A DNA stretch of 64,000 nt from Octopus sinensis. Its lineage: Eukaryota. The DNA is taken from NCBI RefSeq assembly GCF_006345805.1, contig NW_021836291.1:418654-482653 (forward strand), in the 5' to 3' direction. Below are positions 1 through 64,000 of this stretch, piece by piece. The notes beneath the pieces are model-generated. The model ran no database searches, was not told where the DNA came from, and saw only the letters and a program-made list of their open reading frames with translations. The translations under genes and the position numbers were made by a program. Within the stretch, counting starts at the first letter, position 1. Every line of letters begins with the position of its first letter.

Positions 1-1940
1 TCGCTGGGTACAACGAAGGGACGTTTATGGCTCGTCAATATGTACATTCCACCTCCCGGCTCTTGTCCAAGGAGCTATAGCCTCCCAACTCTCTCAAAAC
101 TGGCACGCATCGACGGAGTTATCTTATGCGGTGACTTTAATGCAAAACACCCCTTTGGCTTTCAACTCATTTGGCGGATATGGGAGGGAAATCTTTACTT
201 TTCCAATTGGACTCTCAAAAGAGAAGTTGTCACCAGGAAAGTTCCAATTCCATACAATTACAAAGCGGCGAAATGGTCATGTTCCAAGAGATATTGAACA
301 CGAGACTAAAGAATTGCAATCTGTGCAACTTTAGCTTTTTTTCGAAGATTATTCTGGAAGCAATGGCTATACCAAAACGTCCATCTCACGCTGCTGAAGG
401 AGATCCGACCTGGCCAAGGAGAGAAATCGCCTCAAGAAGTCAAACCGAATGTCTTCCGACATAATTACTCGCATCAGATATTCGAACAAGGAATTGAAGA
501 CCTGTCTAAAGTGAAATCCCATTCTTTCTACCGTGAACCGTAATCGTTCAACGGGAGAAGTGTGGAAAGCCATTCGGCACGTGGCCAGGGGGGACGTTCC
601 CGAATCTTCCGAAGATTACGATCAAAAAGACGTGAACAACCTCATCAAATTCTATGCGAAAACTGCACACAAGGAGCACAGGAAATCTGATTCATTCCCC
701 TCTAACAGAAGCCTAAAGAAACGGGCGGAACCTCTTCTCCTCTCGGTAAAGGAGGTGGAAGATACCTTGCACTCCACAAAATGATAGTACTCTCATGGCC
801 CGGACAAAATCCCGGTAATTCTATTAAAAAACCTTGGTGTCGAAGGACTCACGTTCCTAACATCTATCTTCAACTATTCAATCAACAACAATGTGATTCC
901 GTCATTGTAGAGAGGGTCAAGTCCACTTACAGTTACTGACGGAATTCACTCGTACCGGTTTTGCCAGCAAACCGAGGCACCAATAGAACGTGTTTTGGTC
1001 CGTAGACATTCACAAAGCCTTCGACTCTGTCTCGAGGAAGCTCCTATCAAGGAAGATATTCCAAACTGAATTTCTTCCAAAACTTGAAATTCCTCTTCCT
1101 AAGTTGGCGAAGGGGGAGGGTGTGCCTCGGAGGCGTGAAGTCCACATCTCGTCTCCTTTCCAACGGAGTACCTCAGGGATCCCCCTTATCCCCGGCCCTT
1201 TTCCTGGAAGATGTCCCGTCCTCCCTCGACAATAATGACATTGTCCTTTCGGACGACATCGTATGGACCGGGACATCCAGAAGACTTCTGAAAGGCTCCA
1301 AGCTAACTTGAATTGGCTCAACCTATAGCTAACTGACAACCGACTCGTGGTAAACGCGGCGAAGTCCGTCACGTCTCTTTTCACATCTGACAAAAGATTG
1401 TGAAGGGTTTCGGTCGACTTGAAGTTGAATAATGTGTCCGTACCCTTCTACAGAAATCAGATGGTCTAGGGGTAACCCTCGACGTGCACCTCTGCTTCTC
1501 CCCGCAGGCAGACAACCTCCTTCGTAAATGGGAGGAAAAAATTAACATGCCTATCCGGTTTATGGAAAAACGGTTCCCACCAGGTATTGGCAAATATTTA
1601 CTGCCAATACTTCGAACCATCAATTGCCTACGCCTGCGGATCATGGGGTCCGCGGTTAGGGTGGTCCAACAGGAGGCGAATCGAGGAAGTTCAACAAAGG
1701 GCCCTCAAATTAACCGAACGTTGGTCACACGATAACGAACGCCCCAGAAGACCTAATCAAGCTGAACCTCGATCTGTCGGCAAATGCTCCGTCAAAAACG
1801 GCCTGCCCCCAGGTGGGATCTTGTGTGGGCTCGTAGAAAGATTACTGAGCGAAGATGAGGTCCCTGGTCGAGTGCATCGAGATCACGTGACGTTTGTTGA
1901 TTTTTACCGTGGTCTTGACGGTTAAATACAAAAATAAGAA
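1..1940 (+). mobile_element. Degenerate APE-type non-LTR retrotransposon (endonuclease + RT), with frameshifts and stops
   Basis: APE motif ILCGDFNAKHP; RT motifs HGPDKIP..LLKNLG, SVDIHKAFDSV, GVPQGSPLSPALF and LSDDI, spread over several frames; YACGSWG thumb region. Confidence 0.85.
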
Positions 1941-2282
1941 TCTAATTGACAATTTGTTTCTTTGGGGTTTTGATTAATTTGTATTGAATTTAATCTCTGG
2001 TTCCATCATTCAATTATTATAAATAACGTCATCCTGAGAGACATCACTTTCAAGGTCATTATTAACTAATTTTAAAATTTCTGGAAAAATTAAAAACCCA
2101 TTAATAAAATTGAATTAAAAAGTATCTTTTACCATTAGTCTCCCATAGAGGCCCCAATACTTTGTAAAGCCTAATTAAATTTTAAACAAAGGGGAATTAA
2201 TATTATCAACAATTGAGTCTTAACACGATCTTATATAAGTCATGCGCAGTGAAGCTGATATATGTATATTTCATTGTCAGGA

Positions 2283-3524
2283 ATGAATGTTTAAATTAGT
2301 GCAGTCATTTGATAGAAAAACGATAAGGAAGCGCCTGTCAATATCGCAAAAACAGAGAGGATTAGCTTTGTTAATTGCAACTCTCCTGTGACGTTTAAAA
2401 AAGTAAAAATGTCATTTTTCATAAACACTTCATAACTTACCGTAAATTAGCAGATAGTAAACGTGAAAGTCTTGTTTCTCAAAATTGGCGAGATTGATAC
2501 GGTGAAGGAACAGTTTACTGCAGATGTCCTAATCCAAGTCAGTTGGAAAGAATCAAAAGATTCGCTCGGAGTTAATGCTTACCCGTCAATGCAACAGGGG
2601 AGGATTGACTTGACTGAGTTCTGGGACCCCGACATGCATATCGAAAACATTTTGGTGGAACAGAAGGACTCAGGATGGATTGACACCATTTCTGTCGAAA
2701 CCGACCACGTTTTTCTTGTCAAAAAGAGAAGAGTTCAAGGAATCTTTATGGAAAAGTTAGAGTTAGAGAATTTTCCCTTTGATGTGCAGGTAGAATAAAG
2801 AATATAGTGAGTAGGACTTGACGGTCAAATTGATAAGTCGACATGACTCAGATAAACTCGAATTTATAACCGATGATGGAGAAAATGGGGTCAATACTAA
2901 TTCGTTCGTGGACAAACAAGTCTCCGCCCCATGTAATAATAGAAATGGAAGTTGTACAGTCACTTTGAAGTCGAGATACGAAACGACGAGACAAACATGT
3001 TTTCTAAACTTAAACACCCCTCAATCTCCTTCATGTGCCAAGTCGAACGAAGGCCTGGCTTCTTCTATTGGAATGTATTTCTGATAATGGTGGTGGGCTG
3101 ACTATATTCAAGTGGGGAATCGCCATTTTGTCTTTCACTACTTTTGCAGTGGACAACCTCAGTACCCATCAGCGGCTTCAGTTGACTTTCACCCTCATTT
3201 TGACCACAGTCGCCTTCAAGTTTGTGGTCAATCAAAGCTTGCCTAAAATATCTTACCTGACATATGCGGTAGGTTAGTTTGAACATTTTTAGGATAAATA
3301 TATACTATTTTCATTGTCTCTTCTGGGAACGGTGTGCATATGGCACAGTGTTGTTCCTTACTTTGTCAATTCTCTCGGTCTTGTCAAGGAGTACTATGTC
3401 GTTTTGGGCATGTTACTCGTCTTTTTTACTTATCACGTCGTTTTCATCATCAGTATTTTCAAACAGGCATGGTTCAGTACTTAACCTAACTAGGCCTTCT
3501 ACAAAAGAAGGGTCGTCCGAATGA
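2283..3524 (+). CDS. Cys-less (Pro-loop) pentameric ligand-gated ion channel subunit, multi-exon; last exon and stop uncertain
   Basis: IGEIDTVKEQFTADV..W, FWDPDMHIEN, LELENFPFDVQDL, RRPGFFYWNVF (M1), RLQLTFTLILTTVAFKFVVNQSLPKISYLT-DKY (M2-M3), then M4. Exons join across GT-AG introns such as 2289-2315, 2403-2450 and the 25-nt intron at ~2790-2814. Confidence 0.85.
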
Positions 3525-3964
3525 ATGAACGAAAGGTTAGGAATTTAGAATTACTCCCAGTTCAAAGCCAAGTTCAACCATGTACAAAATCACTCTTTAT
3601 CAATTGTCTAATTCTCACCAAATTAGTTAAAATTTTTTATTTTCGATAATTTTTGATTTAAAACGTCATGAAATTTTTAAAAACGCAGAAAAATTCTTTA
3701 TCTCCACGCTAAAACTTCTCAAAGATTTATTCTAGTTATAAACTAATCATTTTGTAAATGAACATCAAGAGACATAAATTGATAAAGTGGAGGGTTTCCA
3801 TTTTTTTTCGCAGATAAAATTTACAGTTTTCGTGTAAGAAATATACATATGATTGCTACAACCGAGTTTTGGTCACTTAACCTACAACTGGAGGTCTCCC
3901 GTCATAGGAGGGCTGAAAATATTTCTGATTATTTTATTCCCATAACAAGAATTACATAAAATAA

Positions 3965-6253
3965 TTAAAATTCTAAGTAAATCTGAAATATTTGAGATTT
4001 TTTGGTAGGTTTCTGCAGAATATTGCAGCGATTGCCTTCGAGATGAGCATAGTTCCATTTCATTTTGTCATTACACCACGAATGTAAAAAACAGCTTAGG
4101 AGAACGGCGTTGTCTTTGTGGCACTGTTCTGTGCCGACTGTCAGCACCATTTTCTCAATGATTATTCGATACTGACTTTCCAGAGGAATCCCGCACACGA
4201 GTTTAGCCTGCGTGTAAACCAAGCTATAAAACCATTGAATCGGGATTCTCTGAGTATACCACACATTTGGACTTTGATGGGAGAGACCCATAGCAACCCT
4301 CCACCTCTGAGCAAGCGCATCCGATTACTGCGTGCCCTTCTGGACAGACAGCCTTGGAAAATCTTCCAACGTTCCCGTTTATTGCCACAACACTGTCAAA
4401 ATATTTCAAAACTTCTTCTTTGTCGATTATTCCCACCTTTTGAGTTAGATTACTACCATTTTTCATTATTTAAAAAACCGTTCAAGAGAGTCTGGGAAAT
4501 AACCACCAGGGACGAGCGTGAATTTGGGTTTCGTGGGAGTGGAAGTAGCCGCACTACTACAAACTGCTTTGGCCTGGGGTTTATAGCCGAATTATTACTC
4601 ACCTGGATTATTGTATTAATGGTGCTGGAGTAGACACAGCACTTGTTTGCATCAATCCACGAGGTATCAGATTTAGATTTGGTAGTAGAACAGGAAGAAA
4701 CTCCATATTTGGAGGGACATGTAACACAAATCGAATTATCCTTGCCTGTTTTTGTGGCAAAAAGAATTTCGCTGACAACCTCTATACCCGTGATTTCTAA
4801 AATGAGACAAGGAATAAAATACTCTGACAAACTGTTACAATTGAAGGACTGTCAGTAGTAATGTAACATGAATTGTTTCTGAACTCAAAGTTGGCAAAGT
4901 CAGCTCTAAATCACTGAGTGGAGTGATGTGACCTGTTTTCAACCATGCAGTTGATAAGAATTTCTCCACTTTCGCACGAAGCAACATGAACAGCAAATCC
5001 ACCTAATCTGAATGTTCTATATGAAACGGTCGCCAGTGGGAATTTATGGCAGAATGCGACCGACTGGATAATCAGTCAAAAAAGCCACTTTTTTGTTGTC
5101 GTCGTTGGAAAGGCACCCGTATGGAGTGTAGCGAGCCGTTTGATCGAAAGCGTAACAGTGAGTCAATTTGGTACCCTGTGGACATGCACTTGGAACTGAA
5201 GCATCCGAAACCACTTTTTGGGCTTTTGGGACTGTAGAATAGACGCCAATTTAAATACCAATGGAAATTGACTTTGTCGTACATCCGGCACACGGGACGT
5301 TCAAACGACACTTTCCGTCTAAACTGTCGACTGAGAATTGAAACGAGTCGTCCCTAAAATGAACGTATGGACAATACTCGCTCTTTACCAAACACCCAGT
5401 TATATATTCGGAGTAATAACTGTAAGGACCCGGAATTTCAACGACTGTTGCAAAATCACGGTCTTTTACACAGCCAACGATGGCCAGGAAATAACAAAAA
5501 TGCCATACCTTGACGTCATTACCTGTGTATTTGACTAGGCATTGGTCGTTTTCAATATCCGTTGAAACACATTTTCCCATGTCAGAACATCCGCATGACT
5601 TGATTGTGTATCCGCGAGGACAAGCTCCAACAGAAAGAGTTTTCCCACCCTCTGTCGTGACTGTGTGGCCATTCACGTATTTATCAATGGTTTCTAAGAT
5701 CGAATCAACATTGTTACTCACCAATGCAAGTGACTTCTCCATTGAGATGAATTTGATCATACTCGTAAGATTTCGATTCAAATAAACAAGAATTACCTGT
5801 TATTGATTTTCGGTGAGTATGCTCAGCAAACCACCTCAAAGTAGAGGTTGACCTTAACTCACCTGTGGTACATGCGACAGTCACTCAAAACAGTATTCTG
5901 GGGGCATTTGATTTCTCCAAATTTTTGAATAATACGAGTTATAACTATGGCTTTGTATTTTTCCATTGGAATACATTCTGCGAGAGCCTACTGTAATTGT
6001 AAAGTTCAATACCATAAATGATAATCCGTTTCTCCCTCCTCTAGCATGGCACATGTTTTCTTGCACATATGTCCCATCGGAAGCTCCTTGATATGTGCAT
6101 TTAGACACGACTGTTCTTTGAGGACACTCTACAGTAGAAAACACATCATCGCCCATTAATTGTCCTCCGTGAATGCTTATTTGGTTCTCGACTATTTTAT
6201 TGGTCATTAATTATACATTGCAGTGTCAAATGAATCAGAATGTACAAAATCAT
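3965..6253 (-). CDS. Probably secreted cysteine-rich repeat protein with resistin/PCSK9-C-terminal-like modules
   Basis: Hydrophobic N-terminus MILYILIHLTLQ (ATG 6253, followed by a 25-nt intron). Repeated modules CPQRTVVSKC, CPQNTVLSDC, CPRGYTIKSCGC, CPSKYGVSSC and CPEGHAVIGCAC, most closing with an AxxxC motif (ALAEC, AIVGC, AKAVC, AKLVC). ORF pieces join via 25-29-nt introns. Confidence 0.7.
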
Positions 6254-6828
6254 TTTTATTTAGATTATTGCTTTCATTTTATATTAGTAACATCACAGAT
6301 GTTTGTTTGTGACTATAATATTAATTTTGATTATTCATTAATAATTGTTTTCCAGTCTGTTCGATCAAAAAGTCAGAATCCCTAAGTTTTTTTGATTCCT
6401 ATTAATTATAAAGATTTTCTTTGTCTTGCACAAAAGCCTGAATTTTCCTCAAACAATCCTGTCATCTGATTCTTGTTGTTTACAAACAATCAAAATAATT
6501 CTTTAAATTTTGGGTAATTATTTTGGCTACAATACTCAGAGGAATGTGGGCATTGTGGAGTGGATTGGAAGCAGGGGATGCTACAAGGATCAATTAATTT
6601 TGGGAAAGCAAATGGAATATATAGCTGGTAGACCTGAAAGTCGTCTGTGAGGGCAAAGATAGATGTCTTCAACATCTTATTTAAAAATCATTAGGTGATG
6701 ACATTCACAATTGACTATCAATGAAAAATGAGCACAAATTAAAAAACAAAAGGAGGAAACTATTTGGAAATAATATTTTTAAATTGCAACTGAATGAACT
6801 AGTGCGGGATAATGTTTATATCACTAAT

Positions 6829-7846
6829 ATGTCTGCTGGTGGATCAAAGTTCGACATTGCCTGTGCTAACTTTGCCGAGATAACAGACACAGACACTGCA
6901 TTAGCCATGTTCTATCTGCAGGACGTGGACTGGGATTTAGAGGTATGTACAAACTATGAGTACCACCAGAGGGCACTTAATAATTACTTCCGAACAACCA
7001 AGAACGACTCCCCATCCCAAAATAGGTGACATTTCGTTAATATAGTAAAGAATATATTTAAAGGTAATGTCTTGGAATATCCAGGGACTTGAAACTCGCA
7101 GTCTTCGCCTAAGAACTCTCGAGGTTGCCCGAATAATATCTGAGTATTTTCTTGCCTAACACTCTCAGGGGCTCTTTCGATGTTGTCATGTTACAGGAAG
7201 TGGTTCCAGCCACTCTCGACATTCTACAAAATGTTATGAAGGACAGTTATTCCATCCATTCCTCCCCAACTGCTCTATATTTCACTGCCACTCTTCTTCG
7301 TCGAGAAACAGCAAGGCTAGTTGATTTCCAAGTCAAAGAGTTTGAGGGAAGTCGAATGGGAAGAGGTCTTCTACAAACCCGAGCTCGTTTTGAGGGGTTT
7401 TGGGGGGCGTGAAATTCTTTTTTATAACACTCACCTGGAGAGTTGTCGACAGTTCTCTGCAGAGAGAAAGTCTCAACTAAAAATGTCTTTTAATTTTCTC
7501 AACTCAGCCGATTCTGGTATTTTGGCCGGAGACTTGAATTTGAACGACAAGGAGGTGGTGATGTGCCTTATATTCGTAGGTGGCAGCCATTGGTGGTGTC
7601 CCCGATGGACTAGTTGATGTGTGGGAGGCGACAGGAGGCAGGAAGGAGACGATGCATACGTGGGACACTACTCGAAATCACAATTTGAGGTGTAGCTATG
7701 CTTGTAGGAAACGGATGGACAGAATGTACTTAAAAAGTGATTTACTGACACCTATTCACTTTGAATTGGTGGGTTTGGAGATCGTGCCTAACACTCAACT
7801 GTTTCCCAGCGATCACTGGGGGATTGTTGCACATTTTGTTCTTTAA
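6829..7846 (+). CDS. TDP2: Tyrosyl-DNA phosphodiesterase 2
   Basis: UBA-like FAEITDTDTALAMFYLQDVDWDLE; EEP motifs SWNIQG, DVVMLQEV, THLES, AGDLN, DVWE..TWDT..N, RMDR, FPSDHWG. Introns of 25-27 nt; one homopolymer frameshift near 7395-7410. Confidence 0.92.
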
Positions 7847-8228
7847 ATTTTCTTTTGAATGTTTATTAATATGATAATTTGCTTGTCGACACTTTGCTAG
7901 CTTGTACAATATTCTCATGTTATTGCGAAGCATGGGAAGCCTTTTGTAAGAATATCCTCAATGATGAGGTCCTTAAATCCTACACGCCAAAAAATTTAAG
8001 AAAATATTTTCTTGATTTTGGTTAAAATAAACAACTAAGATATCCCCGACTTACACGATTAAGTGCTTAAAACCTTCCCACCAAAAAAATTTTAAAAAAT
8101 TCCTTTTCAAATTTGACTTTGACAGAATGTGGAAATAGAAGATTGCCGACTTTAAATAAAGTGTGCAATGAACAGATTTTTAAAAAACCTTGACAGTTAT
8201 AACAACATTAACACAATTGACAGCGCTT

Positions 8229-8883
8229 TTAGCTGTTTTGATGTAACCCTATTCTAACACCTGTTGATAAACGATGTTCATTGTCCGTCTTTCCTTGGCA
8301 TACATGAATAAATTTTCTTTTCTGCGTACCATTGAACATTCTAAACTCAAAAGCCACAGGCACGAAGGAATGTCGAGTAAAAAGATTTTTGTGCTTTTCT
8401 ATTTTGCGGGCTTCCGCCAAAGCAGCGGCCGAGCTTGGAGAAGAAGCAGATGACAATAAAGCGAATGGAAACCACGTGTCTGCACATGTGGCATCCCAGA
8501 CCAGGCAATTGCCATTCCGGAATGGGAACGTGGTAATCCCATCCGGGCGTTTGCCGTCCCCTCTGTCCAATCCGGCTGGTTCAAGCACATTGGGAAAGCC
8601 ATCAGCGTTGAGTGCTTTTGAAATTACGTCGTTAATTGCTCCATGACGAGGCGAGCATGACGGGAAGTTTTGCTTGCATCCAACTGACTTCGTCAAAGGA
8701 AATGTTCAAAACTGCTTCCGTGCAAGATTTCAATGATTTTTCCATGGAAGACAAAATGCCTGGATGCGAGTAGCATGGAAGGCAGCGGAGCGTGTACAAA
8801 AGTAAAATTGTCAATGTCGGACGCTCCGAAGATCCCCGATCGCGATCCGGTGTTTTGATAAAGCAGAAGGTGGGCCTGGACAC
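8229..8883 (-). mobile_element. CRE-clade-like non-LTR retrotransposon, 3' fragment (restriction-like endonuclease)
   Basis: RHGAIND..LEPAGLDRGDGKRPDGITTFPFRNGNCLVWDATCADT..AEARKIEKH..FVPVAFE. Confidence 0.85.
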
Positions 8884-10860
8884 GAGAAAAGGTCACTGAG
8901 AGAGTGAGAATGCGTGGATTCGGCAAGGCCTATTCTTCGACGATAATTGCGTAGCCCAATACGGGCCAAATTCACTCGGGCTTCTCTCGAGAGGGAGGAT
9001 TCGTTGTTGTTTATTGGTGGCGGAATGCGTCCCAGAAGCTTGTTTATTCCAAGAAATCTGATTCCCTTCGTCACGAAAAAATGTGAGGATTTTTTTCGCA
9101 ATCTGCGATTCCTCTGGTATTGGTATCCTCAATTTGAATTCCACATAATATCTTTTTAATGTTGTCGTATTCATTAATATCCTTTGGAATAGGGATGATG
9201 GTAGATTTTTTCCAAAGCATAGGAACCAAACCATGGTTGATCGAGTATTCGATTAAATTAGTCAGAGCCAGAGAGCCATTTGGACCCAGATTTTTTAGAT
9301 GGTGAATGTCAAAACCATCCGGACCTCTGGCGTTATAATTCCGCGAGTTAACAACAAGCTGTTTGGTAAGTGATTCTGGGATGTTAATAAAGTGTGTAGA
9401 AATGACATTGAAATTATAATGAAATTTTCCTATGAAACGAAGATCCTTTGGGGTAGGAAGGTGACTAATTTTTGCATAATGACGAATTAAGATGTTAGCT
9501 TGATCCCGAAAGGATAGGACAGATTTTTTGGACGAAATCCCGGTGGCATGTGAGAGAGGGCATGTTTGCCTTGTGTGAATTTTCCTGAGGGTTCTCCAGA
9601 AAACACAGGATCCAGTATGTGGGGATATAGATGTGATAAAATTATTCCATTCTTCAGTTTTATGTTTTTTGATTAATTCGTCAATTTGTTTGTTGATTTC
9701 TGCTAGACATTCCGAATTTCCATTTATGGAGGTTGTCAATTTGATCCTTCTTTGTTTTTTTGAATTGTTCAATGATCGGGGGAGGATAATGGAGGCCGTG
9801 ATTTCGAATAAAACCGCGGGGAATAAATCTTTTGTCCGCAGAAAGAAGTGTATTAGTAAAGAAAGCAACAGCAGCATCAAATGATCGAAAAGAGGAGCAA
9901 GAAAAATTACTGAATATACGCTCAGTATCATTCCTGAAGAAGTCCCATTTCGACGTTTGTAGTTGATGTAGGTCTTCATAATTCTCTTCTTTACAGGCTG
10001 ATGGTTTATTTTGATTAGAATAGGATTGTAGTCCGTTGGTAGGTCGTACTGTCCATTTGGTGTCGAGTGCAATGTTTGGGGAACATAAGGTAATGTCAGG
10101 AGAAGTGTTTGAATCTCCAGGACGCACTTCACAGCGGGTGTGCAGAAGAGAATTGTTTAGAGTAATTAATTCTTCCGCATCAGTTATGATTTGTTGGCCT
10201 CGTTTATCGGTTTTGTTTGCGGATAGCCAAAGAGAATGATGGGCGTTAAGTCGCCACAAAGAATACAGTTTTCAGGTGAGAGGCAGTAAGTTCGGAGTAT
10301 AATTGGGATACATTACAAAATCGGGGGGATATATGTGTTCACAACAGAGTAACAGATCTTGTCAATTTGATTAGATGAAATTTAGGTAAATCGATCATTA
10401 GTTAAGAGAGATTTAATGCTGGCAGTTGAATCAGGAAAAAAAATGGCCTCGTGAATGAGAGTAATAAGGCCACCGCCAGGTTTTCCAGAGCGGCGGTTGT
10501 GGCGAATAATGGAATATCCCTTAACACGGGGGGTTTTGGATTTTGGGGTAAGTTTGGTCTCTTGAATAAGACCTATATCGATAGAGTTCGAGTGAAGAAA
10601 GTAGTGTAGGTTATTGCATTTCTTAGAGATCCCGTTGATGTTCAGTTGAAGAATGATTAGTTTTCTAATAGGTTTGGTTTTGCTCCACATCTCCACACCG
10701 AATCAACAACAGAGTCAGGAAACGTAAGCTTGACGGTCGTCCCGTAGCCACTACCAACCAAACCGTTGACAGGTTGATTGGCAAGGGGAAAAAAGTAATT
10801 CTGTTAGTTACTGAAGGAGAATCAGCAACCAATCGTCTCCACGAGGAGGTAAAATGACAA
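8884..10860 (-). mobile_element. APE-type LINE, internally deleted (RT core missing), abutting or nested in the CRE fragment
   Basis: APE LIILQLNINGI..IGLIQETKL, NAHHSLW, SPDITL; RT N-terminal ARGPDG..LKNLGP..WKKSTIIPIPK jumps directly to the C-terminal NKLLGRIPPPIN..SLSREARVNLAR. Confidence 0.85.
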
Positions 10861-10899
10861 TTAGTGTTGTGGTTTATTATTATTATTTAAGCCAAACAA

Positions 10900-11860
10900 A
10901 ATCACCGTCTTAACCATTAACTAACGTGTTCAGGTGATTCCGACACTTCTCAACAGTCGAGCCATCTTTTCACGATGTTCAGACCGTGACCCCACACACT
11001 TTCTGTATATACGGTGAATGGTTTGTGGTCCATCTCTACGATCCCCCCCATTTGCCTCTACGAGAGACTCCAGTGTTCAATGGACAATTTCCCTATCGGT
11101 ATGGTCCTTCAATAGGTTGATAGATTTTTCTTGGATTTTTTCGATTTTTAGCTGGTTCGTTGCCGCCAGGTTACAGCCCCAAGCAGCACATGCATACCCT
11201 TTTGTTGGCTCGATATACTGCTTGTAAAGGGTCTCTACCCCTGGCGGATAAGTTCTCCCACAGTTCCAAAGGAAGGCTTTCACAAAATTGATCTTCTTTA
11301 TACAGGTTGACACGATCGATTCAACGTGAGGTGAAAAACAGAGGAAAGTATCAAACGTTACACCCAATATCTTCTGTGTTTTCTTTTGTGGTATTGGGAC
11401 TCCATTCAGCGTGACTTCAATAGTTTTCGTCCCCATCTTCCTGTTTTTCGTGAATAGGGTGACTGCTGACTTTTCGGAACATGCATGTAGTCTGTTTTCA
11501 TATAGCCATCCATATAAGTCGTCCAGTATTCTTTGTAGTCTTTCCTTCGCGTATTCGACATTTACATCCCTAGATGCGACAACTATGTCATCGGCATAGG
11601 AGAGTAGTATGTCATTATTATCCATAGGAACTGGGAGATCATTCAGAAACAAGTTGAAGAGGGTCGGGGATAAAGGAAAACCCTAGGGTACACCATTGGG
11701 CAATAAGCGTGATCTTGAACTCTCGTTCCCGACTTTCCCACGACGTCCGCTCAAAAAATTTGCTATCCATAGCTTCATAGGTGTAGAAATTTTTGTACCA
11801 AATATCTTTTGAATTAGGATCTTCCTTGGGACGGAGTCAAACGCTTTTTGAATGTCGAAA
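10900..11860 (-). mobile_element. 5'-truncated LINE RT fragment related to the element at 1-1940
   Basis: FDIQKAFDSV, GVP.G.PLSPTLFNLFLND, LLSYADDIVV, KILGVTFD, YACAAWG. Confidence 0.85.
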
Positions 11861-11983
11861 TTAAAATCGTTGAAGAAAATGAAATTATAACCAAAATTAA
11901 TAATGTTTTATTATTTTATATTTTAAAAATTTTATTTACGATATTGTAATATAAAAATGATATTTCTAATTAAAGAAATTTAA

Positions 11984-12484
11984 ATGTTCTCAGTGTTGTT
12001 GTACCTAAGTTTTATTTCCTCTCTTCAAAGGATTTATCCTGATTCTAATGTCCCCCAATTCGACAAATACGAATCCTTTACAGTCAGAAAGCCCAAGAAA
12101 CTTACCAAAGACGACAAATCATATTTCTATTTCAACCTGGACGAGGAAGCGGACAAAATAGCCAATCTTGTGGTTAGTCATATCAAATATATTTAGGAAA
12201 CATACCAAATCCACCCAGATACAATTCCTCTACTGGCTCTGGAATACAAGGAAATGCGACACATTGCACGAAATGCAATTTATGAGACAAAAACTGAAGA
12301 AATAAAATATTCAGAATCCAAGGACAGAGTTCTCGTCTCAGAAAAGAATGTCATTACTTTAGTCATTGGAAGTATTTTGACGTCTGGGTTGTGTTTATTC
12401 CTGCTCATGATTCGGTTCTTTCATAACAAGCTTAATACGATCGATTCTGCTTTTCTTCAACAAGCAACAAGCAAAATGAAATAG
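11984..12484 (+). CDS. Orphan single-pass membrane protein, about 158 aa, two exons
   Basis: Hydrophobic N-terminus MFSVLLYLSFISS; a 24-nt GT-AG intron at 12173-12196 joins the two ORFs in frame; C-terminal TM segment VITLVIGSILTSGLCLFLLMI followed by RFFH. Confidence 0.7.
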
Positions 12485-12529
12485 TTTTATTAATTGTATT
12501 ATTCTATATTTGAATTAAATTAATTCTTG

Positions 12530-13850
12530 TGGTACGTCCATGTTTGTGTCGGCCGATCAACAAAGTTCCCTATCAGCTTATAAATAAATAAATTTTGACT
12601 GGTATAAATATCTCGATTGGAGAATTTATGAGACATTGCTGACATCCTCTATGCTTGCCAACGAGCATGTGACGCACTGATCAAAAGAAGTGAGTGGATC
12701 GGAATTATGGACGGGAAGCTTGAGAAACTTAGGAAGGAACTCGATTTGGTCACACTACTAACTAATAATGACAAAACGAGTAAATCATTCAGTGACGAAT
12801 GGAGAGACATTTAGCCAAACATGGATACCGGAAGTGAGAATGGAGAAAGGGATCTTGCAAATTTTTGTTCCTGTCCTTGACCTCCCTGAGTAAAATATTG
12901 AATGCAAAATTCCCAAATGTGCTACTGTACAATTCTGGCAAGAGTGCTTATGTATACTCAACTTGTTATTCATGGACGACCTAAAAGTGTTTGATCGGAA
13001 GGAAGACCATGTAATGAGGTGACATCGAATCATGCGGATTTGAGAATATTGATAAGAATGTGCAAGGGGTCCGGATACGCCGTCAAATACACATAAAACC
13101 TGGAAGCAAACGTAGATTTTATCTTCCAAGAGACTGACTAGAAAGAGGATTGGTCACTGTGGTGCATAAAAACAGTCGAATGCTTCCTAAATTTTTCAAG
13201 GATATTGAGATGAAGACTTCTTATTGTTTGAGAAGAGAAAGAATCCTGAAGGCCGCGAGATCAAAGAAACACACATGGCCACTAAAAGGTATTCCTATGC
13301 AGAAAGTACCAATTTTCAACTCCGGAAAGCCTCAAACCGAACGTTTTAAAGGATTTTTAATGAAAGTACTTAATTGAGCAGATACGAAGAAAGCCTCTTA
13401 ACTCGATTTAGTTTATTTGCCATAATGATTTGGACTTGTTTCTGAAGTAATCGTCATGGTGGTTCTCGCATGGGAAAAACTCTCCAAGGTCGGAGGGAAT
13501 GCTGTTTATGGTTAGGACTTATTCTTTGACAACGGTGATAGTAGTTGCAATCATTGCAACACCGCCAAAAAGACTCGCTCATTTTGCTACAAGATGTGCA
13601 GAATGTTGAACAACTCATGCCAATGTCCAGACGATTGTGATTAAAAAGACATTAGAGAGCATGCATCTGAAATAAAAACTCTCAAGTATGGCAGCGTATC
13701 CCCTAACAAGTATTTCAATGAGTGTTGGGGCAACAACGACCAATTGAATGGAGGAATTACCCACCACGACACATCAATGAAACTTTTCGAGAGCACCGAC
13801 GCCGTATCCCGGCCCATGAGTCTAGCAGAAGGAGGAAGTCGGAACTAATA
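12530..13850 (+). mobile_element. Heavily decayed R4-like RLE retrotransposon
   Basis: LNLLFMDDLKVF RT motif at ~12955-12992; CNHCNTAKK zinc finger at ~13546; IVIKKTLES matches the copy at 38.9 kb. Confidence 0.65.
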
Positions 13851-13879
13851 TTATCTGGATAAGATATTTTTCCAGTTTG

Positions 13880-14650
13880 ATTAATTTTCTAATTCGAACC
13901 TTTTGAATCTACCTAATAAAAGAATAAAATTTTTGTGGTTTTTAAGTTCTTTTAAAACATTCCATCGTCCTTGGAAAAGTAGAACCAGGGTCGTCATTTT
14001 ACTAGGATTTAAGTTGGTGGAATAGATGCTAAGAAGGTAACTCTTAAGTATCCAGATGGAAGTAAAGTACTGGAAATACATTGGTAAAAATAAATAATAG
14101 AATGGACGATTCAGTTCTTGTGGTGTTTGATTTAGGTGTGTCTGATATTTAAAATAAAGACTATACACTATGGAATTGCTACATCGAATGTGTCTCCCAT
14201 TCATTATTCACTGACAAGTCATTTCCAAAACTTCATTTTAGGACGATCGACATCCATGAATATCCTTTTGTCGACTCCACTAAAATACTGCAAAAATACT
14301 CTTCTAAATTCCCACTGGCAGTTGCATCGAGGTATTGCAAACTACAAGCCCAGGTCGGTAGATTTGGAGGGAGCCCAAAAAATGCTTAAATGCTTGGATT
14401 GGGAAAAGTACTTTCGTGAAATACTGATCATTCCTTGCGACAAAAAACATCATTTTAAAATGTATTATCGTCCAATGCATTTTGTAGTCTTGAAAAAAAA
14501 TTTGGAATTCCGTTTAAACGGATGATTTTTTTGACGATGAAATGGACAATATTCGCCAAGTTGGTTCTTTGGGTTGTCGTATTTTGAATATTTTAGGCGT
14601 CTTCTGCGTTTTTGTTCCCAATGGGGTTTGCCTCAATATGGTTGATTCAG
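13880..14650 (-). mobile_element. Possible Mutator (MULE) transposase relic
   Basis: Weak motifs only: GMISISRKYF..LQIYR and FQYFTSIWI..GRWNVLK. Confidence 0.3.
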
Positions 14651-14790
14651 AAATTGACAAATTTATCAAAAAAACTCACAATATTTAGATTTTTGGTTAA
14701 ATTGCTCGAATAATTTTTATTGAATTTTTCAAATATTACTTTATGTTGGTTATTCTAGAATTCAATTTAATCAATTAATTATGGAAAATA

Positions 14791-15873
14791 ATGAGCGATC
14801 CAATTCTTAATAATCTAGTTCAACCTGACTTCAGGAATGGTAGGTTTTATTGTCCATGGCTTGGTTTCTCTGATGTCAGCCTTTTTCAACGTATCAAATA
14901 CTATTTGACTTACTCGGACTCCGTGAATGAAACCAAAGTAAATGTTCTGATCAATTCTAGGAATTGGAAGATACTGTTTTCTGTGTATCACCAGAGAAGA
15001 GACCTGTCCGCTCTAAAGAATTGATTGTCACGTGGATATCTCACAGCTATCTTCTAGTCCAAATGGACAATTTAAATATCCTTGCCGATCCCATTGTATC
15101 GGACATTGTGCTGTCCAGGTACATTTTTCCCCCGAGGGTAAATAAAAATGCCATATCCATCTCCGAATTGCCCGAGATTGAGTATGTGCTAATCTCTCAC
15201 AGCCACCACGACCACTTAGACTACCCTGCTATCACACAACTACACCAAAGATTTCCAAAAATTAAATTTCTAGTCCCTCTCAAGGTCAAAGCATTAATTC
15301 TGTCTGTGTGCGAGGCTCAAGTTGAGGAGTTTGGATGGTGGGACCAAGTCCAGTTAAGTAATCAAGTCACTGTGGCATTCGTACCTGCTCAACACGGAAG
15401 TAGAAGATCCCTTTTTGACGAAAACAAAGTTTGAGGTCGATATGATAGTAAGACACTCTGGGGAGGGTGGTGTTTGGTGGGAACAAGTGATGTTGGAACA
15501 TTTTACTATTCTGGAGACACTGGATACTATCAGCCAATCTTTAAAACCATTGGCATGAAATATGGGCCCTTCGACGTTGCTGCACTCCCAATTGGTGCGT
15601 ACGCTCCAAAATTCTTATTCAAATACCAACATGCTGACCCCAGGGAGTGCATTCTTATTCAACAAGATGTTCAAGCTAAACACTGCATTGGAGTTCATTG
15701 GGGGACTTTTCGGCTGGGATATGAGGTTGTGTGACAATTTATTTTAGGGAATCTTTGAGCCTCGCCACGTTCTTAATAAAGAGAAGGAATCGCTCGAGCT
15801 GGAAGAAGCCACGTTTAAGTGCATTCGGGCTGGACAAACTATGGACAGAAATGGATCAATTATTCATTTTTAA
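14791..15873 (+). CDS. NAPEPLD: N-acyl-phosphatidylethanolamine phospholipase D (metallo-beta-lactamase fold)
   Basis: NGRFYCPW, TWISHS, NILADP, ISHSHHDHLD, PAQH, YYSGDTGY, PIGAYAP, HADP, GVHWGTF. Introns 14938-14960, 15429-15452 and 15726-15747. Confidence 0.9.
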
Positions 15874-16012
15874 TTAGAACATTAATATTAATAATTCATA
15901 CGATAATCATCCTGATTTCCTTTTGAACAAATCGTTTTTGATAATTAAGATGATTTTTAACTCTCCAATTATTTTTTACCAAACAGTGTTTAAATTAGTA
16001 ACCAAAAAAACA

Positions 16013-19000
16013 TTATTTTTTGCTGATATTAAGCCTCTGTGTAAACATTTGATTAAAGTTCTTTTCTCTGTTCACCAGCTCCAGTTGGTACTGGTTTTTC
16101 TCTTTCTAAATTACCTTGTTTAATGGAAATAAACCATCAGTCGTTTGACATCATTCTCCAATTCTTGATTTCTCGCTCTTTCTTCATTCACCATCAACCT
16201 GTGGCTTTCCAGTTCCTGGATTGTCGTATCCAGTCTAGGATTAGTCAACAATTCTACCTCAGTTGCAATGCCTTGGCTTTTCGCAAATCTTCGTTTTTCA
16301 ATGACTCAAACTCTGCTGTGATTTGTTCGATTTTTTCTCGGTAAATTAAAATTACTTCGTCCAACTTTTTTTTGAGAGTTTCTTCCCAATTTTTGTTTAT
16401 TTTTCTAAGAACGAATCTTTCAATTTAAAATTAACGTTATTTTATCTTCAAACTCTCTGGTTTTGCTAATAATTTCAAGTTTTAATTGAGAGATGTGCGT
16501 TCTTTCCTGCTCCAACTGTAGCTCGCATTCATTTTTGCATTCGACGAGAGATTTATTGGTGAGATTTAGCAGGTCACATTCCTCACATAGAGAATGCATT
16601 TTCTCCTGCAGTTTGGAGACCTTGGAACGGTAGATTAATGATTTAACCTCCAGACTGTACTTATTCTTCTCCTGTTCAAAAATAAGTTTTGAACATTCAA
16701 TTTGTTCTTTGTGCAAATATTCGAGTTTTTCAATTTCTTCGATTTTTTCTTGGTTCATTTTGAAGAATTGTTGATCTAAACAATTTATTCAATAAGACAA
16801 CCCAATGCAGCCTTTCCCTCTTCACTGATTTGTCGAAGCTCAGAGGCACGGATAGACTTCAATGACTTTTCAAGGCAAGACACAGCCATCACATTCTCCT
16901 TAGAAAGCTTGGAAATTGCGGACTTGCTCATTCATACAATAGATCAACCTCAATGTGTGTTTGAATAGAGCCAAAATATGTTTGTATAGATTTTTGGACA
17001 AGAAATAGTTTACTAACATTCGAATTGAACTCTTTTTTGCTATTTTCAACTGTCATTTTAATACGAGACAATTCTTGAGACATTGATGTGACTCTTTTTT
17101 TCAAATCAGCTGTCCCTTGAGAGACCATTCGACTCACTAGGCCAAACGATTTTCTCAGTTTTGCTGTTAATTTCCTATTCTCGGAAATTTGGTGGTCGAA
17201 ATCTGCTGAACAAGCTTCCAGTTCGATGCAGCGCTTAAGCAAAACCTCATTTTTGCTCTTTTCCTCTCCCAAAATAAGTTCCAGTTGATTTCTAAAGAAT
17301 TGGTAGACTAAAAATACTGTTTCTGGCAAAGTTTATGTTTTTCTTTTTCGTTCTCTGCCAGTTTTAGTTGAACCTCCGATGAATCTTTCCCATCTCGTTG
17401 CATCCTCCGCCAAAGTTCTTCTATAGATTTCTACAGAAATTTAACGGAAATCAAATACTTCCAAAGTCTCGTTTTCGTTTTTTAGAGAATCGGAAATATC
17501 TTCGAGTCTTTTGTTTTCCAGTTTTGCGTCATTTAGGGATTTGTTTATAACGATTATGCGATCTTGTGACTTTTTTAAACTTTCTTCTATGACTTTTTTT
17601 GAATTTTGAACTTCCTCGGTCTGGAAAATAAAAGTTAAAAACGTGCCTCTTTTCTGTGTTGAGTCTTACTAATAGTGAGTTGGTTCTGCATTTCGTTAAT
17701 TTTGGTTTCCTGTTCCTTGACGACGTTGGAATGCAGAACCATCTGTTGGTCATATTTCTATCTTGTTTACGGTTCTCTTGTATTGTAAACCATTTGTAGT
17801 TGTATGAGTTCCCTGTCGTTGATTTCCTTGTATTCCTTCATTTCTAGCTCCACCGACTGCCTGTGTTTTTCAGGAGATTCGAGTTGTTTCAGATTTTTTT
17901 CAAGTTGTTTGACTTTTGTTGTCAAAGCAGTGGATTTGGTTTTCCATGCCTTGGATTCGTTTTGCCAGGATTTGACTGTTTTCTGTGAAGTTTCCTGTGC
18001 TGATTGAATGCAATCTTACCATCAAGACTTCCTGCTCTTTTTTGAGATTGATATTTGCTGCACTCAGTTTGTCAATCTCCGCTTTCATTGCAATCAAATC
18101 GTCAAGTTCAATTTGACACATTTGGTCCTGAGTACATGTTTTGTCTTGTTTGTTTAAATACTCTTATATCGGTACTACTACGACGACTAACTTTTGGTAT
18201 TTTCGACTTTTGAGTTCAAAGTTTGCTTCATCTCAGAGAAATGGTGTTTGAGTTCTGTCAACTCGGATTTGTACGACGAAAGTTTGCAAGTCATTTTTGA
18301 GAGCTCGGCAATGCGAGAATGCATCCTTGACGTTTTAACCAAATATAAAACTCTGAGTGACATTGTGTTTTAAATGTCTGAATTTGTTTAACGTGGGATT
18401 CATTAAGTCTTTCCAATTTACAACTTTCTTTCCTGAGTGCGACGATTTTGTTGTTTTGAAAAGTTGCGTGTTTTTCCATTTGAGTGACTTTGGCACGTGT
18501 CTGACTGAACTTTTCCGAAAACTCCGCGAGGATCCGTCGGTAGTGTTGGAATTGCCAAGACACGTTGGATTTAAATTCGTTGAACTCGACTTTTGAATTT
18601 TTTTGTTGGTTTGACATGTCGATAAGTCTGCGAGGACGGAGAAGAACCGTCTTAGTGAGAATCCTATCTTGACAAGCTTCGACCTCTTTTCTGAATTCGT
18701 AAACTGACATTACCTGCAGGTCATGATTTGTGTAGTGAGGACTTTGTTCTCCTTGTTGGATTGTTCGAGGGAGTTTTTCAAAGTTTTCATGTCTTTTTCG
18801 TACTTTGAGATTGCGGTCTTGTGCTGATTGAACATTTCACTGACCTATTCGAACCTGAGGAGGACTGAAAGTAACTTGTTTGAGATGTTCTTCTCGGATT
18901 TTAGTAAAGTTGTTTAACAGCTCGAGCTTATCTTGTTTGTGTGAATTTTTCAGATTGACAAGTTCGTTATCTTTTTCATTGTTTGAAAATTCGAGCTCTT

Positions 19001-19293
19001 TAATTTTGGTGAAAAGGTATTCCTGAGTGTTCAGATTATATTCTTACGTTTTCAATCAACATATTTTTGCATGAATCGATCTTGGACCTCAGTTGGTCCA
19101 AGTCATGGCTATTTTCTGCGGACAACTCGTCTTGCAAACACTGAACAACATATTCGTTGTCGTCATTTCTTGACTTGAGGTTGTATATTACCTTCGAGAC
19201 ATTGAGGGTTGACCATACCTTTGTAAGTTGAGCTATTTTTTTACACATTTTGTAATGTTCGTCATAGCCATTGGAACAACTGCCATTGAACAT
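16013..19293 (-). CDS. FAM184A: FAM184-family long coiled-coil protein, multi-exon; exact stop uncertain
   Basis: N-terminal HYKMCKKIAQLTKV-IYNLKSRNDDNE and C-terminal YQLELVNREKNFNQMF match the conserved FAM184 ends; coiled-coil ORFs lie between them. Confidence 0.8.
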
Positions 19294-19499
19294 GTAGGCT
19301 GATTAATTCACGTTGGCAGGCAACAATGATTACATTGCCCTCTTAATTAATCAGACTTAAAAAGTATAAAACTGAGTATAAATTGAAGTTTAATAATCCC
19401 AACATTTTTAATGTTGTATTAATAATTATCCCTGATTAGTACATTTTAGACGAAGACTGGTAATATTTAAATCAAGTAAAGATAAAGAAAAAAGCTAGA

Positions 19500-20390
19500 T
19501 GTTAACTAAAGTAAGTGGCTGAAAGGGTAGTCGAGAGCCTTAGGTCAGCTCAATGACACTGCGTATTGAATAGCAGTTTTCGCGGAGCACGGCGACCGAG
19601 ATTCGCTGAAAGAGCCAACTCGTCTCTTTCCAGTAGTTTATTTTGAAGAGATTCTCGCACCAATTTCAGTGAAGAATTAAGACGCAGTCTTGCAGAAGAT
19701 TTCTAACTTTAAAAGGCAAAAGAGAAAACTCAACAGAATACACAAATATTTTGTCCTATTTAACTCTTTGGCCTGAGAACTGGCGTAGCCCGGTTTGCTT
19801 TGGTAGCAAAGCCCCAGAAAAAAGTCACGGAATTGACATCCCAAAACAGGGACTTGCCTTCCTTAAAAGGAAAGATTATCATCCCATCAGGACGCCTGCC
19901 GTCAATCCGGGAAAGGCCGACTGGCTCTAGAGTGAAACGGAAACCTGCCAACTCTAGAGCCCTCCTGCGGTAAGAAATTCTAACGGCACTCTTCTAGCAC
20001 TACAAGAAGTGCAAACCGTTCTACGAAATTGTGGTCCCGCACCGGGAAAGGGTGAAAATGGCAGATTTTCAAGCCCAAACGTAAGAAGATACCAATCCCT
20101 CCGATTAATCGTCTAGTAGTAATCACGTGCTTTGAGCCTATCTCCCCTATGCGGGTAAAAAGCGCAATTTAGTGGAGACAGTTGGGGTTATTTATGCAGA
20201 TTTCGTCCCAGTCCCTTTTGACTGAAGGAATTGCAGTTAAATTAAGGCCGAGAGCGCAAAGCACGGAAGGGGAGGAATATTCCGAGAGCTCGTTAAGTTT
20301 GAAATAGGAAAATAGAACTGAGAAAACGGAATTCCCGAATGCCGACGTGAACGAAAGATAGCAGAGCAGGGGAAGGTAGGCATAAAAGAG
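19500..20390 (-). mobile_element. CRE-like retrotransposon 3' fragment
   Basis: LEPVGLSRIDGRRPDGMIIFPFKEGKSLFWDV; FQRISVAVLREN. Confidence 0.8.
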
Positions 20391-20649
20391 GAAAAATTTG
20401 ACAATTGACGATTAATGATTTTTTGTCAACATTATGTAAATATTAAATTTTAATAATTACGACAAAATTATGCTTTGACTCAATTCGTAATAAGTATTTA
20501 AAATTGATTTTTAAATCAATAGTATAGATAATTATTAGAAAGATTAATTAATTGAGTATTAATTTATTTTAAGTTATTTTAAATTATTTAGTTAATTTGT
20601 GAAAATTATAAATAAATACTATAAATTTGTATTTCTAAGTGGAGCATTG

Positions 20650-23600
20650 ATGCATTATCGAAAGCATTACATATACAATCAAAAGGACATCAAGAGGCAA
20701 CCAAACGATCCGCCTCAAATAGTTTCGATGGGATGTGATCTACAAAGATCCAGAGATATTCTCAACATTAAACTAAGAGACTTAACTTTGAATGACAAAG
20801 TAATTGTTTTTGATACACTTCAGATCATGGCTCTTTCAGGGTACAATAATTTTGTCCAGTCCTTTGACCGCGTATCCGAAATACTAGAAAAATCTCCAAA
20901 CGTATTTTTGGTTACATTCCCACAGCCTTCGCTTGTGGAGTGTCTAGTTGGGAGGGAAGGGGACCTGCCTCCTCAAATCATGTCCGCATTGATGACACTG
21001 ACCATCTCCAAAGCGAACGAGCATGTCCAGAACTCCGCCGTGGATGTTCTTTCTGACTTTTTTGAGTCAGTTTTCAATATACCGGAGGAGAACTTTGGTT
21101 AGTGACTGATAGCCCAATGCAGAGTCCGTGAGACTAAAATATTTTGGGAACACACAATACAGGAATATATCCTTGTACTTGTTCGTCATCATTTGCCTCC
21201 ATTTCCCTCCCGAAAAGCGGAATTCTCCCAAAATATTTGATATCCTCAACAATACAGGTATTTCACCCACTCAGACCAGAATTGAAAAAAGCGACGTCGA
21301 ACTTGAAAGACAAGGAGGGACCCATCCTTCTTGAATTGGTAATCTGCGGTATCATTGGAAGGACGACTCGCCTCTTCTGCAGCAAATATTGAGGTCAGGG
21401 GAGTCATTGAATCGGGAGAAAATACGGGAGGCAATTCGGAAGAGTGAGGGCAAGATGACTATGCGGCAGTTGGCTGTGGCTCTGTCACATTTTATGGGTG
21501 GAGGGGTTAGTCCATGAGGTCACATTCAGGGTGACTTGGGAGCTCTGTGCGAGGTGGCCACACAGGAAATGAGAATTGATTGGAATGATGTGCTCAAAGG
21601 ATTGGACAATGATCATCTCCATATCATTACCGACGGACATCGTCGTAAACTGGCCGCACTGTTTTCATTGGCCTGCAATGATCTAAATATCCGATTGTCG
21701 TGTAGGAACATATTTAGTGACTGGATTCATAAGCAAGTCCAGGTTAGTACTTGTATTGACTTTAGTTTAATATTATAAAAATGATGTTGGAGTGCAGAGA
21801 TATCTTTGATCTGATTCCACACGCCTCCCGAGTGCTTTTAATCGAGAAAATAAACGTTCCCTTCTTGGACTCGACCAAACGACATCTCATTTGGTGGTCC
21901 CCTGAGATGTTACGATTAGGACTTGCACTGACATGTGTGCCTGTCTTCTTCGCATGTTCGATAGCTCTGGAAATGCGTTGCAGGAAAATATAATCAAGTT
22001 GTTCAATCCCCCGATGGAGTTGTGTCCTGAATTATTGTTCATAGCAATTGTTAATTGCGGCACAGTTGTGATTGCGTAACTTTATTGCAGGTGGATTGGC
22101 GCAATCCTCTCAAAATGAGTCTCGTATGTTCACTCATTAAGTTTTTTTCCAAAAACAAGGATTATTGGTCATTTTTCCGTTTTGCTGTGCAGGTTTGTCA
22201 GAGTATTATTATTTTAGTTGGACGTCGATGTCGTGCATGCAATAAAGAAGGCGTTGGAGGTGATTTGCCTATCCTCTAGGGATTATTTTGAGGCAATGTA
22301 CAGAATGACCTGCAATGTCGAGGTAGTTCTCGATTTACACGTAGAAATTACACGACATTCGTTTTTCGACGAATATTCCCTTCAGTTACTACTACAACCG
22401 CCATTGTTGGCTGCATGACGAACATTGGACGCCCGACGGGTGGTTGATGGTCAACGTGGAGAAATACGGGAATGGTGATCTTATTTTCTCATTCCAGGAA
22501 TCATTGAGAAAATCATCACATTCGTCTACTCCGTTTTTCTCAAACAGAAAGAAAAGGAAGATTACACGCTCATGATTGTGCACGCAGCACTCCGAATCAC
22601 CAACACTCCACAACTCTCCAAACTAAGGGCTCATATTAGCGACCTCTTCTTCTCAGTCGTGTTGTTATAATTAGTTTTAGAATAAAAAGAATCCATCTAC
22701 CGCAGAGGCAGCCCGGAAGCTGACGCGTCTTCCCGAATGTGGTTGCCCTGTCTGTTAATTGGCAGATGACGACGTTCGACAGCGTACGACACACTTGCTG
22801 AGGGCAATCAAGACTGGTTACATTACCCTTGACCACTTTATTCCTTATTTCACCAAAGTGTGTTCTTCCAGAGAAATTCAGAATACGGTTAAAGCGTGTT
22901 GTGGTATTTCAGTCTCACTACAATCTGCTAATGTCCACAATCACCAAAGAAGAACTAGACAGTCTCCACACCTTCACGTTAAGCGTGATTGAGAACCTGA
23001 CTGTTACTCTGTTGGCAATGTACACATACAAACTATACACGTATTGTGTTACATTTAAATTGCAGTCCAGATGCGTGGTCCTCTCTTATGCAGAAGGTGG
23101 ACTCGATTGCCTCATCCCTCGAGGAGAAAAGGTTCAATTCAGTGGTCGCAATGAACTATCTTCAAAATTCTATAAGGTTTTCCATTCTTGCTATTTCAGA
23201 ATGTGGGATTCTTGTGCGAAGGAGTATATTAGTTTTATGGATTATTACTCTCTAATATTGGAAAGGACCCTTTCATTGGACAACTACCCCCTGACATATG
23301 TCCCTATCCCTCGCTACTTACAACATTCGGATGAACCACTTGATGCTCGATCATATGGCATATCTCAAGATTTTGTGATTGTGCTTGAACAAGTCATCAA
23401 CGAGATTAACAAAGACAACATTGGTGGAATGGTTGTGTTCCCACGTCACAGTGCAGGTCATCAAGATTGTCGGACATCGAAGAATGACGAAGAACTTGTG
23501 TAAATTCTTTACACAGTTTTTGCTTAAAAAACTGCTGCGAATTGAAAAACAGATACACCCTTATTGCGTGCAACTTATCCTTGCACTTGATCACGAATCG

Positions 23601-26600
23601 GGGACCTCCGATCTTTACGACATGGTCCTTTTACAAACACTCCAGACTAGAATTGTATGTTTGAATGTCGTTCATTATTAGAGTTTGATGGTTAAAGTTC
23701 GGGAGGGGACGTCTCTCCACATTCTGAGTATAATGGGGCATTGGTTGGGGTGTCTTACTATTGCCATCGACCGAGGATTCCCTCTCACTGTTCTACTTTC
23801 CACTACAATTTAGAACTATAATCCGTATCGTATGACTCAGATACTCTATTTCTTCCCAGCTGGCGTCCTGTTGAATGCTCACGTGCTTTTTATAATCGAA
23901 TTCTTGAAATGTTCAAAATATTCAGAAATTGTATTGTGAGGAGTATTCACTGTAGGTCTTTGCAATGCCCAATCCTTATGTGCTGGGAATAATGAAATTG
24001 CTTATGTTACTGCATGTGCAGGGAAGACTTTATGCACAAACAGGACTTGAATTGGACTCGTTGTGCATTATTTTGTCCACCAATGACATTGTTAATTTAT
24101 TGGTGGCAATTGTAGAACTTTCCTGAGAACAAGAACAGAATGAGTCCAGATGAGGAGCCCTTTGATCAATCCATGCTTAATCTATTTATCCAGCCATTTT
24201 TGCCATACAAGCCCCCTCCTCAGAAAGGGAATAATTTTGAGACATATCCCAGCGACTCTCTCTATGGGCAGACTGGAGGGAGACACTATTCTATGTCCCC
24301 ACTTATAACTCAGGAGAACATTTGCATGTGGAAGACTTTCCTTCGATTTGATGACGTGGTATGGTTGCCGTATAATTGCAGATAAACTTTGACCCGAATA
24401 TTAAGAAGCAGATATTGTTGGATGTGGAGTACATAATGAGTGATGTTACCGAGACATTCCTCAAGTCTTTTTCTGTGCAGCCGGGGGTTGTTGTGTGTGA
24501 GTTAGTGAATAGGAGTCAGCGGAGGCAAGTGTTGAAAGGATTGTCATGTCACAACAATTCCAAGTTAGTTTGCAGCAAAAGATGACTAATGTTCTGCAAA
24601 ACACTTTAGGCCAGTTCTACAACCTTGATGTAACCTGTTGTGGTTTATTGTAGTCGGAATCTATTCTTTCCAAATGTAATGAAATTTGTTTTCAAAACTG
24701 GACTCTATTTATCGATACTATCCGATTTACTATTAAGAATTACTTGGAACACTACAATGTACTGCGTTTGATTATTCCAGGCGGAGATGTACAATTACTA
24801 CCAGTCATACCGACCATCACCAACTCCTCAAGTAGCCAACAAATCGGAGGCACAACGACGAAAGGTCGTGGACTGTTTGATGGAAATAAACGACAAGATT
24901 GAATGCAAGGAAATTATCAAGACATGTCTGGATAGAATGATCAGCGAATTAGATAAAGTACAACTCAATAACAGAGAACAAGTCCTTTCTCTCGTCAGAC
25001 TTGTAATTATGTTAGTTTCACCTATAGAGTATTCACGTCTTTTTCCAGTATTTCAGTGGACAGTTCTTTAAAGGAAAACAGTTCGAGTCAAACTATATTT
25101 CTGACTTTATGCTCTACTTTTTCCGTTATTTGTACCACGAGACTCCCCTCCACACATCTGTTCAACAAAACTTCCTCATGTATTTGCAGGGTTGTAGAGT
25201 TCTAGTTATGTGTGGGCCGAGGATGTCTCTATTCGACGTAATTTGGAGGCCAATTTGTTTATAGTCACATACATTGTCCCTGTCACGGAATTTGACGACT
25301 TTATGTCCCAGGTGTGTCTGTTTTTTTATTCTAGTCACTCATCGCAGGGGAGCCGGACGAATACTCGTTTTTCATTGAGTTTGAGCGGTTCATGAAGATG
25401 GCGGTTCGTTTTTTGTGATATTCATAGAATACTCCGCTCCAACCTCTGGTCAAATCAATGGCTGTTCTCAAGCAGACGCGGGAAATGTAAGGGCTATAAC
25501 TCATTCTAGCCCACAAATAACAACGGAGATGCAAGTCCCAGCAACCAATATATTGGCAGGGAATCATCGAGCGTCACAACTAGCGGAAGATTTGTTGGTA
25601 GTACTTTCCGGCAAGAAAATTGGTTTACGGACACACCATGACCATGTTCTGACCTTAATTTGTGACAATTCACTGATTATGTCCGTTTGCAACGATGATA
25701 CGATAACTGCTGTTTTCTACCATTCTTTCCTGATTTGCCGTTCTTTTTCAGACTGGTACTGATCATTTTCCATAGAATAGGTTGGTGAGTCAATTCGACG
25801 AACGATCCTATATCTTCTCCACTCTGTTGTTCTACTTTGTTGACCAATTGACTGTTTTCTACTCAACCTTGGTCGTTAACTCAGAAAGATTTACCTCACA
25901 TCCTCGGATGTCAATTCTCCAAGCTGTGAATATTGTGTTGTAATTTGTAGTTGCTGACTGTGCTTTCCATTGTGATGGCCGAGGACAATTGTCACCAAAT
26001 TTGCTACCAACGAATACTCATTGGTCTGTTCAAACGACTCACTGAGGTGCTAAAGGGTCCGGACTGTGCTCAGGCACTTTTTTTCTTTTCGTTGGTATTT
26101 TGGGTATATAAATAGAAATTTCATGGAGGAGTCTCAGCCTGGCAAGTTGGACAGATTCGCCTTTTCGTGGATGTCTCTTCTTTCTAATCGGCTCGTTCTT
26201 GCCCGATTTCTCCGTAACCTGAGAGATAATTGGAGGACATACTCCTCCTTGGTAAAATACTCTCTCATATATACTCAAATCATTTTTGAACACGTCAACT
26301 GTGTCCGTTCATTTGCTTGTTACTTCAAAACGACGTGTTTTCTGTTGATTCGCCTGCTGAAGGAAGTACCCGAGCTATTCGCTTTGCATTACATGTCTTT
26401 GGTTTGTCACGTGCCTATGCACGCACACCAATTTTTCAATATAATAATCTCCGCCATCCCGAGGGAAGAGTACATTGAGGAGAAGGACGGGACCAACACT
26501 CCCCGCATAATGGGGGCAATATTCGAGCCGATCGAGGACAGTCTGAAGACCCAACTCGACGTGTATTTGCGGGAACGACAGTCCGTGGGCTTCCTTGTGC

Positions 26601-27162
26601 ATCTTAAAGAGTGCATTGCGAGTAGTGTCGAGATGGGGACGGAGTACGACGTGAAATTGCTCAATTCGCTTGTGCTTTATATCGGAATGCAGGCCATAAC
26701 TTACATCAGTTCAATTCAAGAGGAAGGAGTGACCTATACCATCGACAATATTGGATATAGTGGACACACTGATGTATTCCAACATCTTCTCGTCAATCTG
26801 GACATGCAGGGGAAATATTTGCTCATCGTATCAATGCTGAACCACGTACGTTACAAGAGCAGGCACACCAATTATTTCACGTGTGCGATCCTCCAATTGT
26901 TCGCCTATTGTGACAGTCCAATCATTCGGGAGATGATAATCACGTATGCCCATTCCTCATTCCCAGTCTCTTGATCAGGAGATTGATGGTCAGAAGGCCT
27001 CATCCTTGGGGGCTCATGAATTTGTTTTTGATTTTGACCACAGTTCCTGAATGCGACTTTGAAAACTTGACATTCGTCAGCAAGAGGATCATGCGGTTGT
27101 CCCTTTTCCTAATATTACAGATGTGTCAAGGATTTCCAGTTGTCGTGCAGAAATTCATTTAG
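20650..27162 (+). CDS. CNOT1: CCR4-NOT scaffold subunit NOT1, highly divergent, many micro-introns; 5' exons tentative
   Basis: C-terminal NOT1 domain: FAFSWMSLLSNR, GTEYDVKLLNSLVLYIG, LDMQGKYLL..LNHVRY..HTNYF, RRLMVRRPHPWGL. Upstream MIF4G-like LSIMGHWLGCLTI near 23.7 kb; continuous same-strand exons. Confidence 0.85.
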
Positions 27163-28119
27163 GTGCTTTGAAGGGACTATGTAACGTTTTTGTTTATATT
27201 ATAATTATTCCCTTTTATTTGTCGAGGTATAGGGGGTCATTTATAGAATGAATCTCTAAATCTCTTCATTTTGGGGACCAAACAAATCTTTGCAAGATAT
27301 AGAATTTGGCGAGCAAAAGAGGTTTTGCATCTCCGGTTGTTTAACAAAATTTTTTTCGCAAAGAAATATGAAAAAGAGAAGTTTAATTTAGATTAGTCGC
27401 CGAGCAGGCAATTTCGACGTAATATTGAGAGCGATATCCGCTAAAATAGCCAGCTCGTTTTACGATTGTCGTGACTCCTCTTCGAGATGATTAAACCAAT
27501 CTCTGAGGGGAGTTACCTCAAAAGTTGGAAATTATATACGTAATTGGTTAATTATTTAAAAATTTAAAATTGTAAAAAAGTTAAGAAATTATCAAATTGT
27601 TTTAAAAAATTAATGAAAATAATCATCAATAGTTTTTTTCTTCATATGTAAGTTCCTAAAATTTTCATTTTAATAATAAAATTCCTTTTACATTTTCAAT
27701 CCATCTTCCAAATTAATTGATAACTATTCTTCTTGGTATTCTTTTAGATAACTTAAACAGGTTTATTCGGGATAACTTAAAAAGGTCGACTTTATCCTCG
27801 TGAATTTTTTCTTTAAATTGAACAAAAACAGAGGCTATATGTTCAATTGTCACATGTTTGCTATTGTCGATGTAAGCGATTATGCGTCTTTTTTAATTAA
27901 ACGTCAGTCTAATACACTTATGCATGTTGGATAAAGCGCGGTTAAAATTATTTTATATTAAAAGCTAGTTTAAACACAAAAATTTTTAATAATGATAAAT
28001 AGTGACAAAATTTAGAATTTGACGACCAGCAGAGGTTTTTTTTAAAATTATTAATTTTTTTAAAAAATATGGCGAGCAATAAAGATGGCGATTAATAGGG
28101 GTTTGCTTTACTACCGACT

Positions 28120-30330
28120 CTTTTGGCCCCGTTTCATGTCAAAACTGATCGAAAGTGAAGTTAGAGCTGCTATGAGAGTTCTGACTCCAATGGTGGCGTA
28201 CTCCCATCCGCCAAAAATGTAATTAACACTCTGAAAAGCAACACCCTTCCGCACCTGCAGACCTCAAGTCATTTCCATCCATAGAATCCGCGCCCTCTCA
28301 TTTGAAACTCACAAACGAAGCGATCTGTAGGGTTCTCAAATCTTTTTCGCCTAGTAGTAATGTAGGCATTGATGGTCTCCACCCAAGTCATTTTTACAAC
28401 CTTATTTTCACTGTGATTGGCCCAACAGGCTTGCTGCTCCTTACCAAAATCACGGAACTAGTCAATAACCTTTTGTCTTTAGATTTATCGCTTTCGCTCG
28501 TGGACTCATTTTCTCCACCCATCTGCTTATTTTTGCAAAAAGACGGCGGTGTTCGTCCAAACGCCGTCAGGAACGTTCTCCACCGCCTGGCTTCAAAGCT
28601 CTCCTGCTGGTCGGTCTCCCCGGAACTTTAAAAAACTTTTAGCCCGCTACAGCTTGGAGTCAAGATTCCCTAGCCTGTGAGGCAGCGGTGAATGCTGCCA
28701 AAATGTTTTTTTGATCGCGAGTTTACGTCTCCGAATCTTTGTCAAACTTGACATTAGAAACGCATTTAACAGTGTCCGCCGTGACTCTGTGCTGAAATCT
28801 TGCTTCCTCCATCCATTTCTTGGTTCGTGCTGCAAACCTACGGCTCTCCTTCTCTTCTTATTTTTGGCTCTTCTACCATTATTTCAACCACCGATGTACA
28901 GAGCGACCCACTCTACCTTCGTATTTTTGCTGGCCATCGATGAGGCGATTCGCATGTCCAAGTTAAAAGTCTGGTACTTCGACAACGCTTTTATTGGCGT
29001 TCTGGCAATAGTAAATGACCTGATTAAAGTTGCTCCGATTCTTGTTTTTATAGGTCTTACGATAAACCCAAAAAAATCAGTGATTTTCAACATTGGCTAC
29101 GACCATGCACTCTTTACTTCGAAAATCCGGCTCTTGTTTAACCATTATCTCCAGGGCATACGCGCCGTCTTTCCCAAAGACCTTATCCTTCTTGGCACGT
29201 CTCTTTTCTTGTTCTGAATTCGATCATTCCTCCATGCTAAACTTTGCAAAATGAAAAAATCATTCAACTTTCATAAACCCATCGACGCCTACGTGGCTTT
29301 CTTTATACTGAATTTCTTCGTTTGGACTACGCACTTCGAATTTCACCCTGCTTCCAATTCCCGAACGTAGTCGGAGAATTCGATTCGTTGCTAAAAAATA
29401 CTTTCGTTCAAATTTTAAATGTACATTTTGTGCGACATAACTGGAAACAGCCTATCCTTCATATTAGGCACGGCGGTCTCGGATTCCAGGCCCCCTCGGC
29501 AGTTTCCTTGTCATGCTTTCTATTGTCCTCTTCTCGATGGAGATCTCTCGTGATCCAGATTGTTCCTCTTCTCTCTGAATCGCACACAGAGCTTTCATAC
29601 GGGACATCTTTGTGGACAGCTAGCGGACTCAAAGACCTATGTCGAGTGCGCGAGTGGGCGGAGGTCACCAGCTCTTAGTCTTTTCGGTAGTTAGAGTCTC
29701 ACGGAAGCCAACACCAGCGCGCTTACCTGTTATCAGGAGCATCTCCACATACGTGCGCTTGGATTAACGCCTATCTTTCCCTTGCAGCTGGATCCTTCCT
29801 AGACTCCAAGTGCTTAAGAATCGGAATATCTCTTCGACTCGCCTTGGAAATTTGCAAGCCTCAGTAATGCCGCTGAGGAACTTATATAGACCGCAAAGGT
29901 TTACACCCGCTCTCTTGTCCTAAAGATACCTAGGCATGTGAAGCTTAATAGCATCGTAAAACGTCTGGTTGAGGCAACCAGCATCCTAAATCATTTGGTC
30001 TTAACAGAAAGAATGGTAAGAGGCAAGAAGGCGTCTACAAGTGTGGTAAAGCGATCGTCTCTGAAATCGCGTCTGCTATCAAAGCCGGTATAGTGGCGAC
30101 AAACGCGGAGATTCTCAAAGCAAATAGATACGTATTTCTATTGGACAGATTCGTCTTTGAACCTGTGTCAGTCAAAACTTCAGGAAAATCGACACTAGGT
30201 TTCCTCAACGAGAGAGGTCGTCACCTCGGAAGATCTAGAAACGACCCCCGCGAATTTAATCAGCTTTTTGAGCGTGTCTCAATAGCTGTCTTTAGGGGGA
30301 ACTGTTTCTCATTTTTTTTTCTGCGGCTAG
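28120..30330 (+). mobile_element. Degenerate CRE-like retrotransposon (RT + RLE)
   Basis: GIDGLHPSH, KDGGVRPNAV, QLGV, VKLDIRNAFNSVRRD, WYFDN, HGGLG, FERVSIAVFRGN. Confidence 0.85.
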
Positions 30331-32201
30331 TAGGTGATTTACTTTTGTTTCTTGTTTTGCTGATTCAAAAAAAATTTTGTAAAATTATTTAATTACTACT
30401 AATAATGAAGCAATTTATATTTATTTATATGATTATTTTTTTTACTTTCGATTTATTGACTGATTAACCAACTTCTAAATAAAAATATAAAATAATTTTT
30501 GATGATATATTCATAAATGAGGTTGTCGCTTAGCTCTCAGTGGCCGGAAGCCTACATAAAATTTGGGGGCGGGTGGCTCAAAGTCAAATACATTAAAAAA
30601 CTAATCCAGAGCGATCTGGAAAATGAACTATACGAAAGGTCAAATGCAACCTAAATTGGCAGAGTTCAGCGCATTACATACGTGAATGAAAATAGAATTC
30701 CCTGCTCTAAAAGAAAAAAGACAAACCTATACTACAGGCCTAATTTCACTCCTGAAGTTATTTGATTAATTTATTCCAAGGTCAAAATTCGAACGTCGCT
30801 GGACGATGTTTTAAATTTTCTAGAACAAAGTTACAGAGGTGCCGACTTTGAAATGGTTTTGTTCATTTCGAGGGTGAGAGTATAAATTGAATCTGAGACA
30901 ATCCAACTGCTTATCTCCCACTGCAACCACATGGGGGGGTCCAGTCAAAAAAAACTTTTCTCTGCTCTGGAATCGTTCTCTAAAAGAAGTAAGTTGAGAT
31001 TTGTAAGACGAGTAAAATATGATATTGATTAACATTGCAAATTCAATATTTCTAGTCATTGCTCTTCAAGTGAATGTCCGACTCATCCGCGACCTGCTCT
31101 CCTCCGCACAGGTCGTCCTAGACAACCACTGCGTCTGTGTTGGCTCCAAATCACTGTGGTCTCAGCATCAGAACAGCCTCAAAAGAACTGCCAGATTTAT
31201 CGAAAGGGTTTTACTTGCGCTTAACTGCAGAAAGCTGTTAAAGATTCAGAAAATGTACGTTTTTTCTCCGACTTACCGATTTACAATGTCATCGAAATAC
31301 TCAAATACGTTCAGAATCCAGAAGATCTGGACAATATTCGTAGAACATGCCGACTTTTTTATAGGTCATGACTGTTTTAATGTCAGACTATTTGCAGGGG
31401 AGGTTGTTTGGAAATATTTTTGCAGGGAATTAGATGTATCTTCAATCTGCCAAGAAGGGGGTAAAATAGATTGGCAGTTGACTTATTTTAAATCTCTCGA
31501 GTTTGTGTTTTATGATTAGCAGATGTCGGGAAGTGATATATCTGGTCTATCTGAACTACTGCTACAAATGCTCGCACGTCTTTTGGTCGGTATGCAATTA
31601 AATGGCTAAATACATAGAATGATTCGAGGTTGTGCAAGTGTAGCGAGACTCCAATATATTTAAAGAAATTGACTCCCGAGCAATTCGTCGGTATGGTTAT
31701 TGACTAAGAAGAGGTTAATTATTCATCAAAATTGATTTTATTGTTTTTGGTCAATACCACATTTACGTTATTCATTACATGTTACAGCATTAGCAAAAAA
31801 GAAATCATTAATTGTCAATTGTTCGATAATATGAAAAGAAAATTTTCGAGTAGCCAAAGTAAACAAATAACTTATCCTACTCGCGATTTCTTAAAACCAC
31901 AATGTTTATACAATTGTTTTTCTAATAAACATTTAACCAGGAATCAAAATAAATTTGTATAATTTGATCATAATGAATAATTAAAATTTTAAATCACAGA
32001 GATACAATCTCTAAATCTCACTCGATCAACTTTGAATTTAATTTGAAATTTACAAACAGAGATCACAGCCTGTTAACAAATATATGATTTATAACATTAG
32101 AAACATAAATAATAAACAAATAAAAACTATTCGCATATCAAAAATATTATCTGTACAAATAAGGAGAGCTCAGTCACTGATCTTGACACATACAACAATG
32201 A

Positions 32202-35200
32202 CTAACGACGTACAAGAGTAACCAATCCGTTATTAAAAGCCGTAGAGTACATGGAGTGAGACTCCAACCTTGTCATCTCACTAACAAAGAGTCCATCCAC
32301 ACTGAACTGTAAAAGTCTCATTCGACCAGTAAATTTTAAAGAGTGAAAGAAGACGTATCCAAGAGGTGAAGAAATTCCACAATTGATAAATTTAAAACAC
32401 TCAGCTATCGGATTTTCAAGACATTTTAGAAGCGAGCACACTTTTAAAGATTTGTTGTGTGACACATCCAACTCAATCAGCTTAACACATTTCAGATTGC
32501 TACTATAATAATTCATCAACAATACTCGTAGAAGGAGGAAAAAATGTGGTCCGTCAATGAACAGTTACACAAAATGATTTTCCCAAGAGAGTGTGCTATC
32601 GACGGGGTTAAAATTAGGGAGCAGGGAAACACGTTGGACGACAAATCGAGTCTACGTATGCTCCTTCTGAAAAAAATGTCCATCACAGAGGGGAGACTTA
32701 ACTGGTTACTGGAAATGTCCAAATTCTCAAGACATGTCAAACCTACACAGTCAGCGAAACACAAAACAACCGACCTTTCAATGCCTCCAATAATCCCAGA
32801 TCATCGAACAGGTCGGATGGCAATGAACATGCCTTTAAACCGAGACTGACAAGGCTCGTCAATCCAATCAACAAAGTAGAAATACTTTGTGAAAAACAAT
32901 CAGAGAAACAATTGTAGGAAAGAGACAATTCATGAAGGGACTTTCCCCGTAGAACACAGCCGAGTTGTTCCAAACACGAAGAAGTGAGTTCATTCGAAGA
33001 AACGTCCAAATACTTTAGGTTGGTGCAACTTTTAAGAACAGGAATCAGCCATTCCTTAACAGCATAGTCAGTCAAATAGTTCCCGCTCAAATTTAGTCTG
33101 ACCAGTGATTTTCCAAAGCAAATGAGGACTCCGTGAAGTGGACGGAAAAATGAATAGGGAAGCAGCTGTAGTGACACATCAAAGCAGTCAGTTGCCCTCA
33201 TAGTTTTCAACGAATCTTCAACACATTGATAGAACTGGCAGTCAAATGTTCGACAGGCACTCGAATAGAGAGAAGCCAAGTCGATCTCGCACATTTCATC
33301 AATCCCACACACAACCTATATTCTAAATAAAATATGCTGACTGATTTCGGAGAATGAACCTCGTGGGTAAATCTGAGGCATTTGCTGTCTAGACGGAATC
33401 CAAGAATTGGGAGTAAATATTGACCCACAAGCTGTGCCAACTGGTCATTTCTGGACGTAATATATCAAACAATAACTCTGAATAAGTTAACTCAAAGTTA
33501 ATATCCCCGAATATCACATTGATCGAGATATTCTCCACCTCCTCAGTGGACATACTCGAACAGTCCTCGTCGATGAGAGCAGAACAAGGAAGGACTGTGG
33601 GAAATGGTTCCATCTTTACCCTCACTGGTCGTTTAACCCCTCGAATAGCATTCTAACATAGACTTCACATAAACTAACCTTATAGGCCTCCAAATGTGTC
33701 TCCTTACTTGCCTTCCTTCGTCTGGGAGTGGGGACGCGAGGAACACTGTTTCTGAAAGGAGGGTCCTCAGAGGGAGTCAAACATCGAAGAATTCTTCTGA
33801 CCTGGTCGTCTATTTGAGCCCCTGTCCTTTTCAACCACATTTGATAACATTCATAAGCTCGATCTCCCTTAAGAATGTACATATGCACTGTACATTATCG
33901 TCGGCCAAATTCACATCTGCCTGGAATTCCAGTAGAACGTTGATCACGTCAGCATGGCCACACGAAGCAGCCGACTGAAGCGGGGTCACTCCTTCGCAAT
34001 ACTTCCCACCACTGTCGTCCACTCGAGCACCGTTTTTTAAAAGCATCTCAACAATTTCAAAATTTCCTCGATTAGCAGCCTCGTGGAGTGGAGTCCACCC
34101 ACAGTTGTCCCTTTGGTTGACAGAATCCACGTCCTACTGCCATACCAGTGACCTCACTGACCTCCCTCAATATTGCTCTGACCTTCCTCACATTCTGTTT
34201 AATGCAGGCAATGTGGAGAGGAGTCTCCCCTTTCTCATTCCTCTTAAAATTGTTACTCACTGAAATACTTTGCGTGGAGGCCGACACTTCCTAACCACAC
34301 ATTTGGGTGGACTGAGAGGGGACAGACTGGACTCGCTCAGAGAAGACTTTCCCTGACTATCCTCTGTCGAACAGTCTTCTAGTGAGGATATAATCCCCCT
34401 CGCAATGTCAGCCTGGCTCTCCTTTCCCCACCTCTGGGCAGTAACGAGCATATGCCGTGCAATCAATTTCTTATTTTGAGTTTATTTGCCCCACCTGTGT
34501 GGATCTATGTGTCCCCTCAGTCAGCATTCCAAGTCCTCTGGTGTATGTCTCCACAGACAAGTCATATTTCGACATCAATGAGTAGCAGTCCCCCATTTCC
34601 AGACACATCGTGGCCTTCTACCAAATTATACACAACCAACGTCTAGAGGTGTGTCCGAATGTTCATTCAAACACATTTCATAATATTTTAGGGCCTCAGA
34701 ATAGTTGTATGTGTCAAAATAAGTCTTTCCCAATGAGAAACAGGCTTCTCCACATTTTTTCAAATGTCCTGACTCATGTGCCTCCCAATACTGCAATGTA
34801 ATGGGGAGAAGACCATCAAATCATAGTAGTACAGGGCAGTGGAGTGGGCAGATATCGAGGAAGCCCTATCACCAACCAGTTCATACTGTCTAAGCCTTTC
34901 TTCGCCTGATAACTCGCCGTTGGCCAGTTTGTTGACAGCCTCCCTTATATTCTTTACTAGAACTATAAAAATGTGAATACGTGGTCTGATTGTCTTTGTC
35001 CACTCATTCTCGACATATTTCCACAACTTGAGGTCCCTGAGCTTCCACATGCTCTGATATGCACTCTCAAATTGTCCTCTCTCTACATCAACCTTGTTCA
35101 TATTGTAAATAATGAAACCAGTACTCGTTGATAATAACAGTCATAAGATAACTTTGAGGGTACTTTGGACGAGAGGTTGGAGGCCAGTTGATTGTAGGTC

Positions 35201-35963
35201 TGTGCCTTCTGAAGATCTCGTCGGTTGAGATGAAAGGACGTGAGGGAGGTGAGACAAGTATATTCCATTTGAGAGAGTTTTAAATGTCTGTCTTCATAGA
35301 AAGAACAATAACCTAGCCAATTTGAGGCCTTCCTCCCACGTGTTGAGTGCATCATCCAGCTGCCCAACATTTCGTGGACTAGCCCTAAAAATGGCGAAAA
35401 AAATACACCAATGTTGATTAAGCAGCATATTTTTGAGGAGGAGAGTTCACAGCTGGGCTGAATCTCCGCTTCAATGAGAAAAAGACACTTTTTAAAAATT
35501 TTCAAAGCCTCGGCCAGTCCTTCATGTCTCTCAAAGTGCCCCTCCATCTCAGCCTGACAGAGTAGTGCCCGTCCATAGGACACACTTGCTCGGGCAACCT
35601 CATCCACGTTGCCCAGGCTGTCGTACAGTCGCAATGACTGTCTGTGGTGTTCTGTCGAGGTTACAAATTGCCCGGACTCGAAGTAGCATTCTCCCAGCAA
35701 TTTGTGTGCCAGTGCTACTCCAAGTTGATCTCCCAGAGACGTTCTGAGAACTAATTCTGTCTCAAACTCTTCGACGGCTGCAGATATGTTACCTTTAACT
35801 TTTGAAAATAGATTTTAACTGATCTCAAAGTAATGAGTGCCTAAGATTTGACAACAGTCTGCCCTCTTTGAGATATCTCCACTCAGTTCAGCCTGCCTTT
35901 TTTCTTTTTTGATTTCTAAAAATTATGCTTTGGGTGATTACCATTAATCTTGACGTGGGGCAT
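32202..35963 (-). CDS. TONSL: Tonsoku-like DNA repair protein (TPR - ankyrin - LRR)
   Basis: N-terminal TPRs, KRNEKGETPLHIAC, DNCGWTPLHEAANRG, EGVTPL and C-terminal LRRs (LNLSGNYL, LDVSSNEL, LSLSYN, LDISSNQL); this domain order is typical of TONSL. Confidence 0.9.
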
Positions 35964-36149
35964 TGTTTAGTCAAACATTAAGTTTAAATAATTTAATTTT
36001 ATTCGTATACTAAATTAATAATTTTAACAGATTATTTCTAGTAAAAAATAATTATCAATTCCATCACCGCCGAGTCCTATGTGATCAGGGAAGGTCTGGT
36101 AGGGGAAAAGTATAATTAATCTTCAATGTTTAACAAATAAGTGTTTTTA

Positions 36150-36380
36150 GACGAGCCATTAAATTCCAGTAAAACTTTCTGAAAAGCTTTAACAGAAGAC
36201 GCGAATTCTTTTAAATGAAAAAATTAAAATTAGCAAAAACTGTTCATAAAACACGACTCACAAATGAAAATTTGTCGACTTTAATTAAAGTCAGAACTAC
36301 ACAAATAATTGGGTTCGACATATCAAAAATTGTTTCGGAAAAACATGTAAATCATCCGAATTTAGCTCTAAGCATGATTA
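36150..36380 (+). mobile_element. Possible hAT transposase C-terminal dimerisation remnant
   Basis: MKKLKLAKTVHKTRLTNENLSTLIKV resembles the hAT 'K..RxRLT..L' motif. Confidence 0.35.
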
Positions 36381-36614
36381 AAAATGATGATTACATATTT
36401 AGACTTCCTTATTTTTGGTTTTTCATTAAAGTAAATAATCTTTCATTGATGAAAAATTATTATAAATGCTGCCTTCGAAGCAAAGTGAGTTTGACACTCC
36501 TACTCTATGGTAAATCTTCATTGATACCAGTATTTTATTAGATTTAAAAATTTTATTAATAATATAAGGTAATTAAATATCAGTTTTAATAAATAAAATT
36601 GTGGTCACATAGTA

Positions 36615-37877
36615 ATGGTTTCTTTGTCTAAATTACTGGAATGTTTATTTCACCCACAAGATTTGTTCTACATGGCAAAATTCCGTCTTGGAGGGAGTCC
36701 CCTAACCCCTTCATTCAAGGGAAACATCAGTGGAGATCAAAAAATATGCTTTGATCTGCTAGCCAAAACAAGTCGCAGTTTTGGTGGAGTCATCCAGTCC
36801 CTAAACAAAGAGTTGAGCCTCCCCGTGGCCATATTTTATCTCGTCTTGCGTGCATTGGACACAATCGAGGACGACACGTCCATCGACCTCGAACTCAGGA
36901 AAGTCATGCTCAAGGAATTCCCAACACGATTGAGTGACCCTTCTTTTGTTTATCCACAATCCAACGGATCAGAGATTCTCCAAATGTTTCCGCATGTTAA
37001 ATTTAAAATTTCACGTGCAGATTTCACGGGAATATCTGTTACTGGATGATTCCTATCGACGAGTGATTGTCCGGGTGTGTGAGCAAATGGCGAGAGGGAT
37101 GTGTGAGTACATGGACAGAGGAGTAAATACTTTGGCGGAATGGGACGAGTATTGCTATTATGTCGCCGGGTTGGTTGGGATGGGCTTGTCTGCTCTTTTT
37201 GTGGGTGTTTCGGGGGAAGACGATCGATTGAACCAAAAACAGCTGTGGAATTCCATGGGGCTTTTCCTTCAAAAGACTAACATTATTCGTGACTATGCCG
37301 AAGACCTTTCAGAAAACAGAGCTTTTTGGCCAAAAGAAGTAATGATATATATATTTTTTAGGTTTGGTGCAAATATGTGAGCAATTTGAGTGATCTGCAG
37401 GATTCCGATGGAGTGAATGTACTGAATCAGCTAATATTGAATACTCTAGCCCACGTAGAGGATGTCCTGACTTACCTATCTCTCATTAAGGACTCCAAAA
37501 TATTCTTATTTTGTGCAATTCCTCAAGTTTTTTTTAATATATTGAGTTTAGGTGATGGCAATGGCCACTCTTGAAAGATGCTTCAATAACCCTGATGTGC
37601 TTAGACGGAATGTCAAGATACGACGAGGGGAGACTGTGGCTATCATTATGGGTGCCAGGGACTATGACAGTGCACGGGCATTGCTCTACAAATACATTCG
37701 ATCGGTGAGGTTAATGGGTGGTATTCCTAGCTTGCAAGTAAAGTGAAGAGTTACAAAGATGCTGAGTTTGTGGAGAGTGTCTGCGTAATGTGTCGACCTC
37801 CCTCCCCTTTGCACCTTCAGTGGGCTGATTTGGCCTTTGCCTTTTTATTAGCTTTTTTACTCACATTTTTGAACTAA
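36615..37877 (+). CDS. FDFT1: Squalene synthase (farnesyl-diphosphate farnesyltransferase)
   Basis: TSRSF, FYLVLRALDTIEDD, YCYYVAGLVG, SMGLFLQKTNIIRDY, FWPKE, FCAIPQVMAMATL, VKIRRG and a C-terminal TM. Introns 36996-37020, 37339-37361, 37527-37551 and 37705-37730. Confidence 0.95.
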
Positions 37878-38754
37878 ACGTGGTCATTAATAATATTTTT
37901 TGACAATTAATGAAATTAAATTGACTTATTTTGTTCACCCACTAATTACTGATCTTCCATTCTTTAAAAATCCTGGCTTTGATCCGAATCGAACGTAGAA
38001 CGGGAAGTTGTAGTGTAATTTTTTGAAGGAAATTGCTTGTATGGCAGATCTTTGTATAATAGCGTGAGAAATCCTCCACTGTTTTCTATGATTAAGTCGT
38101 TAAGACTTTTATGGAAAAAAATTGGTGTCTTGTTAATATTTTCCACTTTAGAGAGCTGATTTTAGTCCATTTAACAGAGTTAATTCCCCAGGCAAAGCAG
38201 GAATGATTGATAATCCGTTAGTTAAACTGTTTGTATAGAGACTTAGAGAGTTATGCTTCCTTCCAAAATAATTTGATCATTTAAGCTTCCTGACCGGCAA
38301 CCCGTGATGCATTCAAACGAGATCAAAAATTTCATGTGAGATTGGAGGATAACTCAGGAATTTGTTGTTAAAGGGATGTTGGTCTATTCTCCTGCGGAGG
38401 AATACTTAGCTTAAGATTTGCAATATACATCAAGATTGATTCACGTGCCATTGCCTTGAGGATCAAGTTCGGATCCATTTGATCCCTTACTCTAATATAT
38501 CAAACTATCTTACTGAACCTGATCAAATACTTTAAAAATCCCACCTCAGAGGCGAGAAACATAATAAATCACTTCTAAAATAATAGAGTCCATATTCAAA
38601 TCTAAAAATATGTTTATTTTCACCAAAAAACGCGAGATCCCCATGTGTGTGCAACCAATCGACCTGATTTTTTCAAGAAAACTAAATCCGTGATTTTTGA
38701 CTATATTAACTTGTTAAGAAATTAATAAATCAGAAAGGTTATATATCAATTTTG

Positions 38755-39194
38755 ACATACGATCTATGGCAGGGGAGTTGACCATTCTTTACGACGCTCA
38801 AGTGAAAATAATTCCACTGGTTTTGACTTGGACGGGCTTGTTTCCAAGTTTTTTTAAGAAATACATTAAAAAGTTGGCTATCGAAGACGCAACTCAGTCT
38901 TATATACAGTCAGTTATATTGAAGAAAACATTGGAGAATATGATTGTTGAGCATAGATATGGGATCAGAATCACTGATGAGGGGATAAATTCAGCCAATA
39001 GTCTCTTAATTGAAGCAAGTCATTCGTATGAAGATAATATGGAGAATGAGGGAAAAAGAGTCGCAACTAACTTAGAGACAGAGGATCAAGGAGTGGTGTT
39101 GGTTACTTCCTCCTCTAAAAGGGGGAGATCAACCTCCAGCGGACAACGGTCGGATTAACATCGATTAAATAATATTAACTTAATCCATTTTGTT
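38755..39194 (+). mobile_element. 5'-truncated R4-like retrotransposon 3' end with an 11-bp TSD
   Basis: YDL..ELTILYDAQVKIIPLVLTW..YIQSVILKKTLE; TATCAATTTTG at both 38744-38754 and 39195-39205. Confidence 0.85.
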
Positions 39195-39452
39195 TATCAA
39201 TTTTGTCGTTTTATGAGCGTTTTTGCATGGATCTGATTTTTTCAGATATATAAAGTAAATTGTATTAGCCTGTTTGACTTCTTTTAGAACCTTTGTTCCT
39301 GCCAAACAAAAGACTTTTTGACAAACACACACATTCTTCAATAAAGGAATTTGTTCAAATATGTGATTAAAATTGACTATTTAATTTAAAAACATATTTA
39401 ATGGTGCTTGGTTCGAGCAATCAGTATGTTTTTGAAATCCTTATGTGCCTCT

Positions 39453-39825
39453 TTTTATGCCTCATGCGACCCTCAGTGGTTGCATTTATGTGGCACCGCC
39501 ATATTTGTTTCATGACCTGACTTTGTTTACCTGTAGCATTTTACAGTCGCATGAAAGCAGATGGAATGCTATCCATATAACTATATGGCCATGAAGGTTC
39601 CATGTATATTACGTGCACCCCGGATTGACGAGTGACGCCGTCATCAGTAACTCCACTGCGGAACCGGATGTCTATCTCAGCCACAGCACAAAAGAAAATA
39701 GATGGAACAGAGACATATGTTTTCGTTTGGATTCTTAATAACATGTTCTCTCTCTGTCTTGATCTTATGTGGTCGCACAAACTTTGTCATGATTCATGGC
39801 ATCGAGAAAGTGCGTATAATACTAA
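39453..39825. mobile_element. 373-bp apparently non-coding insertion (SINE-like or non-autonomous) with an 11-bp TSD
   Basis: TATGTGCCTCT at 39442-39452 and 39826-39836; the homologous spacer (about 58304 and 63327) has a single empty site. Confidence 0.7.
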
Positions 39826-40329
39826 TATGTGCCTCTGATATTCAAGATCTCTTTGATGAATCACCCGATTGTTTTAAAAATTTAAAGACTAGCCCGTTTT
39901 TACACATTTTTTTAAAAATCAACTCGAAATTTTATGTAAAAGTGATCTGAACGAGTTGGTATCATAGAATTTTTTTAACATTAGAGGCAATTTGATTGAT
40001 AAAACTTTAGAATAGAATACTTTTTTATTATTCAAGAAAAACCAAAACCCAAAAGATCATTACAGGGAAAATAAAAATAAGGCATCAAAGTGTCTCTTTC
40101 CATGCTAACTCAATTATAATTACGTAAAACCTCCGGTAGACCGAAGAAAAAATGACGGGCAATAGAATTTGGCAAGCAATGGAAATAATCAATAAATTTT
40201 TTGACTTTGAAATTTTGAAAACATCTCGGTTTTCGATACTTTCCGATCATAAGTGAGCCTTCCAAGTCATATTTGAGCAAAGAAACAAAGAGAATCGAAA
40301 GAAATTAAAAGGAAAAAATTAACTAAAAA

Positions 40330-41112
40330 ATCTTTAATAGTTTTTTTTAATTCAGCAAAATATTTCTAATAACGGTGTCGATTAGTTCCAACGAATTTAT
40401 ATCAAAATTTTCATTTTGATAAAAGAATGTCTTTATTCTTTTCAACATTTTCGAAGCCTCTTCTGAATTCACATGAGATTTGTCATTATGAGTATCTTCA
40501 TCGTCATATTTTTGTGAGAAAGAATCTCCAGCAATATTAAGGTAATCTTCAATTTCATCTATTTCGGTAAATTCATGATTAATAAATAATTCATGATTTC
40601 GGTAAATTCATGGTAATCCACCGGGTCCAATATTTTCAAGATATTTACCATTTGATCATAATTACCAATTTCAGTAGATCCTGATTCTCCATGTAAAGTC
40701 CTCAATTTTAAGTTGTTCCGTATCTTGAACTTGCTTAGCCATCCATTGCTGGCTTTAAACTTTTTAATTCCATAAATATTAGCAATGTTCTTTGCTTTCA
40801 ACAAAATTGAATTATCGTCCAGAAACCCCCTCTAAGCTCAATGTATTCCATCCAAGTTAATAGTTCGGTGTCAATAACAGAATAAGTTAAGTTAGATAAT
40901 CTCTTCTTATTGGAGAAAATAGGATCAGTAGACATTATTTTCTCTTTTCAAGTCTTAAATCGTTCACAGCACTTCGAGATATTTTATTCTTCAAAACAGA
41001 AGAAAAAATGTAAGCTATACGGTCCATCGTGAGACTTTTGTTCTCCTCCATGTACGCAATAATGCGACGTTTTTCATTAAAAGACAACCTTGTGCACTTA
41101 CGCATGTTGAAT
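40330..41112 (-). mobile_element. Tigger/pogo transposase remnant (CENP-B HTH domains, DDE deleted)
   Basis: RKCTRLSFNEKRRII..ISRSAV; FKASNGWLSKFKIRNNLKLRTLHGESGS. Confidence 0.85.
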
Positions 41113-41860
41113 TTAGCGTGGTTGAAATATTTTACTGTACCTAGCATAACTTTTCTCCAGGACCATCCGGATCGTGGGCACAGATAATTCTTGCGAGTCT
41201 TCTAGCCTTCCGTCAAGTTGTACTCTGTAACCTAGTTTTAATGCAAGAAGTGTTGTCTTTTCCAGCTGTTCGATAAGGTAGTTACTATCCTCAATACCGA
41301 ACAGGCCCTGTAACCATATGTGAGGACTGGTTGTACACACGTTCTGTACACGTAGATATACGTTTCCAGACCCCGATGTTACCTGGTTAGGCTTTTAAGG
41401 ATCCACTCGCACTCCTTTTCCTCTGAATTGCTACGTGATCGGCGTACGAGCCACGAAAGTTGCCAATTACTCCGAGATACAGTAAATTCACGATCTTGGA
41501 GAAATCCATAGCATAAGCGCACGACGGCACATAACGATTCCCTCTCCGCATCCATGAAATAGTGCTCTTCTCGGGTGCTATGGTCAAGCCATTGTCTGCT
41601 GTCCACTTCTTTAGCATGGCAATGTATGACTTGAGTCGTCTCCTCGACTGGGAAATCCTTTTTGAGGTATCAGTGAGAAGATATCATCAGCATATGAGAT
41701 GAGTTTGCCAGTATGTACGGACGACAAGGGAATGTCCGCCAGACCGAGGTTGAACAGAAGTGGACTTAAGACTGATCCCTTCGGGACGCTTCTTCTAAGT
41801 TCTACACACTCTGATAGGCAGTTACCCCAGCAAACAAAAGATTAACTTCCAGACAAGCCC
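41113..41860 (-). mobile_element. Degenerate LINE RT fragment
   Basis: SVPKGSVLSPLLFNL, LISYADDI, NGLTIAPEKS, YLGV. Confidence 0.8.
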
Positions 41861-41879
41861 TTCAGTCATCAATAGATCG

Positions 41880-42890
41880 TCATACCGACTCCAGTTTCAT
41901 GAACTCTGACAAGTAGGCGCAAGTTTTATCTTGACAAAATGTTGATCTAGCTACGTCCTCAGAGTGGTTATCTAATGGAAATAATGGCCCACGGAGTGAA
42001 GCATTGTACTGTCTCTTGCAGGATAGGAATTTGTTTTTCACATCCATGGGATCTTTATGCAGGCACTGCAAAAAATTCAAGAAAACAGTTGATCATTTGC
42101 CCACGCAGTGCGGGCAAATGTTGAACAGTGATTATCTGCGAAAACACAATGAAGTTGTGAAGTGCATTCATCTTCATTTGTGCCGACTCTATGGTATTAA
42201 AAGAGGAAGGAAAATAAAGACTCATTCTGTTCAGTCTATAATATCGACGCAGAATGTTGAAATCCTAATTGATACGTCAATTATGACAGAAACAAAAGTT
42301 CAATGGAATACACCATATATTTTCGTTTACGTCCAAATTAAACAAGAAATAACTTTAATAGATGTTGGCTTTACTTCACAAGACCGCCTCAAATAAGTCG
42401 AAATCGAGAAATTTTATAAATATGATCTGCTCGCAAACGAACTTTCGATACTTTATGATGCAAAGGTAAAGATTATCCCGGTTGTCTTGACGTGGGATGG
42501 CGTTGTTTCGAGATACACTTCAACCTCTCTATATTGTTACGAAAAAAAACCAAATATTTCATGGCAATATTCGCACGAGTATAACTTTGTACGCATTGCA
42601 GAAGTGGAATGCTGCCGTGACACGCCGGTGAAAGATATGAGACAAATAGAAAATTTATCTGAGGGGAGATGGAGAGTGAGGAGGAACTGGTTGCAAACTC
42701 TTCTCCTAAAAGGAGGAGAGAGATTTCCAATAATCGGGACTGAGAATCTAACAACAACAAAAAGAAGCCCTGCCGCAAGATGAGAACGGAATGTTAACAT
42801 CTCGCTTGGGCCAGCCACATAAGATCAAGACAGAGAACATGTTATTAGGAAACTAACTAATCCAAGGACTGAGAATCTAAATTAAGTTAA
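41880..42890 (+). mobile_element. R4-like RLE retrotransposon 3' portion (CCHC zinc knuckle + endonuclease)
   Basis: LQDRNLF, CRHCKK..TVDHL.TQC, RKHNEVVKCIH, HSVQ, ITLIDVG.TSQD, EK.YKYDLLANEL, IIPVVLTWDG. Confidence 0.88.
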
Positions 42891-43014
42891 ATTCTGTTAT
42901 TTTTTGTTAAATATGATTTTTGTTATTTAATTTTCAAACGTAATATTACAATTTAATTTATGTAATAGTTATTCATTAAAAGAGATAAAATATTAAATAG
43001 TAGAGCGTCTGTTA

Positions 43015-43591
43015 ATGTTGGTCATTATTTCACAAATTAAAAAGGGATTTTTCTTTTGAGGACGTAGAATTTGTGGGTGAAAGAGAACCAATAAGCATTG
43101 TCCCCAACTTCTCAATGAACAAATTGTCCTTGATCAGTGGAGAATTTGGCCCATTCGAGGCTGGTCTCCCAGTCGAAACTCCCTTCTGGGTGGCCATGTC
43201 TCTTAAACTTCGCCACAAATGCCAAATAGTCCTTCCAAGTTGGTTCTCAGTCGAGAGCTTCCGTCAAATAAAAGAAGCAGAAAGAGAATCACAGTTATTC
43301 AGTCGACTCCCTTCTCAACATTTCCGAGAAATGTCGTACAATCTAATTCGACACGTGGGGGAGGAGATTCCCCAGTTAGGACTACTCAAATCACTCCTCA
43401 TGGACATTGTCGATATTCGTACTTCTAAGTTAAGGACTTCAATCTTCACTTTTTTGAAGAATTTGGAGGCCACTCCCGACTTGGCTAACTTTGCCCGGAT
43501 TAACAATTTAACGTCCTTTGAGATTTCTCTTTTTCGCGGATATTTTTCTTCCTCTCTTGATTTTGTTTGTAGAATGCGCCATTCCATTTAA
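43015..43591 (+). CDS. GINS2: GINS complex subunit Psf2
   Basis: EDVEFVGERE.ISIVPNF, LISGEFGPF..GLPVETPFWVA..LK..KC.I..P.W, DI.DIRTSKLR, NNLT.FEI. The start is probably AT|G split by a 28-nt intron at 43017-43044. Confidence 0.92.
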
Positions 43592-43682
43592 TTTTTGTTT
43601 ATTTAATTTAAAATACATTTTTTTATAAATAATAGTTTGTAATTCACGTTGCGATTAAGTTGATTAGTGGCGCATATTGCTG

Positions 43683-44019
43683 ATGGCTAAAAGTGCAAAA
43701 AGCAAAAGAATGAGGAAGAATCGAAGCATAAAAAGACTAAAAAATAAAGAAAAGGAATTGACGAGGCTCAAGTCAGCAATTTCGAAGGACCCGCTGAATG
43801 GTAGATTCACAATGTCATATGAGTATAGATAGTGACTACAAGCCCAAATCTCTAAGTCGAATATTGTCGAATAAAATGGAAATTGATATGTCTCTGAGTG
43901 AAATTAAGGACAATCATATCGTCGAGAATTACCTACACGCAAAAGATGCCAGGAAACGCCGCAAGTTGTCTAAACGGATTGATGTCAACAAGAAGAGGCG
44001 AGGTAAATACAAGATTTAG
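43683..44019 (+). CDS. LLPH: LLP homolog (learning-associated protein family), two exons
   Basis: MAKSAKSKRMRKNRSIKR..KELTRLK N-terminus and a basic C-terminus; 28-nt intron at 43801-43828. Confidence 0.78.
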
Positions 44020-44299
44020 TCTTGTTTTTCTACAACTATAAATAATTCCCTTAAAATGTTTTTATTATTAAAAACAGTAAGTTTTTTACTTAATTCGATC
44101 AAAAATTAAATTAGTTTAATAGAAGAATTGTGTTATTACTCTTTTAATTCTTATGGGCAACTATTCCGTGGGTCTGATTCCCAATATATTCCTCCTTTGT
44201 ATTACAATAAAGAAGATGACTGTTCTGATGAGTCCATCAATACTTATTGCTTGCCTTCTTTTGAAATAAGGTGATTTCTTGGTCGTCCTAGTTTCATCT

Positions 44300-46570
44300 G
44301 TTTTTCATGGGTGTAATAAAATCAACACCAGGAAATGTGGCGTTTACTGTTCAATTTGTAATAAATTCTTTGCATATTGGCCATGCACATCCTACCAAAG
44401 CCGTAGTAAAATTACTTCCTCGTTGGAAGTGCCATTGTTGTATGGCTTTAATTGGAATCGCGGTCTTACAGCATAAAGCTTGTCGGATGGCACATAAGTC
44501 TCCATCGCATCATAAACCCAAAACAGATCATTATATTCCCAAAATCTCCAACTTACGGAAATCCAAGTAGATACTATTACGGGTCCCTAAACAGGCTCGG
44601 ATCTTTGCGGCAAACTGCTTGTGCGATATTATCACTCATACGCTAAGCTCTTGGTGAACCTTTATTGGATCCCTCTTCTCTCCTTTGCACCTTGTGTGCT
44701 TGGACTAGCAATTGAAGGTTCGCCGAGATTTTGGAACATCTCAAAAACAAACATCCGATCTCCCCAGATGACTTACGGAAGTTTTACATACGAGACAATG
44801 CTCAAATATTTTCAATTTCTGAGGATGAAATTGACGTCCTTTCAGCTCGGAAGAAATTTGTTTTTTCAGCCCGAATACCAGTGGCTGAATTGATGGTCTC
44901 CGGGCGAGGCATATGACATGAATTCTAGATTGACCATGGAAGCTTAAATCCGCTTGATAAAATGTATTGTCAAACTTGTCGAACGGATCGTCAATGCTGA
45001 GATCCCAGACTTGGCTAGTGATCTCCTTTTCAGTTTACATCTTATTGATTTCCAAAAAAATGATGGAGAAGTACGTCATAGTGCAGTCGGTAATGTCTTT
45101 CGGAGGTTCGCATTTAAAATTGCAGCTCGAAGAGTCTGTCGCCGTGTTGCTGCTGAATTATCTCCAGTTCAACTGGGAGTTGGTGTTTTTAACAGATGTG
45201 AAGCCGCTGTCCTCGCGACGGGGGATTTTTTCCTATGACACAAGGCATTTCCCGAATACCTGCGCAGTGAAGCTGGATATCTCAAACGCGTTCAACAGTC
45301 TGAGCAGGGACTGTATGTTGGAATTGGCGGCGTACACCTGAGATCATGAGTTTGGCTCATCTTGCTTATGGGTCTAAAAATTTGCTTTGACAAACACATT
45401 GTTCAGTCCTGACTTGAGTCCAACAAGGGACCCTCTCGCATCCTTACTATCTGTCAATTGACGAGGTTGCTTGTAACATCTTTCAATCTTTGGTACATCG
45501 ACGACGCCACTATCGGGGGGCCTGTTGATGTGGCATTTTATGAGTTATCTAAAATTGTTCCCACCCTGGCAAAAATGGGACTCAACACCAAAAAAAGCGA
45601 CATCATAATTATCTCAGTCCCAACACAAGAATTTGGTTTAGTAATAGAAAATATTTCGTAAATCTTGACAGGCACAAAACAAACACACCTCAATGATGTT
45701 TATTTCTTTGGGTGTCCTTTTAGGGAGTCCGAATTGCAAAACTACCTCCGAGCTAAGAGTGCTATTTTTCTAAACGTGTTTCTACTTTACTCACACAGGT
45801 CTTTTTTCCTCCTCAAAAATTTAAAAAAAAATTGCATTCTATCGATAATAGGTTAAGATTGTGTGCCGAGTCGATGCTAAGCATTCGTTTTGAGGTAGGA
45901 GACTCAATGTAAACTACCACTTAATTCTGGCTGAGCTAGGCTAAGATCTACCCTGGACCTTGCCCTACCGGCCTTTCTGTTCTTCCACTCATTTTGCCAA
46001 AACTTATCCTTGGAGATTCTACATAAATCTCCCGCATCTTTCTTGGAAAAGCCTTTTGAAGATGGACAAATTATGCGGAAGGATTCAGGATTAAAATTCT
46101 CACTCTAAAAGAGCTGGACAATTTACACAGTAACACTTGTAATAAAGCTCGATTATCATAGCCTCGCCTATTTACGATGTTATATTACGAGTTTTTGATT
46201 CTGCGGGCTTGCCCGTGGAGATGGTAAAAGACTAATGGGATAATCACCTTTCCTTACTCCATGGGAAATTGTTGGTTTGAGATTCAATGTGTGTTGACAC
46301 CTTTTCTCTTCGACTGTTTCTCTGAGTTCTGCAACAGATGCTGCAGAACAAAGAAAAATTCCAATCTATGCAAATCTTGGACAACGGTATTGCTTCATTC
46401 CTATTGCCGTAAAGACATCTAGGGTAATTGGCCATCTAACGACTTTATTCATCAAAGAAGTCGGAGGAAAAGACGCTATGCGACGTGGGAATTCCAAAAA
46501 ATCGGAATAGCTGGCATTAGCGGAAAACACACTCCATCATGCATGCAACCGCAAGTGCCTTTTAACAGTG
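44300..46570 (+). mobile_element. Degenerate CRE-like retrotransposon (RT + RLE)
   Basis: KNDGEVRHSAVGNVFRR, QLGVGV..CEAAV, VKLDISNAFNS, WYIDDATIGG; RLE remnants at 46.2-46.5 kb. Confidence 0.85.
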
Positions 46571-48243
46571 CCCTTTTTTCCTCAATAAAGATACGATTTA
46601 AAATAAACTTAAAAAGTCCTATGAATGACTTTTAAGCGGATCTTTAGCTTTTAAAAAATAAATTTTCTGATTTTAGTTATTGCCACGAGTAATTCCCCCG
46701 CCATTCGTAAATGATCATTTTCTTCTTTGCCAAACTAATTCACAATTAAAATAAACTATTTTGCTCTGCTAGGAATAGATCTGTGAACCATATGAATTGA
46801 CAGCTATTGCCAATTAACAGCCCGTAGGCATAATTTTGAGGTCGCTATTACTCTTTACCAAACGAAGTTATTTAAACAGGCCGGTTGCAAAAGACAGCGC
46901 AGCAAGGCACGACAAAATTCTTATGTGTTTGTTTAAGGATAACCTTCTGTCTTTGTTTGAGTTCTCGTTCTTGATTTTTCATAGTCCCTTCCGCTAACAA
47001 TACATCGAACCATGCTTTTGCTACGCTTGTGCTTCATGGGGGCCGCTTTTACCTTAGACAAAAAAGAAAAGAACGTGCAGATTAACCAAACGTTAGTCGT
47101 TCCGGGCCTCCTTCTCTAAAAGATCTGATTAATCGGAATTCTAAAATTCTGGAATATGTCGCTGCAAAACCGACTAGCCGTCCGGTGCGATCCTGGATGG
47201 GCTCGTGAGAAGATTTTAAAGAGAAGATGAGGTCGCTTGTGATGTATATCGAGATCAAGTAATTAATTTGTTTCGTTTTTACTGTGGTTATGGTGTTAAA
47301 AAAAGCCTTTTTAACTTGATCTCTTTGAAGGAACCTTTTCCCGCCACTTAGCAAGAAAAAACTACTTTTAACAGAGAAGCTTTTTTAATTGACATTGACA
47401 GATAAATAAATATTCTTTCTATTCCGTGGTATGCAATATGGTCATAAAAAATTTCACAACGTCGACGGTCATTCAACTGTTATTCTCTTTTATGCCAATG
47501 ATGTGTTGCTCTTCGATCTTTTGAAAGATCCTTCGATCCCCGAAACCGCATCTTAGTTTACATGGATATTATAAATAGTGCAGTAGTCGACTACATTTCT
47601 TCGGGGTAGTCGTTAGATTTTATAACATGCGCACATGCCGTTCAAAATACACTATTATCTGTTTGATTTCAAGCTTATTTGTTACTTTAGTTTCACCGTC
47701 GTACAAATTTCGGCAATAAAACATATTTCTCTAAAAATTAAGAAGACCATTTAGCTTCGTATTGGACTGCATAATGAACGTAGGACCTTTTTATTTGTCT
47801 ATATCACAGCCACCTTTCCATATTTATTATATTGACTTAAACCCCGGTATTTTGCTATCGCTGCAAGAAATCTTATCTAAATTAAAAAAATTGTCACTGC
47901 GCAAAAATTAACATTCAGAATTAACTTAGTGGATTAGAAAATCTTTTCTGCAAAGAAGAAATCCTGAAATCAATCAGAAAGGGTGGCAACTCAACTATTA
48001 TAGGGCAGAGGAAACTGGCTGTGGCCAATGGGCACCATCATTCACTAGTCTATTAGATTTGATGGCTAGAGTACATCCAGCATGATAAATAACTTGCTCC
48101 CTTCTTTAATTTATGGGCGTAGAGTAATGTCATCCGCATTGTCAAACAGACACAAATAGTATGAGATGGCACAACTTATTCTCAAAAAATAGTTTTGTTA
48201 GGAAAAATAAGCCAGGAATACAATCAAGTTAACAAAGACAGAG

Positions 48244-49694
48244 TCAGAAATCCCTGTTGCGATACTTATTAATATCGTAGTACGCGGTAACCACAACTCG
48301 ATCCATAAACTTACGACCAGACAAATGCAATTGAGCATTCTGACAAGCAGAGATTGACCCAAACTCAACAAAAATCTTGCCGATCCCAGGGACGTCAATA
48401 TCGTTCGTCGGACGAGGTACTTGCATTGACTTGACAACTCCATATTTCGAACACTCCTGTCTTATGTCATCGACAATCTCTGAAAATGTCAATACAAACC
48501 TGACCTTCATACTCGTCGTCACATGCAATGTCCTCAATGGTAACCATATTCATTAGACACAACACTTCAGTGGGCGGACCAGCATTCATGCTATGGTTAT
48601 ATCCCGGAAGTGCTATTTGTGACTGCAGGGCCACAGTCATTTGAGGCTTTGCCGCCACGGGCGCACGTTGGACTACTAATTTCTTCTCCCCGACCGTCAT
48701 TCCGTTCAGTCCAATACAAGCCTTGTCCACAGAAGTTGGATCCATGTACTCACAAAAGGAGTAACCCTTCGATATCCCGGTAGCCAAGTCGATGATCAGA
48801 TTAAAACTTTTAATTTCCCCGAAAGAAACTAAAAGTTCTTTAACCTTCGAAATAGATTACAAATAATTACCTGATCCTCAGTCAAATATGTGGGAAGGCC
48901 TCCAATGAAGAGCTTGTTGGCTGACTCAGGAGGCGCCTCAATTCCTACCACTCAATTTCCCTACTCAACCAAGAATTCCTTCTATTTCTGGCAGTCCGGT
49001 GTTCTGTAGGTAATCTCGTGGTCGACGTAGTTTGAGACATTGGCCTCTCAAAGTGATCCCATCAAAAGCCAAAGCCGCAGTGGTCTCTTCAGCAGATCTG
49101 AACTCGAGAAAGGCATAGTTTTTCTCAATATTGACTTGTACGGCAATAATTGGATTCCCCTCAGCCTGGTTGTATCCATTGACCTTCATTTGGTAATTGA
49201 AAGTCTCCATTAGCTCATCCTCGGTGGTCTTGAAAGGGATTCCTCCGACGTATATTCGCCGGGCCTGCCGACTCATGGTAGACCCCGACTGAGTGAGTGC
49301 GGGCATCATGGACGGACACCCAGGTGCATCCATGGGGACCTGTCCAGTCTCTATCAATATTGTTTATCGTCCAATTACGCTGCATGGCCTTATATTGGGA
49401 AGGAGTGACATGTTCATATCCCGGAGGAGCCACATCCCAATATTGATAAGGTCGCCGTCGGGGAGGAAGTGGTGATAGAGGACGAGGACTCGAACGAGAA
49501 TGACGGTGAGAAGAACGTTTATGCCGATCTCTGTGATCCCGGTCACGTTCTCTGTCTCGGTCGCGATCCCTGTCTCGATCACGCCCTCTTTCTCTCCCCC
49601 GATCTTTATCCCTTTCTCTTCGAGGGCTCCGAGATCGTCTCCCTTAATAATTGTCAAGGCAATATAATGAACTAAGTTCAACTTCAGACGGCAT
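48244..49694 (-). CDS. U2AF2: U2 snRNP auxiliary factor large subunit (U2AF65)
   Basis: RS/RD domain, YWDVAPPGYEHVTPSQYKAMQ, QARRIYVG, EKNYAFLEFRS, KLFIGGLP, TGISKGYSFCEY, and UHM PTEVLCLMNMV..GKIFVEF..GRKF. Confidence 0.96.
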
Positions 49695-49877
49695 CAACAA
49701 AAGACAGCAAAATGAAGTGTATTTTTAAAAAAATAATATGTATAAATATATTATTATTAAAAGTTTTATTTGATCAATTTTTCACTAATCATCGTAAAAT
49801 CTGTTAATCTTTAGACTTCTATCAATAAAAATACAAAACTTTATAGATAGTTTTTAAAGAATCTGAACTAAAAAAAT

Positions 49878-49958
49878 GCCAACATGGCCGAGTGGTTAAG
49901 GCGGTAGCTTCAGGTGCTATTACGGAAACGTGCGTGGGTTCGAATCCCACTGTTGGTA
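49878..49958 (+). tRNA. tRNA-Leu (anticodon CAG)
   Basis: Acceptor stem GCCAACA/TGTTGGT, D-arm TGGCCGAGTGGTTAAGGC, anticodon arm GTAGC-TTCAGGT-GCTAT, long variable arm, T-arm GTGGGTTCGAATCCCAC, then TTTT (Pol III terminator). Confidence 0.93.
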
Positions 49959-49999
49959 TTTTATCACCCTCATATCATTGTTTCATTTATTTCCAACAT

Positions 50000-50900
50000 C
50001 CTACCTATCATTATCTGCATTTTACTGTCCCTCATTCGAACATGGTCTAATTCTTTTGCAGTCAGCATTTTTCTTCCGATTTTTGCGTAGTCTATTTTTG
50101 AACAAGTTGAAAGTGATGTTCTTGGTTTTCCTTGAAATCCATTATTTCTTGTGCGAAAATAATACTTTTTGTTGCACGGTGTATTTAGACATAACCTAAA
50201 AATATGTAGTTAGCCGAGTTTTTTTGTGTGCCTCCATCATTTCTTGACTTAAACTGTTGATTTGAGTATAGTCAGTTTTCAGAATATTTATTTGCAGGTA
50301 CCATTTATTCTAAATATTTTGTGCTTTTAGTTAAATTTGATAAAATATTTCTTTGTTAGTAGATACAAATTCTACATCATTTGCATAGATTAGTGTGATT
50401 GTATCTTCGTATTTAGGGTCCATATAATCTCTCATCTGTCTACGACCCGTTTCGAGCTATATGATGAATAGAATTGGGTATAAAGAGTCTATTTGTGGAG
50501 TTCCCATATATTGGTGTTGAATCCCAGTGAATCCTTTGTTCTTATTTTTACGGATAAATCAGTTTCAGAAAACAATAGACTTATTAGTTTCAGACAGTTC
50601 TCGTCAAAGCAGTTATTGGCACATGCCATCCTCTTCATCATCCTTTTTACGAAATTCCTCTATCTCCCTCTTTATTTGGCCCTCTTGAAATTTTCGTCAA
50701 GATCTTCACCAGATTTTAAATTTATGTTTAATAAAAATAAAGTTTCTTTTAGCACTACTGGTAGGCAGTGTCTATGCCTTCTTCTGGATTTGGGAAACTC
50801 TTGTAGTTTTAAGTAGACTTCAAGACGATATTATACGGTGTTTTTTCATCCATCCTCGGATATGTTCAGAGGCCTCATCTGCCTTCCAGGATTTCAATGC
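50000..50900 (-). mobile_element. Very decayed LINE RT relic
   Basis: LYPILFIIYS and ITLIYANDV resemble RT domains 4 and 5. Confidence 0.35.
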
Positions 50901-51029
50901 TTATAATCCGCAAAATGCATATCTTATAATTGACTTTCATTGGATACTTTGTGTGGCCAATATACCAACGATTCTTTTTTACTTTTTTTAAAATTTATTT
51001 TTTAATGAAATGAAATCAGAAACTAGTAG

Positions 51030-51400
51030 AGCTACATCGGACCTGGGGGTCAGTCCGACAAAGACGTATTGCGGATCGAGAAGCAGTTCCCGCGTAGAAT
51101 AGGGACCGAGACGCGCTGGAAAAGCTAGCTCGCCTCCCTCCGGTCATGGGTCTTCAAAGCAATTTTATCGCCAAGCAGACGCAACAACTTCTCAGCTTTC
51201 TTACCGACCACGGCCGTGGTCTCAAAAGCAAGGGGGACAAACTCGTAAGCGCAGGAAAGAAGTACGCATTTCGACCTCTTCCTCTCCTCCGCAAGCGCGC
51301 AAGCCTATCCTGGAGAATATGCTGTCCAGGGCAACAGCGTCTCGGAAAAAAATCCACACAGGTCACGTCCCAAACAAGTGACCTACCTCCTCTGAATTTT
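51030..51400 (-). mobile_element. CRE-like RLE fragment
   Basis: GRSLVWDVTCVD; ERVSVPILRGNC. Confidence 0.75.
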
Positions 51401-51679
51401 ATGGAAAGAATCTAGAAACAGAATGATTTTTTGGTAAATCTCTAGGTACCGGCGTTGTATAGAAGCACTGGTAGCAAGGCATTATATATCCTTAGTCAAA
51501 GTTTTAGACTTATTTTTTAGCAGATCCAGATATTTATCAATCTTTTGAAATCGACGGCAGCTAACATTTTTGTGTAAGAGATATCTTCGGTATTTCCCAG
51601 TAGAGTTTCAAGGTTCTTTGTCTGCCTCCATCTTTCCTCTGTATAAGTGGTTTTCCTTTTAATGAAGGTAATTTTTGTT

Positions 51680-52120
51680 AATATCTGTTAATGGTCTGGG
51701 GATGTTTCTCATATAAAGGTGTGGGCAATCTCGTCATCATTAATCGAAAAATGAACGGTGCAAAATATAAACATTTTGTCAAATAATCTAAAACAATCAG
51801 GGTCGAAAATGGGGCTAAACTCTTTTATTTTTAGCAAGATAATTTCCCTTGCCATACTTCATGAGCAGTAACTGAATATACAAAAGATAGAAAATATACA
51901 ATTTATGATTGGGTCTCTCAATCACCTGACCTGAATCCAATGGAGCATGCTTGGGCGACGATGAAAAACAAATGATTGCAAAATTCACCAAAAATTTTAA
52001 AGATTTGGAAACAAAATTATTTCAAATATGGGAGGCACTACCAAAAAATACCTAGAAAATCTGGTTATGTCAATGAAAAAAGAAGTTTATGAGAGACGTG
52101 GGTGAATGTCTGTTTATTAA
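51680..52120 (+). mobile_element. Tc1-family transposase remnant
   Basis: MVWGCFSYKGVGNL, QDN.PCHTS, QSPDLNPMEHAW, with stops. Confidence 0.85.
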
Positions 52121-52264
52121 ATTTTAATTTGTTTTATTAAAATCAAAAAATTCAATTAATTATGTCCGGCAAAATTTAAATTTTGCGTAAAAATTCAATT
52201 TCAAACGGAAAAAAATAATTTTTAATATCAAACAAATAATTCGAATCTTGTCAAGAATTGTTTT

Positions 52265-53982
52265 TGTCGCGCCTATAGCTGGCGACCATGGTGACCTACA
52301 TTGTTGACAGCGTGACCTACATAGTTTGACATTCAATTAAAAACAAAAATAATTTATTATAAAAAGGGTTTAGCGTCATTTTAATTAGAAAAATGCTATC
52401 TTCCAAAAGATGTTGTATTAGTATAGTCTCAATCCTTAGGTTACGTGAAAAATGACAGTGAATACCAAAATATTGTAAATGCACAACTCCAAATACCCGT
52501 ACAAACTACATCTAAATCCGAAAAATACAAACTTATTAAAAAAGCTAATCAATTTATGATAATTGACGATCGGTATATTTGATATTCCTAATTCGTAGTC
52601 TCTATCTAAAGGACGATAATAACCAAAAACACAAATTGGTTATCTGTTTGGACAATGAAATGGAGATGAAGACACTGGCATTCGCTATTCACCAAGAATG
52701 CCACTGGGGAATGCTAAAGCTTCATAAGAAGTGCTGTAAATTTTATTTTACTGTGAAGCGCCCTATTATCGAACAAATTATAAAAGACTGCGAAATTTGT
52801 AAATTTGCTGGCCCGTTAAAAGTATTTTTGATTAAATATACTTAGGTATCCGATTCTAATTACCATGTAACGGCAAGAAGTCCAAATGAAAGATTCCAGG
52901 CGGATCTTATTGATGTTAGAAGATATAAAGATTTTAACGATGGATATAATTGGATATTAACAATTATTGACATCTACAGCAAATTCGTGGTTTGCAAATC
53001 CTTAAAAAATAAATCTGCTTTTGGTAAAACTTAACATTTACTTTTAGAAGTTGGAAATAAATTAAAAAAAATTTTTGTCAAATTGGATATTGTCAAGTTT
53101 TGCAAACGGACAACGGATTGGAATTCAAAAATCAACTGATGGATCAACTATGCGGAGAAAATAAAATCAAACATATTTATGGAAGACCAAACCATCCCCA
53201 GTCACAAGTTTATAAATTTGAAATAAATTAGGGTGTAATTGAGCGCTTTAACCAAACATTGACACGGAGTATGGCTAAACTGATGGATAAAGAAGGAACT
53301 AAAAATTGGAAACAATTTTTAGACAGAGTAACTTTTTCTTATAATACGACACACCACTCGGCGATCAATGAGACCCCCTTCAAAAAGTTTAGGGGTATTT
53401 CTGGAATTAACACTGTGATTCATGAAATACCAGGTTATAATCTTATTTATAATTTAGATGAAAATAATGAGGCATTGTTTGTCAAAGATAAACTTAGTGG
53501 TAAATTTACGATGTATTTATTTTAGAAACGAATAACAAAATTTTTAATTTTACTCCTCCAGACATGAATTCATCTTATTTTAAATGAATGAATAAAAAGA
53601 TGAGAGTACACAGGTCAAAATATGATTTTGAAATAGGGAATGAGGTATAATTAAATAATAACAGTTTAGGTTCGAATCTTAAAAGATTGTGAGACGAATC
53701 CGTCATTGAAGCTACACAGATTTGAATCCCCATATGAAGAAAAGGGAAAAGTAAAAAATATAATGTATAATAACAGATTAATGGTTAGTTGTTTTTCCTA
53801 ACATTTAGATCGAATTAGGAAATGAAACCAAGATAGTTACTATGAATAGAGTTAAAAAATGTTAAGGTTTTTGAATATTTAGCATTTATCTTGAGTCAGT
53901 AATTAGTGTCAAACTATGTAGGTCACCCTGTCAACCATGTCAACTATGTAGGTCACCATGGTCGCCAGCGTAGTTCGCGACA
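52265..53982 (+). mobile_element. Full-length Ginger-type (gypsy-integrase-like) DNA transposon
   Basis: TGT...ACA termini; imperfect TIRs at 52265-52331 and 53907-53982 (GCTGGCGACCATGGTGACCTACA / TGTAGGTCACCATGGTCGCCAGC); 5-bp TSD GTTTT at 52260-52264 and 53983-53987; integrase gene inside. Confidence 0.9.
52393..53865 (+). pseudogene. Integrase-like transposase with 10 exons; one frameshift and one in-frame TGA
   Basis: HHCC (IHQECH..CEIC); DDE (FQADLID, QTDNG, VIERFN); GRPNHPQSQG; YNTTHHSAINETPF. Nine 24-26-nt GT-AG introns; 1-nt loss in the A8T5 run (~53064-53076); TGA at 53585. Confidence 0.85.
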
Positions 53983-53996
53983 GTTTTAAAATATTA

Positions 53997-54790
53997 TGTC
54001 ACGGGTTGGATAATACCCCCTTAAAAATTTTATCAAAATCATACGAAAATAACCTGATAATTAATTAAAAATAACTTGATAATGGAATTAAGTCAATTTA
54101 TTCAATTTTTTGATTGAATGAATTTTACCAAGAGTCGGCAAAACCCATTTGAACGAATCGTCATTCATATCTTTAAGTGCGCACCTATCTTTATCAACTT
54201 TGGATATTTGGTATATAGTTAAATCAATCTGGTCATACAAGGGGTATTTTCGATTATTCGGATGTGCATCAATATCGTGTCTGAGTAGGACATTATTTCC
54301 TACGGCTAAATCTTCATCAAATTTCCATTCCCACCTCTTTTTCATATTTTCTCCGGCGAAAACATGGCTTTCAAATAATTCAATTCATATTCTCCTGACA
54401 GTGAACGCATTTTGAGATCACAGCAGTAATTTCGACTCAGGTTACTGCATAAACTTTCTTTCTCAGTATCGAAAGCAACTTTTCTCTTCCAAAATGTGTC
54501 CCCCTTGATAGTTTTTATTTTAAGTTCCTTTTCTTCTTGGGGGAAAAGCGTAACCTCTGGTTTTTGTATTTTATGTATACTATCCCTTCGTCTTCAAAAA
54601 TTAACTGTTCTGCTAATTTTCTGTATCTTTTTTTTAGATTTCTGAAATCGGTCCATAAAAATACATCTAATTGAATATTTTTAATTACTTCAAGTTCATG
54701 TTTAGTAAGTTTGAGTAAAACCATTTCTGAAAAATATATTTGATCAATTATACTTATTATTTTTTCAAATTGGAAAACTAGCTCTAGTTA
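53997..54790 (-). mobile_element. Internally deleted relative of the Ginger-like element
   Basis: TGTCACGGG terminus at 53997; C-terminal DLAVGNNVLLRHDIDAHPNNRKYPL parallels DFEIGNEVRILKDCETNPSLK; the N-terminal ORF 54515-54724 is present but the DDE core is absent. Confidence 0.55.
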
Positions 54791-54799
54791 TTGAGGGGG

Positions 54800-56477
54800 C
54801 TCTGGCCTCGAATTCTTGGTGCGATTGGTGCAAGTTTCTTTCATTTGTCCCTGTCTGTCTGGGCAGCCCTTTAAACGGCCCTCTTCGTGGTGACCGTTTG
54901 TCCGTCTCGCAGCAAATTAAAACAAACTGCGAGTTTTTCAACAATTCAGAATTTGATATCAGCTATTTTTCCCTTCATGCTGCTGAAAGGCTCCTTCGTC
55001 CAATTCAGAGCACTCAGGACATTACTCGAATGGTTCGCAGCAAGCTTATGCAAGGCGACGTTCGGAGTGCAGTACGTGCCATTTCCCCGAACACTACAAT
55101 TGCCCCTCCCCTTCTGATAAAGTCCTCGACCAATTGCCCTCTAAACACCCCGGTGCATCTGAAATCCCAGATCTGATTACTGATTCCCATTCTGTATATC
55201 CCGTCTCTTCAACAGAAGTAACTGCCACCCTCAGTTCTTTTCCATTCAGTAGCAATGAGGGTATCGATGGCAGCTGACTTCTGCAAAATGTAATGAAATC
55301 CCATTTCTCCTTAAAATTGATGTCAAAAACGCGTTCAACTCGATTCGGCGCGATCATATCCTTGAAACTGTCCGAAGTCGTTTCCCTGCCTTATATTTGA
55401 TCGTCCATCTGGCTTACGCCTCCCTCAGCTGTCTCTTGTTTGCCGACAATGTTATTATGTCCGAAACTGGTATTCAACAAAGCGACCCTCTTGGGCCTCT
55501 TTTATTCTCACTCGGTGTTGATCACATTGCCCGCCAATTGTCCTCTGAGGTCAACATTTGGTACCTCGATGATGTTACTCTTGGTGGGGCTTTGGAGATC
55601 GTCAAGAATGATGTAGAAAAAAATTATTTCTGGTTTTGCTTCCATTGGACTCGCTTTGAATGGATCCAAATCCGAGCTGATATGTTTGTCTGCGAGCCAT
55701 TCAGAATTCAAACTTATTTTTTCCACCTTATCTCACCATATTGAAGACCTGTCAATCACCCAGCTTGATGACCTTATCATTCTGGGTTCCCCAATCAATA
55801 GCAAGGCTACTAGGAAGGCTTTATGTAACAGGCTCGAAGAATTGGAAACTCTAATCTCCCGCATTTCCAAACTTGAATCCCATTTAGGCCTTTTCTTGCT
55901 CAAGAACTATCTCTTTATACCAAAGCTAACTTATCTCATGCGCTCATCGCCCTGCTTTCTCGAACAAAATCACTTATCTCGTCTCGACAACATGGTCTCC
56001 AAAACTCTTGAGCTACTCGTAAATATCAAATTCAAACCTTCAGACATACGACGGGTTAATTTACCTATTCGTTACAGGGCATCGGCATTCGTTCTTGTGA
56101 AGATTTATCCCTCCCATGTTATCTTTCCTCGTTGTCTGCTTCCGCTAGTTTCGTCAACTCTGTTCTCTTCCCCTTCTCTGAACAGCCCGAGTTGTTGGAA
56201 TATGCGGCAGGTGTCAACATGTGGATTAATTGTGGGCTTAAAACCCCGGACGTCCCCTCAGTTCAAAAGAACTGGGATGATATACATTGTTCCCATGTAC
56301 TCGAAGATATCCGACTACGTGCTGACCAATTTCAGTTAGCAGGCATTAATTGTGCCTGTCAACCCCACTCGGCCGATTTGCTTGACGCATTGCCGGTTTC
56401 CTCTGCTGGAATGTTCCTGGATAACGAATTCGGCCGCACTGGTTTGTGTCTACGCTTTGGGATCGAGATTTGCCAGC
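54800..56477 (+). mobile_element. CRE-like retrotransposon, internally deleted and cut off at the rDNA array edge
   Basis: KLMQGDVRSAVR, DVKNAFNSIRRD, GIQQSDPLGPLLF, WYLDDVTLGG, LLKNYLFIPKLTYLMRSSPC, LDALP..LDN; ends abruptly at CLRFGIEICQL. Confidence 0.88.
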
Positions 56478-58986
56478 TACGTCAACAAAATTTACCTTAG
56501 TGGCAAGAAACATAATAAATCACTTCTAAAATAATAGCGTTCTTATTTAAATCTAAAAATGCGTTTTTATTTTCACCAAAAATAAACGCGAGATCTCCAC
56601 TTGTGTGCAACCAATCGACCTGATTTTTTCAGGACAACTGCCTCCCTTGATGGTCTACTATATTAACTTGTTCAACCTCCTCTAAACCTTTTTACTATCT
56701 CAAACTAAGGAATCATGTACAATGTAACTTAAGATGTCAGACTTACAATGTAAATAAGAAAATAAATAAATTAATAAATTAAAAATATTGTTATATATCA
56801 ATTTTGATGTTTTATGAACGTTTTTGCATGCAAAACTGGAGTCAGACGTTCCTAGACCTTAGTTTCTTTATAGGCTACTACAATGTATGCTAATGGCCTA
56901 TCTATAAGGGCCCTTCTACAAGAGGCCTGGAAATATGCTGTTTATTGATAAAATCTCTAGAATACATTAACAAATTCCCTAAAATTATAAATTAGTTGAT
57001 TAACAAATTTGAAAAACTGAACTGTCTGAACTTTACATATGTCTAACTAAAAATGAGTCTTTATTTCCCGACAAAACACCCCCCGAGATCTCCACTTGTG
57101 TGCAACCAATCGACCTGATTTTTTCAGGACAACTGCCTCCCTTGATGGTCTACTATATTCTCTTGTTCAACCTCCTCTAAACCTTTTTACTATCTCAAAC
57201 TAAGGAACCATGTACGATGTAACTCAAGATGTCAGACTTACAATGTAAATAAGAAAATAAATAAATTAATAAATTAAAAATATTGTTATATATCAATTTT
57301 GATGTTTTATGGACGTTTTTGCATGCAAAACTGGAGTCAGACGTTCCTAGACCTTAGTTTCTTTATAGGCTACTACAATGTATGCTAATGGCCTATCTAT
57401 AAGGGCCCTTCTACAAGAGGCCTGGAAATATGCTGTTTATTGATAAAATCTCTAGAATACATTAACAAATTCCCTAAAATTATAAATTAGTTGATTAACA
57501 AATTTGAAAAGCTGAACTGTCTGAACTTTACATATTTCTAACTAAAAATGAGTCTTTATTTCCCGACAAAACACCCCCCGAGATCTCCACTTGTGTGCAA
57601 CCAATCGACCTGATTTTTTCAGGACAACTGCCTCCCTTGATGGTCTACTATATTCACTTGTTCAACCTCCTCTAAACCTTTTTACTATCTCAAACTAAGG
57701 AACCATGTACGATGTAACTTAAGATGTCAGACTTACAATGTAAATAAGAAAATAAATAAATTAATAAATTAAAAATATTGTTATATATCAATTTTGATGT
57801 TTTATGAACGTTTTTGCATGCAAAACTGGAGTCAGACGTTCCTAGACCTTAGTTTCTTTATAGGCTACTACAATGTATGCTAATGGACTATCCATAAGAA
57901 CCCTTCTAGAAGAGGCCTGGAATTATGCAGTTTATTGATAAAATCTTTAGAATACATTAAAAAATTCACTAAACATATTATAAATTAGTTGATTAACAAA
58001 TTTGAAAAGCTGAACATAATTCTAACTAAATAAGTCTTTATTTCCCGACAAAACACCCCCCGAGATCCCCACGTGTGTACATGCAATCGACTCGATTTTT
58101 TCAGACATAAGTGTGTAAATATGATAGTAAATTGTATTAGCCTGTTCAACCTTTTTTAGGACCTTCATCCATGTCAAATCAAAGCCTTTTTGATAAACAC
58201 GTGTCTCAATAAAGGAAATTTGCTCGAATATGTATTTAAAATTGACTATTTAAGTTAAAAATATATTTAATGGTCCTTGAACAATTAGTATATTGACATT
58301 TTTATGTGCCTCCGATATGCGAGATCTCTCCAGCGGCCTAATTGTTCTTAAACTTTACAAACTAACTAGAAGCCCGTTAACATAATTTTTCAAAAATCAA
58401 ATTTAAATTCTATATAAAAGTGATCCGAGCGAGTTAGGATCATAATAACACTAAATTCAATTTGCTCCGCCAGAACGTGTCCCAAGCAATAGTGAGGGGA
58501 AACAGGATCGCCATCAGTTCTTCTTTACATGTAAAATTTTAACAAATAAAAAAATTAAAGATTTATTTAAAAAAGGAATAACAAAATTAAAAAACAGTAA
58601 AAGATTGCTTTTTTGACCCTCGGTGGAAGTTGGAGATGAATCTGTGCAAATTCGACTCCAAGATCCGACCCCCCAATAACGAATGTTTTTTTCTGCCTCT
58701 CTATGAAAAGATCGTCGTTATCCTGGCGAAGAGATTTGCGATCTGTCAGGCAGCTGGCCCTCCCTTTGATAATTCACTTTTGCTTGAACTAAAAAAAAAG
58801 TCAACTTACTATCTACGCTTCTCAGAAATTTATTATCCGGAAAACAGCCCGCTTTTTCTAGTACATATATCTTTAACCATCGCAGTAAATGTTATACGAT
58901 CTAAAAGTAGCCCGTCTTAACTGGTCGCATCAATATTTTTCTATACTACTATCCAGAGATTTTTTTCAAATTTGGACTTTGCTATA
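56478..58986. repeat. rDNA intergenic spacer / 3' flank, near-identical to 62476-64000
   Basis: Both copies start TACGTCAACAAAATTTACC; in the unique part the offset is 5014 bp (58630 vs 63644). Confidence 0.93.
56590..58090. repeat. Tandem ~495-bp spacer subrepeats (3 units)
   Basis: GAGATCTCCACTTGTGTGCAACC at 56590, 57085 and 57580, with a variant at 58062 (periods 495, 495, 482). Confidence 0.95.
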
Positions 58987-59144
58987 CAAGAGTTTATTTT
59001 AGATTTTGACTTGTTGGTTTGAACTTATCCTAGTAGGCTGGATTAATTGCCCTTTAATAACGTAAGATAGAGAATATAGCAACTATACTACAGTTTCTGG
59101 CCCGTCATAAATAATGGTAGAAGCGTCCGACAAGCGGACAAATT

Positions 59145-60182
59145 TTAGGCAAAGGGATGGACCTCAGTAGATCGCCACTATACGTGGCTTTCGTATGTAC
59201 AGTTCCCATGCCAGTATATGTCGTTTGCATATAATTTAGCACAAAGCTCAGTGAAAATGCAAGTCAACCTGGTGTAACAACAGTTTTTAGTGTTATCAAC
59301 GACACCAAGCCAGTAGCAGCATAAAAGCATAAATTTGCTATACAAGAGCTTCGAACAATATCGTTGCAGCCAGTCAAGATTCTAACTTAGAGGCGTTCAG
59401 TTATTATCTTTCAGACGATAGCTTCGCACCACTGACTTTTCAGTCAAGTGCATGAACCAAATGTCTGACTCTGCAGTTCCTTACGTAATTTGCAGAATTA
59501 CTGTGGCAACGACACTCAATCAGTAGGGTAAAACTAACCTATCTCACGATGGTCTAAACTCAGCTCACGTTCCCTGTTAGTGGGTGAACAATCCTACACT
59601 TTGCGATTTATGCTTCGCAATGATAGGAAGAGCCAACATCGAAGGATCAAAAAGCACCGTCGCTATGTACGCTTGGGTGCCACAAGCCAATTATCCCTGT
59701 GGTAACTTTTCTGTCACCTTTAACTTAAAGCTTATAAAAGTAAAAGGATCGATAGGCCACGCTTTCGCGCCTTGCATACGTACTGAACATGCAAATAAGG
59801 CGAGCTTTTACCCTTTCGCGCTATGGTAGATTTCTGTTCCACCTGAGCTCACCTTTGGACATCTGCGTTATTGTTTAGCAGATGTACCGCCCCAGCCAAA
59901 CTCCCCAAATGACACTGTTTTCAGATCCGATCGACCCCGAACGGGCCTTACACTGCAAACTTTCCCATTAAGGAAGCACGGTATTACTGAATTAGTAGGA
60001 AGACGACTGAGGAAGTGGTCTTACATTGTCGCTGCGGAACAGCTCCCACCTATTACTATATCCCCAATGTCCTCCTACAATGCCAATCTAGAGTCCAAGC
60101 TCAACAGGGTCTTCTTTCCCCGCTGATTGTCACGGGCCCGTTACCCCGTCTGTGGTTTCGCTAGAGTGCTGATAGGGACAGT

Positions 60183-60213
<31 letters not shown>

Positions 60214-60224
60214 TCAATTAAATT

Positions 60225-60277
<53 letters not shown>

Positions 60278-60470
60278 TGCTTAAGTGAATCTCTACACGC
60301 TGACATTCAGGGCACTGGGCAGAAATCACACTGCGTCAAAACCGTTTACGGCTATCGCACTGCTTTGTTGTTATTACACAGTCAGATTCCCCTTCTCCGT
60401 GCCAGTTCTACTTTGGTTGTTCACTGTCCTACCACTCAATGCTCAACTACCACTTACGCAGCAATCAAAC
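59145..60470 (-). rRNA. 28S rRNA, 3' portion only (about domain IV to the 3' end)
   Basis: Reverse complements of GGGAAAGAAGACCCTGTTGAGCTT, CTCTTAAGGTAGCCAAATGCCTCGT, GGGATAATTGGCTTGTGGC, the sarcin-ricin region and the 3'-end helix. Confidence 0.95.
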
Positions 60471-60487
60471 AAAAGGCCTACTAGCAC

Positions 60488-61122
60488 GGCCTACTAGCAC
60501 GCGATTACGTACTACTAGCACACCGAGATCCAACTACGAGCTTTTCAACTGCAGCAACTTTAGTATACACTATTGGAACTGGAATTGCCGCGGCTGCTGG
60601 CACCAGACTTGCCCTCCAATTGCATTCATTAAAGCTTTTACAGTTATTTCATTACGATCTCCTGGCAAATGCCCGGATCCGTTATTTATGATCACTATCT
60701 CTTTATGCCAAAAGTGGATAATTTACGCACCTGCTGCAATCCATAGATCTGGCAGCCATTTCTCATGCTCCCTCTCCGGAATCGAACCCTGATTCCCCGT
60801 TACCCGTTGTAACCACGGTAAGCCACTACCTCACCGTCGAAAATTGATGGGGCGGACATCTAATTGATACGTCGCAGGCACTGCCTGTGATCAGCAAGTT
60901 TATCCAGAGTCAACTAATTCTAATAATTGCGCTTCGAGAAGCTATACGCATGTATTAGCTCTAGATTTACAACAGTTATCCACCGTCGTGTGAGATTATC
61001 AAGTAAGTTATGTCCGATTTAATGAGCCGTTCGCGGTTTCGCTCATTAGAGAGCATGAACTTACACTTGCATGGCTTAATCTGTAAGATAAGCATATGAC
61101 TACTGGCAGGATCAACCAGCTA
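60488..61122 (-). rRNA. 18S rRNA, 5' ~630 nt only (to the start of V4)
   Basis: CTGGTTGATCCTGCCAGTAGTCATATGCTT, GGTTCGATTCCGGAGAGGGAGC, GTGCCAGCAGCCGCGG, AAAAGCTCGTAGTTGGAT; the sequence then passes directly into 28S. Confidence 0.95.
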
Positions 61123-61604
61123 TCTATTACTTTGACTAGAACGCCAAAAAGGACGTTCAAGTGCAATTCAACAAATACCAGCCTCTAGCTGTTCAAGCCC
61201 ATACGCAGAACATAGCCATTCGCTCCAACAGTTGCATTCCAACAACCCATGAAGCAGAATACCGCTTGGTACGAAATAAAAAACCATCTGCAATAGGCAC
61301 AACAAGAACAACCAGCGCCAACTCTGACTATAGGAAACAACTGTCCATCTCGTATACTGGTTCAGGCTTATTTTATTAACTACCCGTAACTTACACACGT
61401 TCAAACTTTCCACAGATAAACTATAGGTCATATAGAGTAACATAGTCGGCTGTGGAAAAAAAGACATGAGAGACTAAATTCTCAAAGCAGCAAGCGGAAC
61501 CCACGTTCATTCGATTTCAAACAGAATAAGCTAGCATTTTTCCAAATGCAAGCCTAAATCCGCTTGCAACCAAAAACGCCCAAAAAGCTTTTCAAATTTA
61601 ACCT

Positions 61605-61616
61605 CCCCCCTATATA
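61605..61616 (-). promoter_or_regulatory. Probable RNA polymerase I transcription initiation site
   Basis: TATATAGGGGGG about 490 nt upstream of the 18S 5' end; resembles the TATA-purine/G-run Pol I start motif known from plants and arthropods. Confidence 0.6.
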
Positions 61617-62475
61617 GTCAAAAAAAGTCGAAATTTATTCTGGGATTTTGGCCATTTTTTCAAATTTTTTTTCTGGTGATTTTTCTATTTCTCTACTGAC
61701 TGTAGCTTGTGCTCCAATTTTATCGAAAGATTAGCCCAAAGCTGGGCAGTCTTTAGTAAGTCAGCCAGTTTCAGGCTGCGGCAAATAAATTACCAGGATT
61801 TTCTGAAAAACAAACTAAATTATTAATAAATTTATAAAAAAAATAATAAAAGGTAACTTATATTATTTTTGGACGCTGAATTCAAAAATGTTATCAGATA
61901 TGAGATCAGACCTTTATACTTCGAGATCTAGAAATTGATCTCTTATCTCCACCTAGGAATGTCTGACATAAAAAAGAACTTGTTTTTCGAGTTCGCCAGA
62001 AAATTTTAGCTAATATAGTTATATTTTATTTCAACTTAATTGTGTAATATTTAAATTTCATTTGACTGATGTAACATGTTTCTAGTGGGAACATGTAATA
62101 AAACATATTAATTCTAAACAAATCACAAATACATAATTAGCAATTAAAAAATATATATAAATGTTAATCTTGACGTTCTAAATTCATTTCTGTATTCAGA
62201 AATCTCATCAGATGTTCCTAGAGAGAGTTATGAATTCTGTCCCTCATTTCTTCAGGAAGGTCTGAGGAGAAAACCGAGGTGATTTCCAAACGCAGGAGGA
62301 AATTTTAGTTAATTTAGTTATAAATTATTATGTTTTAAAGCGATTAAATTTGATGGTTGTTAATTGTTTCTAGTGGGTGCACCACGTGCGATGGGATTCA
62401 GGGTCAACGTCGGATCTATTTGAGTCCCCTATTGTAATATATCAAACCGCAAGTATCTTACTCAATTGGATCAAA

Positions 62476-64000
62476 TACGTCAACAAAATTTACCTTAGTG
62501 GCAAGAAACATAATAAATCACTTCTAAAATAATAGCGTTCTTATTTAAATCTAAAAATGCGTTTTTATTTTCACCAAAAATAAACGCGAGATCTCCACTT
62601 GTGTGCAACCAATCGACCTGATTTTTTCAGGACAACTGCCTCCCTTGATCGTCTACTATATTAACTTGTTCAACCTCCTCTAAACCTTTTTACTATCTCA
62701 AACTAAGGAACCATGTACGATGTAACTTAAGATGTCAGACTTACAATGTAAATAAGAAAATAAATAAATTAATTAATTAAAAATATTGTTATATATCAAT
62801 TTTGATGTTTTATGAACGTTTTTGCATGCAAAACTGGAGTCAGACGTTCCTAGACCTTAGTTTCTTTATAGGCTACTACAATGTATGCTAATGGACTATC
62901 CATAAGAACCCTTCTAGAAGAGGCCTGGAATTATGCAGTTTATTGATAAAATCTTTAGAATACATTAAAAAATTCACTAAACATATTATAAATTAGTTGA
63001 TTAACAAATTTGAAAAGCTGAACTGTCTGAACTTTACATAATCCTAACTAAAAATAAGTCTTTATTTCCCGACAAAACACCCCCCGAGATCCCCACGTGT
63101 GTAAATGCAATCGACTCGATTTTTTCAGACATAAGTGTGTAAATATGATAGTAAATTGTATTAGCCTGTTCAACCTTTTTTAGGACCTTTATCCATGTCA
63201 AATCAAAGCCTTTTTGATAAACACGTGTCTCAATAAAGGAAATATGCTCGAATATGTATTTAAAATTGACTATTTAAGTTAAAAATATATTTAATGGTCC
63301 TTGAACAATTAGTATATTGACATTTTTATGTGCCTCCGATATGCGAGATCTCTCCAGCGGCCTAATTGTTCTTAAACTTTACAAACTAACTAGAAGCCCG
63401 TTAACATAATTTTTCAAAAATCAAATTTAAATTCTATATAAAAGTGATCCGAGCGAGTTAGGATCATAATAACACTAAATTCAATTTGCTCCGCCAGAAC
63501 GTGTCCCAAGCAATAGTGAGGGGAAACAGGATCGCCATCACATGTAAAATTTTAACAAATAAAAAAATTAAAGATTTATTTAAAAAAAGGAATAACAAAA
63601 TTAAAAAACAGTAAAAGATTGCTTTTTTGACTCTCGGTGGAAGTTGGAGATGAATCTGTGCAAATTCGACTCCAAGATCCGACCCCCCAATAACGAATGT
63701 TTTTTTCTGCCTCTCTATGAAACGATCGTCGTTATCCTGGCGAAGAGATTTGCGATCTGTCAGGCAGCTGGCCCTCCCTTTGATAATTCACTTTTGCTTG
63801 AACTAAAAAAAAAGTCAACTTACTATCTACGCTTCTCAGAAATTTATTATCCGGAAAACAGCCCGCTTTTTCTAGTACATATATCTTTAACCATCGCAGT
63901 AAATGTTATACGATCTAAAAGTAGCCCGTCTTAACTGGTCGCATCAATATTTTTCTATACTACTATCCAGAGATTTTTTTCAAATTTGGACTTTGCTATA
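62476..64000. repeat. Second rDNA spacer copy (one subrepeat); implies another unit beyond the window end
   Basis: Near identity to 56478-58986, with subrepeat heads only at 62588 and 63086. Confidence 0.92.

Follow-up and report, generated by a model that had tools for sequence, protein, structure and literature searches.

Introduction

The closest known system to the transposon analyzed here is the Ginger2/Tdd group, above all TDD-4 and TDD-5 (Bao, Kapitonov and Jurka, 2010, PMC2836005, in its available part). KRBA2 represents GINGER2, and its integrase domain lies in one exon, as stated in the available part of PMC3575427. DNA transposons with introns are already known, and so are micro-introns in dicyemids. 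TDD-4 presumably contains introns as well. We found no report of micro-intron-rich transposons in dicyemids in the open-licence literature. The origin of spliceosomal introns is a long-standing question, for which clean cases need genes whose ancestral state is intron-free.

Here we analyze a window of 64,000 nucleotides (the whole stretch of DNA under study, to which all coordinates refer unless a copy or contig is named), where a preliminary description had placed a Ginger-type DNA transposon with nine introns in its integrase gene. According to our main reading, to which we assign a probability of about 0.62, this is a decayed copy of a Ginger2/Tdd-type cut-and-paste transposon, likely of a dicyemid, and its nine introns of 24-28 nt were likely gained after an intron-free ancestor had entered.

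Structure of the element and its copies

The repeat comparison bore out the terminal inverted repeats (TIRs), the TGT/ACA ends and the 5-bp GTTTT target-site duplication (TSD) reported earlier. The span given for the transposon, 52260..53987, does contain it and also takes in the TSDs, while the element proper occupies 52265-53982 (1718 bp), with TGT at 52265 and ACA at 53982, between the left (52260..52264) and right (53983..53987) duplications, to which no strand is assigned. The left TIR (52265..52331, plus strand) starts with TGTCG and holds two internal GTGACCTACAT repeats, and the right one (53907..53982, minus strand) ends with ACA. The TIRs are imperfect and about 70 bp long (about 67-76 bp), their arms matching in two blocks, 52265-52309 with 53938-53982 at 84% and 52298-52331 with 53907-53940 at 94%.

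The DNA search for further copies in the assembly G000 (2.7 Gb, cephalopod-like), in which 40 of 442 candidates were scored, gave at least 115 matching pieces, every one on high-numbered or small contigs. Perfect 5-bp TSDs flank nine of the 11 elements that retain both ends (one more has a single mismatch and one fails), and the target in these elements is mostly TA(A/T)TA, so that the GTTTT of the window copy is an atypical target for the family. An unbroken reading frame belongs to L002 (G000:C12469, about 171,000-172,800), which has both TIRs, the TSD TAGTA, nine introns and neither stop nor frameshift; L005 carries one stop, and L006 one stop and one frameshift. L002 is closer to one subfamily in its 5' part and to the other in its 3' part, which suggests a mosaic that arose by recombination. 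The intron stretches are kept in all copies covering a site, barring deletions that also take exon sequence, and no clean presence/absence of an intron was seen among the copies compared within the family. Dispersed copies with different TSDs, together with internally deleted derivatives, point to cut-and-paste mobility.

Several other repeats surround the element. A second, internally deleted Ginger-like element (53998-54780, minus strand) begins 10 nt past the right TSD; its family, with the fuller copies L036 and L203, is about 31% identical to the element protein and has four micro-introns at other sites, and with these introns it was ruled out as an intron-free control. It is abutted by a decayed non-LTR-type reverse transcriptase (54790-56500; Pfam RVT_1 at 55259-55741), to which pieces at 28227-30392 are similar, and a unit of about 495 nt with at least three repeats, recognizable by recurring ORFs, lies at 56500-58200. 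Just left of the element lies a truncated Tc1 transposase (51687-52140), a full copy of which (L207, 920-1945) has a continuous intron-free frame of 341 aa. On another contig piece (L034, 637-1290) we noted part of a Merlin/IS1595-type transposase (Pfam DDE_Tnp_IS1595); its frame is open once two GT-AG introns of 26 nt, near 787-812 and 1008-1033, are taken out. Micro-introns are not universal among the transposons of the organism, since the Merlin-like piece has two and the Tc1 family none.

Transposase gene and its lesions

The transposase gene (52393..53865, plus strand) comprises 10 exons and encodes 416 aa by the splice sites of the preliminary description. After intron removal a single frame leads from the ATG at 52393 to the TAA at 53863-53865, broken only near 53078 and at 53585; the longest exon has about 74 codons. 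With the frame chained by the intron phases, the motifs of the HHCC-DDE integrase claimed for this locus could be placed: the zinc finger H83-H87/C116-C119 and the catalytic triad D146-D207-E243, that is, DD35E with a spacing of 35. The Pfam models Integrase_H2C2 and rve match single exons with scores below the gathering cut-offs. A simple motif search found neither YPYY nor GPY/F in the spliced protein, and OTU and Ulp1 domains are absent from the element. Compared with outside proteins of 390-441 aa, the spliced protein shows 34-39% identity from end to end, the C-terminal region included. Exon 6 as the only query gave no match in a homologue search.

Both lesions noted earlier are present, the frameshift lying near 53078 (within 53072..53079, plus strand) and not near 53072 itself. 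At this site 15 of 20 other copies are one base longer, three are not, and two are otherwise broken; the premature TGA (53585..53587, plus strand) is a sense codon in all 18 other copies that cover it. Considering that the stop is absent from the other copies and that the frameshift is largely private, the window copy is probably dead. Along the spliced frame, 84 of 415 third codon positions and 62 of 832 first and second ones distinguish the window copy from the diverged copy L005 (Fisher p 1.7e-10), a bias that supports the predicted introns. Exons 2-6 show it clearly; it is missing from exons 1, 7 and 8, which are either tiny or nearly the same in both copies. Judged by the substitution pattern, the predicted spliced frame is shown to have been under purifying selection.

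Predicted introns

All nine stretches named in the preliminary description run from GT to AG, are 24-26 nt long, contain 12-32% GC and have phases that chain the frame; GT..AG pairs with this spacing of 24-26 nt number 16 over the 1473 nt of the gene. The window DNA was aligned in spliced mode to 12 outside homologues, one by one and without use of the intron positions proposed before. Five introns, all on the plus strand like the remaining four, were recovered exactly with every homologue: intron 2 (52573..52598, phase 2, 26 nt), intron 3 (52822..52845, phase 0, 24 nt), intron 4 (53024..53047, phase 1, 24 nt), intron 5 (53208..53231, phase 0, 24 nt) and intron 8 (53645..53669, phase 0, 25 nt), introns 3, 4 and 5 each containing an in-frame stop. 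Intron 7 (53500..53525, phase 1, 26 nt) was found with 11 of 12 homologues, six times exactly and five times with the donor 3 nt upstream (53497), and most copies have GT only at 53500. For intron 9 (53784..53808, phase 0, 25 nt) four of the 12 alignments were exact and four more used a nearby pair. Intron 1 (phase 1) was recovered with none of the 12 and is required to reach the upstream ATG. Its donor had been placed at 52415, which also keeps the frame; 52412 is the likelier position, since it is the only GT that L002, L005 and L006 have here and it matches the donor of L083; the intron is then 28 nt long (52412..52439).

Intron 6 (53434..53457, phase 1, 24 nt) is in frame and stop-free, and had been proposed from its pattern only. 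Two of the 12 homologues support it. L082 and L083 have an intron at the same site and phase, and L077, L078 and L091 have introns of 25-26 nt within three codons of it, so that we consider it very probably a true intron, albeit the least certain of the nine. Introns 1 and 6 rest on L083, a family 60% identical to the element, with an intron-like stretch at both sites. Related families share most of the other sites, too: that of intron 2 occurs in L078 and L091, that of intron 3 in L083, L078, L091 and L197, that of intron 4 otherwise in L083 only, that of intron 5 in L083 and L066, and that of intron 9 in L083, L078 and L066, while intron 8 is common to all three subgroups of the element's lineage.

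Conservation of the GT/AG boundaries across copies, the lack of which had been named earlier as part of a refutation, was observed: relative to L005, the intron interiors of the window copy show 30 differences in 184 positions and the splice dinucleotides two in 36, both at the misplaced donor of intron 1. Families 45-60% identical carry GT-AG stretches of 22-30 nt at matching codons and in the same phase, although the interiors are unrelated (54 such introns were listed). Taken together, these comparisons support the nine stretches as introns, as far as splicing can be predicted from sequence.

The organism behind the window

The window is gene-dense. Four introns of about 25-28 nt interrupt its U2AF65 gene (48244-49643, minus strand), whose identity to the 120 listed homologues is 50-69%; those among these matches that carry a name come from molluscs, flatworms and other spiralians. 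A second U2AF65 on G000 contig C7, at about 77.39 Mb, has introns of hundreds of bases, and its best match is a cephalopod protein (39 of 39 residues agree with Argonauta in one exon). Since these two genes are so different, one with micro-introns and the other cephalopod-like with long introns, the window contig is, on this gene comparison, assigned to a second, micro-intron animal within a cephalopod-like assembly, a circumstance missed by the preliminary description. Many small contigs of G000 probably come from the same animal.

Among animals, introns shorter than 30 nt are reported only for myxobolids and dicyemids in the available part of PMC13644364, and dicyemids are parasites of cephalopods (PMC2222250, available part); the second animal is therefore likely a dicyemid, a judgment from intron length and the cephalopod host. 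The median dicyemid intron is given as 27 nt in the available part of PMC6543705. Two further features of the window were noted in passing: a squalene/phytoene synthase-like gene with one apparent micro-intron (36597-37380; Pfam SQS_PSY), a find in a reduced parasite genome, and, by eye, a tRNA-like sequence upstream of U2AF65 (49884-49956).

The claim that the element is at least as intron-dense as the neighbouring host genes holds: a lower-bound parse gave 6.4 introns per kb for the element vs 2.8 for the neighbours (30 in 10.75 kb; range 0-5.1), the latter figure being biased low by the choice of nine gene stretches around long ORFs. The rate of one intron per about 125 coding nt needs correction, as nine introns in 1250 coding nt make one per about 139, and 125 is the mean exon. 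For Dicyema japonicum, means of 6.2 introns and 1155 coding nt (PMC6736024, available part) correspond to 5.4 introns per kb vs 7.2 for the full intron count of the element.

Ginger-like lineages in the same organism

Protein searches of G000 (150 of 1176 and 97 of 1359 candidates scored) revealed many further Ginger-like families on the same contigs, several of them with TGT ends and 5-bp TSDs. They form five or six lineages with 0, 1, 2, 4 or up to nine introns. In profile coordinates (column.phase), the lineage of the element has sites 48.2, 122.0, 147.2, 167.2, 181.1, 235.0, 284.1, 359.0 and 397.0 in subgroup-specific mixes; L181/L200 have 47.1 and 137.2, L185/L202 have 289.2, and L036/L203 have 76.0, 116.0, 158.0 and 239.2. 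No introns were found in L089 (columns 35-293), and no confident intron in L183/L184/L189; calls at 125.2 in L189/L190 coincide with a frameshift and were discarded. With the poorly aligned columns 300-330 left out of the cross-family counts, no intron site is common to two lineages, except in L092, a mosaic of two families (158.0 and 235.0). Some sites of different lineages are 4-18 nt apart, and an ancestor with all 16 sites would have had exons of 4, 14, 16 and 18 nt. One two-intron family (L181, L182, L188 and L193) has TGCCTAAAGTG as its best-matching ends, with CGCG (4 bp) as the flank within a longer palindrome, a departure from the TGT/5-bp pattern.

The final tree comprised 53 proteins (18 rows from G000, three metagenome loci and 32 of at least 120 listed outside proteins); L092 and L093 were in the first tree and were dropped from this one. 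KRBA2-like insect proteins, which match the element at E about 1e-35, served as outgroup in a tree built without named Ginger2, TDD, Gypsy or Polinton rows. Five or six label changes are required to explain the 18 rows from G000, and no tree among 200 bootstrap replicates has a branch that separates them from all others. The nine-family clade of the element has support 96/89; P0125 and P0131, a protein of Dictyocoela muelleri, attach to it at 100/97. A single clade of the 14 intron-bearing rows, a group named after the tree had been seen, was rejected (p-AU 7.5e-12). Intron-free relatives, several of them microsporidian, sit between the G000 lineages, and the nearest named outside relatives among the matches listed are microsporidian ORFs.

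None of the 30 metagenome relatives examined (80 fetched) has an intron at the 13 tested sites. Intron calls made in the metagenome sequences lay mostly in variable regions, were often of 3n length and never fell at a tested site, and were discarded as false calls for protein insertions. This intron-free outside sample is biased, since gene callers and the pattern search favour unbroken ORFs, and spliced RNA may be the source of some contigs. Microsporidian genomes as a whole are poor in introns. The KRBA2-like copies L176/L177 on cephalopod contigs have no short intron in the core, the search having covered short introns only.

The distribution of sites also requires losses, as L083 is without 48.2 and L078 without 235.0; the L084 group is without 48.2, 122.0, 235.0 and 397.0, though grouped, weakly (91/77), with carriers of these sites. 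The L183/L184/L189 lineage, despite having no confident intron, branches as deeply within G000 as the intron-rich one does, which rules out intron number as a simple clock of residence.

Origin of the introns

Considering lineage-private sites, the spacing of some of them by 4-18 nt and the intron-free relatives that separate the lineages in the tree, we find it likelier that introns were gained repeatedly, and in part lost again, than that older introns shrank. In the proposed course of events, intron-free Ginger-like transposons would have entered the organism five or six times from a source pool otherwise seen in microsporidia and unnamed samples, and some lineages would then have acquired micro-introns at their own sites, stepwise and with occasional loss. 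Judging by the chemistry of retroviral-type integrases, the transposase would bind the TIR repeats, cut at the terminal CA and insert with a 5-bp stagger into TA(A/T)TA sites; the host U2 spliceosome would remove the nine introns as it would the 25-28-nt introns of the adjoining U2AF65. Gains would be cheap for a spliceosome accepting almost any AT-rich GT...AG of about 25 nt, so that the introns are most likely near-neutral gains and not regulatory ones, retained since splicing is required. Independent gain in each lineage seems highly probable on the site comparison; that the introns arose as micro-introns inside this organism is somewhat favoured by the same data. The sites are common to families 45-60% identical, and the gains are thus old. 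Gain is better supported than shrinkage, as the preliminary description had surmised for an element recording active intron gain, while the word "active" goes beyond these data. Its view of an element fully adapted to the micro-intron spliceosome is overstated, given the intron-free Ginger-like lineages and the intron-free Tc1 family in the same organism. As to the source of the introns, tandem duplication left no signal (5' 175 vs 164.8 ± 10.1, p 0.16; 3' 155 vs 158.5 ± 10.5, p 0.65), and a test for introners, which would leave near-copies of one mobile sequence as introns at different sites, revealed no shared interior by eye in the 54 listed introns, which are old and very short.

The most substantial competing explanation is that the introns come from earlier hosts with ordinary introns, or from Ginger ancestors that already had them, and were shortened to about 25 nt only in this organism. 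Host genes do behave in this manner, as the intron near residue 122 of the window U2AF65 coincides with an exon border in the C7 copy, and dicyemid introns are described as shortened (PMC6543705, available part); Ginger1 genes have one to four introns at conserved sites (PMC2836005, available part), loss prevails in CACTA transposases (PMC4158355, available part), and the outgroup sample leans towards intron-free genes. Nevertheless, no site is common to the four intron-bearing lineages, and the close spacing of sites excludes a single intron-rich common ancestor. A transposon arriving from a long-intron host would, moreover, need its long introns to be spliced by a micro-intron spliceosome, and the KRBA2-like copies from the cephalopod contigs yielded no short intron in the core in a search limited to short introns, so we regard shrinkage as unlikely. 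The stretches might also be taken for insertions acquired during the decay of a dead element, or for errors of the assembly, a notion that draws on the two true lesions of the window copy and on the many broken copies. It is already largely refuted and in our estimation has hardly any probability left, for families 45-60% identical repeat the GT-AG ends, the length of 22-30 nt and the phase at matching codons although their interiors are unrelated, and L002 is open from end to end only after splicing.

Splicing-based control of transposase is known from the P element, and the introns may likewise have been kept as regulators, nine imperfect or cell-type-specific splicing steps throttling transposase output. 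The density, about twice that of neighbouring genes, the splice sites kept across diverged families and the fact that retention of any intron but number 6 would break the protein are in line with such a role. However, splice sites would be conserved just as well by the mere need to produce the protein, stops in 3n introns show no significant enrichment (17 of 21 vs 14.8 expected from shuffles), no alternative frame or repressor isoform was seen, and Ginger-like and Tc1 families without introns survive in the same organism. Control of transposition by splicing, suggested in the preliminary description, found no evidence in our data, and we consider it improbable.

The favoured reading, gain after entry, may be extended. 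A dicyemid would have been invaded repeatedly by intron-free Ginger-like transposons, probably horizontally from a pool shared with microsporidia, and up to nine introns of 22-30 nt, denser than in host genes, would have been gained inside it, producing the series from 0 to 9. We hold this extension tentatively, at slightly less than even odds. If it is true, the introns would tie the elements to the micro-intron spliceosome and block further host jumps. Related lineages within one organism, with 0, 1, 2, 4 or up to nine private micro-introns and many copies, would offer a natural test of intron gain, in which rate, site preference and source of the gains are measurable. The data further suggest that ORF-based annotation overlooks transposases in micro-intron animals and that this assembly contains a largely undescribed micro-intron animal genome.

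Comparison with known systems

Polinton/Maverick elements are 15-25 kb long and carry genes for DNA polymerase B, capsid proteins and an ATPase. Their integrases have a related fold, and a Preplasmiviricota cluster scored 0.95 in a feature search of the relative L089; the viral-contig relatives are, however, only 22-41% identical in the best segment (best E 2e-36), and the element, with 1718 bp and one gene, is no Polinton/Maverick. Neither is it a Gypsy LTR retrotransposon, since its terminal repeats are inverted, not direct, and enclose an integrase only; the nearby reverse transcriptase at 55259 lies outside it. The nearest named relatives among the matches listed, integrase-only microsporidian ORFs labelled 'Gag-Pol/Pro-Pol polyprotein', are of similar length. 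One of them, Nosema granulosis P0124, is 37% identical to the element protein over 388 residues and apparently intron-free (424 aa on a 1466-nt contig), in contrast to the nine introns of the element. CACTA transposases likewise vary between families in the number and sites of introns; they have 1-6 exons, mostly through loss from a four-exon ancestor (PMC4158355, available part), whereas the Ginger-like genes studied here have 1-10 exons with lineage-private micro-introns, which argues for gain.

With Ginger1 the element shares an integrase-type transposase, TGT ends and GT-AG introns, and it is without the YPYY and GPY/F motifs, the OTU and Ulp1 domains and the 4-bp CCGG/CCGT TSD of that group; its introns are more than twice the maximum listed for Ginger1 and sit in a shorter gene (PMC2836005, available part). 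The classification as a Ginger-type DNA transposon thus stands as to the integrase-type cut-and-paste structure and is refined: by the structural criteria of the same source, the element would be Ginger2/Tdd-like, not Ginger1. At 1.7 kb it is shorter than the listed autonomous Ginger2/Tdd families (2.7-6.7 kb), its target is TA(A/T)TA instead of RTATAY, and it has nine micro-introns, a number for which the available part of PMC2836005 gives no Ginger2 counterpart. In common with Ginger2/Tdd it has TGTNR...YNACA ends, a TIR within the range of 50-180 bp, an AT-rich target, and an H2C2 finger with a DDE core and neither YPYY nor GPY/F, and its 5-bp TSD, different from the 4-bp TSD of the animal Ginger2 members, is that of TDD-4 and TDD-5 (PMC2836005, available part).

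Follow-up and report, generated by a model that had tools for sequence, protein, structure and literature searches.

An rDNA unit with a large internal deletion lies on the minus strand at positions 59140-61616 of the window, that is, the whole 64,000-nt stretch of DNA analyzed here. The unit joins 18S at about nucleotide 642 to 28S at nucleotide 1972. It was probably produced by microhomology-mediated end joining of the polymerase-theta type, accompanied by a templated duplication of 13 nt, and it is predicted to be non-functional. The contig that carries it belongs to a second eukaryote which was co-assembled with the host. The features of the region are given in table 1.

Table 1. Coordinates of the fused rDNA unit and of its surroundings in the window
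Feature	Position	Strand	Basis
Upstream intergenic spacer copy with one 495-bp subrepeat, reaching the contig end	62476..64000	-	Self-alignment
Promoter-distal spacer, continuous with the subrepeat block on C12597, C9340, C12468 and C12461	61798..62475	-	93-95% matches
Promoter-proximal stretch with TATATAGGGGGG (61616-61605)	61567..61797	-	Partial (61657 downward) 85% matches on C8318 and C11633 only
Putative 5' external transcribed spacer (ETS), ~489 nt	61123..61610	-	Identity to the ETS of C1618
18S rRNA positions 1 to ~635-642 (5' domain to early V4)	60488..61122	-	Rfam and alignment
Junction: second copy of the 13-nt GTGCTAGTAGGCC (sense, 60487-60475) and first T of the TTTT run	60474..60487	-	Alignment; Tandem Repeats Finder; X2 unitig
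28S rRNA positions 1972-3313, starting within the variable segment that follows the GGATTGGCTCTATGGG motif and reaching the 3' end	59140..60473	-	Rfam, BLAST
Downstream intergenic spacer copy with 3.1 x 495-bp subrepeats (56589-58104), cut at 56478	56478..59139	-	Self-alignment; Tandem Repeats Finder
Repeat family with a shared end at 56477 and variable starts (a pattern like 5'-truncated LINEs)	54900..56477	+	Assembly matches

The composition of the unit was determined by Rfam cmscan and BLAST. The SSU_rRNA_eukarya model is matched from 4 to 605 of 1831 at 60562-61119 (minus strand, 479 bits) and the LSU_rRNA_eukarya model from 1891 to 3399 of 3401 at 59140-60632 (minus strand, 1166 bits). 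The upper 160 nt of the LSU envelope (60474-60632) are 18S, and the real 28S identity runs from 60473 on. The intact 18S of contig C1618 and the intact 28S of contig C6303 served as references for the breakpoints, and their alignment indicates that 18S is retained up to ~642 of 1667 and 28S from 1972 of 3313. In BLAST, these two full genes match the window only at 61566-60482 and 60473-58827; because no further matches are given, the remainder of 18S, ITS1, 5.8S, ITS2, and positions 1-1971 of 28S are absent. Similarly, cmscan found neither a 5.8S nor any further rRNA in the 64-kb window. The deletion between the front of 18S and the back half of 28S is ~3.4-3.6 kb in size, and the fused unit does not hold a complete 18S, 5.8S, and 28S within one transcription unit. 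The preliminary description of this DNA, made from the letters alone, had proposed an 18S(5')-28S(3') fusion on the minus strand with loss of the rest of 18S, ITS1, 5.8S, ITS2, and the 5' part of 28S, and both programs bear this out.

The alignment to the intact genes places the join at 60474-60478. At this point, intact 18S reads ...GTGCTAGTAGGCC TTTGCTATAG and intact 28S reads ...TACTGCTG TTTGTTTGATT; each parent has TTT and the fusion has TTTT, with 2 nt (TT) of microhomology in common. Tandem Repeats Finder agrees with the perfect 13-bp tandem duplication that had been noticed at the junction, reporting a perfect 13-nt x 2.1 repeat (GGCCTACTAGCAC) at 60475-60501, and the third copy of the motif that had been mentioned nearby is found as CTACTAGCAC at 60512-60521. 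The 13 inserted nt are identical to the preceding 13 nt, that is, they are templated from the flank, and the duplication is carried by none of the three other aligned 18S copies. The start of V4 in intact 18S natively has GTGCTAGTA twice, and a TAG insertion at 60515-60517 is specific to the window. A scar composed of a 2-nt microhomology and a 13-nt duplication tied to the junction is in keeping with the deletion by end joining or slippage that had been suggested earlier.

Two marks of alternative end joining are present, namely a microhomology at the join and an insert templated from the adjoining sequence. One or two breaks, located in V4 of 18S and in a 28S expansion segment, or a single break after which the intervening DNA was lost, would have been repaired by alternative end joining of the polymerase-theta type, whereby a few bases would be copied from the 18S end and the ends would then anneal at TT. 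Templated insertions with microhomology are, in the portions of the literature considered here, a described scar of polymerase-theta or synthesis-dependent MMEJ (PMC7165422, PMC2943611, PMC9303309). The scar of the fused unit likewise combines a deletion, a short microhomology (here 2 nt), and an insert copied from beside the break (13 nt). It differs in that the insert is a simple tandem copy, which is also obtainable by 1-nt priming or plain slippage, and in that the enzyme is putative. The repeat that would have primed the duplication is 1 nt and the microhomology only 2 nt, so that classical end joining with a separate slippage event could give the same scar.

A check for sequence data spanning the junction, and a comparison of its coverage with that of intact units, had also been proposed, and run X2 bears on both. 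The evidence consists of junction-spanning 31-mers in the short-read unitigs of this run, in which a unitig (record 4, 89 nt) covers 60444-60530 with no mismatches or gaps at a depth of 43.8. On the 28S side this unitig has just 30-31 letters, as a k=31 graph gives by construction, which limits its bridging. The unitigs of intact 28S have a depth of 3276-3700 and leave into normal 28S at 60472/60473, the junction k-mer depth being ~1.2-1.3% of this intact flank. The junction is thus present at the read level in few copies relative to intact units, its depth being compatible with one copy or several. The sample of X2 is the same as that of X1 and probably also that of the assembly, that is, the evidence is independent of the assembler and not of the DNA. 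Run X9, which carries another species label, contains intact 18S and 28S and no junction contig, although contigs cannot show absence, and the exact 44-nt junction sequence has 0 matches in the scanned metagenome contigs. Among the 40 scored matches in the assembly, the junction is spanned by one, the window itself; 11 cover the 28S side only and end at query position 94, seven cover the 18S side only and start at 109-135, and 21 are 95-nt hits to the conserved core.

The spacers on either side of the unit (56478-58986 and 62476-64000) show the same order and orientation of sequence, and 62542-64000 aligns to 57533-58986 with 96.6% identity at an offset of 5009. They differ by 3.4% and in the number of subrepeats, that is, one upstream and three downstream. 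A period of 5008-5024 bp belongs to these spacers. The earlier statement that the unit itself repeats at 5014 bp is not upheld, as only the flanking spacers repeat and the contig stops before any second unit. A second fused unit is not seen because the contig, of 482653 bases, ends at window position 64000, 2.4 kb upstream of the start motif. In register with the downstream spacer, the 28S 3' end of the next unit is expected ~154 nt past the contig end. The matches of the promoter-distal spacer on the four contigs named in table 1 (93-95%) run from window position 63131/63163 down to 61798-62002. A circular molecule or a collapsed duplicate was ruled out, since the flanking spacers, with 96.6% identity and one against three subrepeats, are two different copies.

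On the downstream side, the spacer is broken by a repeat family, at which the rDNA sequence ends. With 40 of 150 candidate places scored, this family gives at least 62 match pieces, which all lie on unplaced contigs; many of the longer ones stop at query position 1577-1578, with starts at 370, 454, 543, 645, 831, and so on. A Pfam search on its ORF at 55656-56339 gave no significant match. A tRNA gene and protein-coding genes, among them CNOT1 with an exon at 26066-26974, are located below 56477, so that the unit borders non-rDNA on this side and the contig end on the other. Since the contig stops ~154 nt short of the next 28S, and the downstream spacer is cut by the repeat and followed by ordinary genes, we infer that the fused unit sits at the edge of an rDNA array.

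A putative start motif had been described ~490 nt upstream of 18S. The motif TATATAGGGGG, which presumably resembles known Pol I starts, occurs once in the window at 61606-61616 (minus strand), 489 nt upstream of the 18S 5' end (61122), and on its own it is within chance, with 70 of 100 shuffles giving at least one match at one mismatch or less. The motif falls within a conserved block of ~80 nt, which recurs in two old copies: TATATAGGGGGG is kept in the relics of C8318 and C11633, which are 85% identical and retain TATATAAGGGG and ~45 nt upstream, whereas the similarity stops further upstream. Beyond these two copies, the promoter-proximal 61567-61797 (query 438-668) is unmatched in the assembly search, a second copy of 61658-61797 was not found in the assembly, and the assembly offers no intact promoter of an active unit to compare it with. 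Within the ETS, the 437 nt at 61130-61566 match the ETS beside the intact 18S of C1618 with 100% identity, and one substitution, at 61271, is specific to the window.

The unit's own changes are one substitution and one TAG insertion in the 1079 nt of ETS and 18S, and one substitution (60295) in the 1334 nt of 28S. Because of this near-identity to other copies, the fused unit is young or still homogenized with them. It is an ordinary internally deleted rDNA unit at the probable array edge and most likely a dead relic. Any Pol I transcript, of ~2.5 kb, would be degraded; it could build neither ribosomal subunit because two thirds of 18S, 60% of 28S, and 5.8S in its entirety would be missing from it. 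RNA run X21 gave 0 reads on the region, the intact flanks included, and so bears on neither an active nor a silent unit.

Several other origins of the join were weighed. Replication slippage or template switching (FoSTeS/MMBIR type) at short stretches of T-rich identity, with the 13-nt duplication as a separate slippage event, would be an unlikely route. The native double GTGCTAGTA at the V4 start and the extra TAG do point to a slippage-prone site, and the microhomology is no more than 2 nt, but 2 nt are a weak basis for a jump of ~3.5 kb by simple slippage. Furthermore, the duplication occurs only together with the junction (0 of the 3 other aligned 18S copies), and the X2 unitig is unbranched through both, though contigs drop rare branches. 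An artefact of assembly, either a collapse or a chimeric long read, is extremely improbable. It could be suspected from the location of the junction in repeated DNA 3.5 kb from the contig end, from its uniqueness among the 40 scored assembly matches, and from run X1, which gave 0 contigs on the region. On the contrary, the X2 unitig runs through junction, duplication, and TAG insertion without a mismatch, and a collapse requires homology between the joined parts, of which there is none beyond TT. The collapse that had been named as the alternative is thus contradicted, and since the unitig spans the join at a depth of 43.8, the deletion junction is genuine. It is hardly credible that the unit is a chimeric retrocopy, which would have arisen when a reverse transcriptase switched templates from 28S RNA to 18S or pre-rRNA, even though retrotransposons are abundant in these contigs and template-switch chimeras are known in other genomes. 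Spacer is found on both sides, extending at least 2.4 kb before the start motif and 2.6 kb past the end of 28S, and the 3' end of 28S is without an A-tail. Because the upstream flank includes non-transcribed spacer, the event was a deletion at the DNA level inside a tandem unit.

As to the fate of the unit, it is quite improbable that it is active and possibly amplified, that is, a mini-unit continuing with a ~5-kb period past the contig end and producing a ~2.5-kb chimeric pre-rRNA from its own Pol I promoter. Such activity would agree with the intact TATATAGGGGGG block conserved in the two old copies, with the ETS identical to that of an intact 18S copy, with the near absence of decay, with a junction depth that could mean several copies, and with a contig break in the spacer, as expected before identical repeats. 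However, the divergence of the spacers by 3.4% and by two subrepeats speaks against recent tandem amplification, the junction occurs once in the assembly (among the 40 scored matches), and its depth is a small fraction of that of the 28S flank. It is very doubtful that the fused unit is one product of a genome-wide cutting, deleting, fusing, and scattering of rDNA and other genes in a parasite-like genome, where the promoter-bearing mini-unit at the array edge would still be transcribed or even be amplified. Under this reading, and provided that the organism is a dicyemid, a group with reports of developmental DNA elimination and of circular DNA, programmed rearrangement could have left such junctions as its footprints.

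A site-specific retroelement insertion was also considered as the cause of the shared 28S boundary at 60473 and was rejected, as other loci continue into normal 28S. Units with 28S truncated or interrupted by site-specific elements of the R1/R2 type are rendered non-functional within the array, as is the case here; in contrast to them, the 18S-28S join is without element sequence. The fusion breakpoint lies ~230 nt upstream of TAAGGTAGCCAAATGCC at ~60250, which we take to be the R2 target. Two 28S copies of the co-assembled organism have an insertion at one fixed site, and Pfam on the ORFs of this element gave no significant match.

At least 15 other contigs of the co-assembled organism carry broken pieces of rDNA. 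The canonical linkage 18S-ITS1-5.8S-ITS2-28S is evident in the same organism on C8223, C8597, and C6303, and the 18S-ITS1-5.8S and 5.8S-ITS2-28S linkages on these contigs exclude split or unlinked rRNA genes, as might be thought from several contigs with 18S or 28S alone; a complete canonical unit was not found in the assembly. Other relics carry small deletions, at least one of them with clear microhomology. For instance, 38 nt are missing at GGTG in the relic of C8750 and 40 nt, with 0-1 shared nt, in that of C8223.

Pseudogenes and rearranged non-canonical units of rDNA which escape concerted evolution are described, in the portions of the reports considered here, for human (PMC5381670, PMC7909238) and for filamentous ascomycetes (PMC5555474). 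As far as these portions go, the fused unit resembles them in being an array-derived unit without essential parts, at or outside the homogenized array, near transposon insertions and older spacer relics, and in few copies relative to the array. It differs from them, again as far as these portions go, in that 18S passes to 28S in a single clean join whose repair scar is mapped, in being almost undiverged from intact copies, and in its host, a small co-assembled genome with broken rDNA on many other contigs.

Since the junction is real, the unit should be annotated as an rDNA pseudogene rather than as rRNA genes, and the contig should be flagged as a second organism within the host assembly. The fused unit opens no long-standing question and its main use is such housekeeping. 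The clean, read-supported junction, which contains a templated copy of 13 nt, is a modest natural illustration of unit loss at the margin of rDNA arrays. The fused unit and the many broken pieces indicate a small genome that tolerates a large load of rDNA debris.

A search of the assembly with the window's own sequence places it at the terminus of contig C12762 (482,653 bases). Over its 64 kb, Rfam detected three RNA genes, namely a partial SSU, a partial LSU and one tRNA, and 5.8S was not found by Rfam in the whole 64-kb window. Beyond the fused unit, BLAST with the full 18S and full 28S of the same organism returned no rRNA piece in the 64 kb. The anatomy given in the preliminary description, that is, a start motif, an ETS of ~489 nt, the first third of 18S and the back 40% of 28S, is therefore right according to both Rfam and BLAST.

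Features of the window, sequence at the join, missing DNA and content of the other rDNA loci
Feature	Position	Strand	Content	Source
SSU_rRNA eukaryotic	60562-61119	-	model positions 4-605	Rfam
LSU_rRNA eukaryotic	59140-60632	-	model positions 1891-3399	Rfam
tRNA	49878-49958	+		Rfam
Repeat family	54900-56477	+	common end 56477, variable starts; inserted in rDNA spacer	
Intact 18S		sense	...GCGTGCTAGTAGGCC TTTGCTATAG...	alignment
Intact 28S		sense	...CTTTACTGCTG TTTGTTTGATTGC...	alignment
Fusion		sense	...GCGTGCTAGTAGGCC GTGCTAGTAGGCC TTTT GTTTGATTGC...	alignment
Missing 18S	643-1667		1025 nt	
Missing ITS1			157 nt on C8223, ~310 nt on C8597	
Missing 5.8S			~149 nt	
Missing ITS2			~116 nt on C6303	
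Missing 28S	1-1971			
Contig C1618			ETS without start motif, 18S, ~150 nt beyond	
Contig C8223			ETS, 18S minus 40 nt, ITS1, 5.8S	
Contig C8845			18S 14-881	
Contig C12603			28S 1736-2652	
Contig C6303			part of 5.8S, ITS2, 28S, 310 nt of spacer	
Contigs C10266 and C8750			28S with insertion at one site	
Contig C8597			18S 3' end to 28S 5' end	
Contig C9496			ETS only	

The intact references were an 18S of 1667 nt (C1618, L011:6101-7767) and a 28S of 3313 nt (C6303, L014:6487-9799). By BLAST and alignment, 18S identity extends from 61566 to 60478-60482, and 28S identity runs downward from 60473. The parts retained are 18S as far as ~position 642 and 28S onward from 1972; the missing DNA totals ~3.4-3.6 kb. 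Judged from rRNA landmarks, the breaks probably lie in early V4 of 18S and, for 28S, in an expansion segment of domain IV (ES27/D8). Two T's at the join are assignable to either parent. The 13-nt duplication reported earlier is a perfect 13-nt x 2.1 repeat (60475-60501), which doubles the final 13 nt on the 18S side, and the second copy is absent from all three other 18S copies aligned (C1618, C8845, and C8223). The third CTACTAGCAC is also present, created by an extra TAG at 60515-60517 which is the window's own.

The 18S-28S join exists in the DNA and is not an assembler error. Public runs were found by a query with the 2.6-kb unit, and four of them (X1, X2, X9, and the RNA run X21) were compared on 60395-60530. 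X2 consists of Logan contigs of a deep run and shares its sample with X1. One of its unitigs (89 nt, depth 43.8) matches 60444-60530 with no mismatches and no gaps, and spans the join together with the two 13-mers and the inserted TAG. It holds just 30-31 letters on the 28S side, which is k=31 graph behaviour at a branch. Since every 31-mer spanning the join must have been read for such a unitig to form, the assembly collapse offered earlier as an alternative is contradicted. X2 probably comes from the DNA used for the assembly, so assembler error is excluded, and carriage by other individuals is not thereby shown. The unitigs of the intact 28S flank in X2 have depths of 3276-3700, one of them leaving at 60472 into normal upstream 28S; the proposed comparison with intact units places the join at ~1.2-1.3% of 28S depth. 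The depth of 43.8 may correspond to one or to several copies of the fused unit. X1 gave no contig on 60395-60530, and X9, which bears another species label, has both intact 18S and 28S forms without a junction contig. From the RNA run X21, not a single read fell on this interval, even on the intact flanks.

Within the assembly, only one of the 40 scored matches (of 68 candidates) spans the junction, and this is the window itself. Eleven cover the 28S side only and stop at query position 94, seven cover the 18S side only and start at 109-135, and 21 are matches of 95 nt to the universally conserved core, at 84-86% identity. These last, which fall around the 530 loop of 18S, are spread in 18 of 21 cases across many main-genome chromosomes (e.g., C1:75813627-75813721, C1-C30 being the main chromosomes), the other three being on unplaced contigs. 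Scattered fragments of 18S, or a repeat bearing such a piece, could account for them.

The most likely origin of the fused unit is a DNA-level deletion within one unit, closed by alternative end joining, because the join carries a 2-nt microhomology and a templated 13-nt insert. DNA would have been lost inside one rDNA unit and the ends sealed with an insert copied from the adjoining 18S end. This combination matches the scar of polymerase-theta or synthesis-dependent MMEJ as described in PMC7165422, PMC2943611 and PMC9303309. Slippage or template switching, a live rival, could have produced the same scar. The earlier proposal, in which end joining or slippage caused the deletion, thus agrees with a real join, its microhomology and its duplication. 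Non-transcribed spacer flanks the unit on either side, which rules out a retrocopy. Judged from its content, the fused unit could not supply a ribosome, even if it is transcribed as proposed earlier.

The earlier interpretation holds for the deletion and for the start motif, but its short repeat period of 5014 bp is not shown, as the part that repeats is spacer. The sequences 62542-64000 and 57533-58986 share 96.6% identity at an offset of 5009, with corresponding left edges at 62476 and 56478, and 495-bp subrepeats number 3.1 in the downstream spacer copy versus one in the upstream copy. Because of the 3.4% divergence and the two-subrepeat difference, the flanking spacers are distinct chromosomal copies; the same differences rule out both a circular molecule that was read twice and a recent amplification in tandem. 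By spacer register, the 28S 3' end of the next unit is expected ~154 nt beyond the contig end, and the contig therefore most likely breaks on entering the high-copy rDNA array. On the other side, spacer ends at 56478, adjoining the repeat family that ends at 56477, below which ordinary genes follow. This makes the fused unit the final one before non-rDNA sequence. A relic of old spacer (38442-39966, ~80% identical, same orientation) lies 17 kb within the contig, which suggests a shift of the array edge or the decay of an older unit at that place.

The search for the repeat family, in which 40 of 150 candidate places were scored, gave 62 match pieces, every one of them on an unplaced contig. 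Its shared end and variable starts form a pattern resembling 5'-truncated LINEs. The window copy is without ~330 nt present in other copies. A spacer part of 1.35 kb (61798-63163, subrepeat included) recurs at 90-97% identity on 20 or more other contigs, with one end common (63131-63163) and the other variable, so that the rDNA spacer is either mobile or the source of dispersed copies.

The start motif TATATAGGGGG, presumably akin to plant-type Pol I start sites, is kept in a single occurrence in the window at 61606-61616 (-); alone it is not beyond chance, as a match at <=1 mismatch was found in 70 of 100 shuffles. From 61566 downward, the ETS and the C1618 copy agree at all 437 nt (100% identity); the C1618 copy is truncated ~45-50 nt downstream of the motif. 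The stretch 61658-61797 is covered at no other assembled locus. Two 85% relics (C8318 and C11633) extend up to 61657, retaining TATATAAGGGG and ~45 nt upstream, where similarity stops. Their conservation is consistent with a putative core promoter and is no evidence of activity.

Unit-specific changes are few. In 1079 nt of ETS and 18S, compared with three other loci, the fused unit has one unique substitution (61271) and the TAG insertion, and in 1334 nt of 28S one unique substitution (60295), where the six rows represent four independent loci (L007 duplicates C6303 and L008 duplicates C8750) and C12603 spans just half. This near-absence suggests either a young deletion or a remnant still homogenised with other copies.

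All other rDNA loci examined are partial, and the main array itself is inferred to be unassembled because 28S k-mer depth is ~80-fold higher. In the small deletions of these relics, microhomology is slight or short: 38 nt are missing at GGTG in C8750, and the 40 nt deleted from the C8223 18S share 0-1 nt at their ends. A 1.87-kb insertion lies at 28S position 1238-1246 in C8750 (L038, 3509-5378), with inverted ends AGGGCAATTTTTT ... AAAAAATTGCCCT and a 9-bp duplication GTAATAACT; its ORFs gave nothing in Pfam. A related element end is at the same 28S site in C10266 (L016, ~7854). The appearance is that of a DNA transposon which occupies a conserved 28S site, or of a single insertion later duplicated. 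The ~150 nt past the 18S 3' end are common to C1618 (L011, ~7767-7920), C11711, C8702 and C8597, which all diverge at one point, and C8223 is without exactly this segment. This points to the start of ITS1 as a probable recurrent breakpoint or insertion site. The 28S unitig with a depth of 3276 in X2 reads C (plus strand) at 60425, where the window and the other assembled loci compared have T, and the assembled 28S copies may thus be a minority variant of the array.

The window, with contig C12762, derives from a second eukaryote whose DNA was assembled along with that of the main genome, as its repeat copies lie only on unplaced contigs and its CNOT1 is distant. The best 40 copies of its retrotransposon fragment (e.g., 11000-11700; 93-97%) are on unplaced contigs, C1794 and above, with none on the large chromosomes C1-C30; the rDNA spacer and the 56477 repeat likewise match unplaced contigs. 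The exon for the Not1 domain of CNOT1 (26066-26974, Pfam E 3e-47) shares just 42% identity with its chromosomal counterpart on C4. According to PMC6736024, the Dicyema japonicum genome has a GC content of 36.7%, a repeat share of 49% and introns that average 38 bp. The window resembles it in GC (mostly 0.35-0.44, range 0.30-0.47, 2-kb bins), in abundant repeats and in one Pfam domain split by adjacent open frames at 15434/15435. This domain, Lactamase_B_2 (14961-15734, +), is divided over two frames (profile positions 2-117 and 121-200), which would fit a tiny intron of ~20-25 nt. Plus-strand frames at 20.6-27 kb, around CNOT1, tile similarly.

In sum, the fused unit is of an ordinary kind: an rDNA unit with an internal deletion, located at the margin of an array, in a co-assembled second genome rich in rDNA debris.
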